Shown here: positions 1-64,000 of the stretch, one piece after another
How the letters are laid out: every line of letters starts with the position of its first letter
Numbering within the stretch: the stretch's first letter is position 1
Assembly (NCBI GenBank): GCA_018674305.1
Contig: JABHAL010000001.1
Coordinates: forward strand, 4,635 to 68,634
Source: Candidatus Falkowbacteria bacterium
Lineage (GTDB): Bacteria > Patescibacteriota > Patescibacteriia > UBA11705 > JABHMO01
Length of the DNA: 64,000 bases
Reading direction: 5' to 3'
The notes under the pieces: generated by a model
Told to the model about the DNA's origin: nothing
The model's database searches: none
What the model saw: only the letters and a program-made list of their open reading frames with translations
Made by a program: the position numbers and the translations under genes

Positions 1-10
1 ATATATTGAT

Positions 11-769
11 TTACTCGCCTGATTCTTTCTTCATTTTACCTGTAAATCCTTCAAAAGCTCTTAAAATTTCAATTGGCAAAGCAAAGACTACTGTATTTGA
101 CTGATCTGAACTTAAGTCATTGAGTGATTGCAAAGTCCTCAAATGAAGAGCTCCCGTTGAACCAGCTAACATTTTTGCAGCCTGAGCCATATTTGCTGAC
201 GCCTGAACTTCACCTTCGGCCTTGATAATAACTGCTCTTTTTTCTCTTTCCGCTTCAGCTTGCTTGGCAATGGTTCGTTCCATGTTTTCTGGTAAAGACA
301 CATCCTTTAGTTCCACATTTTCAACTTTTACTCCCCATGGATCGGTAGCTTTATCAACAATAACTTTAATTTTCTCAGAAATCTTATCGCGCTGACTCAA
401 TAATTCATCCAACTCAACCTCACCAACAATATTTCTCATCGTTGTTTGAGCTAATTGAGAAACAGCATAATAGAAATTTTCCACTTCCAAAATTGCCTTA
501 CCGGCATCTGTTATTTTGTAATAAATAACGGCATTAACACCAACTGAGATGTTATCCTTGGTAATTGCTTTTTGATCAGGAACGTCAACGGCTTTTGTTC
601 GCATATCCACTTTGGTCATCTGTTGAAAGACTGGCAACACAATTCTCCAGCCAGCATTTTTTACTCCTGTAAATCGTCCCATAGTAAACATCACACCTCT
701 TTGGAATGCATTGATCTGCCGCAAACTAATCACAATAAGAAAAATGATAACTCCAATAATATAATACAT
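11..769 (-). CDS. SPFH/band-7 (stomatin/prohibitin-like) membrane protein
   Basis: N-terminal TM helix, then an SPFH-like core (AVDVPDQKAITKDNISVGVNAVIYYKI...RNIVGEVELDELLSQRDKISEKIK) and a coiled-coil/Ala-rich tail (KQAEAEREKRAVIIKAEGE). Confidence 0.8.
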   Translation of the reverse strand: MYYIIGVIIFLIVISLRQINAFQRGVMFTMGRFTGVKNAGWRIVLPVFQQMTKVDMRTKAVDVPDQKAITKDNISVGVNAVIYYKITDAGKAILEVENFYYAVSQLAQTTMRNIVGEVELDELLSQRDKISEKIKVIVDKATDPWGVKVENVELKDVSLPENMERTIAKQAEAEREKRAVIIKAEGEVQASANMAQAAKMLAGSTGALHLRTLQSLNDLSSDQSNTVVFALPIEILRAFEGFTGKMKKESGE

Positions 770-811
770 ATGAATGGCAAAACTCGAATTTTAAAATTTG
801 AGTTTTTATTA

Positions 812-1882
812 TTAATTATTTATTTCTTCAAGTTGTTTTTTTAAATCTTCTAGCTGTTTTTCCAATTCAGCAGGATCAACACCTTCAATTTGCTTGAGTT
901 GCTCTTCGAAATCAAGTGTAGCACCATCTTCACTGTCCAATCCCATCAAATCCAAATCCATACCGGGCATAAATACTTCTGCCATGTTGAAATCACGGAC
1001 ATTAGCAGGTTCCTTGATTTCAAATTCCTGATCATAATCTGAAAAACTTAATGAGATATCATATTTCATGGAACCACGCTCTTCAGTTTCGGTCAACCAC
1101 CCTAGCTCTGCTTTGTATATTAGATAATCATCCACACCAATCCATAGATTACCAGTTACACTAGATAGAGCCTGAACTGATTCATCTAAATCAGTTTTTT
1201 CCTGAGCTGTTAAATTACGATCCTCCATGATCTCTGTAGCTTTTTGTAAAAACATTTTTAGATCCTTTTGATTCAAATTAGTTTGAAAGTTATATACTTC
1301 CTTGCCATCAAGATCCTTGATACCATTATTGGTAACAACATCAAAAAAATCTGTATTCTTGATCAATTTACGCAATTCTTTATTTTTCTTTTCATCAATC
1401 TTTTTTTGTTTACTTGATAAATCTTGTCCAAAACCAAGAGAACTAAAATCAAACTTGTACCAATTCCCTTTCAACTTAGATAAATCAGCAATTTGCAAAT
1501 TAGGTACCTCTGACAATGAAAAGTATAAAGTTTCCGATAAGTAACGGATTACTCCACTGAAAGATAGTTCTGATTCATCCAACCGATATTTAATATCGCC
1601 CGCCAAATCATAAGCCAAGTCCTTGCGCACATCAATCGGCCCATTAAGTTTAACTATCAACGCGCCCGGCACTAATGCCGCATTTGTAGACCCAAGATTT
1701 TCCAACTGTGGAAACTGGCCATGTACTCCGATACTGATTTCAGTATTATATGATTGCACACCAGACATCGCCAAAACCATTTTTTTCAAAACCTTTTCTG
1801 GACTTGGAGTACAAGCAGTTACACTAACCAAGACGACCACACACATTAAAATCATCCCTCCTATTTTCATTGTTCGCTGCAT
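812..1882 (-). CDS. hypothetical lipoprotein (signal peptide + lipobox VTAC), coiled-coil C-terminus
   Basis: MKIGGMILMCVVVLVSVTAC lipoprotein signal; no recognisable catalytic motifs. Confidence 0.5.
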   Translation of the reverse strand: MQRTMKIGGMILMCVVVLVSVTACTPSPEKVLKKMVLAMSGVQSYNTEISIGVHGQFPQLENLGSTNAALVPGALIVKLNGPIDVRKDLAYDLAGDIKYRLDESELSFSGVIRYLSETLYFSLSEVPNLQIADLSKLKGNWYKFDFSSLGFGQDLSSKQKKIDEKKNKELRKLIKNTDFFDVVTNNGIKDLDGKEVYNFQTNLNQKDLKMFLQKATEIMEDRNLTAQEKTDLDESVQALSSVTGNLWIGVDDYLIYKAELGWLTETEERGSMKYDISLSFSDYDQEFEIKEPANVRDFNMAEVFMPGMDLDLMGLDSEDGATLDFEEQLKQIEGVDPAELEKQLEDLKKQLEEINN

Positions 1883-1895
1883 ATAAACAAGTTTC

Positions 1896-1939
1896 GAATA
1901 TTACGCGAATATTACACTAATATTACACGAATATTGTAT
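1896..1939. repeat. four direct 11-bp repeats GAATATTAC(G/A)C, iteron-like
   Basis: gaatattacgc/gaatattacac/taatattacac/gaatattgtat with an exact 11-nt period, immediately upstream of the lipoprotein gene start. Confidence 0.6.
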
Positions 1940-1960
1940 TCACATTAATTAAACATTCTC

Positions 1961-2338
1961 TTAAGAATCTCTAGAAGAATAAGTTGTTTTAATCCATTTA
2001 TTTAACTGGTAATGGACTTGTTGTGCTCTCTCCACAAATAATTTATACTTTTCCTGAGTAATTTTTTCTCTCTTATACATTAGATCACACCAATGTTTTG
2101 ACTCCATTAATGATGCCCTTGCATTATAATAAAATTTAATTCGATCAAGATAGTGAAAACGACCATAACCTTCAACAATATTTGCAGCGTTAGAATCAAC
2201 TGAGCGAATAAATTGATCGCCAAGTATTTTTCTGTCTTGCCAACTTAAAAACTCATACAGCTGCCAACCCAAATCGCACAACTCTAGGGATATTTTATAA
2301 ACAAAAACATCTTCAATTGGAATATACTTACTTTCCAT
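1961..2338 (-). CDS. four-helix-bundle protein (23S rRNA intervening-sequence protein family, PF05635-like)
   Basis: SNAANIVEGYGRF...FYYNARASLMES matches the family signature AANIAEG.GR...A.GS..E. Confidence 0.75.
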   Translation of the reverse strand: MESKYIPIEDVFVYKISLELCDLGWQLYEFLSWQDRKILGDQFIRSVDSNAANIVEGYGRFHYLDRIKFYYNARASLMESKHWCDLMYKREKITQEKYKLFVERAQQVHYQLNKWIKTTYSSRDS

Positions 2339-2394
2339 TTTGTTATAATATTTGTTTAATATTTGCGCAATATCTGTTCAATATCTGTTCAAAT

Positions 2395-2715
2395 TTAAAA
2401 TTCTAATGAAGCTTCTTGCCAAGCGTCTTGTGAACCATTCCATTTGAAAATTTCTAAATTGTTTACAAACTCAGTGGCTGAATAATCATATTTCACGGAC
2501 ATATCACTACCAGATCGACTAGAATAAAAAGTTTTTTTATCCAATACTTTAGGAGTAGTTGTCCGTATTAATTTAATTCTTCCCATAGGTGAATCAAAGA
2601 CCACGGTTTCGATAATGCCACTCTCAATTTCAGGATGATCCTCAGTCAATTCTTCCTCCAACTGAAAATTTTCCTTAATTTTGAGCATCGCATCTTCCCA
2701 TTTTTCATCATTCAT
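2395..2715 (-). CDS. hypothetical protein
   Basis: 106-aa ORF, coding-like composition, no recognisable motif. Confidence 0.4.
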   Translation of the reverse strand: MNDEKWEDAMLKIKENFQLEEELTEDHPEIESGIIETVVFDSPMGRIKLIRTTTPKVLDKKTFYSSRSGSDMSVKYDYSATEFVNNLEIFKWNGSQDAWQEASLEF

Positions 2716-2921
2716 ATTATTAATAGTAAAACAAGCTAAACAAGTAAAACTAGCAAGACAAGTTATGTTAACTTGTTTTACTTGCTTTCCCTGAACTTAA
2801 CGAGCTTTGCGAGTTATAGTTTAGGGTCTCGCCCGCCTGCCAGAAAGCAGGCTAGTCTAGCTAGTCTTGCTCGTTCTAGTATATCAAAACAGTAGATTTT
2901 AGCAAATAATTTCCAACTAAA

Positions 2922-2957
2922 CAAAAAACGTGACTAAAGTAGTCACGTGTAATTTTA
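2922..2957 (-). terminator. rho-independent terminator (hairpin acgtgact..agtcacgt with flanking A/T runs)
   Basis: perfect 8-bp stem followed by a T-run on the minus strand, directly downstream of the 2980..3411 gene. Confidence 0.5.
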
Positions 2958-2979
2958 GACAACTCACAGTTGAGTGTTG

Positions 2980-3411
2980 TCATTTACTTTTCTTTCCTTT
3001 GCCCTTTCTTTCCCTGGCAGCTTGTTTCCTTTTTTCGAACTCATACAATCGATGAGCTTCTTTGAGATATATTCCTCGATAATACCGGAGCATGCTCTTG
3101 GTAGTTTCAAGTGTCAACCCATATCTTTTAGCTACCTGGTCACGAACATTCGCGTTACTAGATCTATCCTTCTCAGGAACTTTGGTGTTAATATAAAGAT
3201 GAAGTCGGCCTGCTGTCGGCCATAATCTCTTCCACTTGGGATCCTTTTGGCTCAAACTGTGAATAATTTCGGCCATTCGCTGACATTCAGCTTTTTGATC
3301 ATGATTTTTTTGTCCGGACTTCAACCACTCACTAACGTTTCGCCTGAACACAATCAACAAAATTAGCAGAACAAGAACAACTGCCAAAAACATATAAGTG
3401 GGAGTCAACAT
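2980..3411 (-). CDS. hypothetical membrane-anchored protein with basic tail
   Basis: N-terminal TM (FLAVVLVLLILLIVF), Lys/Arg-rich C-terminus. Confidence 0.45.
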   Translation of the reverse strand: MLTPTYMFLAVVLVLLILLIVFRRNVSEWLKSGQKNHDQKAECQRMAEIIHSLSQKDPKWKRLWPTAGRLHLYINTKVPEKDRSSNANVRDQVAKRYGLTLETTKSMLRYYRGIYLKEAHRLYEFEKRKQAARERKGKGKKSK

Positions 3412-3561
3412 TTAAGACCTCCAATCTTTAAATGAACTAATTGTATATTCCATATTAACTCTTTTGTAGTGCTCTGTCAAGGCTAACTTAAAAACCCTCC
3501 TTTCTAAATTCTGAACACAGTTCAGGGCAACAGAAAGGAGGGTTTTTATATTTCTATACTT

Positions 3562-4680
3562 TTATAATTCCGAACGAATCTTTTCCATCAAGCTTAAATA
3601 AAACTCAAGGTTATTTAACGTTGCCAACCTCTGCGCTAATGGCTCATCAGTATTAAACATATGCCGTAAATATGCCTTGGAATAATTTCTTAACTCTGCA
3701 AACTGAGACTCAGCGTTGATTGGACTTTGATCGAACTTAAATTTCTCGTTCTTTATATTTATTGTTGAATAAAACTCTTTTCCTGCCTCTAAAATATTAT
3801 CTACTTGATTCTTATCACTTGAAGATTGAAACTTGTATAAACGTCCATGTCGCGCTTCCCGAGTTGGAATCACGCAATCAAACATATCAATTCCACGCTT
3901 GACTGCCTCCACAATCTGATGTGGATAGCCAACTCCCATTAAGTAACGTGGTTTGTCCTCAGGCAGGTGTGGGCAGGTCATTTCTAGAGCTGAATACATT
4001 TCTTGCTCAGACTCTCCTACTGCCAATCCACCAACTGCATAACCATCAAACCCAATTTTAATCAAATCCTTTGCACTCTTTTCTCGCAAATCAGGTTCCA
4101 AGCCACCCTGAACTATCCCGAATAATAGAGGTTGCTTGGTTAATTGGTTAATTAGGTGATTATTTAAAAAAGCTTTACACCGCTTAGCCCAAGCTGTAGT
4201 TAATTCAACTGATCTTTCCAAGTAATCACGCTCAGCTGGCAATTTCACACATTCATCTAGTACCATCATAATATCTGAACCAATGTTAATTTGGATTTTG
4301 ATTGATTCTTCAGGTGTCATGAAAAACTTTTTACCATCTAGATGTGAATTGAATTCAACTCCATCTGGGGTGATCTTACTAATCTTGGACAAAGAAAAAA
4401 CCTGAAAACCACCAGAATCTGTCAAGATCGGTTTTCCCCAATTCATAAATTTATGTAAACCACCCAGCTTCTTGATTTCCTCTGACCCAGGTCGGAGCAT
4501 TAGATGATAAGTATTACCCAGAATAACATCTGGACCTAGCTTCTCAACCTCCTGATAACTCAAAGTTTTAATCGCACCCTTGGTAGCAATCGGCATAAAA
4601 CAAGGGGTTTGGATTTTACCCTTGCGTGTAGTTAACTCACCTCGGCGAGCCTTACCTTTAGTTGTTTTTAGATTAAACAT
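3562..4680 (-). CDS. tgt: queuine tRNA-ribosyltransferase (tRNA-guanine transglycosylase)
   Basis: LTDSGGFQ, GGLAVGE and GIDMFDCV catalytic/substrate motifs; TIM-barrel Tgt family throughout. Confidence 0.85.
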   Translation of the reverse strand: MFNLKTTKGKARRGELTTRKGKIQTPCFMPIATKGAIKTLSYQEVEKLGPDVILGNTYHLMLRPGSEEIKKLGGLHKFMNWGKPILTDSGGFQVFSLSKISKITPDGVEFNSHLDGKKFFMTPEESIKIQINIGSDIMMVLDECVKLPAERDYLERSVELTTAWAKRCKAFLNNHLINQLTKQPLLFGIVQGGLEPDLREKSAKDLIKIGFDGYAVGGLAVGESEQEMYSALEMTCPHLPEDKPRYLMGVGYPHQIVEAVKRGIDMFDCVIPTREARHGRLYKFQSSSDKNQVDNILEAGKEFYSTINIKNEKFKFDQSPINAESQFAELRNYSKAYLRHMFNTDEPLAQRLATLNNLEFYLSLMEKIRSEL

Positions 4681-4768
4681 ATTGTTCTAAACGATTATAC
4701 TACAAAATTAAACCTTTTTCAAGACTAAAAAAGCTCCGCATAAGATGCAGAGCTTTATTTTTCACTTG

Positions 4769-5102
4769 CTAAATAACTGGAATCACCAGTTGCTTCAGTT
4801 CAGTTACAACATAGGCTCTGAGCTTCTCACCATGATCAAGCATTCGAATAACCATTTCTTCTTCAAGAACAAACGGGTACCAATAACTGACCAAATTGTG
4901 ATGAAGGGTTGCTTTTCCAGGAACTCCTACTAAACCTTTGAATTCGTATTTCCTCAAACCGATTTTCTCTGCTGCCTGTTCCACAGACTCAGCATCCACA
5001 TAACCCATCTTTTGCCTGGCATCATGACAAAAAATCGGCGTTGAGTTAGGTTTGTCCGGAATAACTTCAAAAAATTCCACAAGAAAAACTTCATTCGCCA
5101 TC
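4769..5102 (-). CDS. hypothetical protein (start reassigned to MANEV, behind SD GGAGAAATCTG)
   Basis: ORF with a good SD; third gene of a three-gene small-protein operon. Confidence 0.4.
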
Positions 5103-5141
5103 AGATTTCTCCTCGAGTTCAACAAAAAGAATTTTTTCTGA

Positions 5142-5462
5142 TCAGTTCAACTGACCAGCATCTTCCAATTTCTCAACCTGTCGCAAGCGAAAGCCTTTGA
5201 CAATTTCACCATTACTGAGTTTTCTCAAAACTTCACCTAGGTCATCTTCCTTGTACCAATAGGATTCAAACTGACCACGGAACCAAACTGCTTTAACTTC
5301 AGAAAAATCTAATTTCCCTAGACCGAAGAGAACTGCTGCTTGGTTGGGATCTGTGCAACCCTCAAAATCAACTACACCAAGAACATTTTCGTTCTCATCA
5401 AAAATAGGTTGTTGTGGATTGCTATCCGGGTGAATATTAAACTCACCAATCAAATATTCCAT
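5142..5462 (-). CDS. hypothetical protein
   Basis: SD AGGAGAATA before the ATG; operon partner of 5477..5797. Confidence 0.4.
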   Translation of the reverse strand: MEYLIGEFNIHPDSNPQQPIFDENENVLGVVDFEGCTDPNQAAVLFGLGKLDFSEVKAVWFRGQFESYWYKEDDLGEVLRKLSNGEIVKGFRLRQVEKLEDAGQLN

Positions 5463-5476
5463 TATTCTCCTGTAAA

Positions 5477-5797
5477 TCAGTCCTCTTCAGGGCCATCAAC
5501 TTCAGTGATTTTGTATCCGTAAATAGCTGAGCCATCCTTCATTGTCACATCACAACCTAGTGTGATTACCAATTTCCCATCCACTTCTTCGACTTTAGTT
5601 CCTTCAGGCAAATAGAGCGGCTCATCAGTTAGAGGGTCAGAAATCAAAGACTCTTTTCCTAACCCATGCTTTTTGAAAATCGCATCAACTTTTTCAGCAC
5701 CAATTGCACCGAAAGATGTAGAAAAAGTCCGTTCCTCAATTTTTCCGTCTTTCAGAATATACTTCTGCCTGGTAACCAAAAACCATTTTTCAGACAT
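5477..5797 (-). CDS. hypothetical protein
   Basis: SD GGGAGG 6 nt upstream; preceded by a promoter-like conserved element. Confidence 0.4.
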   Translation of the reverse strand: MSEKWFLVTRQKYILKDGKIEERTFSTSFGAIGAEKVDAIFKKHGLGKESLISDPLTDEPLYLPEGTKVEEVDGKLVITLGCDVTMKDGSAIYGYKITEVDGPEED

Positions 5798-5828
5798 AAT
5801 TACCTCCCATTAAATTAAAGAACAATTC

Positions 5829-5869
5829 AATAATTAATCCTACCTTAATTCCAACAGTTTGTCAATACA
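5829..5869 (-). promoter_or_regulatory. conserved 41-nt promoter-region element, copy 1 (TTGACA ...17 nt... TAGGAT)
   Basis: aataattaatcctaccttaattccaacagtttgtcaataca, near-identical to 6581..6621; contains TTGACA on the gene strand directly after an upstream terminator hairpin. Confidence 0.5.
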
Positions 5870-5917
5870 AAAAAAGACCCCGCAATTTACGGGGTCAAAG
5901 CATTTCGTAAGATCGAA

Positions 5918-6550
5918 TTACTCGCTATACTGCTTTTTTTTATTTTCTTCGAGAGCTGCATCAATCAAGAGCCTATCTTCCGGATACTTTCCCAAAAGCA
6001 TTTCACGAAGAGTCGGGCCAGCCTCGTCAGATCCATCTTTGATCTTTGTATCTCGATGAGAATATGCGTCCACAAAGTCACAAATAGAAATGATCGTGGA
6101 AATGTTCAATACCTTCTTAATAGTGGCAGGATTCCAATGCTTTGGAAAATCCTCAACTGTCAGACCATAGCCAGCCTTGTAAACTGCGTGATGCAAACCA
6201 GCGCAAAGCGCAGTAAATTCATGAAAATCTTTCAGTGCTTCTACTCCTGCGACAGCATGTCTTTTTACTTCAGCATACTCCTCGGCAGTAATATTGCGTC
6301 CGTCAAAAAGGTAATAAGGCAAGACAATCTTGCCAATGTCGTGCAGTAAGCCAGCGAAAAATGCCGCTTTTCCATCCTTGTGAAGCTTCAGGGCCACAGC
6401 TTCGCTAAGTAATGCCACGCGCTCCAGATGTACCTTTACTTCTGGATGCTGTACTCCACTCAAAGCCAGGAAGATTTTTGCAGTTTGATCCAGGCTACCT
6501 TGGGGCTGATATTTTTCAATCTTCCTCTTAACCAAGGTTGATATCTTCAT
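5918..6550 (-). CDS. HD-domain phosphohydrolase
   Basis: H...HDIGK motif (FAGLLHDIGKIVLPYY) plus a downstream conserved His/Asp. Confidence 0.7.
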   Translation of the reverse strand: MKISTLVKRKIEKYQPQGSLDQTAKIFLALSGVQHPEVKVHLERVALLSEAVALKLHKDGKAAFFAGLLHDIGKIVLPYYLFDGRNITAEEYAEVKRHAVAGVEALKDFHEFTALCAGLHHAVYKAGYGLTVEDFPKHWNPATIKKVLNISTIISICDFVDAYSHRDTKIKDGSDEAGPTLREMLLGKYPEDRLLIDAALEENKKKQYSE

Positions 6551-6580
6551 CTGAACCTCCTATTATACAAAGAACTATTT

Positions 6581-6621
6581 AATAATTAAGCCTACCTTAA
6601 TTTAAACAGTTTGTCAAGAAT
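6581..6621 (-). promoter_or_regulatory. conserved 41-nt promoter-region element, copy 2
   Basis: aataattaagcctaccttaatttaaacagtttgtcaagaata; downstream of it lie a TATAAT and an AGGAGG SD before the HD gene ATG. Confidence 0.5.
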
Positions 6622-6637
6622 ACCCCCGATCCTTGTC

Positions 6638-6696
6638 ATCCCGGACACTGATCCGGGATCTAGTAAATTTCAGGGGATTCCGGATTAAATCCGGAA
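6638..6696 (-). other. pair of GC-containing hairpins (atcccggacactgatccgggat / attccggattaaatccggaat) 3' of ftsL
   Basis: two perfect 8-9 bp inverted repeats sharing a tcc(c)gga core; no T-run follows. Confidence 0.4.
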
Positions 6697-6815
6697 TGAC
6701 GAAAAGGGGATGAATAAAAAATCCACCTAACCTAAAGGCGGATATGTTAAGTGTTAAGTGTTAAGTAATTATAAAATAACAACCCTCGAGCTGTTATTTT
6801 TATACTTTTATATTT

Positions 6816-7163
6816 TTATCTTTGGGCCACCAACTGACCAGCAGAATCATAATAGGTTATACAATCAATTGGAACCATATTTAATTGGCTAACTTTTTCG
6901 GACAAATCTGTCATGGATCTCATCTCAATAGCTTGCAGTTGTAATTTTTCATTAGATTCCTGTAATGCAGTAATTTGTTTTTCAATATCACGAACTTGAA
7001 AACCCTTAGCAGCAATGTAATTGACCTCAACTAAATACACAACAATCGAACCAACAAACAAAAGACCTACCATCACCAAAAATACTGGCTTAGTCAATTT
7101 AGCCAAACGACGGTGCAAGTGGCTACTTCTTTTTGGCTTTAATGATTGTGAATATTTAGTCAT
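6816..7163 (-). CDS. ftsL: cell division protein FtsL-like (bitopic, coiled coil)
   Basis: immediately follows rsmH in the conserved dcw order; single TM plus coiled coil. Confidence 0.6.
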   Translation of the reverse strand: MTKYSQSLKPKRSSHLHRRLAKLTKPVFLVMVGLLFVGSIVVYLVEVNYIAAKGFQVRDIEKQITALQESNEKLQLQAIEMRSMTDLSEKVSQLNMVPIDCITYYDSAGQLVAQR

Positions 7164-7184
7164 AGAAATAATTAAAGGGAATAA

Positions 7185-8138
7185 TTAGATCTTTTCAGCA
7201 ACTCTGAGTTTAGCACTTCGACAACGAAAGTTCTGAATAATTTCTTCTTCTGATGGAACGATTGGTTTTTTGGTTATTATTTTGTACTGAGATCTATGTT
7301 CACAACGACAGACTGGAATCTCTTTTGGACAATGACACTGCGTTGCTTCATGACGAAAAAACTCTTTTATAATACGGTCTTCAATTGAATGAAAAGCGAT
7401 TACTGCCACTCTGGCCCCTGGCTCCAACAACTGTGTAATATCTTTCAATACCATGCGAATATTGGCTAATTCATTATTAACCTCCATTCGCAAAGCCTGA
7501 AAAACTTTTGTTGCTGGATGAATTCTTGATTTTTTACGTGGTAAAGTTCTAACGATTAGACCGACCAACTCCAAAGTTGTTTTAAGTCTATCTTGTTTTC
7601 TGGTTTCACAAATAGCTGTGGCAATTTTCCTAGCTGATTCTTCCTCAGCATTTTCCCTGAAAATATTAGTTAACTTATCTAACGGATACGTATTGACAAT
7701 GTGCTCGGCTGTTAAAGGATTACTTTCTGCATCATAACGCATGTCTAGCGGTTCATTAACCTGAAAAGAAAATCCACGTCCTGAATCTTGCAATTGATCT
7801 GAAGAAAGGCCAAGATCAAAAAGGATCCCGTCAATTTTATTAAATTTTTTATCATACACTGCTTGTTTTATTTCTATATAAGATTCATTTACTAAAACCA
7901 ATCGGCTGGCATATTTTGCTAATCGTTCTCTGGTTCTAGTAATTGCCTGCTTGTCCCAGTCTAAGCCTAGGACTTTCCCGTTTGGTCCAGTTAGAGACAA
8001 GATCGCCTCTGCGTGCCCTCCACCTCCAATGGTACAGTCAACAAAATTTTGATTTTTATGAGGATTTAACGCCTCAATGACCTCTTTCATGAGGACCGGT
8101 TTATGTACTGTCATCACATTTTTTGGATCTATTACCAA
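7185..8138 (-). CDS. rsmH: 16S rRNA (cytosine1402-N4)-methyltransferase RsmH/MraW
   Basis: VDCTIGGGGHAEAIL and LDLGLSSDQL motifs; dcw-cluster position. Confidence 0.9.
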   Translation of the reverse strand: MVIDPKNVMTVHKPVLMKEVIEALNPHKNQNFVDCTIGGGGHAEAILSLTGPNGKVLGLDWDKQAITRTRERLAKYASRLVLVNESYIEIKQAVYDKKFNKIDGILFDLGLSSDQLQDSGRGFSFQVNEPLDMRYDAESNPLTAEHIVNTYPLDKLTNIFRENAEEESARKIATAICETRKQDRLKTTLELVGLIVRTLPRKKSRIHPATKVFQALRMEVNNELANIRMVLKDITQLLEPGARVAVIAFHSIEDRIIKEFFRHEATQCHCPKEIPVCRCEHRSQYKIITKKPIVPSEEEIIQNFRCRSAKLRVAEKI

Positions 8139-8199
8139 ATAAAGATTAGTTCTAAAATTTTTAATAATTGCTTAGCCATACTATTTATTTTTATTTTAT

Positions 8200-8631
8200 T
8201 TAAACACCTAACTCACCTAATTGTTCAGCAATATCATTGCTATCCTTCTCTGTCTGATTTTTGTATGTATTCCATTTACCTTCATCCCAAATTTCCAAAC
8301 GATTATAAAGACCGGTAATAACAACCTTCTTTTTTACACTTGAATACTGACGCAGATAATCTGGCAACATAATTCGGCCTTGAGAATCTAATTTAACGTC
8401 CATAGCGCCAGCTAACATAAGCCGAGAAAAAGCCCGGCTATTCGCCTGGCTAATTGGAAGGGTTGCTAATTTTTGGGCAAGAACTGTCCATTCAGTTTTG
8501 GTATACACAAAAAGACAGTTATCTAATCCCCGTGTAACGACTGCCCCTGACTTTAATGCAGCTCGAAATTTGGCAGGGATTGCTAGTCTGCCTTTGGAAT
8601 CAACTGAATAATTGTATTCACCGATGAACAT
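8200..8631 (-). CDS. mraZ: transcriptional regulator MraZ
   Basis: MFIGEYNYSVDSKGRLAIPAKFR, duplicated MraZ/SpoVT-AbrB-like domains; start moved to the internal Met. Confidence 0.85.
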   Translation of the reverse strand: MFIGEYNYSVDSKGRLAIPAKFRAALKSGAVVTRGLDNCLFVYTKTEWTVLAQKLATLPISQANSRAFSRLMLAGAMDVKLDSQGRIMLPDYLRQYSSVKKKVVITGLYNRLEIWDEGKWNTYKNQTEKDSNDIAEQLGELGV

Positions 8632-8749
8632 AATTGAACGTTTAAACAAAAATGAAGAAAAGAGTTGTGAAAGTAATTCCACAATTCCCCACTTTTCTTC
8701 ACTCTGCAGTCATTATACCCCACCAAATACCATTGAGCAACACTTTTCT

Positions 8750-8819
8750 TGTGGATAACTTCTTGTGTAAAATTAAACAATCTAGACCTTTCCTAAATAA
8801 ATTATTGCGCTGTGGATAA
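8750..8819. promoter_or_regulatory. two direct repeats TGTGGATAACT(T/A), 61 bp apart, upstream of mraZ
   Basis: exact 11/12-mer repeated; reverse complement equals the DnaA-box consensus TTATCCACA; an additional TTGTG(G/T) half-repeat lies nearby. Confidence 0.45.
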
Positions 8820-8857
8820 CTATTTCTCTAAATTAAATAAAAAAACAGCCGTAGGTA

Positions 8858-8891
8858 CAAGTCTCGACGTATCCCTACGGCTGTTTTTTTT
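8858..8891. terminator. bidirectional rho-independent terminator
   Basis: cagccgtagg...cctacggctg stem flanked by A7 and T8 runs. Confidence 0.7.
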
Positions 8892-9380
8892 CTACGTAAT
8901 ATTCGGCTCCTTACCGTAAACAGGTATTACTAATTGTTTTCTTGTTTTTTTGCTTTCTTGCCCGCCTTGACCGCCGTCAGGCGAGGCAGGCTTTCGTGCT
9001 TCTGCCCAAACTTTTTCCAACTTTTCCTTTTCAGGCAAGTCCAACCACGATTTTTTCAACTGAACTCCAACAATCGGAATATTCAAACTGTGAGCCAAAG
9101 TATTGGCCGTAACAATTCCAATTCGCAAAGCTGAAAACTGTCCCGGCCCCTGAACGACGATAATGCCCTTTAGTTGTTCTTTAATTTTTGCTCCTTGCCC
9201 CTTAACCCTTCCTTGCCCTTTGCTCCTTAACCCTTGCCCCTCAAACAATCTATCGATTGTTTTCAACAACAACTCGGACTGTTTATACGGGTTTTCAACA
9301 GTTTTTATTTTCTCAATTTTATCTTCGCCAATGGCCAAAGAAAATCGAGCATTGCTTTCAGTTGAGATTAGTAAGTACAT
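8892..9380 (-). CDS. tsaB: tRNA t6A biosynthesis protein TsaB-like (truncated YeaZ, low-complexity insert)
   Basis: VVQGPGQFSALRIGIVTANTLAHSLNIPIVGV matches the TsaB GPGSFTG.RIG core; only the N-terminal domain is present. Confidence 0.6.
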   Translation of the reverse strand: MYLLISTESNARFSLAIGEDKIEKIKTVENPYKQSELLLKTIDRLFEGQGLRSKGQGRVKGQGAKIKEQLKGIIVVQGPGQFSALRIGIVTANTLAHSLNIPIVGVQLKKSWLDLPEKEKLEKVWAEARKPASPDGGQGGQESKKTRKQLVIPVYGKEPNIT

Positions 9381-9466
9381 AAATAATTAGTGATGAGTAA
9401 TAAGTGGTGAGTTGCCAATCAACAAAACCAACAAGAAGACCTTGGTCTACTAATAGCTGTTCTGGA

Positions 9467-10906
9467 TTAATCATAATAATTAATAATTTTCCCCATTACC
9501 ACAACACCTTCAACATCACCTTCAAAGAAAAATCTTCCACATACTTTACCTCCAACATTATGAACGTTCCTACAGTTTTTTATTTTCCTTCCTTCAATTT
9601 CAGTTATAATTTCTCCATTAATAACTGGGTAATAATCACCAGGGAGATCCTCAAATCTGGCGCTACAATTCAGTTTACCTTCAATAACCTCCACAGATTC
9701 TGTTTGCTTAATCTTATGCCCGTCAATCTCGCGGATTACTCGCCCTTCAACTATTGGATATTCTAGTACATACCCAGCCATTTGCCCAGGTCGTTTATAT
9801 GAAACTTTTGCTCTACCGTTTATAGAGTTTTCCGTATATTCAATATAATCAACATCATGTGAAACTGGATTATCATCTGGCAAATCATCAAGTTGTACTT
9901 CTTCACCACGGTTGACCACGACAACACCTTTGGATACTATTGATAGTCTTGCACAAAGTTTATTATCGATATTTTTAACATAACGACAATCAATTATTTC
10001 GTTGCCCTTAAACTCAACTATGTCCTTTCCGTCTATGACCGGAGTGTGTTTCCTTTGTTCAGTAAAACCTTTCGTGGTAATATAACCATTTAACTCACCA
10101 TTAATAAATTCTAATTCCTTAATATAATTAAGAGGGTGGCCATCCACTTGGTCAACTTCTGTCATCTTACCATTTTCCACATAAACTGGAATTCTTTTTG
10201 CTCTCCATTCTTGCGTTTTCGGATCAATATATTTATCATTCATGGAAAAACCAAAACTTCCAGTTGTTTGATCAAAATGGATATCCTCTGGATGAGCATA
10301 AACAGGGTCAGCAACTTCAAATTTATTATCTCCACATGCACCGACCTGTTCTAAAATCCTACCAGAATCATCAATCACAGCAATAGTCTTCCCAGATTCT
10401 AAATTGAAATGAGCCAGAATCTTCCCATTCTGAAAGCTCATGTCATAAACACTTTTTACTGAATATTTATTGCCGTCAGCATCAACCAACTCTCTGATAA
10501 TTTCTCCTTTGATTATCGGTAGCCAGACATCGTCTATACAAATACGGCCATACAACTTACCATTCATTTCAGCATAGCTGTTCCATTTATCCAACTTAAC
10601 ACTTAAGGCCTCTAGGTCATCTACAAAAGATTCAATCAAACCTGGATCAACCAGCTCCTTGTTAGCAAATGGTATTTTCTTAGTTTCAATAAACTCTACG
10701 ATCCGCTCTTTCTTGGCGATATAATTCCTCATCACTTGCAGTGTTTCTTTATCACCTGCCTCAGCCTTTGCTTTGAGCTCAGCAAAACCCAAACCTCCCG
10801 AAATCCTTTCCAGTTCAGACATTAATCTATCAAAATGTTGCTGCTGAAATTCGGTGAAGTTAGCTTTAAGTGCGTTTTCTTGTAATTGTTTTTCTGGATT
10901 TATCAT
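9467..10906 (-). CDS. paralog-family protein A: conserved 75-aa N-module + repeat-containing C-domain
   Basis: N-terminus MINPEKQLQENALKANFTEFQQQHFDRLMSELERISGGLGFAELKAKAEAGDKETLQVMRNYIAKKERIVEFIETKK; the C-terminus has ~35-aa internal repeats (V.G..I.EI.G.KIK). Confidence 0.6.
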   Translation of the reverse strand: MINPEKQLQENALKANFTEFQQQHFDRLMSELERISGGLGFAELKAKAEAGDKETLQVMRNYIAKKERIVEFIETKKIPFANKELVDPGLIESFVDDLEALSVKLDKWNSYAEMNGKLYGRICIDDVWLPIIKGEIIRELVDADGNKYSVKSVYDMSFQNGKILAHFNLESGKTIAVIDDSGRILEQVGACGDNKFEVADPVYAHPEDIHFDQTTGSFGFSMNDKYIDPKTQEWRAKRIPVYVENGKMTEVDQVDGHPLNYIKELEFINGELNGYITTKGFTEQRKHTPVIDGKDIVEFKGNEIIDCRYVKNIDNKLCARLSIVSKGVVVVNRGEEVQLDDLPDDNPVSHDVDYIEYTENSINGRAKVSYKRPGQMAGYVLEYPIVEGRVIREIDGHKIKQTESVEVIEGKLNCSARFEDLPGDYYPVINGEIITEIEGRKIKNCRNVHNVGGKVCGRFFFEGDVEGVVVMGKIINYYD

Positions 10907-11210
10907 ATTTAATGTGTATTATGTGTCAGATGTTACTCGTTATGTGTTACGTGTTACGTGCTACGTGCCTAGCTATTCTTTCTCAACCAACGTAAAACTC
11001 TCTTTAAATCCTGCTATTCCATTTGATAAATCAGCATATTCTTCTACGTTTTCGTAAGCTACCCTTATCTCAGCTTCCTTTGTGTTTAATTCTTTTGATC
11101 GTTTGACCAAGTTTTAGTTTTCCTTTTTCTAGTAGGAATTTGTAAAAATCTAATTAAAATTCGCCCCAAAGGGACCACTTCGTGGTAGATTCGGATTATA
11201 TTGTTCAGAT

Positions 11211-11936
11211 TTATTTCATAATTAAAGTTAAAAATCTTTTTTTTAATGATTTCGGGGTATGAATCATAGTCCTGTATAGCCCGCTTCCCAAATCAAACTC
11301 AATAGTTACATTATATCTACCAAACTTATAGTCAAAACAGATTACTTCAACAGATTCAATATCCTCAAGGCCTATTCCTGCTGGCAAATCCTTAATTGAC
11401 GGTGAGGAAGCACGAAATTCCAATTTTTGGCCAATGTAAATTCCCTCATATTTATTTAAGTCCAATTCGCCAGTCGCTTTATCAATAATTCTTGCAACAT
11501 GCTCATTTGTGGTAGAAACCACCTTACCATTCTTTAATTTAACATCTAAATACAAATATGATTCACCAGTTTCAGTAGAAGTATCAGACCTTTCTCCAAC
11601 GTACTCTCCCTGCTTGGCTCCATCACCAAAAAAGTCCACTGCCACTAAGTCACCTACTCTAAGTTCTTTATCCCGTAATGGAATAGTATCATAGTCGATT
11701 TCAATCTCTTTCGTTTCAATAAACTCAACTATCTGTTCTTTCTTAGCAACATAATCACGCAGCACTTGAAGTGCATCTTTATCACCGGCTTCTGCTTTTA
11801 CTTTCAGCTCAGTAAAACCCAAGCCACCTGAAATTTGTTCTAACTCAGACATTAACCTATCAAAATGCTCCTGCTGAACTTCAGTGAAGTTAACTTTTAA
11901 TGCCCTTTCTTGTAACTGTTGTTCTGGGTTAATCAT
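11211..11936 (-). CDS. paralog-family protein B
   Basis: same N-module (>65% identical), different C-domain; its C-region is distantly similar to D. Confidence 0.6.
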   Translation of the reverse strand: MINPEQQLQERALKVNFTEVQQEHFDRLMSELEQISGGLGFTELKVKAEAGDKDALQVLRDYVAKKEQIVEFIETKEIEIDYDTIPLRDKELRVGDLVAVDFFGDGAKQGEYVGERSDTSTETGESYLYLDVKLKNGKVVSTTNEHVARIIDKATGELDLNKYEGIYIGQKLEFRASSPSIKDLPAGIGLEDIESVEVICFDYKFGRYNVTIEFDLGSGLYRTMIHTPKSLKKRFLTLIMK

Positions 11937-12616
11937 ACATCCTCATATAATAGTTTAAACTCGGGTATTGATAAACAAGGGAACCTTTTTTCTCCCTCAT
12001 GATCACGATACAAATACTTCACATTAACTTGATGACTGTTATCAGTCCAACCAAACTCCAAAACCGTTACTTCCTTGGAGCCTAACATTTGCTTATCTTT
12101 ACATTTATATTTTTTCCCTCTTTCTAAACCACTCATAGCATTTCGAGCAATCAATTCTAAACTTGTACCACCTTCAGCTTGAGTTGTTGTGCCAACTAAC
12201 TTGATAACATCACTTTGTAAAACCCTCTCATTAGAACCATACTGGCGCCTTACTAAAATTATATTACCACTTCTGGCTCTTTCAATCCTAAGCACCTCTG
12301 CAACAATTGGGAACGAAGAATGATAACGTACTACCACTTGATCCCCAACATGAATTTCTTCATCATATTTTTCAAAATGCTCAGGGTCCTTTTTCTTTTC
12401 AATAAACTCCACAATCTGCTCTTTCTTCGCAATGTAATCTCGAAGCACCTGCAACGCTTCTTTGTCACCGGTTTCAGCTTTTTCTTTAAGCTCATCAAAA
12501 CCCAAGCCACCTGAAACCACTTCCAATTCAGACATTAACCTATCAAAATGCTCTTGCTGAACTTCGGTAAAGCTAGCTTTGAGTGCGTTTTCAGTTAGTT
12601 GTTCTATACTTTTCAT
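11933..12616 (-). CDS. paralog-family protein C
   Basis: same N-module, unrelated C-domain; 4-nt overlap with B. Confidence 0.6.
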   Translation of the reverse strand: MKSIEQLTENALKASFTEVQQEHFDRLMSELEVVSGGLGFDELKEKAETGDKEALQVLRDYIAKKEQIVEFIEKKKDPEHFEKYDEEIHVGDQVVVRYHSSFPIVAEVLRIERARSGNIILVRRQYGSNERVLQSDVIKLVGTTTQAEGGTSLELIARNAMSGLERGKKYKCKDKQMLGSKEVTVLEFGWTDNSHQVNVKYLYRDHEGEKRFPCLSIPEFKLLYEDV

Positions 12617-12721
12617 GTTTGATATTCTTTATTAAATATTGGATACTGTGTATTAGATATTTTACTCGTTATTGTTCTCGTCCCGCATAGCGGGATCCCG
12701 TTTGCGGGAGATTTAACATAA

Positions 12722-13453
12722 TTAAACTTTCTCATATAATTTTTCTAAATCTTTTGGTGAATATAAAACAGAGGATGCTGAGCTACCATCTTTATACAAA
12801 ATATCCAAACTTATTTTTAATCCATTAAATACATGCCAAAACCCCACAACTAAAATTGAATCAATTTGCTCAATATTAAGTGGTATACCCTGAGCTTCCG
12901 GCAACGGACTTTTTATTTTTAACTTTTGACCCGTAAAAAACCCTCCGTATTTATTCAAATCCAACTTACCACTTTGTTCATTAACAATCTCTGCCACTAT
13001 ATGAGGCCTAACCACGTGGCGCTTATCCCCAAAATCAACAGAATAATATACGGTGCCATCGTCATATCGACTTATTGAAGCAATTACTCCTTTTGATCCA
13101 GCGGGGATACCGGGATTATAATACCGTAAAACAATCACCTCGTCACCACGCTGTAACTCTTTATTTCTAAATGGTATATCATTATAAGAAACAGGTGTTT
13201 CTTTAGTTTCAATAAAAACCACAATTTGCTCTTTTTTGACGATGTAATCCCTCATCACTTGAAGTGCTTCTTTGTCACCAGCCTCAGCCTTCTCTTTTAA
13301 TTCAGCGAAGCCTAAGCCACCTGAGATCACTTCTAATTCCGACATCAGTTTATCAAAATGCGCCTGCTGAACTTCGGTGAAGCTAGCGTGGAGTGCGTTT
13401 TGTTGTAGTTGCTCTAAGTTTTTCATAGAAAAACGTTCTTGTTTAAGGGTCAA
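12722..13453 (-). CDS. paralog-family protein D
   Basis: same N-module after a 10-aa leader; C-domain shares GxLDLNKYxGxxxGQKL with B. Confidence 0.6.
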   Translation of the reverse strand: MTLKQERFSMKNLEQLQQNALHASFTEVQQAHFDKLMSELEVISGGLGFAELKEKAEAGDKEALQVMRDYIVKKEQIVVFIETKETPVSYNDIPFRNKELQRGDEVIVLRYYNPGIPAGSKGVIASISRYDDGTVYYSVDFGDKRHVVRPHIVAEIVNEQSGKLDLNKYGGFFTGQKLKIKSPLPEAQGIPLNIEQIDSILVVGFWHVFNGLKISLDILYKDGSSASSVLYSPKDLEKLYEKV

Positions 13454-13506
13454 AGTATATTCTTCAATAATTACTTTTCCTTTTTACCTTTGAACTTTTA
13501 ACTAAT

Positions 13507-14910
13507 TTATTCATGTATAATCACTGGCGTGCTAATCGGTGCCCACTTGTAAAGTGCTTCTGCTGGACCAACACCAAGTCGAACGCAACCATGCGAAACT
13601 GCCTTCCCTAAATGATCTTCACCTTCTTTATAACCATTCGGCCATTCTGGCAACTCGTGTAACCCATAGCGGGGTTTAAACGACATCCACCAAGGCATAT
13701 ATAAACCATATGTTGCAGAATAGGCTCGTGGTGATTTTTGAAAAATTTTAAATTCGCCGAGAGGCGTGGGCATAGACTTCAATCCACTGGAAATTATATA
13801 TTGGTCAACTAATTTTCCATTTTGATAATATTTTAGTTTTTGTTCTGAAATATCAATATCAATATATTTATGTAAAAACCCCTTTCCACCATCTCCAAGT
13901 TGTTGTGGCATGGTTATCAATTCTAATTGATCATCATTATTAATGTCAGAATAGTCAACGTTTACTCCCCCGCGAAAATCCTCGTCGTAGGCAAAAAAAG
14001 ATGGCTTGTCTATCAATTCGCCAAATGAATCAAAGAAACGAACATGAGGACCACCACTGTAGCCAGCTCCAGTTACAATTATGTTTCGCTCCAAAGTTTT
14101 GGCAACTGAAAAATTAACACCTCCACCAAAGCCAGGATGATAAGCAAAAAACTCTTTGATCATCGAACCGTCTCGACGAAAAATTTTAACCTTAGGAGAA
14201 TTACCAGACCCTAAACCGACAATTACTTCTTCAATGCCGTCACTCCCCAAATCAACAGCTTCAATTTTTACTGGCTCAAAATTATTTTCCAATTCAATTT
14301 CAATCGGCTGACCAATCTCCTCACCAAACCTAGTAAAAAATTTGATCCAACCACGAGAACCTTCTATCACGCTAACAATAATTTCTTTTTGTGAATCGCC
14401 ATCCACATCACCAGCCGTCACTTCCACTCCACCGCGATAATCCTTGTTATGAGCCCAGAAACCAAATGTATATAGTGGCTGGCCCTGGCCGTTGAATATT
14501 CGTATTTGTGGCCCACCGCCCGCGCCAGGGCCAGCAATGATCTCTTCACGCCCATCTCCATCCAGATCTGCTACAGCTAATGAAATTTCACCTGTAAAAC
14601 CTGGGGCATATGGTTGCCATTGATTTTGCAAGTTGCCCTCAAAATCAAAAATCTGAATTGTTGGCTGATCTTGATTACCCAAAGCAACTGCCAACTGCTT
14701 ATTACCAGATCCCTGTAAATCAATAGTTTGAAACCGCAAGCTACCTGAAAAATCATTAGGCATGATGTCCAACGTCTTTTCTAGCTTCAAGTCTTGATCG
14801 TAAACCATTAAGTCCGGCAAATCGCTTGCCAAAGAAGTTTGGACAAATAAAAAAAGCCCCCCGCAAAGGACTAAAACAAAAATCACTTGACTTTTCATAT
14901 ATTTAAGCAT
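13507..14910 (-). CDS. secreted FG-GAP-repeat protein with C-terminal L,D-transpeptidase (YkuD) domain
   Basis: signal peptide; repeated DLDGDG.EEII.G.G.GGGP..R.F units; C-terminal SHGCVRL catalytic motif. Confidence 0.7.
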   Translation of the reverse strand: MLKYMKSQVIFVLVLCGGLFLFVQTSLASDLPDLMVYDQDLKLEKTLDIMPNDFSGSLRFQTIDLQGSGNKQLAVALGNQDQPTIQIFDFEGNLQNQWQPYAPGFTGEISLAVADLDGDGREEIIAGPGAGGGPQIRIFNGQGQPLYTFGFWAHNKDYRGGVEVTAGDVDGDSQKEIIVSVIEGSRGWIKFFTRFGEEIGQPIEIELENNFEPVKIEAVDLGSDGIEEVIVGLGSGNSPKVKIFRRDGSMIKEFFAYHPGFGGGVNFSVAKTLERNIIVTGAGYSGGPHVRFFDSFGELIDKPSFFAYDEDFRGGVNVDYSDINNDDQLELITMPQQLGDGGKGFLHKYIDIDISEQKLKYYQNGKLVDQYIISSGLKSMPTPLGEFKIFQKSPRAYSATYGLYMPWWMSFKPRYGLHELPEWPNGYKEGEDHLGKAVSHGCVRLGVGPAEALYKWAPISTPVIIHE

Positions 14911-14926
14911 GGTTCTTGGCTAATTA

Positions 14927-15568
14927 TTAACTGATTATTTCAGTGTATTGAGAATCAATCTTTTTCTTGGCCAAATTATTAATAATAACGATATGACCAT
15001 CATTATCCATTATACTCTCTAAAAAATTATCTGCAATGTCTTTCCTTAAATTATACTCTGCTAATGTCAATAAAGTATAACGAATCTCCTTGCCTAATTC
15101 TTTTTCAAATTTCCTAAAACTCTCTTTTGCTTTCACTATGTCAAAGTCTCCGATAATAACAACGTCTGTTTCATCCTTATCCTTGTCAACAAACAATCCC
15201 CCAAAAGCCATATAATGAATATCACCCAATCGCTTGATCTTTTCTACTAATTTCTTTTCCAGGAGTATCTTACCCTTGTTAAACAAATTAGTTAAATCTT
15301 GCAAAAATAGATTCTTGGTGTTCAAGGAATAAAACTTTTTTACATTCAAACCTTTTTTTAGAGGCTTTTCATTTTCTGAATTATCAACAGCTTCCTCAGC
15401 CTGAATTATCTTCAAATTTACGAGATTATCAAGCTCTCTCCGAATAGAATTAATCAAAGAATCAGTTAAACGTGTTAGTTCCCGAACAAAAAATTTCTTT
15501 TCTGGATTATCCAGAAAAACCTTTATCAACTTCACGCGCGTCTTTGAACCAAATAATTGTTCAAACAT
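14927..15568 (-). CDS. winged-helix domain protein, putative regulator
   Basis: N-terminal wHTH-like segment (VRELTRLTDSLINSIRRELDNLVNLKII); C-terminus not assignable. Confidence 0.35.
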   Translation of the reverse strand: MFEQLFGSKTRVKLIKVFLDNPEKKFFVRELTRLTDSLINSIRRELDNLVNLKIIQAEEAVDNSENEKPLKKGLNVKKFYSLNTKNLFLQDLTNLFNKGKILLEKKLVEKIKRLGDIHYMAFGGLFVDKDKDETDVVIIGDFDIVKAKESFRKFEKELGKEIRYTLLTLAEYNLRKDIADNFLESIMDNDGHIVIINNLAKKKIDSQYTEIIS

Positions 15569-15614
15569 ATTTTATTACCATCTTGCCATTATCCCCCTTT
15601 TGTGGCTCAAATAG

Positions 15615-15644
15615 TTGATTATTTCTTTGCAAGTATAGTATAAT
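15615..15644 (+). promoter_or_regulatory. sigma70-type promoter (TTGATT, 18 nt, TATAAT)
   Basis: consensus-like hexamers 77 nt upstream of the only long plus-strand gene. Confidence 0.5.
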
Positions 15645-15720
15645 ATATATGTTGTTAAAACGTCAAATTAATAAGGGCTAAAATCACAACTATCTATTAA
15701 CGTTAAATCTAATTTTTCCC

Positions 15721-17922
15721 ATGGAACCAAATCACGATATTACCATCGAGGAACTGTATATCCCTTCAAAGCACGAAAAAAACACATACTTATGTGAAGA
15801 TTTTATTATTTATCCAGAAGGCAAAGAAAAAAACGGTGGCTATTTAATGGGTATTATTGAAATCAGGGCAACAAACATTGATGAAAGTGAAAAAATTGTT
15901 CAAACCATAATCAACAATCTCAAAGAGCATTATTACAATCAAATCAATTCATCACCCGAGCCACATAAACTCAATCTAGAAACAGTTTTCGAACACGCAC
16001 TACAAAAGACTAATGCTGCGCTAGTAGAAATGATACAAATCGGTCATATAAATCTAGTACTGGAAAATCTTCATTATGTTATCGCTGTAGCAAAGCCAAA
16101 TCAAGTCAAAAAAGAAATTGATTTTGTGTTTGCACATCAAGGGTTGATTCAAGTCTATTTATTACACAAAACCAAACAAAACAATTACAAGGTTTTAAAC
16201 ATAGTTGACAATACACCTCGAATCAAAGAGGAACAGTCTGACAAGCTAAAGATTTTTTCATCAACAATCAATGGAAAGATTTTTCACCACAATGCACTAT
16301 ACCTATGCTCAGAAATTTTCAGCAACTATATCCCTGCCCACAAAGTAAACAAAATCCTTTCCAGCAATGACTTATCAACAGCAATTGATTATTTCAAGAA
16401 CCTAATCAACAATGTAAAAAACAACTCCCACCTCACCTACTGCTCACTATTCATAAAAATGGAAGAAAAACGCAGCATATCTGATCAACCAATCTCCCAA
16501 CGATCAATTAACAAACTAATTGACACCAAGGACATTACTGAAAAATATTTATCACCCAATGTTGCTTTAAACATCTGGGGCACGTTGGGCAAAGTAATTG
16601 GCTGGGTCAAGAGTAAAAAAAGCAAGAAAACACTCCACTCTCCAAAAAATGAAAAGAAAATGAAATTTGGTATTCTAAAGTACATACTTAATGTAATAAA
16701 AATATTTGGCAGCTCTATTACTAAAATCGGAAAATCTATTGTAAATATATTTACTGGAAAAAGAAAACCAAAAACCGAAAAAACAGGTTCCCTAACTGCT
16801 CGCGCTGGAAAAAAATTATTCAGTTTACCAAAATTCAACAAAGCTCTTTTAATTTCTATTATTGTATTGATAGTAATATTTATATCTGGCATCTTTTGGA
16901 TGAATCACAATAAACAAGTCAAAGCTGATCAAGCTGCTTATACAACTGAAATACAAAAAGCAAAAAACTTTATTAACAATGCCCAAGTTAATTTAATCTA
17001 TAAAAATGAAAGCAAAAGCTTGGAGTTAATAAAACAGGCTGAGCAAATAATTCAGTACCTACCCCAAGCCTCAACTGTACAAAAAGCTAATCACACTGAA
17101 CTAACACGCCAAACTGAAAATATTAAAAATAAATTACTACACATTACTACACTTACACCACAATTAATTACAGAAATAAAAAAAGACGATCAACCAGTAC
17201 AACTAGCAAGCCTAAAAAAGATTGGGCAATCACTTTACACAAATAACCATAATAACAATTTATACTCAGTCAATTTGGACAACAAACAAACCACGTCCCT
17301 GAGCACCAGTACAGCTGGAGACTTTAATTTGAGCTTGCAGGAAGATGACAATCTGTACTTTATTACAAACCAAAACAAATTAATCAGATTTAATTCCGAA
17401 TCTAATGACTACAACACCTTATCTATTGACTGGGGAGAAAGTACAAATATTACAGCTGTTCAACTTTACAGTAAAAATATCTACGTATTAGACAAAGCCA
17501 AAGAACAAATCATCAAATGGAAAGCTAATGGCGATGACTTTGGCACAAGTACAAACTGGATAAAAGACAAAGGTGATGCTGTTTTAACTAAAGCTACCAG
17601 CCTGACAATTGATGGTAATATCTATATTGCCACAGAGCAAGGACAAATTTATAAATTCTTCACAGGAAGCAAGCAAGACTTTAACCTAACGACCATTGAA
17701 CCTAGTCTTAACGGTATCACAAAATTGTACACTTCACTTGACTTGGACCGTATTTACATCTTGGAAAGTAACAGTAAACGTATTGTGGTAATTAACAAGG
17801 AAGGTGCATTTGTAGCTCAATACTTATTTGACCTACTAGATCAAAACATTTCTGACTTTATTATCGAAGGCAAAACTCTATATTTAACTGTTGGCGGTAA
17901 ACTATACCAAGCTGAATTATAG
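15721..17922 (+). CDS. hypothetical bitopic membrane protein (cytoplasmic N-domain, TM, probable beta-propeller ectodomain)
   Basis: 733 aa; central TM ALLISIIVLIVIFISGIFWM; repetitive YxL/YVLD-type C-terminus. Confidence 0.5.
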   Translation: MEPNHDITIEELYIPSKHEKNTYLCEDFIIYPEGKEKNGGYLMGIIEIRATNIDESEKIVQTIINNLKEHYYNQINSSPEPHKLNLETVFEHALQKTNAALVEMIQIGHINLVLENLHYVIAVAKPNQVKKEIDFVFAHQGLIQVYLLHKTKQNNYKVLNIVDNTPRIKEEQSDKLKIFSSTINGKIFHHNALYLCSEIFSNYIPAHKVNKILSSNDLSTAIDYFKNLINNVKNNSHLTYCSLFIKMEEKRSISDQPISQRSINKLIDTKDITEKYLSPNVALNIWGTLGKVIGWVKSKKSKKTLHSPKNEKKMKFGILKYILNVIKIFGSSITKIGKSIVNIFTGKRKPKTEKTGSLTARAGKKLFSLPKFNKALLISIIVLIVIFISGIFWMNHNKQVKADQAAYTTEIQKAKNFINNAQVNLIYKNESKSLELIKQAEQIIQYLPQASTVQKANHTELTRQTENIKNKLLHITTLTPQLITEIKKDDQPVQLASLKKIGQSLYTNNHNNNLYSVNLDNKQTTSLSTSTAGDFNLSLQEDDNLYFITNQNKLIRFNSESNDYNTLSIDWGESTNITAVQLYSKNIYVLDKAKEQIIKWKANGDDFGTSTNWIKDKGDAVLTKATSLTIDGNIYIATEQGQIYKFFTGSKQDFNLTTIEPSLNGITKLYTSLDLDRIYILESNSKRIVVINKEGAFVAQYLFDLLDQNISDFIIEGKTLYLTVGGKLYQAEL

Positions 17923-17933
17923 TTATAATAAAA

Positions 17934-17989
17934 AACAGGCTATGAAGGCGAAGATGCGTATCTTTGCCTTCATAGCCTGTTTTATTTTC
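17934..17989. terminator. bidirectional rho-independent terminator between convergent genes
   Basis: 16-bp perfect stem aacaggctatgaaggc/gccttcatagcctgtt followed by a T-run. Confidence 0.75.
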
Positions 17990-17995
17990 AAAAAA

Positions 17996-18319
17996 TTAAA
18001 GCAAAAACAAGAAAACAATCACAGTCAGTATCAATAACCAGCCCAGATTGTAGGCTAACTGCTTTACTGCTTGCGACCAATCCTTCTTTAGCAACAAATA
18101 TACGGGCTTCCCAAACAATAAACTTCCGACAGTCGCTACTGACAGCACAAGCAACAATAAGACTGCAACAAATGTTAAATAGCCACCTTCATTACCATTA
18201 CCAAACAATTCTTCACCTCGGCTCATCAACAAGGAAACTAAACCAACATACGCAACGGTACAGGCTGCATACAAAAACCCCCAGGATAGATCATTGCACT
18301 TACATTTACATTTAAACAT
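17996..18319 (-). CDS. hypothetical small membrane protein
   Basis: three predicted TM helices; CKCKC N-terminus. Confidence 0.4.
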   Translation of the reverse strand: MFKCKCKCNDLSWGFLYAACTVAYVGLVSLLMSRGEELFGNGNEGGYLTFVAVLLLLVLSVATVGSLLFGKPVYLLLKKDWSQAVKQLAYNLGWLLILTVIVFLFLL

Positions 18320-18377
18320 ACGAATATTTTATTTATATTTTCATTATAACAAACATAGGACAAAACATAAAACGCCC

Positions 18378-18405
18378 TGAATTAGATTCAGGACGTTAAG
18401 CTTAT
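18378..18405 (-). terminator. rho-independent terminator
   Basis: cctgaat/attcagg stem then ttttatgtttt on the minus strand, after the 18435..18800 gene. Confidence 0.5.
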
Positions 18406-18434
18406 CCAATTGCCCACTCTGGGACAGCCCATCC

Positions 18435-18800
18435 TTACACTTCTTGACCTGAGGTCTCAACAAGCTCCACAGTTGGATTCGCACTTTTAACAAAATTCAG
18501 TTCGTATTTTCTTGGCGACGATTGAGGGGGATCAGTAAACTCAGTCAAAACTACAGTTACTTGAACTTCTAGTTCTTTATTAACTCCACATAACGCAGTC
18601 AATTTATACGTGTGGCCATTCATATCCATGCAGATTGCTACAACATAGTACTCTCCGGGAGCATCTGCTTCCCTTAATGTTACATCTGACAACAGGATCT
18701 TTCCAAAACCTGGATTAATTTCATCAGCACAAACCTCTATCCCTTCTGGCAAATACCGTAATATAGCGATTTGAGCTATATTTAAAGTAACTTCTCCCAT
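18435..18800 (-). CDS. hypothetical protein
   Basis: own promoter (TTGACA, 17 nt, TATTAT at ~18870-18898) and SD AGGAG; GC somewhat above background. Confidence 0.45.
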   Translation of the reverse strand: MGEVTLNIAQIAILRYLPEGIEVCADEINPGFGKILLSDVTLREADAPGEYYVVAICMDMNGHTYKLTALCGVNKELEVQVTVVLTEFTDPPQSSPRKYELNFVKSANPTVELVETSGQEV

Positions 18801-18939
18801 ATCTGACTCCTATTTTTTCTGTTTCAAATTTAAGAAAGACTATCTCGTCCTTTCAAAGAACTATATATAATAACAAAAAATGATACTCTTGTCAAATGAC
18901 TAACCACCAGCTTAAGCTGGTGGTTTTTATCAGAACAAA

Positions 18940-18968
18940 AAACCCGCATTAATGCGGGTTTTCTTATT
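18940..18968 (-). terminator. rho-independent terminator after rplL
   Basis: cccgcattaatgcggg stem flanked by A6/T-run. Confidence 0.7.
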
Positions 18969-18977
18969 CAAGAAGTT

Positions 18978-19445
18978 TTATTTTAAGTTAACTGTTCCAC
19001 CTGCTTCCATTAATTTCTTTTTCATTTCTTCAGCTTCTTCTTTCTTAACAGCTTCTTTGATGACCTTAGGTGCAGCATCAACTAAATCTTTGGCATCTTT
19101 TAGACCTAAACCTGTAATTTCTTTTACTACCTTGATCACAGCGATTTTGTTTTCACCACAACTAGCTAATTCAACATCAAATTCACTTTTTTCTTCAACT
19201 GCAGCTTCTGCTCCAGGAGCAGCGGCCATAGCCATCATAGGTGCAGCAGCGCTAACACCAAACTTATCTTCTAGGATCTCAACTAATTCAGCTAGATCCA
19301 TAACAGTCATTTTTTCAATTTCTTCTACCAATGACTTAAATTTTGCAGGAACTGCAACTTCTTTTTTTTCCTCCACAGTTGCTGGAGCTTCAGTTGCCAC
19401 GTCCTTTGTCTCCTCTACTGGAGCTGTTGTTTTTTCGTCTGCCAT
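18978..19445 (-). CDS. rplL: 50S ribosomal protein L7/L12
   Basis: N-terminal dimerisation/Ala-rich hinge and C-terminal [16 protein letters not shown]...AGGTVNLK. Confidence 0.95.
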
Positions 19446-19517
19446 ATTTAGTATATTGTTATATTGCTATATTGTTATATTGTTATATACAATTTAACAA
19501 TTTAACAGTTTAACAGT
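19446..19517. repeat. tandem repeats (TATATTGT x4, then AATTTAACAG x4) filling the rplJ-rplL spacer
   Basis: tatattgttatattgctatattgttatattgttatatacaatttaacaatttaacagtttaacagttt. Confidence 0.7.
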
Positions 19518-20039
19518 TTATTTATTTTCTTTTATTGCATTTAATACATTAACTAAACCACGAAGGTTACCGCTCAGCACATTAACAAATCCAGTAACTG
19601 GTGCTTTGATCGAACCAACGACTTTGGCCAGTAATTCTAGTTTGCTTGGTAGATCTGCTAACTTGCCAACTTGCTCAGCTGAAACAAGTGTTCCTTCTAA
19701 TACTCCGCCACAAAAAACTACCTGGCTGTGAGTCTTAGCAAAATCTTTCAGAATTTTTGCTGGAGCTACTTCATCCTCTCCACTAATCGCAATTGCTAAT
19801 CCACCAGTCATAGACTTTGTATCAGCATCTTTAATACCTGCTGACTCCAATGCCAATTTCAATAATGTTTTCTTCACTGCAACAAATTCCACATTTTGTT
19901 CTTTGCATTTTTCACGCAAGACTTGTGAATCATTCACAGTTAGACCTTCATGATTGGCAATTACTAGACCTTTTGCGTCTTTAATTTTTGCAACTATTTG
20001 ATCAATAGCTTCTTGTTTTTGTTGTTTTGTCTTCGCCAT
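19518..20039 (-). CDS. rplJ: 50S ribosomal protein L10
   Basis: MAKTKQQKQEAIDQIV...L10 family; upstream of rplL. Confidence 0.95.
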   Translation of the reverse strand: MAKTKQQKQEAIDQIVAKIKDAKGLVIANHEGLTVNDSQVLREKCKEQNVEFVAVKKTLLKLALESAGIKDADTKSMTGGLAIAISGEDEVAPAKILKDFAKTHSQVVFCGGVLEGTLVSAEQVGKLADLPSKLELLAKVVGSIKAPVTGFVNVLSGNLRGLVNVLNAIKENK

Positions 20040-20300
20040 ATATTAAAGGAGGGATAAGGAGGCTATAGGAGATAACTATGAATTATTAGATTTTAGTTAT
20101 CCTCTTGCCCCTCTATATCTTCTTTATCTTATAATAATTAAAAAATCTGCGTTAAATTCCGCAGACATATCTAAAAAAGGATATATTCCTCGACAGGTAA
20201 TTAAGCCCCTGATAAAATAAGGACACCCGTTGTCTACGGAGATTAATTTAATTGTTATAGATATTATAAAGTAAATTTTAGATTACGTCAACCCCACTAA
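20040..20300 (-). promoter_or_regulatory. rplJ promoter (TTGACG, 17 nt, TATAAT at ~20265-20293) and ~215-nt leader, putative L10 autoregulatory leader
   Basis: consensus promoter on the gene strand; long structured leader typical of rplJL operons; leader ends in a CU-rich tract instead of an SD. Confidence 0.4.
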
Positions 20301-20371
20301 ATTCACCTAAAATTACTACAACGTGAGCACTTTGCGAAACAAAAAAGAGGCTCCCCTTGCCTCTTGTGTTT

Positions 20372-21691
20372 TTATTCCAATTGAATCATTACTTCTGGAG
20401 CAATTGGATTTTGCTTGAATTTTTCCACAAAAATCTTTTTTACAATCGATTCCCTTTCAAAAGTTAGGAGCGTCGGATCATGCAAGACTTTTGACTGTCT
20501 AAGTTCTTTTTCGACATCAAAGGATAAACCTGTTACATGTTGATCAATTGATGATTGCAATACATCAGTTCGTGCCCATTTATCCAAAGCTACATGAAAC
20601 TCAATATCATCATTGATATCAAGTACATATTGGATCCTACTTTCAAATATAAAATTCTGTTCATTAGGTAAAACAGCATTCAACCGAAAATGCATTTTGA
20701 ACTCTCCATTTAACCGTAGTCCGGGCTCAATGGAATAGTATAAAGGACTGACTGACGCCTCTGTCCACTGCATAAAAGTATCTGTTTCATCCTGACTTAA
20801 ACGGGCTATTGGTCTATTTAGCTGTCGATCAATAACCACAAAACTTTTTTCCTGACCATTACTATCTTTATTAACATGAGTCCAATCGAAGCACCTACCA
20901 GCAGAAAACAGAACCAAGCTCGTCAAGATGAAACTTATCACCGTTATAGACAAGTGACGCCATTGCCAATGCATTTTTGTTCTTAATCCATAACTAGTAT
21001 AGTGTAGAAATAAGAAACCAGTGATATACACAATCCAAATCATAGCCATCAGTGGGATTGGAAAAAACTGGTACGCATGAACAGAAAATAACACCAAAGC
21101 ACCAATAGCACACACTTGGCTAAGTAAAAAAGCACTTCCGAAAACTGCTATAAAAACTAAATCACCAACAAATTCTAATTTACCGCCCCAAGATCGAACA
21201 ATACCCATATATTCAACTTTAACATTACCATTGACCAAGGTTATTTTCTCCTCGGTCCTATTGTGAATTCGATTACGCAGTTGATTCCAACGGTCACTAA
21301 CATCTGCACGCCACAGTTCAAACTTACTCAATCTTTTTTTAATATATTGCAAGTCTTGAGCTGAGCCTTCAAGCATGAACTTGAGCACTGGCCAGTGAAT
21401 AGACTTAATTGGTCGAGTAGAATACCCATCAAATCGGAAACTTTCCTTATTGTACTCAGACTCACCCGTTAGTAAATGGTAAACAGAAACACCAAGACTC
21501 TGCAAAGATACCGACACATCGCCAACTCTGTGCATTACTTCAAACTTCACCCTACCGACACTGGAAATCATGAGCCGAGTTGGAGTGAATAATGGAAACT
21601 CTCCCTTTTTCTCACCTTTGACTACTTCCTTAAATAACACTCGAAGCAACAAAAGCACTCTGTCATCATATTGTGATGATTCTTTTTCCAT
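20372..21691 (-). CDS. membrane protein with N-terminal protein-kinase C-lobe-like (pseudokinase) region
   Basis: DVSVSLQSLGVSVYHLLTGESEY resembles kinase subdomain IX (DVWSLGV.LYELLTG..PF); HRD/DFG equivalents are degenerate; 4-5 TM helices mid-protein. Confidence 0.4.
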   Translation of the reverse strand: MEKESSQYDDRVLLLLRVLFKEVVKGEKKGEFPLFTPTRLMISSVGRVKFEVMHRVGDVSVSLQSLGVSVYHLLTGESEYNKESFRFDGYSTRPIKSIHWPVLKFMLEGSAQDLQYIKKRLSKFELWRADVSDRWNQLRNRIHNRTEEKITLVNGNVKVEYMGIVRSWGGKLEFVGDLVFIAVFGSAFLLSQVCAIGALVLFSVHAYQFFPIPLMAMIWIVYITGFLFLHYTSYGLRTKMHWQWRHLSITVISFILTSLVLFSAGRCFDWTHVNKDSNGQEKSFVVIDRQLNRPIARLSQDETDTFMQWTEASVSPLYYSIEPGLRLNGEFKMHFRLNAVLPNEQNFIFESRIQYVLDINDDIEFHVALDKWARTDVLQSSIDQHVTGLSFDVEKELRQSKVLHDPTLLTFERESIVKKIFVEKFKQNPIAPEVMIQLE

Positions 21692-21797
21692 GTGATATTC
21701 CTCCTAGATTTTAATGTACAATTTTCATCAGAAAAGTCATTTTCAAAATCACTACTCTGATGAAAGCAGCACTATGTTTCGTGCTGCTTGTGTTTTT

Positions 21798-24200
21798 TTA
21801 GTTCATTGTTGGGTCACTTGGTACCGGTGTCGAATTAGACTGACTTCCACTTCCTGGATAAACAGCAGATTTTCTACTGATTCCCAGTCTTTCTTCGGCT
21901 TCAGACAAAGTCTGCTCCCAGCCCGTTGGTCTAAAGCGCTTAGAACTACATCGAAGTGCCATCACAGTTTGCCGATCCATATCAATAGGGTCTGTTTGCA
22001 TTTCCCAATCTGCAACTGCCTGGATCAAGTGTTTGGCTTCAACTATTTCCTTACCATTATCTTCTGCAATTAGATCAGCTTCACGTACCATCCAGTCGAT
22101 GTCAGCCCCCGTAATATAGAGCCTGTCTTTAGCGGCTTTGGCGAACCGGGTAAAGTCTGACAGTTGAGTTGGAATATCGTATTCGTTGAACTTAACTGCA
22201 AAAATCTGAGCCATGTCTTCTACCGTAGGCAGAACAAAGGGAATAACTTCATCGGTCCGGCCTTTTCGCCGGTAAGCAGAATCCAGTAAATCCTGCCTAT
22301 TGGTTAACCTAACCCAAATCACTCTACCCCGTCTCCTTGGATCAGAACAAAACTCAAACTTTTTCTTACGCATCCGGTTTGACACTCCAGCATCGCCACT
22401 TGCCGAATCGCGAGACCCCTCCGATTGATCAGCTTCATCTTCAATCACCACCACCGGCGACATGTCATCAATAATTCCTAGAATTTCATCTGTATTTTGT
22501 TCAGAGATGCCTTGCCACATGGATCGGAGTGTTCCAATACTCAAGCAGTTAAGGCCGGTCTCATGAGCAAAACACATCCAACAGGTTGTTTTGCCAGTAC
22601 CTGGTGGACCAGGTGACAAAATGCCAACTGGCACGCGTCGGTAAATCCCGTTTAGCATGTAGTACTGCAACTTTTGCAAATACTCAATCAGTTCAGGTCG
22701 ACCACCAAAATGATCATACCCGTATTCAGGATTTAACACATTAATTCGACCACCAAATTCATTCTGCAGTAAAGCTCTTTTTCGCTTGCGAATACTAGCT
22801 AAACTGATCCCCTGTCTTCGCACTACACTCAAACGATAAACCTCATCGATTTGCCGTAAAGACAAACCATTAGTCGCTCGACTAAGCATAGCAGGGGCTA
22901 GGCCCTCTTCCATTTCAACAGCTGTCTTGGTGGTCAAAAATCCCCAACGATCAGCTCGTTGCTCCTGCGTTGGTTTGGCAACTCGAATTGGCACAATTTC
23001 TGTATGCCCCTCGCGAATAGCCGGGTCCAACCGGGAAAGTTGCGGTGTGATCAGAAAGACTAGTGTGCCCGAATCTCTTACTCGATGATCCATTGCCCAA
23101 CGCTGAAGAGTTTCTGATACAATTCGGTCTCCCCGACCTTGCCCTTGGCTAGCATTGTAAGGAAACACATTATCCGCAAAGTTAATAACTAACACCTTGG
23201 GAGATGGTTTACGCTCTTTTCTTTCCCTTTTTGAATCACCAATCAAGGCTTTTTCCAAAAGCGGGAAAACTTTTTCTGGCATAGTACCAATCAAATCCTG
23301 CAAGGGCGTATTTTGCCGACTGGTGTTAAATGCATCAGCCAACTTTTGTTCACCACCTGAACCTGATCGTCTAGATCTACCACCATGACTTTCAGGTGGC
23401 GGCTGAGCTTCAGATTTTGGCATATATAAGTCACGAAAAGTATCTTCCATTTCTTCGTCAGCAAATTGCAGACCAGCTGAAAGACAATAATACATAATCA
23501 GCTTGCGCTGACTAAATATTTCTTCCAGATACTGCTGCAAAGTCAGATAAACACCTTTTTGATTTTGCTGCAAATCAGCAACATTACCCCACAGCGCAAA
23601 CACATGGCCAAACTTAGCTCGTCTTTTTTCATCAAGCTCAGTTAACCAATCAGCCATTGGAGTAAATTCATGTGTTCCTTCAACAGCAAATTCCTTAGCA
23701 GGTGATTCATTGACTTTGAGCTTTTGTTTGGCTTCTGGTGTAAAAACACTCAGTTCGCACCAAACATAGCGCTTACCATCATACTTGAACTGCTTAGGGA
23801 ACCAGGGCTTTTTCTTGTCCTTATTAGAAATTTCCTGCCCATCTTTAAAGGTTGCAAACTCAACCAACAAAGCATTGGTATAAGGGTTTATTGCGCGAAC
23901 AATTCCATTCAGATGTTTCGCCTTGCCACGTTGTGGTGTTACTCCATCACTTATCTTGTACAACAAGTCTGGCCGCTCAAATAAGATCAAGCCTTCCGCA
24001 GAAACTGGGGTTACCATTTTCTTTGTGGTCATGTTTTCTAACCACAGATTTTCCGTACCCTCAACTCCCTTGACTAGAAACTTGGCAATTTTTGAACGTC
24101 CCTGCTGAAAAGAAACTTGCACCACAATATCGTTCGCTCGAAACCCCCACAAAACTTTTTCTGTATCGATAGTTGAATTGCCTTCACGAAAACTTACCAT
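21798..24200 (-). CDS. AAA+ ATPase, 800 aa: N-domain, degenerate D1 and active D2
   Basis: Walker A GPPGTGKTT, Walker B VVVIEDEAD, C-terminal lid GADIDWMVREA...AKHLIQAV; the preceding ~200 aa look like an ATPase fold without a P-loop. Confidence 0.7.
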   Translation of the reverse strand: MVSFREGNSTIDTEKVLWGFRANDIVVQVSFQQGRSKIAKFLVKGVEGTENLWLENMTTKKMVTPVSAEGLILFERPDLLYKISDGVTPQRGKAKHLNGIVRAINPYTNALLVEFATFKDGQEISNKDKKKPWFPKQFKYDGKRYVWCELSVFTPEAKQKLKVNESPAKEFAVEGTHEFTPMADWLTELDEKRRAKFGHVFALWGNVADLQQNQKGVYLTLQQYLEEIFSQRKLIMYYCLSAGLQFADEEMEDTFRDLYMPKSEAQPPPESHGGRSRRSGSGGEQKLADAFNTSRQNTPLQDLIGTMPEKVFPLLEKALIGDSKRERKERKPSPKVLVINFADNVFPYNASQGQGRGDRIVSETLQRWAMDHRVRDSGTLVFLITPQLSRLDPAIREGHTEIVPIRVAKPTQEQRADRWGFLTTKTAVEMEEGLAPAMLSRATNGLSLRQIDEVYRLSVVRRQGISLASIRKRKRALLQNEFGGRINVLNPEYGYDHFGGRPELIEYLQKLQYYMLNGIYRRVPVGILSPGPPGTGKTTCWMCFAHETGLNCLSIGTLRSMWQGISEQNTDEILGIIDDMSPVVVIEDEADQSEGSRDSASGDAGVSNRMRKKKFEFCSDPRRRGRVIWVRLTNRQDLLDSAYRRKGRTDEVIPFVLPTVEDMAQIFAVKFNEYDIPTQLSDFTRFAKAAKDRLYITGADIDWMVREADLIAEDNGKEIVEAKHLIQAVADWEMQTDPIDMDRQTVMALRCSSKRFRPTGWEQTLSEAEERLGISRKSAVYPGSGSQSNSTPVPSDPTMN

Positions 24201-24215
24201 TGGCTACCTCCCCTT

Positions 24216-24407
24216 CTATCCGCAAGGGCTGTCGGTCGTAACATCGACCCTAAAACCCGCTTTTTGAAGTAGCACTAGGAACAACTGACTTCCTTTATGA
24301 CCGTCCTGGGAAAAGTCCTGCAAAACTAGTCGACCGTCGATAAAGTCAATCACAACGTCATAATGACGTCTTACTTTTGGATCAAGTTTTTTGACGTTTT
24401 TTGACAT
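24216..24407 (-). CDS. small protein (63 aa), paralog of 24382..24606
   Basis: MSKNVKKL...LQKAGFRVDVTTD shares the MSK start and AG(K)(M)GFRVD motif with the neighbouring small ORF; SD-like ggaggtag before the next gene. Confidence 0.35.
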   Translation of the reverse strand: MSKNVKKLDPKVRRHYDVVIDFIDGRLVLQDFSQDGHKGSQLFLVLLQKAGFRVDVTTDSPCG

Positions 24408-24606
24408 GGACTTCCTCCACTTGAGCCTCAGGACGACGACTACCCCCTTCTTCCTCAGTATCAACCCTAAATCCCATTTTACCAGCCAACACCTTAAAAA
24501 GGGCCATCTTGGCTTGACAACGTTTTCCTCCGGGATCACCAGGACAATGAACATCCATGATCAACTTACCATCTTCGACTTTAACGTCTACAATGTCCTT
24601 GCTCAT
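24382..24606 (-). CDS. small protein (74 aa)
   Basis: ATGA start/stop overlap with the upstream 171-aa gene (translational coupling); MSKDIVDVKVEDGKLIMDVHCPGDPGGKRC...AGKMGFRVDTEEE. Confidence 0.45.
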   Translation of the reverse strand: MSKDIVDVKVEDGKLIMDVHCPGDPGGKRCQAKMALFKVLAGKMGFRVDTEEEGGSRRPEAQVEEVHVKKRQKT

Positions 24607-25118
24607 GATACGCTCACCCCCTGAAAACTGATCGACTCAATTTTCCCAGTGCTCGAATTTTGTCGCGTTGACAACTCTGAAACCTCATGACCAGTTGCTC
24701 TCATCAAAGCCAACAGAGTTTCACTCAACATCAGGTTGACAAACTCTTGTTCCAGCAAATCCGCAGCCTTAGCTGTTTCACCCTCGGCGCGATAGAATTG
24801 AACCTGACCATTGTAATTATGGACACCCACGGCCAAGCCGTAAGTCAACCCACTTGGCTTAACAACTCCACGAAATTGCGTGTTGTTATAGCTTCTGATT
24901 CTTTCACCACGATCCATCAGAGCAAGCTCAACGGTTGTGTCTACTTCATCTCGATAACGATTCAAGACTCGATCAAGGCATTCCATGATCAAGTCAGCAG
25001 AATCAAAATCTCTGGCAACTACGGCTAACTGCTCATCAAGAGCAGCTAACTCTTCCATGGCTTCTTCCACAACTTGTGGCACGTCAATACAGACACCTGC
25101 AATCAACACTCTACTCAT
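24603..25118 (-). CDS. hypothetical protein, first gene of the GC-elevated cassette
   Basis: strong SD GAAGGAGGT before the ATG; ~48% GC. Confidence 0.45.
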   Translation of the reverse strand: MSRVLIAGVCIDVPQVVEEAMEELAALDEQLAVVARDFDSADLIMECLDRVLNRYRDEVDTTVELALMDRGERIRSYNNTQFRGVVKPSGLTYGLAVGVHNYNGQVQFYRAEGETAKAADLLEQEFVNLMLSETLLALMRATGHEVSELSTRQNSSTGKIESISFQGVSVS

Positions 25119-25247
25119 TGGAACCTCCTTCTCGTTGGGTTACACAAATGTAAAGAACACACTAACTACCTATACTTTTATTATAACTTGTCAAATTTTA
25201 AATAGCTAGCATTTGACTCTATATCTTAAAACTTTTTTTTAGTTAAA

Positions 25248-25292
25248 TCAATAAAAAACTCATGCTATACCATTTAACATGAGTTTTAGTCA
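25248..25292 (-). terminator. rho-independent terminator after pyrH
   Basis: aaactcatg...catgagttt stem then tttttatt on the minus strand. Confidence 0.55.
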
Positions 25293-25307
25293 AATTTACT
25301 TATTTTT

Positions 25308-25994
25308 TTAGGCAATTGTGGTGCCAATAAAATCATTTCCATTTAAAAAAGCCGCAAAGTTTTCTACATTTGTACCATTCATAAAAACAACTTTAAGACC
25401 AATCTCCTCAGCCAACTTGCAGGCCAATGGATCAAGCGGAGTGTTGGCTCCAGGAATCCATTCGTCTCCAACAATGGCCTTTAAATCTGCCCAAGTCATT
25501 TTTTCAATTGGTTTAGCATCATCAAACTTGCGAGGATCTTTGTCGTACACATAATCAACATTAGTTAAAATAACTAAAGTTGAAATCTCTTGTTTTGCTG
25601 CAACCTTTACTGCCACATAGTCAGTAGAGTTACCCGGCTTCCAACCACCACCAACCACAATATTTTCTTTGACTTCAGGTAAACTGGTCGGGTCAGTGAA
25701 AATTGTTTTGCTAGCGGCTTCACCCAAAAGAGTAGCCAGGAAAAATGCATTCAAGTGTGTAACCTTAATTCCCAGCCAATCCAGAGATTCAGAACTGAGC
25801 TTAGTAACCTGCTCAGCCCGACGATTAAATTCACGACATGGCCAACCTCCGCCTACCACAATGTAGAATTTTTTGTCTTTGGCTTGTTCAATTAAAAGAG
25901 TTCTTAACTTCTGAAGAAACTCTGATTGAAAATCTTTAGGCATAACAATTGAACCACCTAAATCAATAACAAATTTTTGCATATAGAAAACCAC
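25308..25994 (-). CDS. pyrH: uridylate kinase (amino-acid-kinase family)
   Basis: IVVGGG and VDYVYDKDPRKFDDAKPIEKMTWADL resemble the PyrH G-loop and VDGVY.ADP region; true start probably MQKF (25982). Confidence 0.7.
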   Translation of the reverse strand: MVFYMQKFVIDLGGSIVMPKDFQSEFLQKLRTLLIEQAKDKKFYIVVGGGWPCREFNRRAEQVTKLSSESLDWLGIKVTHLNAFFLATLLGEAASKTIFTDPTSLPEVKENIVVGGGWKPGNSTDYVAVKVAAKQEISTLVILTNVDYVYDKDPRKFDDAKPIEKMTWADLKAIVGDEWIPGANTPLDPLACKLAEEIGLKVVFMNGTNVENFAAFLNGNDFIGTTIA

Positions 25995-25999
25995 CTTAG

Positions 26000-27280
26000 T
26001 TATTTAAATATTAAAAACTCAGCATATAAAACAATGGTTACAATTATAACAAATGGTACAGTCGCGATTATTCCATATTTTGTAAAATCCCACAAACTAA
26101 TTTTATGTTTCTTCTTTTTAATTAAATGAAACCACATTATCCCAGCCAAAGAACCGAGAATCGTAATATTGGCACCAACATTAGAACCAATAATAATTGC
26201 ATAAGCAATAATATCTTGTTCAACCGACTTTACATTATACAGAATTGAAGAAAGTAAAGCGGTTGACGGAATATTATTAAAAATTCCACAAATTAAAGTT
26301 ACCAGAAACGACACAGCAAGAAAAACATAATAAGAAGCTCCAACTACTACGGAATCCAATCGCTGAATAATGTCATAAAGTAAGCCGGTACTAATGAAAC
26401 CATATAAAAGGATAAACAATCCTGTAACCAAAACAACTACGTTCCAAGGTAAATCTTTCAACAGTTGTTTAATTTTTATTTGTGAAACAAAAATTGCCAA
26501 CAAGGCACATATTGCAGAAACTATCCATAATTCCAATTTTATTAATGGAGCGACCGCAAAAAATAGCATTAGAACTAAAAGCATCACCACAAAAATTCGA
26601 CACTGATATTTGTTTTTTATTATTTTACTAAGATCAGTTTTTTTCTCTTTGTATTTAAGGTTAAATTCTTTATAAAAAACTTTTTTCAAAATAAAATATA
26701 TTGCGATTAAACCTAAAATTGTTGGCAAAAACATGTAAAGCAAATTTTCTAAAAAAGCAATGTCAAAAACCATAGACACGATAAAATTTGTGGGATTGGA
26801 AGTAATCTGTCCAATCGAGGCTGTATTAGCCACAACAAACATGGAAATCAAATATCCCCGAGCTTTTATTTTAGTGTACTTAGTAAAATATAAAATAAAT
26901 GGAGTCAAAGTCAAGATAACAATATCATTTGCAGCAACATAACTAACTACAGCCGACAACACAAAAAGATATTTATACAATTTCAAGCCATCATGCTTAG
27001 CCAATTGAATAGCTTTTATTGATAGATACTCAAAAAAACCAAGTTCATCAAGGCCGGTTGATAAAATAGCAAATGTTATAAAAAATACCAAAACAGCATA
27101 AGGCTTGACTACATCAAATGATATCAAGGCTTGACCTAAATCCGTAAATCTAAGTATCCCAGTAATTAACAAAAATATTATTGCGATAAAAACATAAATA
27201 CTTTCTGGAACATTCAAAGGACGAAAAAAAATTGCCAAAAATGTTACAACGATAACGATTAGAAAAATCCCCTCCAACAT
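26000..27280 (-). CDS. ArsB/NhaD-superfamily anion permease
   Basis: ~12 TM helices with an internal repeat; YbiR/ArsB-like topology. Confidence 0.55.
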   Translation of the reverse strand: MLEGIFLIVIVVTFLAIFFRPLNVPESIYVFIAIIFLLITGILRFTDLGQALISFDVVKPYAVLVFFITFAILSTGLDELGFFEYLSIKAIQLAKHDGLKLYKYLFVLSAVVSYVAANDIVILTLTPFILYFTKYTKIKARGYLISMFVVANTASIGQITSNPTNFIVSMVFDIAFLENLLYMFLPTILGLIAIYFILKKVFYKEFNLKYKEKKTDLSKIIKNKYQCRIFVVMLLVLMLFFAVAPLIKLELWIVSAICALLAIFVSQIKIKQLLKDLPWNVVVLVTGLFILLYGFISTGLLYDIIQRLDSVVVGASYYVFLAVSFLVTLICGIFNNIPSTALLSSILYNVKSVEQDIIAYAIIIGSNVGANITILGSLAGIMWFHLIKKKKHKISLWDFTKYGIIATVPFVIIVTIVLYAEFLIFK

Positions 27281-27281
27281 A

Positions 27282-28418
27282 TTAATTTAATAACTTTATT
27301 AACTTTTTCGATTGTTCAGACCAATTAAACTTTTGTTCTACTCGCAACTTTCCTCGCTGACCCAACTCTTGTGCACGACGTGGGTTTTGCAGCAATAAAA
27401 ATATAGCCTTGGCTATTTCACTCTCACTAAGTGGATTCACTAATAAGCCATTAACTCCCTCCTCGACAGCTTCAACTGCTCCACCTGCACGTCCAGCAAT
27501 TACCGGCTTGCCATAACAATTAGCTTCCAAGTAAACAATTCCAAAACCCTCAATGTCACCATCGTCCAGTTGCCGGCTTGGCATTATAAAAATATCTGAC
27601 AAATGATAAAACAACGGCACTTCTTTATTCATAACATCCGAAAAGAACAAGACACTTTCTCCCAAATTAGCTCCTTTTACCTGATTCTTCAATTTGTCTA
27701 ATTCTGGACCTTGACCAACAATTAAATAAACCACATTGGGGAATTTTTGGATTACTCTTTGCATAGCTGCAATAACTTTATCATGTCCCTTGCGCTCAAC
27801 CAATCGTCCAACCGTCAAAAGAATTTTTTTGTTATGAAGTTTAAATGATTTCTTAAATTCTTCAAGCCTGTCTGAATCAATATTTTCATAAACAAAATTT
27901 GGGCAAGGATAAACCGTACTTACTGGTTGAGAAATTGAACAAATCGAATTTAATAATTCATGTGTGTATTTACTGTTGGTCACAACACCTGAAGCATTAC
28001 GACAAATTAAACGTAGTAACCATCTTTTTCGTGGACGAACTTGGGTCATAGCAACATCCAAACCATGAACAGAAATCAAATATGGAATTTTAAATATTTT
28101 TTTCATCAAATACGCTACTGTTCCAGTTGGTAAAACATGAGCTACAATTAATCGTTGAATCTTTTCTTGACGAACTAATCGCCAAGTATGCCAGAAAAGT
28201 GGTAACCATTTAGGCCACATCCACTTTAAATTTGAAATTATATTTTTCCGATATATTAGATAGTTTTGTTTAATGTCAAAATCCAAGGTGTTATTATATT
28301 CAGAAGCCAAAACGACAAAATTATCCGCAGGTAACTGCCGACATAAATTAGACCAATAATTAGCCACTCCGCCAAACATCGGAGGGAAATCAATTGTAAT
28401 TAATAGTGTTCTCTTCAT
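27282..28418 (-). CDS. glycosyltransferase family 4
   Basis: EGFGIVYLEANCYGKPVIAGRAGGAVEAV E-x7-E motif region. Confidence 0.8.
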   Translation of the reverse strand: MKRTLLITIDFPPMFGGVANYWSNLCRQLPADNFVVLASEYNNTLDFDIKQNYLIYRKNIISNLKWMWPKWLPLFWHTWRLVRQEKIQRLIVAHVLPTGTVAYLMKKIFKIPYLISVHGLDVAMTQVRPRKRWLLRLICRNASGVVTNSKYTHELLNSICSISQPVSTVYPCPNFVYENIDSDRLEEFKKSFKLHNKKILLTVGRLVERKGHDKVIAAMQRVIQKFPNVVYLIVGQGPELDKLKNQVKGANLGESVLFFSDVMNKEVPLFYHLSDIFIMPSRQLDDGDIEGFGIVYLEANCYGKPVIAGRAGGAVEAVEEGVNGLLVNPLSESEIAKAIFLLLQNPRRAQELGQRGKLRVEQKFNWSEQSKKLIKLLN

Positions 28419-28467
28419 TTATAAACTTTATGTGTACAAACGCGATTAATCGCGTCTCTACTTTTAC

Positions 28468-29205
28468 TTAAGATTTATCCATCAACCAAATCAAACCTAG
28501 CATTCCCCCATCACAACTTTGTTTTTCTCTTCGAAATGAGTGAAAATTTAATTCACAACAAGTACACCTCTCAGAAATTTTAATATTTATTAAATCAACG
28601 TTTCTAATAATCAACTGTCTTTTTACAATATCAGCCAAATTTATATAATGTTTACCTTGTTCAATTTTAATAGAATCCGGATAATCCTGAAATTGTTCAA
28701 CCACATCTGACTGGACCTCAAAACAACATTGCTGAATATGCGGTCCTATAGCCACTTCTATATTACCAACTTCAGCGCCTTGGTCAAGCATTTTGTCAAA
28801 TAAAGCTACAACCGCATTATTTTTCACCCCACGCCAACCAGCATGAACAATTCCAATTACTTGAGCTTTTGGATCAAATGCATAAATCAAAAGGCAATCT
28901 GAAGCTTCCGCTCCTAAAACAATTCCCGGAGCCTTGGTTACCAAGCCCTCAACCCCTTCTAACCAATCATTTTTCAAAGCGCCTCGCCCCTGCAAGTCAT
29001 TTGTTATTACCTTGATAATTTTACCATGAACTTGCTCAGGCATCACCAGTTTATTCAAATTTAAATTTAAACTAGCAAAAAGCTTCTGTCTATGTTCCAA
29101 AACTTTTTCACCTGGCCACTTGAACGACAAATTACCCCAACTTTTGTCAGCAAAACAAGCCTGAACATTCTTGCTTTCTGGAAAATATTTTATAACCTTA
29201 GGCAT
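28468..29205 (-). CDS. peptidoglycan editing factor PgeF / YfiH (DUF152) family
   Basis: EQVHG, GIVHAGWRG and C..E.. motifs typical of YfiH. Confidence 0.7.
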   Translation of the reverse strand: MPKVIKYFPESKNVQACFADKSWGNLSFKWPGEKVLEHRQKLFASLNLNLNKLVMPEQVHGKIIKVITNDLQGRGALKNDWLEGVEGLVTKAPGIVLGAEASDCLLIYAFDPKAQVIGIVHAGWRGVKNNAVVALFDKMLDQGAEVGNIEVAIGPHIQQCCFEVQSDVVEQFQDYPDSIKIEQGKHYINLADIVKRQLIIRNVDLINIKISERCTCCELNFHSFRREKQSCDGGMLGLIWLMDKS

Positions 29206-30643
29206 GTTTTTTCTTGATTAATACTTCAATGAAATATTTTATATCTTTTTGAGTTAAACCTCTAGTGATGAACATAGTAGTGATATATACTACCCCACCG
29301 ACTAAAATCAGAATAGTGAAATGTAATTGGGCCATTAAATAATAAATAACCGCGGCCATAACCAAAACACTAATAAATGATTGGAAAATAGTTTTTAAAA
29401 GTAAAAACTTACTGTATGGGATAATCTTTCTAGCTACTACCATGCTTATGAAAAATAAAAAAGTATGACTGATTAAAAAAGCAATTGCTGCGCCAGTAAA
29501 ACTATATCGTGGAATTATAAAAATATTAATTATTACATTAAAAACCATGGTAATACCAACCAACACTGTATTCGCAACTTGCCGATCACAACCATTTAAC
29601 AAAGAACCCAAGGGGAAATTTAGAAACACAAAAATTAATCCCAGCATCAAAATCTGCAAAGGCAAAACCGAAGGCAAGTATTCATTGCCATAGAAAAACA
29701 AAATTATTGGTCGAGCCAAAAGTGCAACTCCAATTGAAATTGGCACAACGATTATAACTAAAAATTTCATCACTCGATCAAAGGTGAATTTGAGTTGTTT
29801 TTTATCATGTAAATAATAACGAGAAAAAGCTGGAAAAATAGCTGCCGCCAAAGCTGCAGGGATGAATTGCAAAGCAAAAGGGATCTTCATCGCCACACTA
29901 TACCAACCAACCGCCTTATCACCAATCAACTTGGACAACATTATTGAATCAATATAACCATAAACCCGACTAAAAATTGCAATTAATGCAAATGGAATAC
30001 CTATCTTAAAAAGAAACTTCAAAACTTCCTTGCTAAGCATTACAGAAAAATCTATTTTCAAAGCTTTTCTCACACTAATTCCAGCAAACAACAAACTAAA
30101 TAAACTGCCACAAATAAATGGCAGCATCAAATAAATTAATGGGAGCTTTAAATATATAACAACCACACCAACGGCCACAATAATTACCTGATTAATAGCA
30201 ATGCTAATAGCTTCGTATTTTAGGTTTTGAAAACCACGAAACACACCCCAAAAGCTCGCAGTAAATTGGTCAAAGATCATAGCAATACCAGCCACATAAA
30301 CTAGATTTTTGGTAACTTCTGGATAACCCATCAAATTTACCAACACAACAACCAAGGCATAAACTAAACCAGAAAATATCAATTTCATTCCCAGAACTGA
30401 TGAAATAAACTCTTTGGCTTTTTCTTTTCTTTTGGCTGCCTCCCGAATTAGTGACTGAGTTAAGCCAATATCCACGAATACAGCAAATAGCGTCACATAA
30501 GACAAAGCAAATGTATATTTACCTAGATCTTCAACTCCAATGAATCTAGCGATTAAAACAAAATAAAAAAATGACAATATTTTTTGCCAAATATAGGATC
30601 CGGTTAAGTAAGTAGTGTTTTTGGTTACTGTTTCACCTTGCAT
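29198..30643 (-). CDS. polysaccharide/oligosaccharide flippase (Wzx/MOP superfamily)
   Basis: 14-TM MOP-type topology, 481 aa, adjacent to GT4 and PgeF. Confidence 0.7.
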   Translation of the reverse strand: MQGETVTKNTTYLTGSYIWQKILSFFYFVLIARFIGVEDLGKYTFALSYVTLFAVFVDIGLTQSLIREAAKRKEKAKEFISSVLGMKLIFSGLVYALVVVLVNLMGYPEVTKNLVYVAGIAMIFDQFTASFWGVFRGFQNLKYEAISIAINQVIIVAVGVVVIYLKLPLIYLMLPFICGSLFSLLFAGISVRKALKIDFSVMLSKEVLKFLFKIGIPFALIAIFSRVYGYIDSIMLSKLIGDKAVGWYSVAMKIPFALQFIPAALAAAIFPAFSRYYLHDKKQLKFTFDRVMKFLVIIVVPISIGVALLARPIILFFYGNEYLPSVLPLQILMLGLIFVFLNFPLGSLLNGCDRQVANTVLVGITMVFNVIINIFIIPRYSFTGAAIAFLISHTFLFFISMVVARKIIPYSKFLLLKTIFQSFISVLVMAAVIYYLMAQLHFTILILVGGVVYITTMFITRGLTQKDIKYFIEVLIKKKHA

Positions 30644-30778
30644 AAAAGTAGTTAAATTGTAACAAAACCAAGAGAAAAAATCAATTATAACCGTTAACCT
30701 CCGACAAGCAGAACAAAACGTTAGCGGTTTAATTTTAACTACAAAAAGACCAAACTAAATTAGTTCGGTCTTTATTTT

Positions 30779-30952
30779 TCATCTTTCTTCTTCTGGTCGA
30801 TACGGTGGATCTTTATGCACTGGCGGTAACTTACTCCGCTCTTCACGTGCCTTTTTTGCAAAGGCTTCAGCATAATCAATGTTTTTGATTGCTTCGTCAA
30901 CCTGTTTTCTAAGCTCATCACCACGTGGTGGCATACCTTGTCGCTTTCCCAT
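30779..30952 (-). CDS. possible small protein (57 aa, MGKRQGMPPRGDELRKQVDEAIKNIDYAEAFAKKAREERSKLPPVHKDPPYRPEEER)
   Basis: ATG 6 nt after GGGAGGG; not in the ORF track (<60 aa); lies between a terminator and the flippase gene. Confidence 0.25.
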   Translation of the reverse strand: MGKRQGMPPRGDELRKQVDEAIKNIDYAEAFAKKAREERSKLPPVHKDPPYRPEEER

Positions 30953-31019
30953 TGAACCCTCCCGGGGTTAAAGAATCGATTTTTATAAGTTTAACACATC
31001 AACTAAAAACCAGCAAGAC

Positions 31020-31056
31020 AACAAAAAACCGCTCAAACAAGAGCGGTTCTTTTTAT
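31020..31056. terminator. bidirectional terminator (aaccgctc/gagcggtt stem)
   Basis: perfect 8-bp stem flanked by A6 and T5. Confidence 0.6.
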
Positions 31057-31091
31057 ATATTGTTACGTGATATGTGTTATATGCTACGTGA

Positions 31092-31691
31092 TTAACGCTT
31101 CTTCCATTGTGGTGCTTTTCGAGCTCGTTTCAATCCTGGTTTCTTTCTTTCCTTCTTTCTTGGATCTCGAGTTAAATAACCTGCTTTTTTTAATGGCTTT
31201 CTAAAATTAGCATTTAATAATAATAGTGCTCTGGCAATACCATGACGAACAGCTTCAGCTTGAGCAGTAGAACCACCGCCTTTGACTTTGGCTGAAACAT
31301 CTAATTTATCCTGTTGGCCAACAATCTTTAATGGAGATACAACCTTTTCTGCCAAACTTGGAGTTGCACAATATTCTTTAACTGTTTTTTCATTGATTAT
31401 AATCTTTCCATCTCCCTTTTTGAAAACTCTAACCTGAGCAATAGCAGTTTTACGTTTACCCACACCATACAGATATTCTGCCTTTTTCTTGCCTGCAACC
31501 ATTTCACTATCTTCGACGTCTTTCACAATCGGTGTGGATTCAACAGTATCAACCTTTTTATCTGAAACTGGCTTTTTGACAGCTGTTTTTTCTACCTTAA
31601 CCTTCTTAACAGTGTCTTTGTCAACTTTAGGCTTTGTTACTTTTGCAACAGTCTTTTTTGTAGCAGTTGTTGTTTTCTTTTTTTCTACCAT
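31092..31691 (-). CDS. rpsI: 30S ribosomal protein S9 with ~70-aa Lys/Thr/Val-rich N-terminal extension
   Basis: C-terminal GGG.TAQAEA.RHGIARAL...PRKKERKK.G...ARKA.Q..KR is canonical S9. Confidence 0.9.
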   Translation of the reverse strand: MVEKKKTTTATKKTVAKVTKPKVDKDTVKKVKVEKTAVKKPVSDKKVDTVESTPIVKDVEDSEMVAGKKKAEYLYGVGKRKTAIAQVRVFKKGDGKIIINEKTVKEYCATPSLAEKVVSPLKIVGQQDKLDVSAKVKGGGSTAQAEAVRHGIARALLLLNANFRKPLKKAGYLTRDPRKKERKKPGLKRARKAPQWKKR

Positions 31692-31714
31692 ATTGGATGA
31701 AACACTGAATTAAC

Positions 31715-32068
31715 TTATTTTTTTATAAATCTTAACCGTTTAATCATTTCTTTACGTAATTTATTACTTGGCAACATATGAACAACTGCATTACGTAAAA
31801 CAAAATGCGGCTCTTCTGCCATTTTCTTTTTTAAACCAGTTTCTTTCAAACCACCAGGATAACCTGAGTGACGGTAATACTTTTTTTGCTCCATTTTGTT
31901 GCCAGTGAATTTAAGTTTATCAACATTACTGACTTCAACTATATCACCACCGTCCACATTAGGCTGAAAAGTAACTTTGTGTTTTCCACGGATCAAAATA
32001 GCAATTTCGGTAGCTAATCGTCCCAAAACTCTATCTGTAGCATCAATTTTATGTAATTTTCTTTCCAT
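31715..32068 (-). CDS. rplM: 50S ribosomal protein L13
   Basis: IDATDRVLGRLATEIAILIRGKHK...YYRHSGYPGG. Confidence 0.9.
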   Translation of the reverse strand: MERKLHKIDATDRVLGRLATEIAILIRGKHKVTFQPNVDGGDIVEVSNVDKLKFTGNKMEQKKYYRHSGYPGGLKETGLKKKMAEEPHFVLRNAVVHMLPSNKLRKEMIKRLRFIKK

Positions 32069-32069
32069 A

Positions 32070-32420
32070 TTATACTAATTCTATTAAGGCCATTGGTGCA
32101 TTGTCACCTTTTCTTTCATTTAACTTTATAATTCTAGTGTATCCACCTTTTCGATCTTTATATTTAGGGCCAATTTTATCTATTAATTTTTTAACTGCCT
32201 TTTCGTCATAAAAATACTCTAACAATTGCCGTCTTGTAGCAAGATCACTTTTTTTACTAAGAGTAATGTATTTTTCAACAACTGGTCGCAACGCTTTAGC
32301 TCTTGTAGCAGTTGTTTTAATTTTTTCCTTCATCACAAAACTCGTTGCTAATCCTCGAAGCAATGCTTTTCGTGGGCCAACTTTCAGCCCTAATTTTGCA
32401 ATTGTTTTCTTATGTCGCAT
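32070..32420 (-). CDS. rplQ: 50S ribosomal protein L17
   Basis: MRHKKTIAKLG...LLRGLATSF...GGYTRIIKL. Confidence 0.9.
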   Translation of the reverse strand: MRHKKTIAKLGLKVGPRKALLRGLATSFVMKEKIKTTATRAKALRPVVEKYITLSKKSDLATRRQLLEYFYDEKAVKKLIDKIGPKYKDRKGGYTRIIKLNERKGDNAPMALIELV

Positions 32421-32439
32421 AAAATATATCTAATTTACG

Positions 32440-33129
32440 TTATTCCTTGTTTGAAAATAAAGAAAAGTGATCAATTAAAATTTTTGATGCTTGTTCGACT
32501 GCTTCCTGTGGAGTAAATGTACCATCAGTTTCAATCTCCATAACAAGCTTATCATAGTTAGTAATATCTCCCACACGAGTAGGAACAACTTTGTAACCAA
32601 CTTTTCTAACAGGTGTAAATACTGAATCAAGTAAAATTGTACCAATTTCAATATCTTCCTTTGTTCTTTCTTCTGTTGGCCAATAACCACGACCTTGCTG
32701 AACAGTAATTTCCATATTCAACTCTGCCTTTTTGTCAGTTAATTCTGTAATAACCAATGATGGATTAACAATTTCAACATCACTATTTTTTTCAAAATCT
32801 TCAGCTGTAACTGGCTTTGCGCCCTTAGTATTCAGCTTGAGTTTTACTGGTTCTTCACTATGAACCTTTAGTCTCAACTCTTTTAATTTTAAACAAATTT
32901 TCAAAATATCATCTTTTACATTTTCTAGTGCAGAAAATTCTTGATCAACACCATCAATTTTTACAGCTGTAACAGCTGCGCCTGGCAAAGATGATAGTAA
33001 AACTCTACGTAGAGCATTTCCCAAGGTTGTACCATAACCAAAATAACATGGTTCAATGGTCAATACTGCCTTGTTGGGCTCTTTGGTTTCCTCATAAGAA
33101 ATGTTTGAGGGCAAAAGTAGATTTTCCAT
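32440..33129 (-). CDS. rpoA: DNA-directed RNA polymerase alpha subunit, N-terminal domain only (no alphaCTD)
   Basis: LGNALRRVLLSSLPGAAVTAVKIDGV...; ORF ends at 229 aa and rplQ follows immediately. Confidence 0.85.
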   Translation of the reverse strand: MENLLLPSNISYEETKEPNKAVLTIEPCYFGYGTTLGNALRRVLLSSLPGAAVTAVKIDGVDQEFSALENVKDDILKICLKLKELRLKVHSEEPVKLKLNTKGAKPVTAEDFEKNSDVEIVNPSLVITELTDKKAELNMEITVQQGRGYWPTEERTKEDIEIGTILLDSVFTPVRKVGYKVVPTRVGDITNYDKLVMEIETDGTFTPQEAVEQASKILIDHFSLFSNKE

Positions 33130-33258
33130 ATTTTTTTGTTCTTGATCTTGAATTAATACTTAATTATTAGTTCAACACCAATCCCCTGTTGGGGTTTATA
33201 CTGTCTTCGGACTTTTTTTGTCCAGCAACAGTGATTTATTATTTTAATATCCTTAAAC

Positions 33259-33894
33259 TTATTTTGAATAAAACTCAATTATCAATTTTAGATCAAATCC
33301 AGGAGTACTCTTTTCAAGATTCGGTTCATCAATCATGGTTATTTGCATTTCTTTTGCATCAATACTTAACCATTCAGGTGCTTCAAAGTTTTTTAATTTC
33401 TCAGGTAGTGCGATAAACTCTTGCATTTTTTGACTCTTTGGTTTAACGGTAATTTTATCTTTAACTTTTACTTGAAATGATGGAATATTAACCTTTTTTC
33501 CATTTACCAAGAAATGATAATGACTGATCAATTGTCTTGCCGCATCACGACTATTACCAAAGCCAGCTTTGTAAATAACATTATCTAACCTGGTTTCTAG
33601 CAAATTGAATAAATTATCACCCGTTTCACCAGTTTTATGAATTGCTTTATCAAAATAATTTCTGAATTGTTTTTCTAAAATTCTATACATTCTCTTGGCT
33701 TTTTGTTTTTCTCTCAATTGAATTCCATAACCAGTTAAACGGCCACCACGACCAAGTTTAATACCATGTATTCCTGGAATATAGTTTCTTTTTACCATTG
33801 CACACTTTGAGCTATTACAACGCTCACCTTTAATAAAAAGTTTAACGCCTTCTCTTCTACATTGTTTACATTTTGCATTCAGATCCCTTGCCAT
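33259..33894 (-). CDS. rpsD: 30S ribosomal protein S4
   Basis: MARDLNAKCKQCRREGVKLFIKGERC zinc-ribbon-like N-terminus plus S4 domain. Confidence 0.9.
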   Translation of the reverse strand: MARDLNAKCKQCRREGVKLFIKGERCNSSKCAMVKRNYIPGIHGIKLGRGGRLTGYGIQLREKQKAKRMYRILEKQFRNYFDKAIHKTGETGDNLFNLLETRLDNVIYKAGFGNSRDAARQLISHYHFLVNGKKVNIPSFQVKVKDKITVKPKSQKMQEFIALPEKLKNFEAPEWLSIDAKEMQITMIDEPNLEKSTPGFDLKLIIEFYSK

Positions 33895-33905
33895 ATATAT
33901 ATTTT

Positions 33906-34445
33906 TTAAACTCTTCTTGGTTTACGTTTGCGACAACCATTATGAGGAATCGGAGTCACATCCTTAATTGCTAAAATATTTAAACCGTTAGCATTTAGCC
34001 CACGAACTGCTGATTCCCGGCCCATGCCAACACCCTTAACAAACACATTAACATCCTTTAATCCATAAGGTCGTGCTTTTTCTACTGCGTTACGAACAAT
34101 AATTGTAGCTGCAAATGGAGTGGCCTTTTTAGGTCCCTTGAAACCATTAGCGCCCGCGCTAGAAAAAGATATTACATTACCAGCCTGATCAGTCAAGGTT
34201 ACAATTGTATTATTATATGTAGCTTTAACGTAAGCATTACCTATTGGAACACTACGATATACTTTCTTCTTGCTTCTTTTGCCTTTTACCTTTTTTCCAC
34301 CTTTCTTTTTTTGTTCTCCTGCTTCTAAAGGCATATCAGGCAATCCATCGACTGGCGCTTGTTCAACCTGAACATCGCCCTCAGTTAGATTAACCGGTTC
34401 TTCAACTTTCTTATCTTCAATTGGTTGTTTGTTTTCTTCTGCCAT
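33906..34445 (-). CDS. rpsK: 30S ribosomal protein S11 with ~55-aa acidic/basic N-terminal extension
   Basis: [30 protein letters not shown]...[13 protein letters not shown]. Confidence 0.9.
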
Positions 34446-34472
34446 ATGTAAATATAATGCTAATACGTAATT

Positions 34473-34859
34473 TTAGGTTTTTTGTGCTGCCCCTTTACGA
34501 CCACTTCCCATGGTTCTCCGAGTATTACCACGCACAGTTCGACTATTAGTTTTTGATCGTTGGCCTCGAGCAGGTAATCCTTTGGAGTGACGAGTCCCTC
34601 TATAACTTTTAATTTCTTTTAGTCTTTTAATATTTGCTAACATTTCCCGTCTAAGAGTTCCTTCTACATTGTCCTTTTCAATTTCTTTACGTAAAGTATT
34701 TACTTGTTCTTCCGTTAGCTCCTTTACTCTAATTGATTTATCAATATCCAGCTGCTTTAATAGCTTTTCTGACTTGGTTATACCAATACCATAAATATAA
34801 GTTAGTGCAATTACTACTCTTTTATCTTTTGGAATGTTTACACCTGCAATTCGTGCCAT
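34473..34859 (-). CDS. rpsM: 30S ribosomal protein S13
   Basis: [26 protein letters not shown]. Confidence 0.9.
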
Positions 34860-34861
34860 AG

Positions 34862-34948
34862 TTTATCATGAATCATGAATCCTGTATCATGTATCACCAC
34901 GAAAGATAGTGAGTGCTACATGTTACATGTTACATGCTATATGTTTAT
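34862..34948. repeat. degenerate tandem heptamer/octamer repeats (ATCATGA / YTACATG) filling the rpmJ-rpsM spacer
   Basis: atcatgaatcatgaatcctgtatcatgtatc...gctacatgttacatgttacatgctatatg. Confidence 0.65.
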
Positions 34949-35062
34949 TTAACCTTGTCTTTGTTTATGTTTAGGATTTTTGCAGACAACCCAAACTCTT
35001 CGTTTACGACGAATGGTTTTACAATCTTTACAGATTTTTTTGACTGATGTTCTTACTTTCAT
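34949..35062 (-). CDS. rpmJ: 50S ribosomal protein L36
   Basis: translates to [37 protein letters not shown]; not in the ORF track (<60 aa). Confidence 0.8.
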
Positions 35063-35123
35063 AAGTAGTTAAACACTAGCCACTCCACTACGGAAGCGGT
35101 TATCAACAAAATTAGAAAATTAA

Positions 35124-35339
35124 TTAATATCTATAGACTATTCTTCCCTTGGTCAAGTCATACGGAGTCATCTCTATCTTTACTTTATCTCCAACTAGAA
35201 TTCTAATCCGATTCATACGCATTCTTCCTGCCAAATGCGCTCTAATAGAATGACCATTCTCAAGGGTAACCTGAAAAGATCCTGCCGGGAACAGTTCTTC
35301 AACCATGCCCGTCATTTCAATCACATCTTTTTTTCCCAT
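35124..35339 (-). CDS. infA: translation initiation factor IF-1
   Basis: [41 protein letters not shown]... Confidence 0.9.
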
Positions 35340-35354
35340 GCAAAAGTTAACTTA

Positions 35355-35382
35355 ATTATAATGATTTTAAAAAATATGTCAA
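35355..35382 (-). promoter_or_regulatory. sigma70 promoter (TTGACA, 16 nt, TATAAT) ending 14 nt before the infA ATG, giving a near-leaderless mRNA
   Basis: consensus hexamers on the gene strand; a second TTGACA/TAGTAT pair lies ~130 nt further upstream. Confidence 0.55.
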
Positions 35383-35558
35383 TATGGATGCTTTTAATAT
35401 GCGATTCCTGACATACTTTTGGTAAAATTAAATAAAATTAAAACTTATATAATTTTTTAATAAATTTCAAATGGCTAAATTTAGTCATATCAATTACTTA
35501 TATATACTAATGTATAATTAATATTTTGTCAAATGGTTTATTAACATATCACAAACAA

Positions 35559-37391
35559 TTACTTCTTTCGCTTAAACAACTTTTCAAGTTCACCAAATCT
35601 ATATTCCAAAAAGCAAGGTCTACCATGGACACAGGTATATTGATTTTCAAGACACTCAAGATCATTAATTAGGGCTGTCATTCCCAACTCGTTAAGCTGA
35701 TCACCAAACTTGATTGCGCTTTTGCAAGCCATCATTTTTAAAATAGTGTCAACGGGTTTACTAATTTTATCCTCAACTACAACTGGTTCAATTAACTCCC
35801 CAACAATTTGAAAAACTAATTCTTTTAGATCTACCCTAGCCAAAACCTGAGGCACCGCTGAAATCGCAAAAGTATTGTTGCCAAAATTTTCAACCTCAAA
35901 ACCCAGCTTATTCAAAAGTGAAAAATTACTATCCAATAGTTGCGCTTCCGCAGGAACTAATTCAATGTTTTGTGGCAATAACATTTTCTGACTAGCTAAT
36001 TTACCAATTTGCCACTCACGCTTAAGTTTTTCATATTGCACACGCTCTGAAGTTGCATGTTGATCATAGATTTTCAGACTCTCCGCACATTCAACAATAA
36101 TATATGAATTTTGCACTTGACCTAATATTTTAAAATCTTTATCCGGTTCACGAGATATTCCTTCTTCGCTATTGCTAAGAAGTACAGGCTCTGACTCGCC
36201 TCCTTCACGTAATCCTTCTACATCTGCGGTCTGTTGCATTATCTTATTAAAATCGGCTGAAGCCTTTTTAAATTCAGGACTTGGTTGAATAAAATCTTTT
36301 TTAATTCGAATATTACTTACCGGAAACCTTGATTGTACTGAACTTAATACTTGTTTAACTGGTATGAATTTTTTCATATCCTCAACTGGCACCTGCCGGC
36401 CAAGATCATTGTCGTCTAATGCCTTTGCAACCACTTGATAAACTGTTTTATAGATAATATGCGGCTCTGAAAATCGCACCTCAAGTTTACGAGGATGGAC
36501 GTTAACATCAATTTTCTCATTTTCAATTTTTAAGTTTAAAATATAGACGGGGTGCAACTCCTTGGACAAAAGGGTTGTATATGCCTGTTTAATTTGTTTA
36601 GCCACGATATATTCATTTACCGGTCGTTGGTTAACAAACAAATATTGTAACTTTCTATTATTACGAGCGATCTGTGGTTTACCAATAAACCCTTTAACAG
36701 AAACATTATTTAATTTTAAATCAACCTCTATTAAGTTCCCTGCAACCTCGTCGCCCAAGCAATCAGCAATGCGCTGAAACTGTCTTGCTGACGGGAATTG
36801 ATAAACTACTTTGTTATTATGAATAAGTTTCCAGGTAACCTCAGGGTAAGCCAAACAATAATTCAAAAACAAATCAACCACATGATTAAATTCAGTAACC
36901 GCAGTTTTTAAATACTTTTGCCGGGCAGGTACATTATAAAAAATATTTCTTATTTCCACACTGGTACCGTCTGCTGCTCCCGATTGTTCAGTTTTGACCT
37001 GTCCATTTTCAACTGTAACCTTCGTGCCCGCGACAGAATCACTGGTTTTACTAATTAAACAAAATTCACTGACCGAAGAAATACTTGCCAATGCTTCGCC
37101 ACGAAAACCTAAGCTACCAATATTGAATAAATCTTCCTGGCTGCCAATTTTACTAGTGGCATGCTGAACAATACTAAGCTCGGCATCCTCTTTATTCATG
37201 CCTGAACCATCGTCTGTGATTTTAATTAAGTTGATTCCTCCATTTTCTATTTCAACCTGAACATTAGTCGCTCCAGCATCAAGCGAATTTTCCACTAACT
37301 CCTTCACAACAGAAGCTGGTCGTTCAACTACTTCTCCAGCTGCGATTTTGTTGATTAGATCTTGAGGTAAAACTTTTATATTCATAAACAA
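35559..37391 (-). CDS. mutL: DNA mismatch repair protein MutL (endonuclease-type C-terminus)
   Basis: GHKL ATPase N-terminus (ELVENSLDAGAT, DDGSGM); C-terminal DQHA..E..YE and CVHGRP motifs. Confidence 0.9.
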   Translation of the reverse strand: MFMNIKVLPQDLINKIAAGEVVERPASVVKELVENSLDAGATNVQVEIENGGINLIKITDDGSGMNKEDAELSIVQHATSKIGSQEDLFNIGSLGFRGEALASISSVSEFCLISKTSDSVAGTKVTVENGQVKTEQSGAADGTSVEIRNIFYNVPARQKYLKTAVTEFNHVVDLFLNYCLAYPEVTWKLIHNNKVVYQFPSARQFQRIADCLGDEVAGNLIEVDLKLNNVSVKGFIGKPQIARNNRKLQYLFVNQRPVNEYIVAKQIKQAYTTLLSKELHPVYILNLKIENEKIDVNVHPRKLEVRFSEPHIIYKTVYQVVAKALDDNDLGRQVPVEDMKKFIPVKQVLSSVQSRFPVSNIRIKKDFIQPSPEFKKASADFNKIMQQTADVEGLREGGESEPVLLSNSEEGISREPDKDFKILGQVQNSYIIVECAESLKIYDQHATSERVQYEKLKREWQIGKLASQKMLLPQNIELVPAEAQLLDSNFSLLNKLGFEVENFGNNTFAISAVPQVLARVDLKELVFQIVGELIEPVVVEDKISKPVDTILKMMACKSAIKFGDQLNELGMTALINDLECLENQYTCVHGRPCFLEYRFGELEKLFKRKK

Positions 37392-37457
37392 ACCTTAACA
37401 TATTTTATTTAAAAAACAAAAGGGTATATTCACGTTGTGAATATACCCTTGTTAAAA

Positions 37458-37901
37458 CTACTGCAACCAACGGTAACCGTTAAATTCGTCACCATCTTCT
37501 TCGTCCTCGGCGACATCACCAAAATATGACATTCGCCGACGTACATCTTGCTTGATTCTTTCTTCCGGAATCCGAGCAAGCACTGCCTCATGAGCTCGCT
37601 CCGACAGGCGCTTCTTGTCATCTTCTGACAAAATCACTTCCGTCTCGACGACCAGGGATTCCATGAATGCCAATCGCAAGGCTTCCGCGACACGTCTGTC
37701 GACATGGTCAAATCTCGACAACCGATCTTCAATCGCCTGAATCGCGAACCTGACCAAGTCCGGTCGCTTGTCCATGAGAGTGTCTCGTACATCCCTCAAT
37801 TGCTGTACAGAACCGATTTTAAACAAATGTTCATACATAGAAGTACAACCACTTCTTCGCCGACTCTCGCAATTCTCACACTTCTTTCGCATTTCGATCA
37901 T
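37458..37901 (-). CDS. hypothetical Cys-motif protein (paralog of 38027..38638)
   Basis: C-x2-C-x7-C N-terminus then RPDL..FAIQAIEDRL; SD GGAGG; ~48% GC. Confidence 0.4.
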   Translation of the reverse strand: MIEMRKKCENCESRRRSGCTSMYEHLFKIGSVQQLRDVRDTLMDKRPDLVRFAIQAIEDRLSRFDHVDRRVAEALRLAFMESLVVETEVILSEDDKKRLSERAHEAVLARIPEERIKQDVRRRMSYFGDVAEDEEDGDEFNGYRWLQ

Positions 37902-38026
37902 CCCTTTCCTCCATCATTATAATAATTTATCAATATAGCACTATAGCACATATCCAGACTATTGTCAACATCAAGTAAAGTTAAACAAAAAAAGCACCGT
38001 ATATTTACGATGCTTAGGTAATTTAA

Positions 38027-38638
38027 CTAATGAACAAACGGTGAACCACCTCCCGAAGAACCAGGACAAGCCCCACCATCAAACATGATCTCAGCGTCAC
38101 AACCTTCTCGTTTTAGGATTCTGAGTAGTTCTTCATTAACTTTTTGACCAAGCCTTCTGATAAAATCAAAAACGGCGGCGTTATACAGAACTTCAATATG
38201 CTCAGCTCTATCAGTCAAACACTTGGCAACTTCCATTCCAAGCTCAGGTCTGTCAAACTCACACAGCAACTCAATAAATGAATGCATATGCTCATAGTCT
38301 TTTTTCATCTCCACGTAGAGCTGTTCTGCATCTGCGCCAGACAAAAAAATCTTTTTCAGACGTGCCTTAACAGCAGAGCACGTTTTCGGGGTTTCAATGA
38401 ACGTTTTCATTTGATACCGTAAACTGTCAAAGGCTGACGCATTACTCCTATCTGCCAAAGCTCTATCTTCAAGCGCCAGAATCGCCACCTTTTGCAAATC
38501 CGTACGCATGAGTAAAATAACCAACAAGGAACTTAGCATATCGTCAGGTTCAGCCATATTTACCACAGCCTGCAGTCTTGCCGTACAGTTTGCTCTGTCA
38601 TTGCAATCTTTGCAAGATTCACTCATTTCTTCCCCCAT
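38027..38638 (-). CDS. hypothetical Cys-motif protein (paralog of 37458..37901)
   Basis: C-x2-C-x6-C then RTDL..VAILALEDRAL; C-terminal CDAE...GGACPG. Confidence 0.4.
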   Translation of the reverse strand: MGEEMSESCKDCNDRANCTARLQAVVNMAEPDDMLSSLLVILLMRTDLQKVAILALEDRALADRSNASAFDSLRYQMKTFIETPKTCSAVKARLKKIFLSGADAEQLYVEMKKDYEHMHSFIELLCEFDRPELGMEVAKCLTDRAEHIEVLYNAAVFDFIRRLGQKVNEELLRILKREGCDAEIMFDGGACPGSSGGGSPFVH

Positions 38639-38748
38639 ATTAGAATGAACAAATTACAGTTTATTATATTCATCTTTTCAAAATTTGTCAATATAATTAA
38701 AAAAACGCCCCCGCATTACGAGGGCACTGAATTCAATAAAAACTTCTC

Positions 38749-39480
38749 TTAATATTCGCTTTCTCTAAACGCCTTGGCTTTTTCAGTCGGGCCGGAATAA
38801 CGTTCCTTGATTTCATCCACGCAAACATAGCTGAGCGTCCACATTTTGGCTGCCTGTTCAACAGTATAATCCGCAAAAGACTTGTCCTCTATCAATTCTC
38901 TCGTGTCTTGCTTGAAAGTGCCAACAGATCTCAAATACACATTGACACCATTGACCGAACTGCCACATTCCTGTGTTACTGATTCCGAAACAAAACCCAA
39001 CCGCAAATAATACTTTTTTCCGTCAGCCTTATCCCTAAACAGACAAAGCACGTCCGATAAATCAGTCAAGGCAGGTTGATACATCCATCCCATAAATTCA
39101 ACTTTCGACCATGGAACAAATGCTGACACCAAGTTCATCTTATCTGGAACTTCAGTCCTAAGAGATTTTACTTCCTCAAGCGAAAATCCCGGCAAACAAC
39201 GACGAGCAACAACAGGATCCAATTCCGAATTGTTCGCACGGTCATACGCGACCTCGAAGGTCTTGGAAGTATCAATGGCTTTCCTGTACGAAGGATTCTT
39301 TTCCTGAAGTAATTCAAGGTCCTGAACGCCTTGCTCAAAAGCAAGGACAATAGGATTCTTTTTTGTTTGTTCAACAACTACGGCTGACGGTGTATCAGCT
39401 TGTTTTTTTTCGACCAAGTCACAACCGTTAATCAAGAAAACTAAAAAGCAAGAAAATAACAAAACAATACATTTTCTCAT
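38749..39480 (-). CDS. hypothetical lipoprotein (start reassigned to MRKCIV behind SD GGAGGGAAAG; lipobox LINGC)
   Basis: strong SD 7 nt before the internal ATG; signal peptide with a cysteine lipobox. Confidence 0.45.
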   Translation of the reverse strand: MRKCIVLLFSCFLVFLINGCDLVEKKQADTPSAVVVEQTKKNPIVLAFEQGVQDLELLQEKNPSYRKAIDTSKTFEVAYDRANNSELDPVVARRCLPGFSLEEVKSLRTEVPDKMNLVSAFVPWSKVEFMGWMYQPALTDLSDVLCLFRDKADGKKYYLRLGFVSESVTQECGSSVNGVNVYLRSVGTFKQDTRELIEDKSFADYTVEQAAKMWTLSYVCVDEIKERYSGPTEKAKAFRESEY

Positions 39481-39714
39481 CTTTCCCTCCATAAGAAAAT
39501 AAATAACTGCTATTAATATTAACGAGAACGCCACGAATACATATTTTCGCCTCTTGCGGCTGCGCGGCGAATACGCCACCTCTTGATAATTCGCGCCATA
39601 AAAGCGACAAATAAACCAAGAAAAAATACTGGCACAAACAACCAAAAATAAGCACCAAACATTTTGACTCCTCACTAGTTGTTAAATTTCATGTTTCGGT
39701 TTATTTTAATACAA

Positions 39715-42285
39715 TTACTTGCTACCGTCAAGTTTAACCTTCAACTCCGCAATCTTTTGAAGTGCTTCAAGCGGTGTCATTTTATTAACATCAATTTTAT
39801 CTAAAGCTTTGGTGACTTTTTCTTCTTGTGGACTAATAGATAACGGCAAACTGCTTTGTTCAGCTTTTTTGCTAACTTTAATCTCAGTCTTTTTTTCCAG
39901 ACCATTCAAAATATCAGTTGCCCTGCTAATCATTTCATCAGGCAAACCTGCCAACTTAGCAACTTCAATACCATAACTTTCAGATGTAGCGCCTTTTACA
40001 ATTTTATGTAAGAAAACTACGTTACCCGCTTCTTCACTAACCGCCACACAATAATTTTCTGCGCGTTCTAATTTTTCAATAATATCTGTCAACTCATGGT
40101 AATGTGTAGCAAAAATTGTTTTAGCGCCAAGTTTATCGTGAATGTGTTCAATAATTGCCCAGGCAATACTAACGCCGTCGTAAGTGGAAGTACCACGTCC
40201 GAGTTCATCCAAGATTATTAATGATTTCTTAGTTGCATTATTTAAAATGTTAGCAGCTTCCTGCATTTCTGCCATAAAAGTGGAAACACCTTGAGTAATA
40301 TTATCTGAAGCGCCAACTCGAGTAAAAATTCGATCAACAATACCTAACTGAGCTGAATCAACTGGTACAAAGCTACCAATTTGTGCTAATAAACAAATCA
40401 GAGCCGACTGACGCAAATAACTGGACTTACCACTCATATTCGGACCGGTCAAAAGAAGAAACTCATTTTTTTTGTGGTCCATCTGCAAATCGTTAGGAAC
40501 ATAACGCTCAGTTTGAATTGCCTCAATTACTGAATGCCGACCAGCCTTAATATTAATTTCACCATTGCTGGTTATTTCAGGCTGATTATAATTATTTGAA
40601 TTAGCCAGTAAAGCAAAACCGGTTAACACATCCAACTTAGCAATAATCGAAGCTACACCTAACACATCAGAAAAATATTTAATAATCTTTTCAACAGTTT
40701 CCTGAAAAATCTGCAACTCCATGGTTTTGATTTTATCTTCAGCAGTTAAAATCTTTTCTTCGTATTCTTTTAGTTCAGGTGTAATGAATCGTTCAGCATT
40801 AACTAGAGTTTGCTTACGAGTATAATCTTCTGGAACTTGATTCAAATTGGAATTACTAACTTCAATATAATATCCAAACACTCGATTGAATTTTACTTTT
40901 AAAGATGAAATCTTAGTGCGTTCAACCTGCTTGGCCTGAAACTCTAATAACCAATCTTTACCACCACGTGAAATTTTTCTCAACTCATCCAAATCAGGAC
41001 TATAACCATCTTTGATCATCCCACCTTCAGTAATAAGAGCAGGTGGTTCCTCAATAATTATTTTATCAATAAATTCAACTACTTCTTTTAGCGGATCCAA
41101 GTTTTTATGATATTTTTGTAACAATTCTGCTTTTTTATCTTGCAATAATAGTTTTAATTCAGGAACGATCTGTAAACTTTTTTTCAAAGAAACTAAATCA
41201 CGAGCACTGCCTCGCCCACAACCCAACCGACCAATTAATCTTTCTAAATCCGCGATTTGTTTTAATTTTTCTTGAATACTTTTTATTACAGTTGTCTGTT
41301 CTTTGATTTCGGCCACAGCCTGCAGTCGACGGTTTATTTTATCTTCGTCCAAAAGTGGCAATATCAGCCAGCGCCGTAAACGTCGCCCACCCATACTGGT
41401 TACAGTTTTATCAATAACTGAAAGTAAGCTTCCCTCATATCCAGCGGTGTTGGCAGTTTGAAATAATTCCAAGTTCCGGACGGTCGCTTCGTCCAAAACC
41501 ATATAATTTTGAAAACTAAATCTTTGTATACGGGTAATATGACTTAAATCACTTTTTTGAGTATCTTTTAAATAACCCAGCAACAATCCTGCCGCTTCAA
41601 TACCAATTGGTAATTCTTCAACACCGAAACTTTGTAAATTTTTTACTTTAAACTGTTTAATCAAAAGTGCATATGCCTTTTGAAAAACTGACAATTGAAA
41701 AACATTAACATTGGACAAAGAACTTATAAATTCTTTATACCGAGTATCATTGAATAACTCTTGGTTAATTATTATTTCCGAAAAATCAAACCGGTAAATT
41801 TCATTCTTCAATAAACTTAAATCCAATACTTCTGCCACTCGAAATTCACCTGTAGTCAAATCTGCAATCGCCAAACCCCAAGTATTTTTCTGAAAAGTCA
41901 AAGCGGCAATAAAATTATTACTTTTATTATTTAAAGTTGAGTTAACTAAAGTCGTACCAGGTGTAACGACCTGCACAACTTCCCTCTTTACAATACCCGG
42001 TAAGCTTGCGTCACCAACTTGATCACAAATAGCCACTCGCTGACCAGCTCTTAATAATTTAGCTAAATAATTTTCTAAAGCATGATGAGGAATTCCACAC
42101 ATGGGCATTTCATTTGAAGAACCCTTGTGCCTAGCAGTCAAAACAATATCCAAAATAGCTGAAGCTTTTTTTGCATCCTCTCCAAACAATTCATAAAAAT
42201 CACCTAACCTAAAAAACAACAACTCATTCGGATGCTTTTCTTTTATTTCATTGTATTGCCTTAACATTGGAGTTAATTCGGCCAT
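39715..42285 (-). CDS. mutS: DNA mismatch repair protein MutS
   Basis: GPNMSGKSSYLRQ Walker A, DELGRGTSTYDG, N-terminal mismatch-binding domain. Confidence 0.95.
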   Translation of the reverse strand: MAELTPMLRQYNEIKEKHPNELLFFRLGDFYELFGEDAKKASAILDIVLTARHKGSSNEMPMCGIPHHALENYLAKLLRAGQRVAICDQVGDASLPGIVKREVVQVVTPGTTLVNSTLNNKSNNFIAALTFQKNTWGLAIADLTTGEFRVAEVLDLSLLKNEIYRFDFSEIIINQELFNDTRYKEFISSLSNVNVFQLSVFQKAYALLIKQFKVKNLQSFGVEELPIGIEAAGLLLGYLKDTQKSDLSHITRIQRFSFQNYMVLDEATVRNLELFQTANTAGYEGSLLSVIDKTVTSMGGRRLRRWLILPLLDEDKINRRLQAVAEIKEQTTVIKSIQEKLKQIADLERLIGRLGCGRGSARDLVSLKKSLQIVPELKLLLQDKKAELLQKYHKNLDPLKEVVEFIDKIIIEEPPALITEGGMIKDGYSPDLDELRKISRGGKDWLLEFQAKQVERTKISSLKVKFNRVFGYYIEVSNSNLNQVPEDYTRKQTLVNAERFITPELKEYEEKILTAEDKIKTMELQIFQETVEKIIKYFSDVLGVASIIAKLDVLTGFALLANSNNYNQPEITSNGEINIKAGRHSVIEAIQTERYVPNDLQMDHKKNEFLLLTGPNMSGKSSYLRQSALICLLAQIGSFVPVDSAQLGIVDRIFTRVGASDNITQGVSTFMAEMQEAANILNNATKKSLIILDELGRGTSTYDGVSIAWAIIEHIHDKLGAKTIFATHYHELTDIIEKLERAENYCVAVSEEAGNVVFLHKIVKGATSESYGIEVAKLAGLPDEMISRATDILNGLEKKTEIKVSKKAEQSSLPLSISPQEEKVTKALDKIDVNKMTPLEALQKIAELKVKLDGSK

Positions 42286-42448
42286 GAGCGACTAGAAGGA
42301 AGAAGAAGGGATAAGAAGATAACAAAAATGCTAACATTATCTTTTTTCGCCTTATTTCGACCAATTCATCATTTTGTAATATTTTAACAAAGAATCACTA
42401 TTATCGCAAATAAAAATACACTGATAAAAGCAGTGTATTTTAAAGTAT

Positions 42449-42844
42449 TTAAGCTTGTTCTTTTTTTCCTTGGTCTTCCGTAGCTTCAAGCGAAGGAAGG
42501 TCTTCCTCAACAGGAGTTTCTTCAAGTGGGATAGCTTCAATCTGCTCTTCCTTTAACTCTTCAGCCCATTCTTCTTGTTTATCTTCATCCTTAGAAACCG
42601 CAGGTTCTTCAACTTTCTCTGCAGGGGCACTCTCTGCTACTGCTGATGTTGGAATAGTTGGTGCAGTTGGTCTAGCAGTCTCTTTACCACTATCAAGATC
42701 CTTGACTGATTCTTCCCCAATCTTATCTTCACATTTATTACAATAATCTGGATTTTTTGCAGATTTTTTTACTCCAGCAAGACCTGAAATCTTTGCCCAA
42801 AATCCTTCAATTGGAGCACTACAGGCTTTACATTTTTTAGACAT
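42449..42844 (-). CDS. zinc-ribbon protein with acidic disordered tail
   Basis: CKAC...CNKC N-terminal ribbon, Glu/Pro-rich C-terminus. Confidence 0.4.
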   Translation of the reverse strand: MSKKCKACSAPIEGFWAKISGLAGVKKSAKNPDYCNKCEDKIGEESVKDLDSGKETARPTAPTIPTSAVAESAPAEKVEEPAVSKDEDKQEEWAEELKEEQIEAIPLEETPVEEDLPSLEATEDQGKKEQA

Positions 42845-42958
42845 AAACTCTTTTTTATTAGTAATTTAACTACAAATTGAATGTAGCATGAAATAAATGA
42901 TTATTCAAGTAAAAACCACCCTTTTTCAAGAGCGGTTTTTACTATTAAACTTTATAAA

Positions 42959-45900
42959 TTATTTGATCTGCACACTATCAGCCTTGGAATAATTAATTAT
43001 TGATGGACTATTACTAGATTGAATAGTTACCGGCTCAGCTCGGTATTCACCAAGAGCAGCTACTCGAGCATAGTACTTAAAGTAGTTTAGACCTTTACAC
43101 GGTTGCCAATTCTTATTCATACCAAACTTTATCTTCTGATCATTAATTTCGTAAGGATAACGTAGACCACACCAACTCCTAATACCAATTGAGTAAGGTC
43201 TAGTTACGCCTTTCAAACCACTTGGTAAAATATCGGTTATTTGATAATAACCATCGACCGAATCAACAGAAATCTGAGGATATAAACGAACCTCAATTAT
43301 ATCTCCAGCTGAAAAATGATTAACCTGCTGACCATCCACATAATATTGACGGTCAACTGACACATACTGACTAAATGCCTGATCAGTTACTTTTTCTTGA
43401 TAAATACTGGTTACGCCAATATCACCTTGTACGTCCTCAATTTTTAGCCTAGCCAACTGTTCAGGTAATAAGTCTAGCTTGAAGTTTTGACCATTTTCTA
43501 ATTCTTTTTTGTATTTTTTCCCATCAACGTTAACAGTGAAACTAACTGGCCCAACATTCAAGGTTGGCAGACGCTTTGTCAAATAATTAACTTCTTCTAA
43601 ATTGATCAAGACATCTTTAGTCCGGTGATCTGCCAGATAAGACCAAAGCCCTTTATGATATGGGTCATTCAGACCAGCTGCCAACACAGCAGCTAAACTT
43701 GTTGCCTGCAAAACATCATCTTGATCTTTGCCAGTTTTAATTCGGACATAAGAATCTAATTCTTCAGCATTTTCTTTCATTACCTCTAGATAAAGTTTAC
43801 GACCAAGTTCACGATCACCGATCTCAAATGCTGCCAATGCAATATATAATTTTTCTTTAACAGTAACATCTTCAAGTGTCGCAATATTTTGAATTGGCAA
43901 AAGCACAGGCTCTCCCAATCCAGCTAATCCGTAAAGGGAAATAATTACTTCCTCCTGACTAGACTCTTCTGAATTTAGTTTTGTGTAAAAATACTTTGAC
44001 AAAGAAACTTTATCAAATTCAGCCCCTGCAATTGAAGCAACTTTGGCACTCAATTCAAAGTCACTTGAACTATAAGGCAATAAAGTCAAACCACCTTTAC
44101 TCTCCTGATAAGTAGCTGAATTAAAGTTATCTACTTTGTATTCCTTACTGAAATACTGCTTAAATAACTTTTGAGCGGCAACTTTGGAAACTCTCTGGTC
44201 CAACCGATCTCCGTACTGCCAACTTAATCGAAGTAGTCGATGATAAAGCTGTCCAATACTCTCGTCCATAAAAACTAGAGTTGTTCTGTCCGTTGCCGAA
44301 CCAGAAATTTCCACGCCTGACTCATACTTATAATAATCCTGCACTTCTTTGGTCAACAAACTTTCAGCCACAGCAAATTTATTTATCAAGGTATCTTCAA
44401 GTTCACCCTTTTTGGCAGTTGAACTAATTTCATACTGTCCAACGCCAACTTCCCCTAGCGCTACGCTTAAAGCATCAAAAGCTTCCGTTTGTTTAACTAT
44501 TTTATTCAAGTCTAATGCTTCAGAACTAATTTCATAATCAATCACATCACCTGAAGTTAAAGTTTCACCATATGTTCGTAACTGCATAACAGGAGAATCC
44601 CCTTCCAAAAACTTATCTGGTAAAGTTGAGTTTATAAACAAAGGAAGACTAACCGGCAAGGCTGTTACCTCTCTACCAGCGTAAATATCCTTATTAATTG
44701 CCTGCGTAGTAATTCGCCATGAGGTTATATTATCAGGTAATTCAAATCTAACAGTTGCGCGACCAAATAAATCAGTCTTGGCCATTTTGAATAAAGCAGT
44801 ATCCTGAAAGTCTTCTCGCGCTCCACCTTTGTCATTGTGAACAAAGAAACCTTCTGCGAAATATGTGTGATATTTTTCAATATGTAAATTATAAACATCA
44901 ACCATTTGACCGAATCTCTCAATGCTCTCAATTTTAACTCTTTGACCAAATTCATCTAATAAATAATCACCTACTTTAGACTGACCAATCATCTGCCAAC
45001 CATTATTAACAAATACTCTATGCTCAGGAGTAACCCGCAACTTCCCATTAATTAGGTAATAGCCATAAACTGTATGCTCAAAAGTGTTTAACACTTTAGC
45101 TCTAACTAATTTCTTCGATAGCGGATCACTAAAAGTTAAGATCTCATCACCAATCTGAATTTCTTCAATATTCTTGTATGAGCCGTCAGCCATCTTGATC
45201 TGGGTACCAGCCACAAAACAACCGCCCATACCACTCGCATCAGGCGCCAAAGACAATGCTTCATGGGAAGCATAAGTCGTTTTTAGTCCAGCACTTTCCA
45301 ACTGATATACACTGGCCAAAATATCTGCCCAATCTTCGCTCAGCTGAAAAAAGGCTTCATCAACCAAACTTAAATTCAAAGTTGCTGCAACCGGATTTCC
45401 TTTTTGATTAGTAACTTTAACTTCTAATTCCACATCCTCACCTGGTGCATACTCCTCCTTATTTGAAGTAACTTCAACATTTAATTCTTTTTCTGAATAA
45501 TCATATCTGATTGATGTTCCACTGCTAGAACTATACCAATTGTTACTTCCGCTCTGATGATATTTCTCACCATCAAACCAAACTCCACTAACATAAATAT
45601 TTGGAATATAGCTATCCTTGAAGTTAAATTCGTAAACTGGTTCAGTTGACAATGAATAGTCAACTAGACCACGTCGCATCTTGTAGTACAAATAATCTTT
45701 CTTTTCCTGAGAAGATAAAATATCATTATTTTTTGTGAATTCCAAAATCACACTCTCGTCTACCTTAAACTTAACTTTATCACCCTTAATTGCCAACTTA
45801 TAATATTCGTAATTATTGGAACTATATGGATTGCCATAATATGAAGAGCCATACATTTGAGTGGATAAATAATTATTCCCTTGCTCATCAATGGCAATCA

Positions 45901-48505
45901 AGCGAATTTGGTAATAACTCTTTTCTTCAGTTTCAAATTCATAAGTAAACTCACCTGCGGCATCAGTTAAACCTGACATCTCATGAATAACTTTTTCTTC
46001 TTTTTCGTACTTGTATTTTTTATTAACGACCTTATTAATATAATCATACTCTTCACCAATTTCATTCTTGTGCCAAATTATTTGGATAATTTTACCTTTA
46101 ATAGCTGTATTTGGCGCCACTTCTTCCTCATCAACAACACTCCAAAGACTCCCTTTGGCCCTTTTCTCTAAATCGTATTTTTTCACTGTGGCCTTTATTT
46201 TTGCTGTTAATGAATTCTTTTCTTTTGGCGCAACTTCCATCTTGGTATAAACACGAGAGTTATAAGTATAGACATAAGCTGTTTGATTAATCTGTGCCAC
46301 TTCCGGTTGCGTTGAATTCAAATTTAAGTATACTGTTTGCATGTTGGAACAATATGTTTTTTCTAAAGTACACTTAGTCGCGACTGATGGCACCTCGATA
46401 CGCGCCTCACCAGCTAAGTCAACCTCGACTTCTCCTTTCACAGACTTATTACTGGAACTATAATCTAAAACTAAATCTGACACGGGAGTACCTTCAAAAA
46501 ATTCCGCATTAACATCAAAAACTGCAGTTTCTCCGGACCAAATCACTTTATTCTCTGGCTCAACCTTGATTTGATATGCTGGTTTATCGTAAGTCTGAAT
46601 ATTAATGTACTTAGTAGACAAAATCTCATCACCAAGTCTAACGTCCACATAATAATAACCCGGGACTAACTTTTCAAGCTTCAACTCACCAGAATAAACA
46701 AAATCAGGAGACACTTCAAGTTCTTGTTCTGCCAAACTTATTTCTTCATTATAATAATTATAATAACGAGCATAACTATTTTGCCGCAAAGCAACTGTAA
46801 CTTTTTCATCAATCCCCTTTGAATCCTTGGGTTTTACAAATCCCCAAAATTTAATAGTATCGTCAGGTTGAAATAAATTTCGATCAGTGTAAAAATATTT
46901 CCAATACTCTTTTTGCTCTTGTTTAGAAAAACTAACAGGAACAATAGTTACATCACCATCTTTTCGAACCCTCAAGTAGTCAGTCTCATATCGATCTTCC
47001 TCGCTAAAAACAAAAGCTGTGTCGGTATTAAATTTAGTAATTCCTTGACCGTCAGTACTTTTAGTAATTCCACTGGAAATTATTTTAACCTCAGCATTTT
47101 GAACTGACCCTTTATCCACAATACTATTAACCCAAACTAGGCTTTCACTGGTAGACACCATAGAAAATACTGCTAATTCACTAACTGAGAAAAAAGTCTG
47201 TCTTTTCACGTCCTGAACAGTTGATTCAATGACATAAAACCCCGGTTCATATACTTCTGGAAAAACTATAAACTTATTGTAATTAACTTCTCGAACTTCC
47301 AATTCATAGTCAGTTATATGACTAAGGGTATTAGTGTCAACCAAAGAAGACTCGCGATTATAGCTTGCCCAAGCAGGATAATCATATCTACTTTTCAGCG
47401 CCTCTAAATAAGCTGTATCATTGGCCAAGGAATAAACATTTAACTTAATTTTACTATCAAGTAAATTTCGTTCGTAAACTTTGAAGGCTGGCTCTCTAGT
47501 TGGAGAAAATTCTAGATAATCACCGATAATCATGAAGTAAGGTTTATTATTTGAACCTCGCTTATAATTTACCAATGGACTGGTCTCAAATTGCAGGGTG
47601 TAATCTTTTACCATTTTTTCATCTGACTCCGACAAAGGTAACTCCTTGTCTACAATTATTCTGTAAATAGTACCAGGCATTAAATTCTTGGGTACAAAAA
47701 CCCAAGTTCTTTTATGCTTTTCGAAACTTCCATCAACCTTTGGTTCAATTGTAAAATGTTTAGCAAACTCTTCCACATTGTCATGACTGAAAGTAAATTC
47801 AATTCCTGTATCAAGTGGTACCCCAGAACTTTTATCACGAGGCAAAGAGCCGATAATTTTGAATTGGTCTTTAGTTTGAAACGCCCAAGAATAATCTTGT
47901 TCAAATGTTAAACCGCTTTCTGCCATAATAGAGGCCGAAATTACAACACTATAAACAACTCGTGGTTGCAATGGTTCACTTGGAATAATCTTAAACTCAT
48001 GATCATTTACTTTTTTAAAACTAAACTCTAATTCAGGTTTGATCTGAATATTCTCTTCCAATAATTCTGAATCTACGACTTCTTTACTTTTAATAACAAA
48101 AGCAGTGTCCGACTCAACGCCAATACTATCACTAACTGTCGCCTCAACTGTAAAATTATCCTGCGCGTATGCTGGACTAATTATAAGTCGAGAAAATTCA
48201 CTGAAAGGTGAATCTTGGCCAGGCCAGTAATGACTAGCTGTTACAAGTAAAGCAAAAATCACCAGAACAGCTAGAACTGGAGATAAGCGCCTGACAGTAA
48301 AAAGTGAAGAAAATCCTTTTACAAAATTTAGCATATGTTTTTTTTGCTGCCGTTTTTCTAGGATCTTCGATTTTAATGCATAACGAAAATCATCAGAAGC
48401 AGGCTCATTTTTAAATTGTGCTTTTTTTAGCATACTCTCTGCTTCCTGTAACGGATGATTTTCACTTTTATTACGTTTTTTATTGTTATTGTTGTAATTT
48501 TGCAT
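42959..48505 (-). CDS. giant (1848 aa) surface protein: anti-sigma-like cytoplasmic N-terminus, TM, MG/Ig-like repeats, embedded Hint domain, alpha-2-macroglobulin-like TED region (no CGEQ)
   Basis: start 3 nt after the ECF sigma stop; TM LSPVLAVLVIFALLVTA at ~aa 75-95; LSLVDEAFFQL and ITSWRITTQAIN resemble A2M-family motifs; C...HN Hint domain. Confidence 0.6.
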   Translation of the reverse strand: MQNYNNNNKKRNKSENHPLQEAESMLKKAQFKNEPASDDFRYALKSKILEKRQQKKHMLNFVKGFSSLFTVRRLSPVLAVLVIFALLVTASHYWPGQDSPFSEFSRLIISPAYAQDNFTVEATVSDSIGVESDTAFVIKSKEVVDSELLEENIQIKPELEFSFKKVNDHEFKIIPSEPLQPRVVYSVVISASIMAESGLTFEQDYSWAFQTKDQFKIIGSLPRDKSSGVPLDTGIEFTFSHDNVEEFAKHFTIEPKVDGSFEKHKRTWVFVPKNLMPGTIYRIIVDKELPLSESDEKMVKDYTLQFETSPLVNYKRGSNNKPYFMIIGDYLEFSPTREPAFKVYERNLLDSKIKLNVYSLANDTAYLEALKSRYDYPAWASYNRESSLVDTNTLSHITDYELEVREVNYNKFIVFPEVYEPGFYVIESTVQDVKRQTFFSVSELAVFSMVSTSESLVWVNSIVDKGSVQNAEVKIISSGITKSTDGQGITKFNTDTAFVFSEEDRYETDYLRVRKDGDVTIVPVSFSKQEQKEYWKYFYTDRNLFQPDDTIKFWGFVKPKDSKGIDEKVTVALRQNSYARYYNYYNEEISLAEQELEVSPDFVYSGELKLEKLVPGYYYVDVRLGDEILSTKYINIQTYDKPAYQIKVEPENKVIWSGETAVFDVNAEFFEGTPVSDLVLDYSSSNKSVKGEVEVDLAGEARIEVPSVATKCTLEKTYCSNMQTVYLNLNSTQPEVAQINQTAYVYTYNSRVYTKMEVAPKEKNSLTAKIKATVKKYDLEKRAKGSLWSVVDEEEVAPNTAIKGKIIQIIWHKNEIGEEYDYINKVVNKKYKYEKEEKVIHEMSGLTDAAGEFTYEFETEEKSYYQIRLIAIDEQGNNYLSTQMYGSSYYGNPYSSNNYEYYKLAIKGDKVKFKVDESVILEFTKNNDILSSQEKKDYLYYKMRRGLVDYSLSTEPVYEFNFKDSYIPNIYVSGVWFDGEKYHQSGSNNWYSSSSGTSIRYDYSEKELNVEVTSNKEEYAPGEDVELEVKVTNQKGNPVAATLNLSLVDEAFFQLSEDWADILASVYQLESAGLKTTYASHEALSLAPDASGMGGCFVAGTQIKMADGSYKNIEEIQIGDEILTFSDPLSKKLVRAKVLNTFEHTVYGYYLINGKLRVTPEHRVFVNNGWQMIGQSKVGDYLLDEFGQRVKIESIERFGQMVDVYNLHIEKYHTYFAEGFFVHNDKGGAREDFQDTALFKMAKTDLFGRATVRFELPDNITSWRITTQAINKDIYAGREVTALPVSLPLFINSTLPDKFLEGDSPVMQLRTYGETLTSGDVIDYEISSEALDLNKIVKQTEAFDALSVALGEVGVGQYEISSTAKKGELEDTLINKFAVAESLLTKEVQDYYKYESGVEISGSATDRTTLVFMDESIGQLYHRLLRLSWQYGDRLDQRVSKVAAQKLFKQYFSKEYKVDNFNSATYQESKGGLTLLPYSSSDFELSAKVASIAGAEFDKVSLSKYFYTKLNSEESSQEEVIISLYGLAGLGEPVLLPIQNIATLEDVTVKEKLYIALAAFEIGDRELGRKLYLEVMKENAEELDSYVRIKTGKDQDDVLQATSLAAVLAAGLNDPYHKGLWSYLADHRTKDVLINLEEVNYLTKRLPTLNVGPVSFTVNVDGKKYKKELENGQNFKLDLLPEQLARLKIEDVQGDIGVTSIYQEKVTDQAFSQYVSVDRQYYVDGQQVNHFSAGDIIEVRLYPQISVDSVDGYYQITDILPSGLKGVTRPYSIGIRSWCGLRYPYEINDQKIKFGMNKNWQPCKGLNYFKYYARVAALGEYRAEPVTIQSSNSPSIINYSKADSVQIK
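44834..45220 (-). other. Hint / bacterial intein-like (BIL) domain, 129 aa, embedded in the giant protein
   Basis: GMGG|CFVAGTQIKMADG...HIEKYHTYFAEGFFVHN|DKGG: N-terminal Cys, block-A-like start, C-terminal His-Asn; the +1 residue is Asp, so a BIL-type cleavage module rather than a splicing intein; coordinates +/-1 nt. Confidence 0.6.
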
Positions 48506-48508
48506 AAA

Positions 48509-49042
48509 TTATTTATGTAAACTTTTGAATTTATTTAAGGCTCGATAAAGTAAAACTCCCACATTATTTGCTGAAATATGCATCGTTTCGGCAATCTCCT
48601 GATTGGACAATTCAGCGAAATACTTCAAATTTACCACCTGTTGATAACGGCCGGACATTTTCTGAATAATCTGCATAACCTTTTTCTTATCTTCTAAACT
48701 CATTAAATATTCTTCTGTAGTTTGTTTAATTTCCGCTGGTTCAGTTATGTCTTCAATATCCACCTTTGTATTTTTTAATTCTTTGCGATAATAATCAATT
48801 AAATTATTAGTGGCAATTTTATAAACCCAGGACTTAAATGATCCTTTACGTGGATTAAAATTCTTTAAACCACAAAAAACCTTGGTAAAGGTTTCTGAAA
48901 CAATATCCTCAGCAATTTCACGTTTACCACAACGCTTAAATACATAGCCGTAAATTTTATCAAAATAAAAATCATACAAGACACCAAAAGCCTGGTGATC
49001 ATGTACTGCATCTTTGACCAGTTGTTTTTCATTTTCCAACAT
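48509..49042 (-). CDS. ECF-type RNA polymerase sigma factor (sigma-70 regions 2 and 4)
   Basis: YDFYFDKIYGYVFKRCGKREIAEDIVSETFTKVF (region 2) and LSNQEIAETMHISANNVGVLLYRAL (region 4 HTH). Confidence 0.8.
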   Translation of the reverse strand: MLENEKQLVKDAVHDHQAFGVLYDFYFDKIYGYVFKRCGKREIAEDIVSETFTKVFCGLKNFNPRKGSFKSWVYKIATNNLIDYYRKELKNTKVDIEDITEPAEIKQTTEEYLMSLEDKKKVMQIIQKMSGRYQQVVNLKYFAELSNQEIAETMHISANNVGVLLYRALNKFKSLHK

Positions 49043-49100
49043 TAATCTAATTATAGCACAAAAAAAGACGCTCTTGAATCAAGAACGTCTTGTGTTTAAC

Positions 49101-50561
49101 TTAACGTTGGAATGGCCGGCAAGATTTACCTTTCTTAGCCCACATACCAACTCGGAACCTTTGAACAATCCGGTGAGTTCTGGATCCGTAAACCGGTGGC
49201 GGCTTGGTCAGGTCAACCTTGTCCGGTACTTGGTCCATGGAATAGTTAGAAGCAAGGAACTCTTGATGCGCCTGGCGGGCTACCTCCTCCCTTTCTCTCT
49301 CAATCTGCCATTTGGATTTTGGCGGCATTTTGACCACCTTGGCTTTTTTCTTTTTCTCAGGCTTTTTCCCGTCAACTTCTTTTCTGGTTGCTGTCTTCCT
49401 GGCAACATTGTTTTTTCTTTGTTCACGAGATTTTCGTCTTTGTACAGCCATAGCTCGAAAAAACTTCTTAACCAAGTTAGTATACTTGCTCCACTTTTGT
49501 AGAGCACGAGAACGAAAACGAACAGACCATTGCATTTTGCAGTTGATCAAGAAATAGGTAAAACCAAGAGCACCTGCTCCTGAAGCAAAATTTCCTAACC
49601 AGTATAAACCCTCCCCATGAGTGGGCACCTGCACAAAAGACCAAACAGCCAGAGTCATAATCCCGACCCAGACTAAAAAACCAATTGGAGAAAACGGTAG
49701 ATATTGACGTTTTTCATAAGGATATCCGCTCTTACTCCATAGCAGTCGAATTTCTGGATGCACTCTCCAATAAGCTTTCAACCATCCATCTCGACCACGA
49801 AGAACATTCCACACTTCCCGTCGAATAGAGATCGTTCGCCAACCGGCCATAAAAAATGCTGCACAGCCAAAGATAATTAACAAACTGCGAAACAACTTGG
49901 CAATCACTTCTGTGAACAGTAAATACAGCAAATAGCAAGGAACAGCTAAGACCTTAGGTATTGAAAGAATCTTGCGCCGTCTATACTGACACTCATCACG
50001 AGGCGGCTCTGAATGCAACCAATTTACATAGTGCCAAACCAACTTGCTAAACTTAGTTTCTGGCTCTTTAGCAAATAAAGCTTCTGGCACCTCCACTTCA
50101 ACAAGCTTAGAAGCAACTGACCTCCGAGGAAGATCATATAATCGATAAAACTCCAGACCCTGCCAAGAAATGCACTGATAAAAGCGGCCATTACGATCAC
50201 GCTCTAAAAGCCCCTTTATATACTCTTGGTCATCGTCACGAAAAGAAAAAACAAGCACACCAAGACGATGCTTGCCAGCACGCAGAAATTGCAGAAACTG
50301 CAGACCATCAGCAATTCGAAACAGCTGACGACGACCATAATCCCGATCATTCCTCCAATAATCACGATCCACCTTATCGGATTTTTCCAAGCACTGTTCA
50401 ATCAATAAAATATGAGTAGGGTTCTTGGCTAACAATTCTTCACCCAGTCCAATCTGAACTGGAATTGTAGCAGAATCCATCTCCTCTTTACCACCATTGA
50501 ATACTACTTTAAACTCTGGACTCAATGACTCATTTTCCGCAGCGGCTTGTAAATCTGACAT
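49101..50561 (-). CDS. hypothetical membrane protein with basic C-terminal tail
   Basis: 486 aa, 4-5 TM helices, ~45% GC versus ~32% background. Confidence 0.4.
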   Translation of the reverse strand: MSDLQAAAENESLSPEFKVVFNGGKEEMDSATIPVQIGLGEELLAKNPTHILLIEQCLEKSDKVDRDYWRNDRDYGRRQLFRIADGLQFLQFLRAGKHRLGVLVFSFRDDDQEYIKGLLERDRNGRFYQCISWQGLEFYRLYDLPRRSVASKLVEVEVPEALFAKEPETKFSKLVWHYVNWLHSEPPRDECQYRRRKILSIPKVLAVPCYLLYLLFTEVIAKLFRSLLIIFGCAAFFMAGWRTISIRREVWNVLRGRDGWLKAYWRVHPEIRLLWSKSGYPYEKRQYLPFSPIGFLVWVGIMTLAVWSFVQVPTHGEGLYWLGNFASGAGALGFTYFLINCKMQWSVRFRSRALQKWSKYTNLVKKFFRAMAVQRRKSREQRKNNVARKTATRKEVDGKKPEKKKKAKVVKMPPKSKWQIEREREEVARQAHQEFLASNYSMDQVPDKVDLTKPPPVYGSRTHRIVQRFRVGMWAKKGKSCRPFQR

Positions 50562-50720
50562 GCTTAACCTCCATTTAAATAGTCAAAGTTCAATATAACT
50601 AATTATAATATCAACTAATTACAAAAATGTCAACCCCGCCGCTCGCGAACAGCTGGGTCAAGGACTTAAGTAAAATAACCTAAAAGCCCCCTAATGGGGG
50701 CTTCTTCTTAAATTCTTATT

Positions 50721-51056
50721 TTAATCATCAAAACGTGCCTCTCTCTCTTGCCTATCCCTTTCATCTTGGTCAACATTGGGTTCTCCTTCAATTTTCCTAG
50801 TTACTCTTTCATCCAGAGTTTCTGGAGCTTCTAAATCTTTTTCCTTATTACGAATGCGTCGTTTCATTTCCTCAATTAATCGGAGCAATCTTTGTTTTTC
50901 TTGTTCTAATTTTTCCACATCCCCCTCGCCTTTTCTAATTTTCTCCTCAATTCTTGATAAACTACTTTGCAAAGATCGCAACTCATCTTTTAGGTGCTCT
51001 AGATCTTCTTGGATGCTGGGTCTTTGTGGTGAGCGCTCCCCAAAACCTTTAAACAT
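50721..51056 (-). CDS. hypothetical coiled-coil protein
   Basis: heptad-rich charged sequence (LKDELRSLQSSLSRIEEKIRK...). Confidence 0.35.
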   Translation of the reverse strand: MFKGFGERSPQRPSIQEDLEHLKDELRSLQSSLSRIEEKIRKGEGDVEKLEQEKQRLLRLIEEMKRRIRNKEKDLEAPETLDERVTRKIEGEPNVDQDERDRQEREARFDD

Positions 51057-51067
51057 AATATTATAAG

Positions 51068-52897
51068 TTATTCTAAAATCGCTTTTATTCTACGAACACC
51101 AGCTGAACTGGATTCTTCTTTTCTAATTTTAAAATGGCCCAAGTCACCAGTTTGTTCAACATGCGGACCGCCACACATTTCAGCACTCACATCACCGATG
51201 GAGAAAACTTTTACCACATCGCCATATTTATCTTCAAACAAACCAACCACACCACGTTCTTTTGCGTCCATATAGGGGATTTCTTCACACACAATCTGCA
51301 AGTCTTGTTTAATCCAATCATTAACTAAATCTTCAACTTGTTTTTTTTGTTCATCTGTCATCTTCTCTTCATGGGTAAAGTCAAAACGTAAACGATCAGG
51401 AGTAATGTTACTTCCCTTTTGTTTAATATGTTCGCCTAAAACTTGTTGTAATGCTGCTTGCAGTAAATGAGTGGCAGTATGCAACTTCGTGGTTGATTCA
51501 CCCTGATCAGCTAGACCACCTTTGAACTTTTGTTCAGCACCCGCGCGGGATAACTCTTGATGTTTTACAAATTCTTTTTCAAATTCTACTTCATCAACTG
51601 TAAGCCCTTGCTCGCCGGCTAATTCTTTAGTCATTTCCAAAGGAAATCCATAAGTAGAAAATAAATCAAATGCTTCTTCCCCAGTAATTTTGCTTTCTTG
51701 CTTTTTTTCTTTTTTACTTTCTTGCAATTTCCCAAGTTGCTTTAATCCATTCTCAAGTGTATGGGCAAACTTTTCTTCTTCCAAAACCAATTGATTGATA
51801 ATGAAATCTTTATTATTTTTCAATTCAGGATAAACATCTGCCATTTGTTTAATCACAACTTCAGCAATTTTAGATGTAAACACTTCTTCAATTCCTAGCT
51901 GTTTACCATAACGAACTGCGCGACGAATTAAACGCCGAAGAATGTAGCCTTGATCAACATTTGAGGGTTGAACTCCCTTTTCATCACCTAAAATGAAAGC
52001 TGCAGCTCGAACATGATCAGCAACAATGCGAAAAGCTGATTTATTGTCCTCATACTTTTTATCACAAAGCTCACTTATTTTTTCAAATAAAACGGCAAAC
52101 TCTTCAATATCAAATACTTCTTTTTCGCCATTCAAAACCGCTACCGTGCGTTCCAATCCCATGCCAGTGTCCACATTTTTCTTTTCTAGTGGAGTTAACT
52201 TACCAGCCGCATCTTTATCGAATTCCATAAACACGTCATTCCAAACTTCAAAAAACTTACCGTTATCTACCAGTTCATCAAAAGTTAATTCAGTGAACCC
52301 TTCTTCTGGTCGGGTGTCATAAAACATTTCTGAACATGGTCCGCAAGGTCCAATATTTAAGCCCCACCAATTATCTTCTGCTGGCAAAGCAAAAATGCGC
52401 ACATTTTCACTTGTCCATTTACCTTCTTTATCTAATTCGGCGGTAATATTAACTTTAGCAAACTGCTCTTGCCAAAGTTTAACGGATTCTTCGTCCAAAG
52501 GGGCTGAATCATCACCTTGAAAAACCGTAATATAAATTCGTTTAGGGTCTAAACCTAACCAATCTTTGGAAGTTAAAAATTCCCAACTCCATTCAATAGC
52601 TTCTTTTTTAAAATAATCACCTAAACTCCAATTGCCCAACATTTCAAAAAATGTTAAATGCCGATTATCTCCAACATCTTCAATATCGCCTGTACGAATA
52701 CATTTTTGTGAATCAACTAAACGAGTTCCACTAGCATGTTTTTCGCCCATTAAAAATGGTACTAATGGGTGCATTCCCGCCATAGTAAATAAAACTGTAG
52801 CATCATTTTCTGGAATTAATGAAGCTGATGGAATAATTTCATGTCCTTTACTTTTGAAAAAATCTAAGTATTTTTGTCTAAGTTCCTTCGTTGTCAT
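51068..52897 (-). CDS. alaS: alanine--tRNA ligase, catalytic + editing domains, no C-Ala domain
   Basis: class II motifs, the AlaRS tRNA-recognition region, and the editing-site H...H / CGG.H motifs (TATHLLQAAL, MCGGPHV). Confidence 0.9.
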   Translation of the reverse strand: MTTKELRQKYLDFFKSKGHEIIPSASLIPENDATVLFTMAGMHPLVPFLMGEKHASGTRLVDSQKCIRTGDIEDVGDNRHLTFFEMLGNWSLGDYFKKEAIEWSWEFLTSKDWLGLDPKRIYITVFQGDDSAPLDEESVKLWQEQFAKVNITAELDKEGKWTSENVRIFALPAEDNWWGLNIGPCGPCSEMFYDTRPEEGFTELTFDELVDNGKFFEVWNDVFMEFDKDAAGKLTPLEKKNVDTGMGLERTVAVLNGEKEVFDIEEFAVLFEKISELCDKKYEDNKSAFRIVADHVRAAAFILGDEKGVQPSNVDQGYILRRLIRRAVRYGKQLGIEEVFTSKIAEVVIKQMADVYPELKNNKDFIINQLVLEEEKFAHTLENGLKQLGKLQESKKEKKQESKITGEEAFDLFSTYGFPLEMTKELAGEQGLTVDEVEFEKEFVKHQELSRAGAEQKFKGGLADQGESTTKLHTATHLLQAALQQVLGEHIKQKGSNITPDRLRFDFTHEEKMTDEQKKQVEDLVNDWIKQDLQIVCEEIPYMDAKERGVVGLFEDKYGDVVKVFSIGDVSAEMCGGPHVEQTGDLGHFKIRKEESSSAGVRRIKAILE

Positions 52898-52963
52898 ATT
52901 AGAAAATTAACTATAATTAGCTATTTAAAATAATACAGCAAATTGCTATTTTTCGCAATGGTA

Positions 52964-52992
52964 TTGACAAATCCATCAATATTTGCTATAGT
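52964..52992 (+). promoter_or_regulatory. consensus sigma70 promoter P1 (TTGACA, 17 nt, TATAGT)
   Basis: ttgacaaatccatcaatatttgctatagt. Confidence 0.65.
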
Positions 52993-52999
52993 AAATGCA

Positions 53000-53126
53000 C
53001 AAAGACGGTGTGTCGCTGACACAAGCCTTAGGGCGTCGGCTTAACACATCTAGAGACTCTAAACCCATTCATGCAGTTAACATCTACGAAGGACCAGTGA
53101 TTCAATATCACTGGCCTTTTCTTTTG
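53000..53126 (+). ncRNA. candidate small RNA 1 (~125 nt, promoter P1 to terminator)
   Basis: bounded by P1 and the intrinsic terminator ccagtgattcaatatcactgg+ccttttctttt; contains GTGTGTC...AAGCCTTAGGGCG; no ORF. Confidence 0.45.
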
Positions 53127-53177
53127 TCTCGACGAGACTACTTTATTGTAATTTTAGTACATATCAACTAACATAGC

Positions 53178-53206
53178 TTGACTAATCTAAAAAAGTATGC
53201 TATAAT
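53178..53206 (+). promoter_or_regulatory. consensus sigma70 promoter P2 (TTGACT, 17 nt, TATAAT)
   Basis: ttgactaatctaaaaaagtatgctataat. Confidence 0.65.
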
Positions 53207-53212
53207 GCAATT

Positions 53213-53566
53213 GAACGTGATGAATAGCGTGTGTCTCCCCACTCTTCAAAAGCCTTAGGGCGAAGTTGTGGGTAAATAAAATTTTGTTATTATTAGTTAG
53301 AAAAAGAAAAGAAAAGAAAAAATCATTCATCACTTAGTTCACTTGTTCGTTCTTTTGCAGTCTTTTTTCATGGTTCTTGGTAGTTTTCTTTTTTGTCTCG
53401 TGGTAGTTCTCAGCTGGTAGACATAGTCTACCGAAAGAAAGCTACTAACAGATTAATTCTGTTAGTAGCAACATTTTCACTGCATATGCAGTGAAAAAAC
53501 TCGCCAACATGAGCCTTAGGGACTTGTTGGTTTAACCCCTTAATAAAATTAAGGGGTTTTTTCTTT
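53213..53566 (+). ncRNA. candidate small/structured RNA 2 (~350 nt, promoter P2 to terminator)
   Basis: terminator aaccccttaataaaattaaggggtt+tttttcttt; internal perfect hairpins (cactgcatatgcagtg; gctactaacag..ctgttagtagc); two copies of the AGCCTTAGGG motif; no ORF >20 codons. Confidence 0.4.
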
Positions 53567-53584
53567 ATTAGAATAAACTAAAAC

Positions 53585-53613
53585 TTGACATACTTAAGTA
53601 TCTGTGATATACT
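53585..53613 (+). promoter_or_regulatory. consensus sigma70 promoter P3 (TTGACA, 17 nt, TATACT)
   Basis: ttgacatacttaagtatctgtgatatact, 64 nt upstream of the 53677 ATG. Confidence 0.6.
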
Positions 53614-53676
53614 GTTAAATCAATAAACAATGATAACTTATCTTTTTAACTACAACATTTGAAGGAGATCAGAAAG

Positions 53677-54006
53677 ATGTCTAGCAGAAAGGAAACTCGG
53701 GTAGAAAAAGAGGCTCGGCTCGAAGCAACGGCTATTGCCAATGCGGCAGCTGGAAAGGTTGCCAACGCAGCCTCCACGGCCATCCTGGCCCAGGAACTGT
53801 TCGACGATGAGTTTGAGCGGGTTTACGAGGAAGCTTACCGCGACATTCTGCAAGATAAGCAGAATAAGGAGTTCTTCAGCGCTTGCGATGAGGATCCGCT
53901 TTTCAATGATGATCTTCAGAAAGAGCACGAGGAACTGTACTTCGCGAACCTCGCAGCTGAACAGGGTATTGCAAGGCCTCCGATCAATAAGGCCATCGAA
54001 GCATAA
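53677..54006 (+). CDS. small acidic protein (109 aa), ~52% GC
   Basis: ATG 7 nt after GAAGGAGA; Ala-rich then acidic (EELFDDEFERVYEEAYRD...); GC ~20 points above background; terminator follows. Confidence 0.5.
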   Translation: MSSRKETRVEKEARLEATAIANAAAGKVANAASTAILAQELFDDEFERVYEEAYRDILQDKQNKEFFSACDEDPLFNDDLQKEHEELYFANLAAEQGIARPPINKAIEA

Positions 54007-54020
54007 AAAAACCTACAACC

Positions 54021-54042
54021 CGGTAATATAGTTACCGGCGAC
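54021..54042 (+). terminator. hairpin terminator after the small acidic gene
   Basis: ccggtaatatagttaccgg perfect stem just after the stop codon; no T-run follows, so weak. Confidence 0.4.
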
Positions 54043-54071
54043 CGTATACTACATTGTGTGCGGTCTTTCTT

Positions 54072-54108
54072 TTAAAATAAAAAACAAAGAACTTGTCAAG
54101 CTCTTTGT
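54072..54108 (-). terminator. rho-independent terminator after mnmA
   Basis: acaaaga...tctttgt stem then tttttatttt on the minus strand. Confidence 0.55.
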
Positions 54109-54127
54109 TGTGATTTATGTAATTTTG

Positions 54128-55225
54128 CTACTCAATAACACCGCCACCTAAGCACTCCTCGCCTTTATAAAAAACACAATACTGTCCGGAAGTGATGGCG
54201 CGCTGAGGTTTTGTGAATTCAACCCGATATTTGCCTTGCGACAATTCATGAATTGTCGCTACGACAAAATCGCTTCGATAACGAATTTTACATTTACATT
54301 TTAATGGTAATTTTGGTTGCTCACCAGAAATCCAATTAACCGACCTCACAATCAATTCTTTTGAATCCAAGTCCTTTTCATCTTTACTTACCCAAAGGAT
54401 GTTTTTCTTTTTATCTAATTGAACAACATACCAAGGACCGCCGGCAAGACCAATCCCCTTCCGTTGGCCAATTGTATACAAAGGCAGTCCTTCGTGTTGG
54501 CCAAGAACATCTTCAGAACCAACGTCAACAATATTTCCCTTTTCAAATTTTATATACCTTTTTAAAAATTCGCCAACCTTGCCGTCTGCAACAAAACAAA
54601 TCTCTTGTGATTCTTTTTTACTAGCCGTTGATAAACCATATTTTTTTGCCAACTTGCGAACATTTGGTTTAGTGTAATCTCCCAATGGGAACAAAGTATG
54701 TTTTAAATGTTTTTGCTGGATTTGATGAAGGAAATATGACTGGTCTTTGTTTTTGTCGCGACCCGCGCGTAACAATGCGCGCGGTGGTAGAGACAATTCA
54801 TGAATTGTCTCTACCCGGGCATAATGCCCGGTCGCGACAAAATCAACTCCCATTGGTTTCAATTTCTTCCACAATTCCTCAAATTTAATATATTGGTTGC
54901 AACGCACACATGGATTTGGAGTATGACCACATTCATATTCATTAACAAAGTCATCTACAATCTTTTTCTTAAACGGAACTTTCATATCAATTACATAAAA
55001 CGGAACTCCAAGTTTATTACAAACTTGTCTCGCATCCTCTGATGACTCCAACGAACAACAAATATTTTCTCTAATTTTACCTTTAATATTCTCGCTCCAA
55101 AATTTCATAAAAACACCAATGACCTCATGGCCCTGTTCTTTTAATAATGCTGCAGCAACTGATGAATCAACACCGCCGGACATGCCTACTGCTACTCGTT
55201 GTTTAATTTCATTCTTCATAACCAT
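54128..55225 (-). CDS. mnmA: tRNA-specific 2-thiouridylase MnmA
   Basis: SGGVDSSVAA PP-loop, catalytic Cys, DKNKDQSYFL, C-terminal beta-barrel. Confidence 0.9.
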   Translation of the reverse strand: MVMKNEIKQRVAVGMSGGVDSSVAAALLKEQGHEVIGVFMKFWSENIKGKIRENICCSLESSEDARQVCNKLGVPFYVIDMKVPFKKKIVDDFVNEYECGHTPNPCVRCNQYIKFEELWKKLKPMGVDFVATGHYARVETIHELSLPPRALLRAGRDKNKDQSYFLHQIQQKHLKHTLFPLGDYTKPNVRKLAKKYGLSTASKKESQEICFVADGKVGEFLKRYIKFEKGNIVDVGSEDVLGQHEGLPLYTIGQRKGIGLAGGPWYVVQLDKKKNILWVSKDEKDLDSKELIVRSVNWISGEQPKLPLKCKCKIRYRSDFVVATIHELSQGKYRVEFTKPQRAITSGQYCVFYKGEECLGGGVIE

Positions 55226-55269
55226 ATTATAACAAAAAAGACGCTAATTGCGTCTTTCTTTATATCACA

Positions 55270-55635
55270 CTATCCTGCTTTTTTCAAGGTCACCATCACA
55301 TCTGGTAAATACTTATTATCTTTTTCATCAACAATCTCAATTTTATTATTTTTCATAAGCTCGTTCCACATAAGATCTGACATCACTTGCTTAGTATCTT
55401 TTATATCCGTTTTTAGATCTTCTACATCATTATACTCACTAGCACACTCATGGCGAACAGCAGTTTCAATTTCTTTTTTCTTGGTTTTCAGTTCTGCAAT
55501 TTCTTCCATTAACTCCTGATATTGCTTACGGTTTTCAAAGGCGTCCTTGATAACCATGGTTAATTCTCTCTTTTTTCCTTTAGCTTCTTGGATTTCATTG
55601 TATAAATCCTGAATACGCTGTTGACCATCTTCCAT
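55270..55635 (-). CDS. hypothetical coiled-coil protein
   Basis: charged heptad sequence, 121 aa. Confidence 0.35.
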   Translation of the reverse strand: MEDGQQRIQDLYNEIQEAKGKKRELTMVIKDAFENRKQYQELMEEIAELKTKKKEIETAVRHECASEYNDVEDLKTDIKDTKQVMSDLMWNELMKNNKIEIVDEKDNKYLPDVMVTLKKAG

Positions 55636-55717
55636 ACATTAGGTAAATGTTAAAAATTAAAGTAAATACAAATTCAAGTATAACAAAAATTCCCCTACTT
55701 AACAATTGTGTATAAAA

Positions 55718-55742
55718 AAATAGCTACTACAGCTATTTTTTA
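55718..55742. terminator. bidirectional terminator (aatagct/agctatt stem, A7/T6 flanks)
   Basis: perfect stem flanked by homopolymer runs, after the carboxypeptidase gene. Confidence 0.6.
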
Positions 55743-55754
55743 ATTTTAATCTAT

Positions 55755-56969
55755 CTATAAATATTTTTTTAGCAAGTTATACACTTCCTCATAATTCATC
55801 CGAATCTTGGCGCCCATCACCAAGGCAATTAATTCCGTGGTAGATCCTTTCGCCTGCATGACAAGATTATAACCAGCCTCATCAGTCCAGCCAGTCTTAG
55901 AACCCGTAATATATAAATCTCGATCTAAAATCTTTATGCAAGTATTTTTCACCCAGTAAACTACATCTTTGTTTATCGGTTCAACTTTGTACCACTTTGT
56001 GGTTGTAGACTTGAGAATATCAATATTCTTGAATGCTCTTTTCGAAATTGCGGCCATCTCAAAAGCGGTAGAAATATTATTTTCATTTAATCCAGTGGGT
56101 TCAACAAAGTTAGTTTTCGTTAATCCAAATCCTCTTACTTTTTCATTCATCTTCTGAACAAACTCATCCAGTGTCAATCCAGTGGCTCGAACGAGAACGT
56201 GAGTAGTATTGTTTTTTGAACCGACCAAGGTCGCGTAAAATATATCTTTTACTGTAATCTGATCCCCTTCTTTTGCCCAGAGAGTAGCTCCGCCTACATA
56301 GTCTGACTTCTGCATAGTCATAACCTTGTCCCAACCAGGATTGTGGTCAAGAAAAACTAAAGCGGAAACTAATTTTGTCATGCTAGCAATCGGTCGCACA
56401 TCATTCATGTTCTTTTGAAAAATGATACTACCGGAATCTTTATCAACCACGATTGCGGACTGCGCAGTTAAAGCGCTCGAATCATTTTCCAAAACAGCCA
56501 CTTTCGCATATGGGAAAATTGTTTTGGCTCGAATTAATTTATTTTCATAATCAATCTTTGAAGGAAGCTCTCGCCACTTTTGTTGATGATTATCATAAAA
56601 ATAAATCGCCTTATCTAGGTCATTATCACTTTCATAAGTCATCGCAATCAGCTGGGCACGTTCCATAAACCCCGGTTTATCTTTTCGAATATCAAAAGTA
56701 TAAAACCCAGAAACTGCTTTCTTCTTTTCAGGTAAATCATTAAAATTATCATTCTTGGAAATTTTAACTAATAGTTTACCCTGATGAAAATTTGGGAAAA
56801 TTGGAACCCAAAGCTGTTTATCAACACTTTGAACTGTATACCCTCTTTCCAGTGTCGACTGATCAAAATCAACAATAACAGTGTCTAATGTTTTAGCATC
56901 AGCTGCCTGGTAAATTGCAAAGCAAAACACAATAATTGAGAGTAAAACTACCCAACGCTTAATATCCAT
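55755..56969 (-). CDS. D-alanyl-D-alanine carboxypeptidase (peptidase S11, PBP5/6-like) with N-terminal extra domain
   Basis: signal peptide; SMTK (SxxK) at ASMTKLVSALV; SGN-like and KTG-like (SKTGWT) motifs. Confidence 0.8.
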   Translation of the reverse strand: MDIKRWVVLLSIIVFCFAIYQAADAKTLDTVIVDFDQSTLERGYTVQSVDKQLWVPIFPNFHQGKLLVKISKNDNFNDLPEKKKAVSGFYTFDIRKDKPGFMERAQLIAMTYESDNDLDKAIYFYDNHQQKWRELPSKIDYENKLIRAKTIFPYAKVAVLENDSSALTAQSAIVVDKDSGSIIFQKNMNDVRPIASMTKLVSALVFLDHNPGWDKVMTMQKSDYVGGATLWAKEGDQITVKDIFYATLVGSKNNTTHVLVRATGLTLDEFVQKMNEKVRGFGLTKTNFVEPTGLNENNISTAFEMAAISKRAFKNIDILKSTTTKWYKVEPINKDVVYWVKNTCIKILDRDLYITGSKTGWTDEAGYNLVMQAKGSTTELIALVMGAKIRMNYEEVYNLLKKYL

Positions 56970-57008
56970 ACTTTATTTAATCGTGAATTCTAAACTTTAA
57001 TGTCTCCT

Positions 57009-57482
57009 CTACTTTTTACTAATGCCGTCTGGTGTCACCTTGTAACAACCACCTTCATTATACTGACCTGAACCCTTTTCTAAATTAAACAAAATTTCAT
57101 AATCATTTTCTTCCAGTTTCACAAGAGTATAATTACAGCCCTTACTCAAACAAGCATCTGGTGTAGCACAACTAACATTTTTTACTTTTGGATCGTTAAT
57201 TGATTTTAATTCTGGCAAAACTTTGATTAATTCAGAATTCTCAACATTTGCGCACATACTAACAAATGACAAAGGACAGTATGATCTTTGAAAACTTCCA
57301 GTCTCATTTTTCACTACTGCCAATGCGCTATGCACAGCCTGCATATCACTAACTCGCTTAGAATCTCTTAATTCTTTTTCTTTTGCACTTAAAACCAAAA
57401 CTAATCCAGATAAGAGTATCCCTACAATAACTAATACTATCAAAATTTCAACCAAAGTAAAGCCTTTGCTTTTTGTAAACAT
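57009..57482 (-). CDS. type IV pilin-like protein (class III signal, GFTLVE)
   Basis: MFTKSKGFTLVEILIVLVIVGILL prepilin cleavage/methylation motif. Confidence 0.75.
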   Translation of the reverse strand: MFTKSKGFTLVEILIVLVIVGILLSGLVLVLSAKEKELRDSKRVSDMQAVHSALAVVKNETGSFQRSYCPLSFVSMCANVENSELIKVLPELKSINDPKVKNVSCATPDACLSKGCNYTLVKLEENDYEILFNLEKGSGQYNEGGCYKVTPDGISKK

Positions 57483-57497
57483 AGTTATTCTGTTATG

Positions 57498-57971
57498 TTA
57501 TTTCTTTATAATCCCTTTGTCTGTCAAAAAGTAACAACCAGGTTCTTTGAATTGGCCAGCCCCAGTTTCCAGATAAAAGTAAACTGCAAATTCATCATCA
57601 TTAATTCCTCTAATAGTATAATCACAAGGCTTAGTACAATCACTTTGACAACTTGCCACACCTAGCGGGTCTTTCATGTTTGCCACGGTTGTTAAATACT
57701 CTCCTAAATTTCCACCTACACACTGATGAACAAAAGCTCCACCATAATCCTGGGCCTCATTTGGACAACCCAAATCTGCTCCAAATCCGCCATATTCATT
57801 ATTAACAAGTTGCAAGGAAGTCTGAAGAGCATCCATATCACTAAGACGTTTGGTATCACGAGCTTTTTCTCTAATATCACCAAGAGAAACAACTGCCAAA
57901 GATGAGAGTAACCCAATAATAGCAATAACGACTAATAGTTCAATCAAAGTAAACCCTTTAATTCTTTTCAT
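57498..57971 (-). CDS. type IV pilin-like protein
   Basis: [27 protein letters not shown]; paralog of 57983..58438. Confidence 0.75.
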   Translation of the reverse strand: MKRIKGFTLIELLVVIAIIGLLSSLAVVSLGDIREKARDTKRLSDMDALQTSLQLVNNEYGGFGADLGCPNEAQDYGGAFVHQCVGGNLGEYLTTVANMKDPLGVASCQSDCTKPCDYTIRGINDDEFAVYFYLETGAGQFKEPGCYFLTDKGIIKK

Positions 57972-57982
57972 AAATTTATTTA

Positions 57983-58438
57983 TTAGTTTTTAAATACACC
58001 TTTTTCTGTTTGAATATAACATCCTGGTTCATCATACTGTCCAGCTCCATTTTCTAAATAGAATAGCACTGCCCAATCATAATCATCGACTTCAATAGGT
58101 GTGTAATCACACGCTTTATTACAAGTCGCAACAGTACAAACAGTATCACCCAAAGGATCTTTTAAAGTTGCAACTCCTGGTAAAAATTCCTCTAAAGTTC
58201 CGCCCGTACAAGTATGCATAGCATCCCCTGGATCACAATCAGCAACACCTTCAAACCCATATTCTTCTTGAACTAAGGCCATGGCTGTTTGTACAGCAGA
58301 TAAATCACTAAGACGTTTAGTATCACGAGCTTTTTCTCTAATGTTACCAAGAGAAACAACTGCTAGCGATGATAATAACCCAATAATGGCTATTACCACC
58401 AAAAGTTCAATTAAAGTAAAACCTTTGACTCTTTTCAT
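57983..58438 (-). CDS. type IV pilin-like protein
   Basis: [27 protein letters not shown]; N-terminal 45 aa nearly identical to its neighbour, C-terminus diverged. Confidence 0.75.
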
Positions 58439-58496
58439 ACTTTTTTTAAAGTTATTTATAATTTAGGTACTTTTGTTTAACTACTTATATATATTA

Positions 58497-59702
58497 TCAC
58501 ATATTTGTTGAAATTTCATACATTGGGAGTACTATCGCTGTAATCATTAAACCAACTGCGACGCCCAAGACTACCATTATAAATGGCTCCATCAGAGACA
58601 TCATATTTGAAATGAGATTATTAACTTCACGAGTATAAAAATCGCTGACTTTTTCTAGGACATCTTCAATCTTTCCGGTAGCCTCTCCTGTATCCAACAT
58701 TTGAGGTAACATTTTAGGGACTAATTTATTGTTTTCAAAAATTTCGCCAAAACCTCCGCCACTCTCTATATTTTCTCGTGTCTTATCAATCAAATCAGAA
58801 TAAACAACATTACCAACCATAGCAGAACTAATTTCCAGACCACTGACAACATCAACCCCACCAAGCATTAAAGTTCGCAGTCCAAGAGAAAATCGAATAA
58901 CAGAAATATAATTAAACAACTTACCAAAGATTGGCAATCGCAACTTTATATTGTCAATATGTTTTCGACCAACAACACTTTTAGAATAAAAATATACAAG
59001 TATTATAATAACAATAATTATCAAAAACACCAACCACCAAAAATTAACCATAAAATCACTTGTCCCTTTCAAAATTCTTGTCGCCAAAGGAAGTTGGGCG
59101 CCAGTTTGGGACAACATATCCGTCAATTTAGGAATAACAAAGACCATCATTAAAACGCCAATGGCAAACAAACTACCAACCACAAAGGCTGGATAAATTA
59201 ATGCGCCCTTGATTTTACTACGTAAATCATAATCCTTTTCTAATTGATCGGCTAAATATAAAAGCACTTCTTGTAAACGACCTGACACTTCTCCAGACTT
59301 GATAATATTAACAAAAAAATTATCAAAAACTTTTGGATGATTAGCCAATGCTTCAGAAAACTTTACTCCGCCTTCCACCTCAGTTGCCACTTCAACAATT
59401 GATTTTTTTAGTTTTTTATTCTTGGTTTGATTAACAACATCTTTCAGCGATTCAACCACAGGCACGCCAGCAGAAATTAAAATTGACAATTGTCGTGAGA
59501 AAATTACTAAATCTTTTGCCTTAACACCACCCAACATTAATTCCAAATTTGCTAAACCAGTTTTTTTTTCTTCAACAAATAAAACCATGAAGCCTCTTTC
59601 TTCCAAAATGTCCACAGCCAAACTTTCAGACTCAGCTTCAACTAATCCTTCAAATATATCTTCTTCTTGTTTTTTTCGTGCTCGATAACTGAATATTGGC
59701 AT
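58497..59702 (-). CDS. pilC: type IV pilus platform protein PilC (GspF family)
   Basis: duplicated GspF domains, 3 TM helices, 401 aa. Confidence 0.85.
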   Translation of the reverse strand: MPIFSYRARKKQEEDIFEGLVEAESESLAVDILEERGFMVLFVEEKKTGLANLELMLGGVKAKDLVIFSRQLSILISAGVPVVESLKDVVNQTKNKKLKKSIVEVATEVEGGVKFSEALANHPKVFDNFFVNIIKSGEVSGRLQEVLLYLADQLEKDYDLRSKIKGALIYPAFVVGSLFAIGVLMMVFVIPKLTDMLSQTGAQLPLATRILKGTSDFMVNFWWLVFLIIIVIIILVYFYSKSVVGRKHIDNIKLRLPIFGKLFNYISVIRFSLGLRTLMLGGVDVVSGLEISSAMVGNVVYSDLIDKTRENIESGGGFGEIFENNKLVPKMLPQMLDTGEATGKIEDVLEKVSDFYTREVNNLISNMMSLMEPFIMVVLGVAVGLMITAIVLPMYEISTNM

Positions 59703-59819
59703 AAACTATCACATATCATAGATCACATACCACGTATCAATCACCAAGTCATGTGCTACGTGTTATGTGCTACATATTATGTGTTACGTGTTATGTGCTA
59801 CGTGTTATGTGCTACGTGT
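59703..59819. repeat. tandem degenerate repeats (unit ~TGYTACGTGTTATG, 14-16 nt) filling the pilB-pilC spacer
   Basis: tcatgtgctacgtgttatgtgctacatattatgtgttacgtgttatgtgctacgtgttatgtgctacgtgttt. Confidence 0.7.
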
Positions 59820-61580
59820 TTACTCTTGCTCTTCAACTTCTTTGCTAACCCTAAAGACCTCCTCCAAAGCTGTACTGCCTTGTAGCGCTTTTATAATTCC
59901 GTCTTGTAATAAACTGACTACCCCAATCTCAGCCAACTCCTTCAGGACTTCGGCTTTTGGAAAATTATTAGCAATTAGAGAGCGCATTTTTTCATTAATA
60001 GGTAAAACCTCTGAAAAAACAACTCTTCCACTGTAACCAGAATTCTTACACGCTGGACAACCCTTACCCTTATATCCAGACAATTCTCCTTCTAAATTAA
60101 TATCTTTTGGCAATAGACGACGAGGTAATTTAGCCAACTCTTTGCGTATTTTATTTGCCGTTTCTTCAGGTAAAGGTGTTTTTTCCTTGCATTTAGAACA
60201 GATTCGCCGACCCAGTCTCTGAGCAATTACTAAATTTAAAGTTGAGGCTAATAAAAATGGTTCTACTTTCATATCAACCAAACGAGGAACTGAACCAATA
60301 GAATCATTAGTATGTAAAGTCGAAAACAATAAATGACCTGTCAGAGCAGCGTGTACTGACATTTCCGCAGTTTCACTATCTCTAATTTCACCAACCATGA
60401 TAATATCGGGGTCTTGCCTCATCAAAGAACGTAAACCAGACGCAAAAGTAAATTTCACTTCAGGACGAACTTGCGCTTGATTAATTCCTGGAACATTATA
60501 CTCAATAGGATCTTCTAACGTTGTAATATTCACTCCTTCTTTGTTCAAAATACTTAAAAGTGAAAACAAAGTAGTTGATTTACCAGATCCAGTCGGCCCA
60601 GTAACTAAAACCATGCCAAAAGTTTGCTTTAGTGCTTTGTGAATTATTTCAATTATATTATCACTAAAGCCAAGCTGTTCTAGCGACAGGGCCTTGCTAG
60701 AAACATCCAATAACCTCATTGTCACTTTTTCTTTGCCTGACAAAGGCATAACTGAAACACGTAAATCAAATTCATGTTTACCAGATTTATACTTAAATCG
60801 CCCATCTTGAGGAACACGAGTTTCGTCAATTTTCAAATTAGACAACACTTTGATACGAGAAATAATTGAATCATGAACATGTGCAGGAACAGTTAAAACT
60901 GTAGTTAATATTCCATCAATGCGATAGCGAACACGGGAAGATTTTTCAAACGGCTCAATATGTATATCTGAAGCCCTACTTTCTACAGCATGCTTAACAA
61001 TCATTGATACAATCTGAGCAACTGGGGCTCTTTTAATGACTTCCTCAATATTATCAGTTGACAGATCATCTTCGTCTTTTTTTTCTTCGCGCTCTTTTTC
61101 AACCTGATCAACTGCGCTGGCCACATCTTCTCCAAACACATTATAATTTTGAAACTTCTCCTGCCAGGCATGAAGAGAGCAAACATAGTATTCCACAGTA
61201 TAACCTTTACTGGAGGCCCAAAAATCCAAGGCTTCTCGAGCATCATAATCTTCTGGTTTAGCTAAAGCTAATTTTAATTTTGTTCCATGTTTAGAAAAAC
61301 ATAAGACGAAATGTTGCTCTGCTAAATTACGAGGTAAAACATCATTCACTTCCGCTGTAAGTTTTTCAAGTATTAAATTAACATATGGGTGGTTATAAAA
61401 CTCTGCCTCTGCCTGAGCTAAAACTTCTGCATCCACAAACCCACCCTTAACTAAAATTTCGCGCAAATCTTTGTCATTTGCGCTTTTTAGAACATTCTCA
61501 ACTTCCTGTTCCTGAATTTCCCTAATTGCCTTTTTCCCAACCAGGAAGTGTAATAAATTTTTTTGGTTTTCCCTTAACAT
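59820..61580 (-). CDS. pilB: type IV pilus assembly ATPase PilB (GspE family)
   Basis: Walker A GPTGSGKSTT, Asp box, His box, C-terminal CxxC...CxxC zinc motif. Confidence 0.9.
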   Translation of the reverse strand: MLRENQKNLLHFLVGKKAIREIQEQEVENVLKSANDKDLREILVKGGFVDAEVLAQAEAEFYNHPYVNLILEKLTAEVNDVLPRNLAEQHFVLCFSKHGTKLKLALAKPEDYDAREALDFWASSKGYTVEYYVCSLHAWQEKFQNYNVFGEDVASAVDQVEKEREEKKDEDDLSTDNIEEVIKRAPVAQIVSMIVKHAVESRASDIHIEPFEKSSRVRYRIDGILTTVLTVPAHVHDSIISRIKVLSNLKIDETRVPQDGRFKYKSGKHEFDLRVSVMPLSGKEKVTMRLLDVSSKALSLEQLGFSDNIIEIIHKALKQTFGMVLVTGPTGSGKSTTLFSLLSILNKEGVNITTLEDPIEYNVPGINQAQVRPEVKFTFASGLRSLMRQDPDIIMVGEIRDSETAEMSVHAALTGHLLFSTLHTNDSIGSVPRLVDMKVEPFLLASTLNLVIAQRLGRRICSKCKEKTPLPEETANKIRKELAKLPRRLLPKDINLEGELSGYKGKGCPACKNSGYSGRVVFSEVLPINEKMRSLIANNFPKAEVLKELAEIGVVSLLQDGIIKALQGSTALEEVFRVSKEVEEQE

Positions 61581-61616
61581 TAGAAAATTAAATTGTATTC
61601 AAAACTATTCTTATGA

Positions 61617-62027
61617 TTATTCAACAACAGGTACTTCAGGCATTAAATCTTCTGTCTCTACTAACTCTGTTATAGTCCCTTCTTCCAATATCTCGATCAC
61701 TATCTCAGAAGTTGGATCAAAAGGATTACTGATTTCTTTTTCAATTGAATCAATTTGCAATGGCCAATCACCATTTTTTTGTAAATTGATAAACTCCTCG
61801 TTGGTCAATAATTCTTCCTTGATTGCAGTAAACTCCTTTTCAATCTTACTGCTATTGCTACCAATACTAATCCCATCATTTGATATATCAATTTGCTGTT
61901 CTGCTGGTTGAAAATACAAAAATTCAGCCAACCCTAAAAATATTATAAGTAATAATATTATTATAGTTAAAATAATAACTGAAGGAATCTTACTCTTCTT
62001 CTTGTGTAATTGCATAACCTTCGCCAA
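61617..62027 (-). CDS. bitopic membrane protein, putative pilus assembly component (PilO/PilP-like position)
   Basis: single TM then acidic ectodomain; in the pil operon. Confidence 0.35.
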   Translation of the reverse strand: MAKVMQLHKKKSKIPSVIILTIIILLLIIFLGLAEFLYFQPAEQQIDISNDGISIGSNSSKIEKEFTAIKEELLTNEEFINLQKNGDWPLQIDSIEKEISNPFDPTSEIVIEILEEGTITELVETEDLMPEVPVVE

Positions 62028-62739
62028 AATAATATGTATTCATGGAAATATTGTAGGTATTGCCTTCTGGTGAATAAACAATTGACCTAATATCCAGCAA
62101 TCTCAAATTATTTTCTACATCATTTAAAAAGTTTTTTAGGGTAAAATAATCACCTCCAGACAAGCTAAGGTTAATAACCAATTTATGCAACTCAACTTTG
62201 TCCTTCTTCCTTTTTTCTTCGCCAGTTGATTGTTCAGCCGCAATATCAACCGTCGACAAAAACAAATTATGTTTATAAGCTAAAGCTTCTAATTGCACAA
62301 AAACACTAGGCAAATCTCTTTCGTCCGGCAAAACCTGCAAGATCTTTTTTGATGAATCTTCTAAATCCTCATAACTAACCTTGATAGATTTTAATTGGTT
62401 TAATTCCTGTTCCTTGATATCCAAGGTTTGCTGTTTTTTTTCAATTAGACCTTGCCACTCTACGATATTAACTTTATATAACCAATACCCACCATAAGAC
62501 ACCGCCAATAATACAATAATCACAACCAATAAAAAAATTAGACGATATAACCGAATAAAACTTTCTGCAAAATTAATAAATCCATTTTTCTTTTTTACAC
62601 CATCAGAAATTAAAGTTGGCCCTGCCTTGCGCTTGACCATGGAGCCCGGAACTTGTCTCTTCAGTTTAATATTATCCGGTTGATTGGACTTAACCTTGCC
62701 GGATTTATTAGGATTGTTCTGCTTTTTTTGTTCAAACAT
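61990..62739 (-). CDS. bitopic membrane protein, PilN-like (TM + coiled coil)
   Basis: TM LLVVIIVLLAVSYGGYWLY followed by a coiled coil, PilN-like architecture. Confidence 0.4.
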   Translation of the reverse strand: MFEQKKQNNPNKSGKVKSNQPDNIKLKRQVPGSMVKRKAGPTLISDGVKKKNGFINFAESFIRLYRLIFLLVVIIVLLAVSYGGYWLYKVNIVEWQGLIEKKQQTLDIKEQELNQLKSIKVSYEDLEDSSKKILQVLPDERDLPSVFVQLEALAYKHNLFLSTVDIAAEQSTGEEKRKKDKVELHKLVINLSLSGGDYFTLKNFLNDVENNLRLLDIRSIVYSPEGNTYNISMNTYYFGEGYAITQEEE

Positions 62740-62742
62740 AAA

Positions 62743-63858
62743 TTATTTCAATAATGCATCTTGTTTTAGCTTGAGTGTAATACTAAAGTCAATTGGGGAA
62801 ACCGGCGCTACTTCCACTGCTTCCACCGCCTCAATTTCATCACTTAATTCCAGGTCTAAAAAAGTTAAATCTTCCACGACTTCTTCAGGTGCTTGACTAG
62901 CAGAATTAATTTCTACAGAATCGACAAAATCTGATTCCTTGAACGTCAAAAGCTGTTCTGCCACATTGTTATAAGTTTTGGCTTTAGCACTTAGCACTAT
63001 ATTACCATTACTTTGAGCAACAAAATTTGTATAATATACATCTTTAACAGTATGGTGTTCCAATTTATCCAAAAACTGCGTCCAATAAATATGATTATTC
63101 AGGAGAATCTGCAAAACCTGGGCTCTATCCTTTAGCGAAATTGCTTGTATTTTTTCTAGACTATGAGAATTAATTTCTGCTTCAGTTTGATTTATAGTCT
63201 GACCTAATTCAGCGTACTGTTTTAATAAATTTGTTTTCTGAATTTTAATAAAAATATAACCACCAACAAAAATCATTGAGAATATAAAAACGACAACCAA
63301 TAAATTTCGTACTCTTAACCAAAACTGTCTACGTACCAACAATACATAATCCTCTTCCATTAAATTCACTTCAGGTTGTGGTCCTTGCTCTTGCCAATTT
63401 TTTTTGCCAAACTGATCTGCTAGCGGAGGAGGACTTACAACTTCTTCAAGCTGATCAGCAGTTTCCCGAATAATCTTTTTTCCTTTTCCATTCAACCGAT
63501 TAAGTATCTTTGGAATATGCATTAAAAAAGTTGATTCGTCTCGTTTTACTGGCGCAGGTGGTGGAGCAAGAGGTGCAACTGGCTTCTCAATCTTTGGTGG
63601 GGCGGGTGGTTTTAAGGGCTGCGGAGATTTTTTTTTAACCATTCGAAAAATTCCTTTTTTTTGTTCGGGCTTAGCGTTTTCTAGACCAATCTCAATACCA
63701 ACCTCCTGTTTTTTAACAGGTTGTTTATCACCCAAGGCATTTGTCTTTTCTTCTGGCAAATGCATCTTGAACTTAGGATCACCCATGGCTTGTTTAACTT
63801 TTTCCTTTTCCTGATCTTCTTTGTCCCGCAGGTCTTCTGGAAGTAAACTGATAGACAT
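62743..63858 (-). CDS. Pro-rich cytoplasmic N-terminus + TM + periplasmic domain protein, putative pilus assembly component
   Basis: first gene of the pil operon; PAPPKIEKPVAPLAPPPAP linker; TM LLVVVFIFSMIFVGGYIFI. Confidence 0.35.
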   Translation of the reverse strand: MSISLLPEDLRDKEDQEKEKVKQAMGDPKFKMHLPEEKTNALGDKQPVKKQEVGIEIGLENAKPEQKKGIFRMVKKKSPQPLKPPAPPKIEKPVAPLAPPPAPVKRDESTFLMHIPKILNRLNGKGKKIIRETADQLEEVVSPPPLADQFGKKNWQEQGPQPEVNLMEEDYVLLVRRQFWLRVRNLLVVVFIFSMIFVGGYIFIKIQKTNLLKQYAELGQTINQTEAEINSHSLEKIQAISLKDRAQVLQILLNNHIYWTQFLDKLEHHTVKDVYYTNFVAQSNGNIVLSAKAKTYNNVAEQLLTFKESDFVDSVEINSASQAPEEVVEDLTFLDLELSDEIEAVEAVEVAPVSPIDFSITLKLKQDALLK

Positions 63859-63885
63859 AAATTATACTGTTAAATTGCTATATTG

Positions 63886-64000
63886 TTATATTGCTAATTT
63901 TTCGTTTGTATACTTAATTAAATGATTTATTTCTCGAGGCATTTTTTCTAATGCACTTTTAATATACTTATATTGCTCTTCTAAAATTAATTTCCTATAA
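63886..64000 (-). CDS. partial CDS (C-terminal ~38 codons) running off the window end
   Basis: open frame ...KLILEEQYKYIKSALEKMPREINHLIKYTNEKLAI* on the minus strand; too short to classify. Confidence 0.2.
   Translation of the reverse strand, partial: YRKLILEEQYKYIKSALEKMPREINHLIKYTNEKLAI

Follow-up and report, generated by a model that had tools for sequence, protein, structure and literature searches.

A lineage-specific gene family of Candidatus Falkowbacteria joins one conserved N-terminal module to variable C-terminal domains

What is the role of a protein segment that is kept nearly constant at the head of a row of neighboring genes while the remainder of each product varies? The window (the whole 64,000-nt stretch of DNA analyzed here, from an uncultured Candidatus Falkowbacteria bacterium) poses this question on its minus strand, where four consecutive ORFs between 9467 and 13453 each open with one common N-terminal module. 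The original prediction had recognized both the row of four same-strand genes and the shared module of about 75 amino acids, and both observations hold: amino acid identity of the module among the four paralogs is 76–80%, with 48 invariant columns. The features of the array, all on the minus strand, are as follows.

12722–13426, minus strand: paralog 1, 234 amino acids from the ATG at 13426, N-terminal module plus a tandem Tudor-like C-terminal part with homology to the one in paralog 3
13199–13426, minus strand: N-terminal module of paralog 1, codons 1–76 (copy of direct repeat D1 at 13203–13430)
11933–12616, minus strand: paralog 2, 227 amino acids, N-terminal module plus a divergent Tudor-like C-terminal part
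12389–12616, minus strand: N-terminal module of paralog 2, placed by alignment and direct repeat
11211–11936, minus strand: paralog 3, 241 amino acids, N-terminal module plus tandem Tudor/SH3-like barrels
11706–11936, minus strand: N-terminal module of paralog 3, with predicted helices at residues 4–14, 19–36, 41–49 and 53–75
11823–11828, minus strand: 'double glycine' of paralog 3, codons G37-G38 (GGT GGC), at the turn predicted to join helices 2 and 3
11232–11669, minus strand: paralog 3 region predicted to form tandem Tudor/SH3-like beta-barrels, about residues 90–235
9467–10906, minus strand: paralog 4, 479 amino acids, N-terminal module, linker helix and then a beta-propeller
10676–10906, minus strand: N-terminal module of paralog 4, placed by alignment, model and direct repeat
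9470–10609, minus strand: beta-propeller region of paralog 4, about residues 100–479, built of repeats of about 40 amino acids
9458–9474, minus strand: relic of the start of a fifth, deleted member, identical over 17 nt to the start of paralog 3

The lengths first given for three of the products (479, 241 and 227 amino acids) stand, but the fourth, 243 amino acids, came from a mechanical ORF that begins at TTG 13453 (12722–13453); alignment of the paralogs and public gene calls (MBT5338557) set the start of paralog 1 at ATG 13426, giving 234 amino acids. The stop of paralog 2 overlaps the start of paralog 3 by 4 nt (ATGA). At the far end of the array, the relic start overlaps the stop of paralog 4, and its homology to paralog 3 is gone after six codons; the 17-nt paralog 3 start sequence was matched twice, against 0 matches expected from 100 shuffles. 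NCBI names all four window proteins 'hypothetical protein [Candidatus Falkowbacteria bacterium]'. No 19-residue segment in them has a mean hydropathy above 1.4, their pI values lie between 4.9 and 5.6, and neither a signal peptide nor a membrane segment was found in the array proteins, which are thus soluble and acidic.

At the DNA level, the module is a 228-nt direct repeat whose copies are 75–80% identical. This agrees with the figure of about 80% first reported, but such identity lies near the floor set by amino acid conservation and is no sign of recent recombination, because synonymous sites are near saturation (pS 0.51–0.77). Among the four paralogs, dN/dS across the module is 0.07–0.14 and dS ranges from 0.86 to saturation; these are therefore old paralogs under purifying selection. 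Across 62 distinct modules, about 60% of the columns are at least 85% conserved, and the conserved positions include many polar or charged residues (among them E9, Q20, Q21, E30, E32, K64, K65 and E66), a pattern that fits a putative interaction surface over most of the module. Since the DNA upstream of the modules shows no conservation, it is the protein sequence that is conserved. Divergence between paralogs begins at about residue 77.

Two independent AlphaFold2 models predict an identical four-helix arrangement for the module, at a modest pLDDT of 62–87, in which 'SGG' is the turn joining helices 2 and 3. Searches with the module gave no match in Pfam, NCBIfam, PHROG, PADLOC or PDB, which bears out the first impression that it lies outside any known family; it is a new, unclassified domain family and a candidate entry for domain databases. 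A three-helix identity of the UBA or EF-Ts N-domain kind, suggested by the string 'SGGLGF...AGD', was considered and rejected: there was no UBA match in Pfam or PDB, and hhalign of the module profile against three approximate EF-Ts N-domain sequences returned a probability of 0.2%.

The C-terminal parts, by contrast, are variable, although not in the way first supposed. They had been described as unrelated, which applies only to the 479-amino-acid protein with its beta-propeller. The C-terminal parts of the 241- and 243-amino-acid ORF products are homologous (BLASTP E = 4e-20, 28% identity) and relate to the cluster containing the 227-amino-acid protein (hhalign probability 94.5%, E = 8e-8), and a divergent tandem Tudor/SH3-like domain is common to all three short paralogs. 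Two of the window's C-terminal domains were modeled, giving tandem Tudor-like folds in paralog 3 and a beta-propeller in paralog 4. The repeats noted in one protein are those of paralog 4; their length is about 40 amino acids rather than 35, they follow the form P[IV][IV]xGxxIxEIxGxxI...V.NV.GKL, and they are predicted to build the propeller. No Gly/Pro-rich C-terminal domain, which had also been proposed, is present. Elsewhere in the family, relatives carry WD40 domains (Pfam, E down to 3e-32), and a distant subfamily carries LRR-like repeats that were read by eye, the Pfam LRR match being below cut-off. Where the variable parts can be identified, then, they are binding scaffolds (tandem Tudor-like, beta-propeller, WD40 and LRR-like), none of them an enzyme or toxin; many other C-terminal domains of the family are orphans and may have different functions.

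The module itself is rare. It occurs in about 50 of 1.84 billion representative proteins, with a score cliff after these, always at residues 1–79 and in paralogs only. Its carriers are confined to a narrow clade of the Candidate Phyla Radiation (CPR), and no match was found in 185,579 GTDB species genomes, in IMG/VR or in a JGI metagenome scan. Together these genes make up a lineage-specific multigene family in Candidatus Falkowbacteria (CPR), and the predicted architecture of a conserved N-terminal handle followed by variable C-terminal domains is upheld across it. A second array of five members follows a PBP gene in the same genome, just outside the window, bringing the family to at least nine paralogs in a stretch of about 33 kb surrounding the dcw genes. 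Content also varies between strains: two loci (L011 and L008) are 99.7% identical over a 7.2-kb flank and then carry different members, and a genus-level relative has nine members, reordered, one of them a pseudogene. Some family members have simple 7-nt repeat tracts upstream of them. Apart from the four modules, the long direct repeats of the window comprise just a pilin pair and short tracts.

From this architecture and pattern of conservation, we propose, with a probability of roughly 55%, that the module is a docking or assembly domain carried by strain-variable, interchangeable target-binding subunits. Each gene product is a soluble acidic protein made of a predicted four-helix N-domain, a short linker and a variable, beta-rich interaction domain. 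The N-domain would act as a common handle through which exchangeable target-binding domains attach to one shared partner or, alternatively, paralogs assemble into hetero-oligomers; if it does, the arrays would encode a repertoire of specificity subunits, much as an F-box couples WD40 or LRR receptors to a single core, or a PE/LXG domain couples diverse cargo to a single exporter. The shared partner could be an intracellular machine or an unconventional system for export or display. A bolder version, which we offer only tentatively, holds that a 'one handle, many receptors' system may have evolved in Falkowbacteria and a few related CPR lineages, with the new four-helix domain docking a fast-evolving, strain-specific repertoire of propeller, tandem Tudor-like and LRR-like domains onto a single machine. 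Were that true, F-box receptors or PE/PPE export would be its functional analogs; the system might set which host or phage molecules are recognized, or couple recognition to the division and cell-wall apparatus beside the arrays.

Several known systems resemble this proposed docking handle in part. F-box families, like SOCS-box and LisH families, place a small N-terminal helical domain ahead of WD40 domains or propellers, LRR-like repeats and other binding domains, and they too are large and fast-turning, with a handle far more conserved than the rest. The likeness is one of architecture only, however: the module has no match to F-box or to any other Pfam family, it spans about 75 residues and four helices whereas the F-box spans about 45 residues and three helices, and its host is a reduced-genome bacterium with no known Skp1- or cullin-like partner. 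Dockerin-bearing cellulosome subunits likewise use a conserved module of about 70 residues to dock varied subunits onto a common scaffold, but dockerins are Ca-binding duplicated loop-helix motifs, usually C-terminal and on secreted enzymes, with no likeness to the module in sequence or motif. A third parallel is offered by the effector-associated and Death-like adaptors of bacterial conflict systems, which Kaur, Burroughs, Iyer and Aravind reportedly described in 2020 as linking effectors to core NTPases equipped with a copy of the adaptor. There, too, a small helical N-terminal adaptor is common to differently equipped, tandem-encoded proteins; unlike those adaptors, the module is found on paralogs only and with no enzymatic effectors, and Pfam and PADLOC are silent.

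Alternatively, the module could be a dedicated tag that directs the proteins to surface display or to export independent of Sec, recognized by a machine in the way that type VII secretion recognizes PE/PPE and LXG domains, or like the N-terminal packaging domains of contractile-injection cargo, with the variable domains acting outside the cell, for example as episymbiont adhesins. CPR bacteria are thought to rely on contact with a host, and a conserved helical N-domain joined to variable cargo in multigene, strain-variable arrays is the pattern of the PE/PPE and LXG/WXG100 families of monoderm bacteria, which also do without a Sec signal. Propellers, LRR-like repeats and SH3-like barrels are, moreover, common extracellular binding folds. 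We nevertheless consider export unlikely. Genes for type VII (EssC/EccC-type ATPase or other apparatus genes), type I, type VI and injection systems are absent from the 64-kb window and from related loci; the proteins contain neither WxG nor YxxxD/E (the only conserved Tyr reads Y62-I-A-K-K-E, and the turn SGGLGF); and Pfam gives no match to PE, PPE, LXG or WXG100. The cargo also differs, being toxins or PGRS repeats in PE/PPE and LXG proteins and binding scaffolds here. The type IV pilus cluster located within the window could be counted in favor of export, but type IV pilus substrates require a class III signal peptide, and the array proteins have none.

The repeated 5' module might instead serve as a homology block for recombination-based variation, with C-terminal cassettes exchanged or converted, in the manner of pilE/pilS or vls-type antigenic variation, or diversified by a retroelement. 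The difference in array content between 99.7%-identical strains, the relic start together with the pseudogene, and the 7-nt tracts all speak for such a process. Yet every copy is complete with its own start, promoterless silent cassettes are absent, near saturation of synonymous sites between modules argues against recent conversion, and the one mapped strain breakpoint falls in an intergenic spacer rather than inside a module. We thus regard this explanation as very unlikely, and the domain shuffling first suggested is left with the differing content of near-identical strains in its favor, but with no recent conversion and an intergenic breakpoint. A diversity-generating retroelement was specifically rejected: the window holds no template/variable repeat pair, and no reverse transcriptase occurs among the 30 window ORFs scanned.

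Highly improbable, in our assessment, is membership in a polymorphic toxin, immunity or anti-phage defense family in which the module would serve as an adaptor or in trafficking. Strain-variable tandem arrays are a typical feature of conflict systems, and paralog 3 has a weak Pfam match to the S1/CSD-like domain of TOTE conflict systems (E = 0.096); against this, PADLOC gives no match, toxin, nuclease, NTPase and protease domains are absent from 48 family members (Pfam), and the module, unlike effector-associated adaptor domains, never occurs on a core NTPase. No small immunity ORFs are interleaved between the genes, paralogs 2 and 3 overlapping by 4 nt. The effector or toxin flavor initially given to the array therefore finds no support, the modeled C-terminal domains being Tudor-like and beta-propeller and those of relatives WD40 and LRR-like.

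The weakest candidate, extremely improbable and already largely refuted, is the tempting annotation from which the original prediction set out: that SELExISGG belongs to a double-glycine (class II bacteriocin) or extended Nif11/NHLP-like leader, after whose GG a C39-peptidase ABC transporter cuts before exporting the rest. The segment is indeed present in all four window proteins as an exact fit to ELxxIxGG (E31-L32-x-x-I35-x-G37-G38), it follows residues predicted to be helical, as bound leaders are, near the N-terminus, and a distant LRR-like subfamily retains 'IVGG'. Gly at −2 is, as a rule, essentially invariant in double-glycine leaders. Among the 62 distinct modules, however, the first Gly is G in 46 (74%) and D in 12 (19%), the remainder having Q or N, so that it is replaced in 16 (26%), whereas the second Gly is kept in 95%; two distant subfamilies lack GG altogether ('EEHFGQIKL' and 'SLYASYDV'). 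Residues 39–76, past the GG, are as conserved as residues 1–38, so that conservation runs on for 38 residues beyond it; in the model the GG forms an inter-helix turn inside a folded domain, and the supposed cargo consists of folded domains of 150–400 residues. At E ≤ 1, the Pfam and NCBIfam models for bacteriocin, Nif11 and NHLP leaders produced no match. Neither a C39 domain nor an ABC transporter occurs among the 30 scanned window ORFs, which include all seven of at least 580 amino acids, and precomputed Pfam annotation of related loci contains no C39-peptidase ABC transporter. The GG is probably not a processing site, as no test that was run supports leader cleavage there, and the label of bacteriocin-like precursor is hereby removed.

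To return to the docking reading, the genomes of CPR bacteria are very small, and the majority of the genes specific to these lineages lack an explanation. With at least nine paralogs over about 33 kb, strain-variable content, a constrained handle and, where the variable parts can be identified, recognition scaffolds, the family may plausibly determine which partners, hosts or phages these organisms recognize. The 75-residue module offers concrete bait for finding the interacting machine. No non-family gene is consistently adjacent to the arrays across the loci compared (the window, L001, L008, L011 and L005): neighbors are an L,D-transpeptidase gene and tsaB in the window, PBP and Mur ligase genes in L001, L008 and L011, and tyrS with an AAA-like gene in L005. 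Two arrays are located within the dcw cluster of cell-division and cell-wall genes or next to it, and in a distant genome a distant homologue of the propeller member that has the same propeller (P0063) sits directly upstream of mraZ-rsmH; these placements hint at a link to the cell envelope or to division.

Four consecutive same-strand genes sharing an N-terminal module are present on the minus strand, as the original prediction had it, and NCBI labels every product 'hypothetical protein [Candidatus Falkowbacteria bacterium]'. Window genes and a second array of the same genome are placed as follows:

9467–10906, minus strand: paralog 4, 479 aa (ORF call)
11211–11936, minus strand: paralog 3, 241 aa (ORF call)
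11933–12616, minus strand: paralog 2, 227 aa (ORF call)
12722–13453, minus strand: paralog 1, 243-aa ORF with a mechanical TTG start
57498–63858, minus strand: type IV pilus cluster (PilB-type ATPase, PilC (T2SSF), PilO, PilN, pilins)
12943–19780 of locus L008, just past the left window edge: second array, members of 421, 230, 352, 585 and 469 aa

Three of the predicted sizes hold, and the fourth shrinks to 234 aa, paralog alignment and public gene calls placing the start of paralog 1 at ATG 13426. We reject the idea that the four are fragments of one pseudogenised gene: all four reading frames are intact and begin at a start of their own, and identical proteins occur on at least 23–27 contigs. 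The 241-aa protein is present in 51 indexed blocks of the sequence collection. All four proteins are acidic (pI 4.9–5.6) with no hydrophobic segment fit for a signal peptide or membrane span, and Sec signals are absent from the family.

The first ~76 residues of the paralogs are 76–80% identical, with 48 invariant columns, and their DNA forms a four-copy direct repeat of 228 nt (75–80% identical). Conservation begins at the ATG; the DNA 5' of it is unrelated among the four genes. AlphaFold2 (mean pLDDT 79) predicts helices at residues 4–14, 19–36, 41–49 and 53–75 of the 241-aa protein, followed by beta-barrels. Across 62 distinct modules, many near-invariant positions are polar or charged; from such near-invariance within a 75-residue helical domain we infer that most of the module surface is probably under functional constraint, as would suit a domain that docks or oligomerises.

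This module is a new, narrowly distributed N-terminal helical domain. The original prediction could place it in no family, and searches of Pfam, NCBIfam, PHROGs, PADLOC and the PDB bear this out. Scans of the four proteins against the first four gave no match above noise, the sole weak matches, below cut-off, being Pan3_PK (E about 0.006), TraM and NifZ; among PDB sequences the module profile came closest, without significance, to the helical lid of the PAN AAA+ ATPase (E = 0.38). A likeness of 'SGGLGF...AGD' to UBA or EF-Ts N-domains was rejected (hhalign probability 0.2% against three EF-Ts N-domains), and a literature search found the family nowhere described. The informative search ran HMMER in full over 1.84 billion representative proteins, whereas a word-indexed search with the module profile, or one widened with distant members, gave short fragments only. 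The scan returned 56 matches, 47 of them at E ≤ 1e-10 and the module at residues 1–79 every time; after a score cliff came a few weaker N-terminal matches and spurious repetitive proteins. No relatives came up in 185,579 GTDB species genomes (two scans), in IMG/VR or in a single scan of JGI metagenomes, the last a weak negative because it overlooked JGI contigs that exact look-up later found; the range of the family is thus a narrow clade of CPR bacteria. One protein on a 2.9-kb ENA contig (P0009) is an in-frame fusion of module residues 1–47 with a cytidylate kinase C-terminus, either a rearrangement scar or an assembly chimera.

Behind the module stand tandem Tudor-like, propeller/WD40, LRR-like and many orphan domains, in many BLAST clusters. 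A Tudor-like layout is common to most short members (200–270 aa), and several long ones have genuine WD40 propellers (best Pfam E = 3e-32). Contrary to what had been proposed, the C-terminal domains are not all unrelated: the 241- and 234-aa proteins are homologous across the entire C-terminal 160 residues (28% identity, E = 4e-20), and hhalign matches their profile to a 12-relative cluster to which the 227-aa protein belongs (probability 94.5%, E = 8e-8). The supposed Gly/Pro-rich domain does not exist. A distant subfamily with '...AEYEEHFGQIKLDEL...' repeats the architecture with propeller and Tudor-like ends; another, with '...ELEAIVGGVSIEEL...', occupies three or four tandem genes on locus L012 (623–3332), its C-terminal parts bearing LRR-like 23-residue repeats (by eye and by a Pfam LRR match below cut-off). 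One L012 gene seems to be in two parts, 87 aa with the module and 206 aa with the repeats. Residue 420 of the 479-aa protein (codon 9647–9649, minus strand), in an inter-blade propeller loop ('FEDLPGDYY'), is D, V or Y among the otherwise almost identical strain variants P0062, P0068 and P0069.

In architecture the family resembles a known kind, expanded and fast-turning, in which variable interaction domains follow a small conserved N-terminal handle; the handle domain is itself undescribed. We envision that the handle docks every paralog to one common partner, or the paralogs to each other, while the variable C-terminal domains would supply target specificity; common docking with variable targets would make the family a repertoire of interchangeable specificity subunits. 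We give this generic docking model a probability of roughly 55%. The partner could be cytoplasmic, with the proteins acting as F-box-like adaptors or receptors, or an unconventional exporter or display system of PE/PPE or LXG type. That the module is itself such an export handle seems unlikely to us. The type IV pilus cluster (PilB, PilC, PilN, PilO and pilins) holds the sole secretion-type genes in the window. Its pilin-sized genes are paralogous, with a 227-nt repeat at 57790–58016 and 58257–58483. Membership tests placed the family with none of the double-glycine, Nif11 or NHLP leaders, type VII substrates, polymorphic toxins, F-box proteins, retroelement targets, effector-associated adaptors or UBA-like domains. 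The family offers a clear, testable lead into CPR biology, its significance tempered by its narrow phylogenetic range.

Array content turns over rapidly between strains. The five-gene second array follows a PBP gene; strain L011 matches L008 at 99.7% identity over 7.2 kb, a stretch that runs to 27 nt beyond the 352-aa gene's stop, and after this breakpoint carries wholly different members (268 and 261 aa), a Mur ligase gene and then a member of 377 aa. L001 comes from a relative at genus level (most housekeeping proteins 84–94% identical), in which the same locus holds nine members in changed order. One of these (10001–10687) is a pseudogene in two pieces, 56 aa of module and 137 aa of the rest; its ortholog in L008 and L011 is the intact 230-aa member. 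Orthologous members in L001 are 75–82% identical in DNA, against 85–86% for flanking genes. In the window itself, which sits within a 208-kb contig, an exact 17-nt copy of the 241-aa gene's start (ATGATTAAYCCAGAACA; 9458–9474, minus strand) overlaps the stop of the 479-aa gene, and its homology runs for 6 codons only; this is what is left of a fifth family member, since deleted. A like relic start lies 3' of the 421-aa member in L008.

Such turnover, with the ~80% nucleotide identity of the modules that had made shuffling by recombination seem conceivable, might recall recombination-based antigenic variation. The window modules are old duplicates kept by strong purifying selection on the protein: pS is 0.51–0.77 and dS ranges from 0.86 to saturation, with dN ~0.11–0.14 and dN/dS ~0.07–0.14. 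Recent gene conversion is thus rejected, as is retroelement- or repeat-mediated variation, for which the window holds no template/variable pair, and we consider antigenic variation very improbable at best. A polymorphic toxin or defence family, the former suggested originally by the variable cargo, has at most a slim chance of being correct: the 48 members checked contain no enzyme or toxin domain. Searches of IMG/VR, PHROGs and PADLOC lend no support to a prophage or defence-island origin.

The original prediction saw in the module a match to the double-glycine leader consensus. The SELExISGG segment is indeed in all four proteins; it is very probably not a processing site, the first glycine being variable and the pair lying inside the predicted fold. 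In the 62 modules the first position is G in 74%, D in 19% and otherwise Q or N, while the second is 95% conserved and I34, S35, G39 and F40 (profile numbering) 92–94%. Residues before and after the GG are equally conserved, with divergence only from about residue 77; in both predicted structures the pair forms a turn between helices 2 and 3, and in two distant subfamilies the corresponding position lacks GG. Pfam and NCBIfam scans gave no bacteriocin, Nif11 or NHLP leader match, and the 30 window ORFs scanned with Pfam, including all seven of at least 580 aa, contain neither an ABC transporter nor a C39 domain. Given the variable glycine, GG-less subfamilies, conservation past the GG, turn and lack of an exporter in the scanned ORFs, the exact ELxxIxGG string is best read as a coincidence, a helix end meeting a Gly-rich turn. 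A C39-type leader has next to no chance, which corrects an attractive mis-annotation.

The window array lies upstream of tsaB-mraZ-rsmH-ftsL, and the second array between the PBP gene and, in L001 and L011, the Mur ligase gene. The 479-aa protein's propeller has a single outside homologue, P0063 (492 aa; L013 7312–8790, a distant genome), whose gene immediately precedes mraZ-rsmH, the same place with respect to mraZ as in the window; the N-region of P0063 can be aligned with the module but lacks GG, having 'YAS' in place of 'SGG'. On the more distant Falkowbacteria contig L005, the six members have other neighbours, tyrS and an AAA-like gene.

A promoter and terminator scan of the array gave no excess over shuffled expectation. 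GC-rich hairpins lie 3' of the 241- and 234-aa genes (11163–11195 and 12681–12710, minus strand), and a CCACGAAGTGG motif is repeated 3' of family genes in L001 and L008; these could represent transcription stops or a small element present in several copies. Degenerate intergenic tracts of 7-nt units, GTTACGT/GTTATGT (minus strand CACGTAA), occur at 10901–10967, 31045–31097 and 59738–59832, one directly 5' of the 479-aa gene and one 5' of a pilC-like gene. Tracts like these also stand 5' of family genes in L001, L005 and L008, with (TAATACT)x6 5' of the 230-aa member in L008; possible roles are as promoter or leader elements, or as spacers prone to slippage. Between the 241- and 479-aa genes, a gap of 304 nt holds a 45-aa ORF (10973–11110, minus strand), whose annotation is suggested by a missing accession in the NCBI series (MBT5338554); its 'LSNGIAGF' is faintly like the module's 'ISGGLGF', and the module HMM finds no match there. 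Elsewhere in the window, an 1848-aa alpha-2-macroglobulin-like protein (42959–48505, minus strand; Big_5, bMG3, A2M_BRD and A2M domains) is broken at about residues 1090–1224 by a Hint/pretoxin-HINT/intein-like segment. A 125-aa gene of the '23S rRNA intervening sequence protein' family (PF05635) lies at 1961–2338 (minus strand), and PF05635 is fused to alanine racemase in L008 (20663 onward) and L010 (precomputed Pfam record).

What the first reader, a model, noticed from the sequence alone, without database searches (positions are those of the whole stretch)
20372..25118. GC-elevated five-gene cassette: double-domain AAA+ ATPase, pseudokinase-like membrane protein and two small overlapping paralogs
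The block is ~40-48% GC against ~32% background and has its own promoter and a strong SD (GAAGGAGGT) that most host genes lack. It encodes, in order: a 171-aa protein; a translationally coupled 74-aa protein; a 63-aa paralog of it (shared MSK start and AG(K)MGFRVD motif); an 800-aa AAA+ ATPase (degenerate D1, active D2 with a classic C-terminal lid); and a 439-aa polytopic protein whose N-terminus resembles a catalytically dead protein-kinase C-lobe. AAA+ unfoldase plus small beta-rich proteins plus a pseudokinase sensor is not a housekeeping combination I recognise. Candidates include a horizontally acquired defence or stress module, or a small-protein-tagging or compartment system.
Basis: partly seen in the sequence, partly recalled or inferred. 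Interest (0 to 1): 0.75.

Follow-up and report, generated by a model that had tools for sequence, protein, structure and literature searches.

The report
Phage-type AAA+ module in Falkowbacteria
The cassette is a real, selected five-gene unit. It is a divergent chromosomal copy of an uncharacterised module seen mostly on predicted viral contigs: a DUF1257-like protein, two DUF2997-type mini-proteins and a half-dead/half-live AAA+ motor, plus a lineage-specific membrane protein with a kinase-like domain.

Summary
Most structural claims hold. The two small proteins are paralogs. The ATPase has a P-loop-less D1 and a complete classical-AAA D2. The membrane protein's N-domain models as a protein-kinase C-lobe without catalytic motifs.

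The "recently acquired island/defence" reading does not hold. The cassette sits in the same place (amino-acid kinase | cassette | rplJ-rplL) in at least three related Falkowbacteria-like lineages (the window with L127, L001, L063/L064). It diverges in step with rplJ/rplL, and it matches no PADLOC system.

Its relatives identify it. ATPases with the same dead-D1/live-D2 architecture lie on IMG/VR and metagenome contigs, preceded in many loci by DUF1257 (Ycf35 family), then DUF2997. In the most canonical subset a further small Cys-rich protein ending in "...PYCG" precedes the ATPase.

- The 74-aa protein aligns to DUF2997 (hhalign E 5e-6).
- The 63-aa protein fills the third slot and also ends in "CG".
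- The 171-aa protein fills the DUF1257 slot, but homology is only marginal (P about 0.02).

Function is unknown. I infer a dedicated AAA+ remodelling machine with small partner proteins.

The parts
25255..25287 (-). Terminator-like hairpin ending the upstream amino-acid-kinase gene. It marks the 5' boundary of the cassette.
   Evidence: Scan: 13-pair stem followed by a T-run.
25180..25185 (-). TATAAT -10 box of the cassette promoter. There is no properly spaced -35.
   Evidence: Read from the sequence. A TG-n-TATAAT-like box is conserved in L127, L062, L001 and L063. The consensus scan did not call it.
25149..25158 (-). Conserved 5'-leader motif GTTCTTTACA between the -10 box and the SD. Possibly an operator or RNA element.
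   Evidence: Conserved across orthologous loci whose proteins are only 30-55% identical. The leader has about 2 changes in roughly 75 nt versus L127, while synonymous sites differ by 30-40%.
24603..25118 (-). 171-aa protein occupying the DUF1257/Ycf35 slot. Invariant N-terminal Met-Ser. Predicted TBP-like/KA1-like alpha+beta fold.
   Evidence: - AF2 pLDDT 82, pTM 0.77.
- Only 4 clusters found in 1.84 billion representatives.
- hhalign vs 25 DUF1257 sequences is colinear over 140 columns, but P = 0.016 only.
- dN/dS 0.16.
24382..24606 (-). 74-aa divergent DUF2997-type mini-protein, translationally coupled (ATGA) to the 171-aa gene.
   Evidence: - hhalign of its 5-member family vs phage DUF2997: prob 86%, E 4.7e-6, full length, including the conserved Cys. 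E 1.6e-5 with 17 sequences.
- No direct Pfam hit.
- dN/dS 0.15.
24216..24407 (-). 63-aa paralog of the 74-aa protein. It overlaps that gene's 3' end and has an invariant C-terminal Cys-Gly (SPCG). It fills the slot of the '...PYCG' small protein of canonical modules.
   Evidence: - hhalign B1 vs B2: prob 94.6%, E 6.8e-8.
- All orthologs end in CG.
- Canonical third proteins (L110, L111, L114, L116, L119) also end in CG and overlap the DUF2997 gene.
- dN/dS 0.19.
23691..24200 (-). ATPase residues 1-170: a beta-rich N-terminal extension specific to this Falkowbacteria clade.
   Evidence: Present only in the window protein and P0002 in alignment A1. It is a separate 123-aa ORF in L063/L064 and is absent from L129 and the phage homologs.
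22716..23675 (-). ATPase residues ~176-495: a degenerate AAA domain (D1) with no Walker A. It carries the family signature HGNVxD.
   Evidence: Alignment A1. hhalign D1 vs D2: E 0.0035, 217 colinear columns. An HMM of this domain picks out the family.
21798..22703 (-). ATPase residues ~500-800: an active classical-clade AAA domain with lid and C-terminal tail.
   Evidence: - Pfam AAA 1.1e-20 and LonB lid 2.7e-5.
- Best PDB matches are the VAT/Cdc48/p97 D2 domains.
- GPPGTGKT, IEDEAD, TNR, RRKGR and the pore loop MWQG are conserved.
- dN/dS 0.09 over the first ~424 codons of the ATPase (N-extension and D1), the part covered by L127.
21764..21789 (-). Stem-loop between the ATPase and the 439-aa gene. 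It may act as a partial terminator or processing site.
   Evidence: 9-pair stem. The T-run is better on the opposite strand.
20372..21691 (-). 439-aa membrane protein with three parts: an N-domain (residues 1-127) that is kinase-C-lobe-like without catalytic motifs, about 3 TM helices (residues ~171-268), and a C-terminal alpha/beta domain.
   Evidence: - Homologs are linked to the cassette in L001 and L063/64 (downstream) and in L065 and L129 (divergent, upstream).
- No Pfam or PDB sequence hit.
- GC is host-like.
20345..20365 (-). Intrinsic terminator ending the cassette. The rplJ promoter and L10 leader follow.
   Evidence: Terminator and promoter scan. Rfam L10_leader at 20257..20131.

Best explanation
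**What it is.** The cassette is a vertically inherited, divergent version of an uncharacterised four-gene module. The order is: a DUF1257-like protein, then DUF2997, then a DUF2997-derived small protein with a C-terminal Cys-Gly, then a tandem AAA+ ATPase. Outside this lineage the module lies mostly on predicted phage or prophage DNA. In this Falkowbacteria-like lineage it has become fixed between an amino-acid-kinase gene and rplJ-rplL. It has also gained an N-terminal extension on the ATPase and a dedicated membrane partner.

**Proposed mechanism** (inferred, not shown).
- The ATPase forms a hexamer.
- Its P-loop-less D1 ring acts as a structural or docking ring.
- Its intact D2 ring (Walker A/B, sensor 1, Arg fingers, aromatic pore loop) hydrolyses ATP and pulls on polypeptide.
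- The TBP/KA1-fold 171-aa protein and the two mini-proteins are stoichiometric partners that bind the ATPase. They either select the substrate (as adaptors) or are themselves engaged through the exposed Cys-Gly tail.
- The membrane protein couples the machine to the envelope. Its cytoplasmic dead kinase C-lobe is a docking or regulatory surface, and its C-terminal domain probably lies outside the cell.

The substrate and the physiological role are unknown.
For: **Shown here**
1. The genes are real and under purifying selection.
2. Gene order is the same in L001, L062, L063/64, L127 and L129. The amino-acid-kinase and/or rplJ-rplL flanks are kept where the contig reaches them (L001, L063/64, L127). 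Identities follow the rplJ/rplL pattern.
3. ATPases with the same D1 signature occur in 28 sequence clusters.
   - About 12 of about 19 informative non-Falkowbacteria clusters have a Pfam-type DUF2997 next to them.
   - 15 of 18 viral contigs with DUF1257 also carry DUF2997 and an AAA gene on the same strand within 6 kb.
4. The 74-aa family aligns to DUF2997 (E 4.7e-6 and 1.6e-5). The 63-aa family is its paralog (E 6.8e-8).
5. The third-slot proteins of canonical modules and all 63-aa orthologs end in Cys-Gly. Both overlap the preceding gene.
6. D2 motifs and the pore loop are intact, and D1 is degenerate.
7. The 171-aa model folds confidently as a TBP/KA1-like domain, a typical binding module.
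8. The membrane protein stays linked to the cassette in two different gene arrangements.
Against: - Homology of the 171-aa protein to DUF1257 is only marginal (hhalign P 0.016-0.23; no Pfam hit; no BFVD structural match).
- The 63-aa family versus the canonical CG-tail family is not significant by profile (E 0.26).
- No physical interaction, ATPase activity or substrate has been shown.
- No member of the module has been studied experimentally, as far as the literature searches reach.
- The viral status of the IMG/VR contigs is a prediction. No full-length homolog exists in 50,697 isolated-phage records.
- The kinase-like fold rests on a model with pLDDT 56.
Confidence: 0.6

Rival explanations
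1. A domesticated anti-phage (superinfection-exclusion or abortive-infection) module. The ATPase and small proteins sense or dismantle a phage component, and the membrane protein acts as effector or sensor.
For: - Its closest relatives are on predicted viral contigs. Phage-derived modules kept by hosts are often defensive (general knowledge).
- Weak PADLOC AAA hits to TRIP13 and IetA.
- The small proteins evolve fast (32-40% identity where rplL is 77%).
Against: - The PADLOC hits cover only the generic AAA domain. The other four proteins have none.
- The position is stable and syntenic next to rplJ-rplL in several lineages. That is not a variable defence island.
- No nuclease, protease, TIR or other recognised effector domain was found.
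- dN/dS of 0.09-0.19 shows no sign of an arms race.
Confidence: 0.17
2. A small-protein tagging or carrier system. The CG-tailed 63-aa protein is conjugated or carries a thiol-linked group, and the AAA+ ATPase recognises or unfolds tagged targets, by analogy with Pup-Mpa, SAMP-PAN and ubiquitin-Cdc48.
For: - The C-terminal Cys-Gly is invariant in all orthologs and in the canonical third-slot proteins.
- The classical-clade AAA is closest to the Cdc48/PAN D2 domain.
Against: - No E1, ligase, deamidase or JAMM gene lies in or next to any of the cassettes examined.
- The tail is CG, not GG or GGQ.
- The canonical third proteins look like Zn-knuckle proteins (CxxC...CxxC...CG; weak zf hits). The last Cys may simply bind metal.
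- No HbYX motif is present, and CPR bacteria have no proteasome (general knowledge).
Confidence: 0.07
3. A recently acquired horizontal island, recognisable by foreign GC content.
For: - Genes 1-4 are about 8 GC points above background.
- Synonymous divergence from L127 is 2-3 times lower in the cassette than in the flanking kinase gene (dS 0.37-0.58 vs 1.2). That could mean recombinational exchange between close lineages.
Against: - The same insertion site and gene order occur in genomes whose rplJ is only 60-65% identical. Cassette identities follow the same tree.
- The GC rise is also present in those genomes and affects codon positions 1 and 2 as well, so it reflects protein composition.
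- Other host genes reach similar GC (maximum 0.484).
Confidence: 0.05
4. A ribosome- or translation-linked housekeeping factor, suggested by its fixed position directly upstream of the L10 leader and rplJ-rplL.
For: - Adjacency to rplJ-rplL in the window, L001 and L063/64.
- One distant ATPase homolog (L004) lies next to RtcB and a PrfH-like release factor.
Against: - The cassette has its own terminator, and rplJ has its own promoter and leader.
- In L065/L129 and on all viral contigs no ribosomal genes are nearby.
- The family is extremely rare (4 clusters in 1.84 billion representatives), unlike a translation factor.
Confidence: 0.06

Closest known systems
DUF2997 (Pfam PF11211) and DUF1257/Ycf35 (PF06868): the cyanobacterial and plastid pair, clustered with ferredoxin Fed7 in cyanobacteria (PMC4284462). 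Ycf35 is still functionally uncharacterised (PMC13060386).
   Same: - The gene order matches: DUF1257-slot protein, then DUF2997.
- The 74-aa family aligns full length to DUF2997, including the conserved Cys.
- The 171-aa family keeps the N-terminal Met-Ser of the 'MSH' motif and gives a colinear, though marginal, alignment.
   Different: - No Pfam-level hit for any window protein.
- The 171-aa protein carries about 45 extra helical residues near its N-terminus.
- The partner is an AAA+ ATPase, not a ferredoxin.
- The DUF2997 gene is duplicated, and the copy has a CG tail.
The DUF1257 - DUF2997 - 'PYCG' mini-protein - AAA module on IMG/VR and metagenome contigs (e.g. L111 5215-7827, L116 5195-7680, L006 3056-6902). 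I found no description of it in the literature.
   Same: - The canonical loci (L111, L116, L119) have the same four slots in the same order. In L006-type contigs other genes are inserted and no CG-tail protein was seen.
- The third gene overlaps the 3' end of the second.
- The third protein ends in Cys-Gly.
- The ATPase has the same HGNVxD dead D1 and a live D2 (25-29% identity over both domains).
   Different: - The window's small proteins are too diverged for HMM detection.
- The third protein has lost the CxxC cysteines.
- The ATPase has an extra 170-residue N-terminal extension.
- A membrane protein with a kinase-like domain is added.
- The location is chromosomal and syntenic rather than viral.
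Cdc48/VAT/p97 and other classical-clade tandem AAA+ unfoldases that work with adaptor proteins
   Same: - The D2 domain is closest to the Cdc48/VAT D2 domain (E 1e-73 for the family profile).
- It has the SRH arginine fingers and an aromatic pore loop.
- It has a two-ring layout.
   Different: - It scores 83 bits against a 803-bit cutoff for TIGR01243 CDC48.
- It has no double-psi-barrel N-domain.
- D1 has no P-loop at all.
- The partners are unrelated to the Ufd1/Npl4/UBX adaptors.
Hanks-type receptor Ser/Thr kinases and pseudokinases (PknB, YabT, PAN3)
   Same: - The predicted topology is a cytoplasmic kinase-like domain, then TM helices, then an outside domain.
   Different: - Only the C-lobe is present (about 125 residues).
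- There is no N-lobe and no VAIK, HRD or DFG motif.
- There is no Pkinase hit, even at E 10.
- It cannot phosphorylate.

Membership tests
DUF2997 (PF11211) | Match to the Pfam HMM at or above the gathering score | tested here: not met
   No hit at E <= 10 for the 74- or 63-aa proteins or for their orthologs.
DUF2997 (PF11211) | Profile-profile similarity to bona fide members over the full length, with the conserved G..G..C and the helix-G segment | tested here: met
   74-aa family vs 13 and 17 DUF2997 sequences: prob 86% and 79%, E 4.7e-6 and 1.6e-5. The 63-aa family is linked only through its paralog (E 6.8e-8). Its direct comparison gives E 0.1-0.18.
DUF2997 (PF11211) | Lies next to a DUF1257 gene | tested here: inconclusive
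   It is directly downstream of, and translationally coupled to, the 171-aa gene. The DUF1257 identity of that gene is not proven.
DUF1257 / Ycf35 (PF06868) | Match to the Pfam HMM | tested here: not met
   No hit for the 171-aa protein, P0123-P0125 or the L001 ortholog.
DUF1257 / Ycf35 (PF06868) | Profile-profile or structural similarity to members | tested here: inconclusive
   hhalign is colinear over 129-146 columns, but P ranges from 0.23 to 0.016 as the DUF1257 profile deepens. BFVD gives no match. AFDB was unavailable. No DUF1257 structure is in the PDB.
DUF1257 / Ycf35 (PF06868) | N-terminal 'MSH' motif (PMC13060386) | tested here: inconclusive
   Met-Ser is invariant in all six family members, but the third residue is R, E or K, not H. 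The phage DUF1257 proteins also vary at this position (MSA, MSS, MSL, MSH).
Classical AAA (PF00004) ATPase | Walker A, Walker B, sensor 1, SRH arginine fingers and a lid domain | tested here: met
   Pfam AAA 1.1e-20 and lid 2.7e-5. The motifs are invariant in alignment A1.
CDC48 family (TIGR01243) | Score above the family cutoff, two active AAA domains and a Cdc48 N-domain | tested here: not met
   83 bits against a cutoff of 802.65. D1 lacks a P-loop. No CDC48_N hit.
Known anti-phage defence systems (PADLOC-DB v2) | Specific hits to the proteins that define a system | tested here: not met
   Only generic AAA-domain hits for the ATPase (TRIP13 1.9e-9, IetA 2.4e-8). Nothing for the other four proteins.
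Hanks-type protein kinase | Pkinase domain with VAIK, HRD and DFG catalytic motifs | tested here: not met
   No Pfam or PDB sequence hit. The motifs are absent from alignment A7.
Hanks-type protein kinase | Kinase C-lobe fold | tested here: inconclusive
Ubiquitin-like / Pup tagging systems | C-terminal GG or GGQ modifier together with an E1, ligase or deamidase gene | tested here: not met
   The tail is (P/F)CG. No such enzyme gene occurs in any cassette examined.

The most novel reading that the evidence does not exclude
DUF1257 (Ycf35), DUF2997 and a Cys-Gly-tailed mini-protein are the dedicated partners of a previously unrecognised family of dead-D1/live-D2 AAA+ motors. Together they form a new kind of protein machine that phages carry and that a CPR lineage has domesticated and wired to a membrane pseudokinase-like sensor. 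If so, the long-orphan plastid and cyanobacterial Ycf35/DUF2997 pair would be the motor-less remnant of the same machine, and its function would become testable through the ATPase.
Probability: 0.3. Interest if true: 0.8.

Novelty: new variant of a known kind. Interest (0 to 1): 0.6.

Why it matters
- **A handle on two orphan families.** It ties DUF1257/Ycf35 and DUF2997 to a specific AAA+ motor through a repeated gene neighbourhood. Ycf35 is conserved in cyanobacteria and many plastids and is still of unknown function. The motor gives a biochemical way in, through ATPase assays, complexes and substrates.
- **Phage-to-host transfer in a reduced genome.** A module seen mostly on predicted viral contigs has been fixed and elaborated in the small genome of a Candidate Phyla Radiation bacterium. 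Retained genes in such genomes are likely to matter.
- **Two specific features to test.** These are the invariant C-terminal Cys-Gly and the orphan kinase C-lobe on a membrane protein.

Tried and rejected
- **Direct family searches.** Pfam, NCBIfam, PHROGs and PADLOC searches of the four non-ATPase proteins gave nothing.
- **Homologs of the 171-aa protein.** A word-indexed search found only near-identical copies. An exhaustive phmmer search found 4 clusters.
- **Structure searches.** BFVD Foldseek with the 171-aa model had no significant match. AFDB50 was not available.
- **Isolated phages.** tblastn of phage DUF1257 against INPHARED gave no match. The ATPase gave only generic AAA hits covering 47% of the query.
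- **PDB.** No solved DUF1257 or DUF2997 structure exists.
- **GTDB genomes.** A scan with DUF1257 patterns returned a single locus, an Acidobacteria prophage (L066), because the patterns were too specific.
- **Cyanobacterial ~600-aa AAA hits.** Locus P0080 is a different context (GvpL/F, ArsA) with two intact AAA domains, so I dropped it.
- **Slr0373-0376/Ycf46 idea.** My early idea that this is the Synechocystis operon was recalled from memory and could not be tested. I do not claim it.
- **L003's 147-, 42- and 67-aa proteins.** They could not be linked significantly to either family, although L112 has a homolog of the 67-aa one.
- **Metagenome scan.** A first attempt with a 7-sequence D1 alignment failed for lack of conserved stretches.
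Full report
**1. The observation**

- 171 aa (25118..24603)
- 74 aa (24606..24382)
- 63 aa (24407..24216, inside a longer mechanical ORF)
- 800 aa (24200..21798)
- 439 aa (21691..20372)

The sequence shows an ATGA stop/start overlap between genes 1 and 2 and a 26-nt overlap between genes 2 and 3. Strong SD boxes lie before genes 1, 4 and 5. A stem-loop lies between genes 4 and 5, and a proper terminator follows gene 5. Immediately downstream come a promoter, the Rfam L10 leader and rplJ-rplL.

The organism is a Candidatus Falkowbacteria (CPR) bacterium. The ATPase is 100% identical to an NCBI protein of that name.

GC content needs some correction:
- Genes 1-4 are GC 0.43-0.46 against 0.369 +/- 0.037 for 49 other genes of the window (z about 2).
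- The rise is seen at all three codon positions.
- Gene 5 is host-like at 0.375.
- The background is 0.36, not 0.32.

Against a close relative (L127), dN/dS is 0.16, 0.15, 0.19 and 0.09 for the 171-, 74- and 63-aa genes and the ATPase. All are therefore genuine coding genes.

**2. Not a recent island**

The same cassette occurs in other Falkowbacteria-like contigs:
- L001/L002: 181/71/59/789/496 aa, then rplJ and rplL.
- L063/L064: glycosyltransferase, amino-acid kinase, 178/71/66/(123+653)/498 aa, then rplJ and rplL. This is the window's own synteny.
- L062.
- L127/L128: amino-acid kinase, then 171/74/63/ATPase.
- L065 and L129: here the 439-family gene lies divergently upstream.

Pairwise identities among the window, L001 and L063 follow the same pattern for rplJ (64/60/74%), rplL (77/77/88%), the ATPase (54/55/75%) and the small proteins. 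This means vertical descent. The modest GC excess of genes 1-4 recurs in all these genomes. It is therefore a property of the genes, not a mark of foreign origin.

PADLOC gives only generic AAA-domain hits.

**3. The ATPase**

Alignment with its three closest distinct relatives (P0002 52%, P0003 28%, P0004 26%) shows three parts:
- A clade-specific N-terminal extension (residues 1-170).
- A domain (~176-495) with the invariant signature HGNVxD where a P-loop would be.
- A complete classical AAA domain with GPPGTGKT, IEDEAD, TNR, RRKGR, a W-Q/V-G (or YVG) pore loop and a lid.

The first domain aligns colinearly with the second over 217 columns (hhalign E 0.0035). The Walker-B, sensor-1/SRH and lid segments are in register.

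The best solved relatives are the VAT/Cdc48/p97 D2 domains. The protein is far below the CDC48 family cutoff.

**4. What the relatives carry**

ATPases with this D1 occur on IMG/VR contigs of 25-215 kb, in an Acidobacteria prophage (L066) and in 36 metagenome loci.

In L006 the genes upstream of the ATPase are DUF1257 (Pfam E 3.7e-13) and DUF2997 (E 8.5e-4).

Searching in the other direction, 15 of 18 distinct viral contigs that carry DUF1257 also carry DUF2997 and an AAA gene on the same strand within 6 kb.

The clearest loci are L111, L116, L119, L110 and L114. They have a compact order:
- DUF1257, starting "MSH..."
- DUF2997
- a 59-81-aa Cys-rich protein ending in "...NPYCG" or "NRWCG", whose gene overlaps the 3' end of the DUF2997 gene
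- the ATPase

Pfam confirms DUF1257 (1e-11) and DUF2997 (5e-12, 3e-8) above their cutoffs.

Among 28 ATPase clusters, about 12 of about 19 informative non-Falkowbacteria clusters have a Pfam-type DUF2997 alongside.

No full-length homolog exists in 50,697 isolated-phage records. I found no paper describing the association. The cyanobacterial DUF2997-Ycf35-Fed7 cluster is known (PMC4284462). Ycf35 is still uncharacterised (PMC13060386).

**5. Mapping the window's small proteins onto the module**

None of them hits Pfam directly.

*74-aa protein.* Its family (5 sequences) aligns to DUF2997 with probability 86%, E 4.7e-6, over the full length and including the conserved Cys. With a broader DUF2997 set the value is E 1.6e-5.

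*63-aa protein.*
- Its family is a paralog of the 74-aa family (94.6%, E 6.8e-8).
- It does not align significantly to the canonical third protein (E 0.26).
- It occupies the same slot and overlaps the preceding gene in the same way.
- Every ortholog ends in Cys-Gly (SPCG, or SFCG in L129), as do all canonical third proteins.
- The canonical third protein is itself DUF2997-derived (E 2.5e-4).

*171-aa protein.*
- Its family is tiny: 4 clusters among 1.84 billion representatives.
- It has an invariant N-terminal Met-Ser.
- It models confidently (pLDDT 82, pTM 0.77) as a TBP-like/KA1-like alpha+beta domain behind an N-terminal helical segment.
- Its alignment to DUF1257 is end-to-end colinear. 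It reaches only P = 0.016 with the deepest profile I could build.
- I therefore treat it as the positional equivalent of DUF1257 and a probable, but unproven, homolog.

**6. The membrane protein**

Homologs accompany the cassette in every lineage where enough sequence is available. They lie downstream in three lineages and divergently upstream in L065/L129. The linkage therefore looks functional. The viral modules lack this protein.

The sequence lacks an N-lobe and the HRD and DFG motifs.

About three hydrophobic helices follow, then an alpha/beta C-terminal domain. With three TM helices that domain would lie outside the cell (inference).

**7. Interpretation**

*Shown:* a selected, vertically inherited cassette that corresponds slot by slot to an uncharacterised, mostly virus-borne module built around a dead-D1/live-D2 classical AAA+ ATPase.

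*Inferred:* the ATPase is a hexameric polypeptide-pulling motor. The 171-aa binding-fold protein and the two mini-proteins are its adaptors, cofactors or primary clients. The Cys-Gly tail and the conserved cysteines point to metal binding or recognition of the tail. The membrane protein docks or regulates the machine at the envelope.

*Less likely:*
- The defence reading is possible but has no specific support.
- Tagging lacks the enzymes.
- Recent HGT is contradicted.
- A ribosome-linked role rests only on inherited adjacency.

**8. Novelty**

The components are known only as DUFs, and the module itself appears undescribed. The window holds a strongly diverged, elaborated and chromosomally fixed variant of it. 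I rate it a new variant of a known general kind (an AAA+ motor with dedicated small partners). There is about a 0.3 chance that it represents a distinct machine that would also explain Ycf35/DUF2997.

Noticed in passing
window 25149-25185 (minus strand); L127, L062, L001, L063 upstream regions: The 5' leader of the cassette is more conserved than synonymous sites. A TG-n-TATAAT-like -10 box and a GTTCTTTACA motif about 20 nt downstream recur in orthologous loci whose proteins are only 30-55% identical. This may be an operator or RNA regulatory element.
   Followed up: partly
window 21798-25118 vs L127: Synonymous divergence from the close relative L127 is 2-3 times lower in the cassette (dS 0.37-0.58) than in the adjacent amino-acid-kinase gene (dS about 1.2). 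Either synonymous sites are constrained or the cassette was exchanged between close lineages. Only one flanking gene was compared.
   Followed up: partly
L063 7937-10294 and L064 1160-3517: In this lineage the ATPase's N-terminal extension is a separate 123-aa ORF, followed in another frame by the 653-aa ATPase. Two independent assemblies show this. It is a true split gene or a frameshift.
   Followed up: no
L120 54-1538: A distant ATPase homolog is preceded by a 494-aa protein. Its N-terminus resembles the 439-aa protein's kinase-like domain (hhalign E 0.029, 126 columns) and is fused to PQQ-type beta-propeller repeats.
   Followed up: partly
L004 1270-6575: Another homolog of the ATPase (P0004) lies in a run with RtcB, a PrfH-like RF-1 protein and a large ankyrin-repeat protein. 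No DUF1257 or DUF2997 is detectable there.
   Followed up: no
L006 3475-3975; L008 3062-4480: On the viral contigs the module is interleaved with nucleotide-metabolism and replication genes. These are a nucleoside 2-deoxyribosyltransferase between DUF1257 and DUF2997 (Pfam), and ORFs that by eye look like a radical-SAM activase and a DEDD-type exonuclease (not profile-checked). L008/L009/L066 carry two tandem DUF1257 paralogs.
   Followed up: no
L110 301-546, L111 5771-5959, L116 5732-5959, L119 5719-5952: The canonical third-slot proteins share WW...CxLCG...C..C...NPYCG, a zinc-knuckle-like pattern (weak zf-nanos and zf-CCHC hits). The Falkowbacteria versions keep only the last Cys.
   Followed up: partly
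L127 97-444: In the close relative, the gene upstream of the amino-acid kinase is a bAvd/23S-rRNA-IVP family protein, the type of accessory protein found in diversity-generating retroelements. The window has a membrane protein there instead, so synteny breaks just upstream of the kinase.
   Followed up: no
window 20131-20291: A near-consensus promoter (TTGACG-17-TATAAT) and an Rfam L10 leader (55 bits) precede rplJ. The ribosomal genes are therefore a separate transcription unit from the cassette.
   Followed up: yes
window 18952-19497 (+): A 181-aa low-complexity ORF lies antisense to rplL. It is almost certainly a mechanical artefact.
   Followed up: no
window 42959-48505 (-) and 15721-17922 (+): There is a 1848-aa ORF, and a 733-aa ORF that is one of the very few plus-strand genes in the window. 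Neither was examined.
   Followed up: no

What the first reader, a model, noticed from the sequence alone, without database searches (positions are those of the whole stretch)
37392..39714. GC-rich three-gene insertion splitting mutL from mutS, with two Cys-motif paralogs and a lipoprotein
mutS and mutL are usually adjacent. Here a 2.3-kb block of ~48% GC sits between them. It encodes two paralogous proteins (C-x2-C-x6/7-C followed by a conserved [RK][PT]DL..[FV]AI.A.EDR.L helix; one ends in CDAE..GGACPG) and a lipoprotein with a very strong SD (GGAGGGAAAG). The shared Cys ligands suggest Zn-binding regulators, possibly anti-sigma or redox-sensor-like. The composition suggests horizontal acquisition into the mismatch-repair operon.
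Basis: partly seen in the sequence, partly recalled or inferred. Interest (0 to 1): 0.6.

Follow-up and report, generated by a model that had tools for sequence, protein, structure and literature searches.

The report
Fast-evolving cysteine-motif genes beside mutL
Between the DNA-repair genes mutS and mutL of an uncultivated Candidatus Falkowbacteria genome sit four small genes of unknown function (two related cysteine-motif proteins, a tiny membrane peptide and a secreted lipoprotein-like protein); the cysteine-motif genes are a rapidly diverging fixture of this spot in a few related lineages, not a recent foreign insertion.

Summary
The block is real: 2,323 bp separate mutS (39715-42285) from mutL (35559-37391), all on the minus strand. 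Its GC is 41.0%, not ~48%; only orfA reaches 48.4% (window mean 36.4%). It holds four genes, not three: a 47-aa membrane peptide, a 243-aa lipoprotein-like secreted protein, orfB (199/203 aa) and orfA (147 aa).

orfA and orfB are true but distant paralogs. They share an N-terminal CxxC-x5/7-C knuckle, an R-x-D-L...EDR helix and an acidic tail with a hydrophobic end.

No Pfam, NCBIfam, PHROG, PADLOC, PDB-sequence or Foldseek match exists. Exhaustive searches of billions of proteins found five lineages carrying the family, and in each the gene lies directly upstream of mutL. A sister lineage (MutL 89% identical) has the same four genes at the same site.

The genes evolve fast but under purifying selection (dN/dS 0.15-0.18, against 0.05 for mutL). 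orfA and orfB keep near-consensus promoters, and terminators follow orfA, orfB and the lipoprotein gene.

So this is a clade-specific resident cassette, not a recent island. The function is unknown. My best guess is a metal-binding (Fe-S or Zn) adaptor or regulator. A GC excess confined to the coding regions (GC3 83% in one relative) remains unexplained.

The parts
39715..42285 (-). mutS (856 aa), upstream boundary of the block
   Evidence: Pfam MutS_I-V, E down to 7e-84
39703..39731 (-). promoter-like site (TTGACG-17-TAAAAT, 10/12) overlapping the mutS stop; candidate promoter of the small-ORF/lipoprotein pair
   Evidence: a consensus match only
39519..39662 (-). 47-aa single-pass membrane peptide (MFGAYFWLFVPVFFLGLFVAFMARIIKRWRIRRAAARGENMYSWRSR), preceded by GAGGAG
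   Evidence: Frame translation. 51% identical to the 48-aa ORF at the same place in L003, E=2e-13. No Pfam hit.
38749..39480 (-). 243-aa secreted lipoprotein-like protein (MRKCIVLLFSCFLVFLINGC...), SD GGAGG 5 nt before the ATG
   Evidence: Ortholog in L003 is 23% identical, E=5e-11. The signal peptide is conserved, NGC is conserved and four mature-domain Cys are conserved. No other homolog in 5.8e9 proteins. dN/dS about 0.65. NCBI calls it 243 aa.
38704..38728 (-). intrinsic terminator after the lipoprotein gene (11-bp stem plus T7)
38663..38691 (-). orfB promoter, TTGACA-17-TATAAT (12/12)
   Evidence: A 12/12 site stands at the same place in L003. The -35 to 5'UTR stretch is about 95% identical.
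38027..38638 (-). orfB, a Cys-knuckle helical protein (203 aa from ATG 38638; the likely true start is ATG 38626, giving 199 aa behind GGGGGAAG)
   Evidence: 59% identical to P0002. dN/dS 0.15.
37992..38015 (-). intrinsic terminator after orfB
   Evidence: Conserved in L003 with 1 mismatch in 24.
37940..37968 (-). orfA promoter, TTGACA-17-TATAGT with an extended-10 TG (11/12)
   Evidence: 12/12 plus TG in L003.
37458..37901 (-). orfA, a Cys-knuckle helical protein (147 aa), SD GGAGG
   Evidence: 59% identical to P0004. dN/dS 0.18. AF2 pLDDT 70.9, all-helical.
37420..37450 (-). strong intrinsic terminator (14-bp stem) between orfA and mutL, ending about 25 nt before the mutL start region
   Evidence: Conserved in L003. 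An analogous hairpin lies between P0008 and mutL in L034.
35559..37391 (-). mutL (610 aa from TTG; probably the ATG at 37385), downstream boundary
   Evidence: Pfam HATPase_c_3, DNA_mis_repair and MutL_C

Best explanation
The block is a clade-specific, vertically retained and rapidly diverging accessory cassette. It occupies the mutS|mutL spacer in one subclade of Candidatus Falkowbacteria (CPR/Patescibacteria).

Its constant element is a previously undescribed family of small cytoplasmic all-helical proteins. They have an N-terminal tri-cysteine knuckle (CxxC-x5-C[TS]), two invariant arginines (RxDL...EDR) and a disordered acidic tail that ends in two hydrophobic residues plus H/N/Q. A member always sits immediately 5' of mutL. 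In the window lineage the family is duplicated (orfB, orfA).

The slot next to mutS is variable. Here it holds a 47-aa membrane peptide plus a very fast-evolving secreted lipoprotein-like protein. Elsewhere it holds a ~475-aa helical protein.

orfA and orfB are each a monocistronic unit with a near-consensus sigma-70 promoter and its own terminator.

Inferred, not shown: the knuckle binds a metal centre, either an Fe-S cluster with a non-Cys or inter-subunit fourth ligand, or Zn. The proteins then act as abundant sensor or adaptor proteins that dock on a partner through the acidic tail. The terminator after orfA leaves mutL dependent on read-through or on a weak -10-only promoter, which would help to fix the gene next to mutL.

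The stated confidence (0.45) is for the whole statement. The descriptive part (a resident clade-specific cassette and a new Cys-knuckle family) would rate about 0.85. The metal-binding adaptor or regulator mechanism would rate about 0.35.
For: Shown:
- Same gene order in the sister lineage L003/L002/L001: mutS, 48-aa ORF, lipoprotein, orfB homolog, orfA homolog, mutL, infA, rpsM and onward.
- The exhaustive profile search of 1.84e9 representatives returned only five proteins (P0002, P0004, P0006, P0007, P0008). All are encoded directly upstream of mutL, and P0008 sits in mutS-477aa-P0008-mutL-infA-rpsM... on a 236-kb contig.
- The family is present only where MutL is at least 62% identical to the window's. 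mutS and mutL are adjacent in the 55%, 39% and 37% relatives.
- Invariant residues are C8, C11, C19, R46 and R60, and every member has an acidic tail.
- dN/dS is 0.15-0.18, so these are real, constrained proteins. dN is 6-7 times that of mutL.
- Promoters and terminators are conserved in L003 and present in L034. The spacers are 84-90% identical while the coding regions are 65-67% identical.
- The AF2 model of orfA is a helical bundle, pLDDT 80-91 over residues 21-100, with a disordered tail.
- No flanking repeats.

Precedent for CX2CX5C as three ligands of an Fe-S cluster: Dna2 (PMC3439918), and RseC, whose N-terminal CX5CX2CX5C has its last three Cys conserved (PMC11729352). P0007 and P0008 carry a fourth Cys (C-x2-C-x2-C-x5-C).

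No sigma-70-like site scoring at least 9/12 lies between the orfA terminator and mutL.
Against: - Metal binding, the partner and any regulatory role are all untested.
- There are only three invariant Cys and no conserved fourth ligand.
- The knuckle is modelled at pLDDT below 55.
- No fold or sequence relative gives a functional anchor.
- The GC excess confined to the coding regions, extreme in L034 (61% GC, GC3 83% on a 36% background), is not what simple vertical descent predicts. It leaves room for repeated horizontal replacement.
- dS in orfA and orfB (about 1.8-1.9) is twice that of the flanks (about 0.9), although NG86 is near saturation there.
- A conserved TAAAAT lies downstream of the orfA terminator and could be mutL's own weak promoter (read by eye).
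- Homology between the short family and the ~475-aa neighbours rests on the in-register N-terminal motif and the position only (hhalign E=0.019, probability 2.4%).
Confidence: 0.45

Rival explanations
1. Horizontally acquired islet. The cassette, or just its ORFs, has been imported into the mutS|mutL slot from higher-GC relatives, possibly more than once, and is now being ameliorated.
For: - The coding regions are GC-richer than the flanks in every lineage. orfA has GC3 51% against 27-29% in the flanks, and L034 has GC3 83% and 61% against 29%.
- Higher-GC Falkowbacteria exist. L007 is 48% GC and carries a CxxCx5C protein in the same slot.
- dS in the cassette is twice that of the flanks.
- Other GC-rich ORFans occur in the window.
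- The content of the slot differs between lineages.
Against: - The same genes lie at the same site in the sister lineage and in lineages down to 62% MutL identity.
- The spacers and the adjacent ends of mutS and mutL are host-like in GC, with transitions exactly at the coding-region ends.
- There are no repeats, no integrase or transposase gene in the block, and no viral-contig relative of the lipoprotein.
- No higher-GC donor homolog appeared among 1.84e9 representatives.
Confidence: 0.25
2. Accessory factor of mismatch repair. The Cys-knuckle protein works with MutL or MutS, for example as a redox- or Fe-S-dependent modulator or adaptor, which would explain why it is always next to mutL.
For: A member lies immediately 5' of mutL in five lineages while the rest of the slot turns over. 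Fe-S clusters are common in DNA-repair proteins with the CX2CX5C signature (Dna2, PMC3439918). The acidic tail with a hydrophobic end resembles docking tails of genome-maintenance proteins (my own knowledge, not tested).
Against: - The gene has its own strong promoter and a strong terminator separates it from mutL, so there is no operon.
- Relatives with a normal MutS and MutL lack it.
- It evolves 6-7 times faster than MutL, which is unusual for a partner of a conserved machine.
- The whole region is syntenic (mutS-mutL-infA-rpsM...), so a conserved position needs no functional link.
Confidence: 0.12
3. Conflict or interaction module. The fast-evolving secreted lipoprotein and the small paralogous cytoplasmic proteins are immunity-like, anti-phage or host-interaction genes under an arms race.
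For: The lipoprotein ortholog is only 23-25% identical where MutL is 89-92% identical, with dN/dS about 0.65 and conserved Cys that suggest disulfides. There are tandem paralogs, a lineage-restricted distribution, strong promoters and a foreign-looking composition.
Against: There are no PADLOC, PHROG or Pfam immunity or toxin hits for any member or neighbour. orfA and orfB are under clear purifying selection (dN/dS 0.15-0.18). Contigs from independent samples are 99.9-100% identical, so there is no ongoing hypervariation. The lipoprotein pair occurs only in the window and L003 lineage, so it is not part of the constant core.
Confidence: 0.13
4. ZAS-type anti-sigma factor or DksA/TraR-like zinc-finger regulator.
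For: The proteins are small, cytoplasmic and helical with an N-terminal CxxC. An ECF sigma gene lies 9 kb away (48509-49042).
Against: No member has the H-x3-C-x2-C or the CxxC-x17-CxxC pattern. No Pfam hit to zf-HC2, DksA or any other family appears even at E<=1. The gene directly downstream of the ECF sigma gene encodes a membrane-anchored 1848-aa protein, the usual position of the cognate anti-sigma.
Confidence: 0.04
5. Spurious or decaying ORFs in a long spacer.
For: None beyond the lack of annotation ('hypothetical protein').
Against: The ORFs are intact in two lineages despite about 35% nucleotide divergence. dN/dS is 0.15-0.18. SD sequences, promoters and terminators are conserved. Residues are invariant across five lineages.
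Confidence: 0.02

Closest known systems
WhiB-like (Wbl) [4Fe-4S] proteins of Actinobacteria and their phages
   Same: Small (about 80-150 aa), mostly helical and cytoplasmic. They carry a C-x2-C-x5-C triad, occur as multiple fast-diverging paralogs in monocistronic genes, and act by docking on a partner (sigma-A). This description of Wbl comes from my own knowledge.
   Different: The upstream fourth Cys is missing in 5 of 7 members. There is no G[VI]WGG turn. The tail is acidic rather than basic. The triad is at the extreme N-terminus. There is no Pfam Whib hit. The phylum is different.
RseC N-terminal cysteine motif (CX5CX2CX5C, last three Cys conserved; PMC11729352) and the H-x3-C-x2-C-x5-C [4Fe-4S] site of [FeFe]-hydrogenase/NuoG N-terminal domains
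   Same: The C-x2-C-x5-C spacing is identical and sits at the N-terminus with only three conserved Cys. This is precedent that the triad can hold an Fe-S cluster with a variable fourth ligand. P0007 gives a weak, non-significant hit to PF22609, E=0.06.
   Different: RseC has two transmembrane helices. The hydrogenase site has His at -4. Neither feature is present here, and the rest of the proteins is unrelated.
ZAS anti-sigma factors (RsrA type)
   Same: Small helical cytoplasmic Cys-containing proteins that could sense redox state.
   Different: The defining H-x3-C-x2-C motif is absent and there is no adjacent sigma factor gene.
Mosaic mutS-rpoS intergenic region of E. coli (PMC4209514)
   Same: A slot beside mutS whose gene content differs between lineages while the flanks stay conserved.
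   Different: Here one family is retained in the slot across lineages, next to mutL. The variation is between deep lineages, not between strains.

Membership tests
ZAS anti-sigma factor (zf-HC2) | H-x3-C-x2-C zinc motif | tested here: not met
   The residue four positions before the first Cys of the CxxC is M, K or G, never H, in all 7 members (alignment A2). No Pfam hit at E<=1.
ZAS anti-sigma factor (zf-HC2) | Co-transcribed with, or adjacent to, a cognate ECF sigma gene | tested here: not met
   The neighbours are mutS and mutL. The nearest ECF sigma gene is at 48509-49042, 9 kb away, with a different downstream partner.
DksA/TraR C4 zinc finger | CxxC-x17-CxxC four-cysteine finger after a coiled coil | tested here: not met
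   There is only one CxxC, at the N-terminus, and no second CxxC is conserved. No Pfam hit.
WhiB-like Fe-S proteins | Four invariant Cys, C-Xn-C-X2-C-X5-C | tested here: not met
   Three Cys are invariant. Only P0007 and P0008 have a fourth Cys upstream.
WhiB-like Fe-S proteins | G[VI]WGG turn and a basic C-terminus; Pfam PF02467 | tested here: not met
   The motif is absent. The tails carry a net charge of -3 to -6. No Pfam hit.
Fe-S or Zn metalloprotein (generic) | Bound metal centre ligated by the conserved Cys | not testable with these tools
   Only the motif and its invariance are shown. This needs spectroscopy or ICP-MS.
Bacterial lipoprotein | Signal peptide with a basic n-region and a hydrophobic h-region | tested here: met
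   MRK followed by CIVLLFSCFLVFLI, conserved in L003.
Bacterial lipoprotein | Lipobox [LVI][ASTVI][GAS]C | tested here: inconclusive
   The sequence is L-I-N-G-C in the window and L-F-N-G-C in L003. N at -2 is outside the usual set, but the motif is conserved. No SignalP or LipoP was available, and lgt/lspA were not looked for.
Recently acquired genomic island | Compositional deviation from the host | tested here: met
   Weakly met for the block as a whole (41.0% vs 36.4%, +1.8 SD). Clearly met only for orfA (GC3 z=+2.6).
Recently acquired genomic island | Mobility genes or flanking direct repeats (att sites) | tested here: not met
   There are no flanking repeats. The block holds no integrase or transposase gene. 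Its ORFs give no significant Pfam hit, and orfA, orfB and the lipoprotein give no significant PHROG hit.
Recently acquired genomic island | Absent from the same site in close relatives | tested here: not met
   The sister lineage (MutL 89%) has all four genes. Lineages at 62-69% keep a family member next to mutL.

The most novel reading that the evidence does not exclude
Two readings go beyond 'hypothetical proteins'.

(a) The Cys-knuckle protein is a CPR-specific Fe-S or redox-sensing partner of MutL, fixed next to mutL because it tunes mismatch repair, and hence mutation rate, in these reduced genomes.

(b) The GC enrichment confined to the coding regions (up to GC3 83% inside a 36%-GC genome, with host-like AT-rich promoters and terminators between the genes) marks a process not yet described in CPR bacteria. 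This could be either ORF-precise cassette replacement between lineages using the conserved regulatory spacers as anchors, or strong local GC-biased conversion.
Probability: 0.12. Interest if true: 0.75.

Novelty: new variant of a known kind. Interest (0 to 1): 0.42.

Why it matters
About half of CPR/Patescibacteria genes have no known function, and the ones that stay in place yet diverge quickly are good candidates for lineage-specific biology.

This family is tiny (five lineages among billions of proteins). It is always next to mutL and carries a clean three-cysteine metal-type motif. It is expressed from textbook promoters, which makes it an easy target for expression and spectroscopy.

If it proved to be a MutL-linked Fe-S sensor, it would add a regulatory layer to mismatch repair in organisms with minimal genomes. 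If the GC excess reflects ORF-precise cassette exchange, it would document a route of gene flow in CPR bacteria.

If neither holds, it is one more lineage-specific hypothetical family. In that case the practical result is a corrected annotation: four genes rather than three, and revised start codons.

Tried and rejected
- **Family libraries.** Pfam, NCBIfam, PHROG and PADLOC scans of orfA, orfB, orfC, the small ORF, P0006-8 and the long neighbours gave nothing significant.
- **Solved structures, by sequence.** A PDB sequence-profile search gave a best E of 1.8.
- **Structure of orfB.** AF2 with a 4-sequence alignment gave pLDDT 54.6, which is unusable.
- **Structure of orfA.** AF2 gave pLDDT 70.9. 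Foldseek against PDB (best E=0.6, TM below 0.5) and against BFVD (best E=0.08, TM 0.2) returned only generic helical repeats.
- **Short family versus the ~475-aa neighbours.** hhalign was inconclusive, and an HMM of the family found no further member in any fetched locus or elsewhere in the window.
- **Mobile-element signatures.** No flanking repeats were found.
- **Viral contigs.** The lipoprotein has no relative there, and the family alignment was too divergent to scan with.
- **Ongoing hypervariation (DGR or phase variation).** Rejected: contigs from independent samples are 99.9-100% identical.
- **Non-coding RNA.** Rfam finds only the L10 leader elsewhere in the window. Nothing credible turned up in the ORF-free 1.2 kb of L007 or in the GC-rich spot at 53.6-54.0 kb, and the window holds no tRNA or tmRNA.
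- **A second copy of the Cys motif in the window.** None found.
- **Literature on Falkowbacteria plus mismatch repair.** No paper found.
Full report
**What is there**

All genes in this part of the window run on the minus strand. mutS (39715-42285) and mutL (35559-37391) are verified by full sets of Pfam domains. The reported interval 37392-39714 is exactly the gap between them.

The organism is a low-GC (36.4%) Candidatus Falkowbacteria (CPR/Patescibacteria). The identical proteins are in NCBI as 'hypothetical protein [Candidatus Falkowbacteria bacterium]'. The nearest genome-collection hits for MutL are Falkowbacteria and Patescibacteria MAGs at 55-61% identity.

**Composition**

- The block is 41.0% GC, not ~48%.
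- By gene: orfA 48.4%, orfB 43.1%, orfC 41.2%. The two spacers are 28-30%.
- Windows of 2.3 kb across the 64-kb window average 36.4% with SD 2.5%. The richest (44%) lies at 21.3-23 kb.
- At gene level only orfA is an outlier: GC3 0.51, z=+2.6.

**Gene content**

There are four genes, not three.

- In a different frame from the 308-aa GTG-start ORF lies a 47-aa ORF (39519-39662). It has one hydrophobic helix and a basic tail, and is preceded by GAGGAG. It is 51% identical (E=2e-13) to a 48-aa ORF at the same place in a relative.
- The lipoprotein-like gene therefore starts at ATG 39480 (243 aa), five bases after GGAGG. NCBI annotation uses the same start.
- Its signal peptide ends L-I-N-G-C. 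This is a conserved but atypical lipobox, with N at position -2.
- orfB most likely starts at its second ATG (38626, 199 aa). That ATG follows GGGGGAAG and aligns with the start of its ortholog.
- orfA and orfB each have a near-consensus promoter: 12/12 TTGACA-17-TATAAT before orfB, and 11/12 with an extended -10 TG before orfA. A weaker 10/12 site precedes the small-ORF/lipoprotein pair.
- Hairpin-plus-T terminators follow the lipoprotein gene, orfB and orfA.

**Paralogy**

orfA and orfB align over their first ~58 residues at 28% identity, E=2e-5. Relatives from other lineages bridge them:

- P0008 vs orfB, E=5e-8
- P0008 vs orfA, E=2.5e-6
- P0004 vs orfB, E=3e-5

The seven-sequence alignment has invariant C8, C11, C19, R46 and R60 in orfA numbering. 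The spacing is CxxC-x5-C in six members and x7 in orfA. A T or S follows the third Cys. The conserved helix is R-x-D/E-L...[ED][DE]R. Every member has an acidic, predicted-disordered tail that ends in two hydrophobic residues plus H/N/Q: WLQ, FVH, LLH, FLN or LPN.

**Distribution**

The family is very rare.

- The word-indexed search of 5.8e9 clusters found only the window's own proteins and one 59%-identical relative each.
- The exhaustive profile search of 1.84e9 representatives added three more: P0006, P0007 and P0008.
- Every one is encoded directly upstream of mutL.
- The sister lineage (L001-L006; MutL 89-92% identical) has mutS, a 48-aa ORF, the lipoprotein, the orfB homolog, the orfA homolog, mutL, infA, rpsM and onward.
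- The P0008 lineage (MutL 62%) has mutS, a 477-aa ORF, P0008, mutL, infA, rpsM and onward on contigs up to 236-254 kb.
- The P0007 lineage (MutL about 68%) has mutS, a 474-aa ORF, P0007, mutL.
- In P0006's short contig the gene is followed by the mutL N-terminus.
- In L007/L013/L014 (MutL 61%; genome 48% GC) the slot holds 369-, 98- and 522-aa ORFs.
- The 522-aa protein of L007 and the 477-aa protein of L034 begin with the same CxxCx5C motif in register. Their homology to the short family is not statistically established (hhalign E=0.019, probability 2.4%; HMM E>1).
- More distant relatives have mutS and mutL adjacent (L008/L018, L021, L023) or unlinked (L009, L017).

The simplest reading is one acquisition, or origin, in the ancestor of a Falkowbacteria subclade. 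Retention next to mutL followed, with tandem duplication in the window lineage and turnover of the mutS-proximal slot.

**Evolutionary rate (window vs sister lineage)**

| Gene | aa identity | dN | dS | dN/dS |
|---|---|---|---|---|
| mutL | 92% | 0.044 | 0.91 | 0.048 |
| murJ | – | 0.033 | 0.85 | – |
| orfB | 59-61% | 0.28 | 1.9 | 0.15 |
| orfA | 59-61% | 0.32 | 1.8 | 0.18 |
| lipoprotein | 25% | ~1.0 | – | ~0.65 |

- orfA and orfB are therefore genuine, constrained proteins that change 6-7 times faster than MutL.
- The lipoprotein is close to neutral or under diversifying selection. It keeps its signal peptide and four mature-domain cysteines.
- The spacers with the promoters and terminators are 84-90% identical, as conserved as the flanking genes.
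- Contigs of each lineage from independent samples are 99.9-100% identical, so there is no ongoing hypervariation.

**Function**

Nothing known matches.

- Pfam, NCBIfam, PHROG, PADLOC and PDB sequences give no significant hit for any member or neighbour.
- The AF2 model of orfA (pLDDT 70.9; 80-91 over residues 21-100) is a helical bundle with an unmodelled knuckle and a disordered tail.
- Foldseek finds only generic helical repeats in PDB and BFVD.
- The defining motifs of ZAS anti-sigma factors, DksA/TraR fingers and WhiB-like proteins are not met.
- The CX2CX5C spacing is a recurrent three-ligand signature of [4Fe-4S] sites (Dna2, PMC3439918; RseC N-terminus, PMC11729352). Two members have a fourth Cys three residues upstream.

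I therefore infer a metal knuckle, Fe-S somewhat more likely than Zn, on a helical body that docks through the acidic tail. That would make these abundant sensor or adaptor proteins. This is inference, not demonstration.

No site scoring at least 9/12 for sigma-70 lies between the strong orfA terminator and mutL. mutL may therefore depend on read-through or on a weak conserved TAAAAT. That would help explain why the gene stays glued to mutL without any functional link to repair.

**What remains unexplained**

In every lineage the cassette coding regions are GC-richer than their flanks, while the spacers are host-like and AT-rich. In L034 the contrast is extreme:

- 61% GC and GC3 83% for the 477-aa gene
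- 52% GC and GC3 61% for P0008
- 36% GC and GC3 29% for the flanks
- transitions exactly at the coding-region ends

This is not what simple vertical descent predicts, nor what a simple island looks like. The same window holds other GC-rich ORFans, at 21.8-25.1 kb and at 53659-54006.

**Verdict**

The 'recent HGT into the MMR operon' reading is not supported for this genome, although an older or repeated horizontal origin cannot be excluded.

The proteins form a new, very narrow family without known relatives. Interest is moderate. It comes from the strict linkage to mutL, the clean motif, the textbook expression signals and the odd GC pattern. It is tempered by the fact that lineage-specific hypothetical genes are common in CPR genomes.

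Noticed in passing
window 42959-48505 (-): An 1848-aa alpha-2-macroglobulin-like surface protein is interrupted at about aa 1090-1224 by a Hint/intein-like module (PT-HINT, Intein_splicing). The module starts CFVAGT and ends VHN followed by D, not by a C/S/T nucleophile, so it looks more like a bacterial intein-like or pretoxin HINT domain than a splicing intein. The gene lies directly downstream of an ECF sigma gene (48509-49042).
   Followed up: partly
window 21798-25118 (-): A second GC-rich islet (44-46% GC). It holds an 800-aa protein with a C-terminal AAA+ ATPase and an unassigned ~500-aa N-terminal part, plus two ORFans of 112 aa (GC3 0.55, z=+3.0) and 171 aa with no Pfam hit.
   Followed up: partly
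window 53659-54006 (+): An isolated 115-aa helical, acidic ORFan at 51% GC (GC3 0.57, z=+3.3) on the opposite strand to almost all other genes. It sits in an otherwise ORF-poor 1.2-kb gap between alaS and mnmA. No Pfam or credible Rfam match.
   Followed up: partly
L034 1301-3639 (also L035, L036): In a relative with 36% GC flanks, the two genes between mutS and mutL are 61% GC (GC3 83%) and 52% GC (GC3 61%). The spacers are AT-rich and the boundaries are sharp at the coding-region ends. The 477-aa gene carries a full-length antisense ORF, expected at this GC3.
   Followed up: partly
L007 8790-9977: A 1.2-kb stretch without ORFs between the 522-aa gene and mutL in Falkowbacteria RIFOXYC2_FULL_48_21. 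No Rfam family reaches threshold and no remnant of the short Cys family was detected.
   Followed up: partly
L010 1876-3720: A Parcubacteria relative has its own, unrelated 1.85-kb set of small ORFs between mutS and mutL (one gives a weak nSTAND3 hit, E=4e-4). The mutS|mutL spacer has therefore been colonised independently in another CPR lineage.
   Followed up: no
window 42449-42844 (-): A 131-aa protein directly upstream of mutS with an N-terminal CxxC...CxxC zinc ribbon and a long acidic, Pro/Glu-rich tail. It gives only sub-threshold Pfam hits (DUF2321, E=0.002).
   Followed up: no
window 38749-39675 (-): Annotation discrepancy. JGI/IMG and some assemblies call a 308-aa protein from GTG 39675, which swallows the conserved 47-aa membrane-peptide gene in another frame. 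NCBI PGAP calls the 243-aa form.
   Followed up: yes
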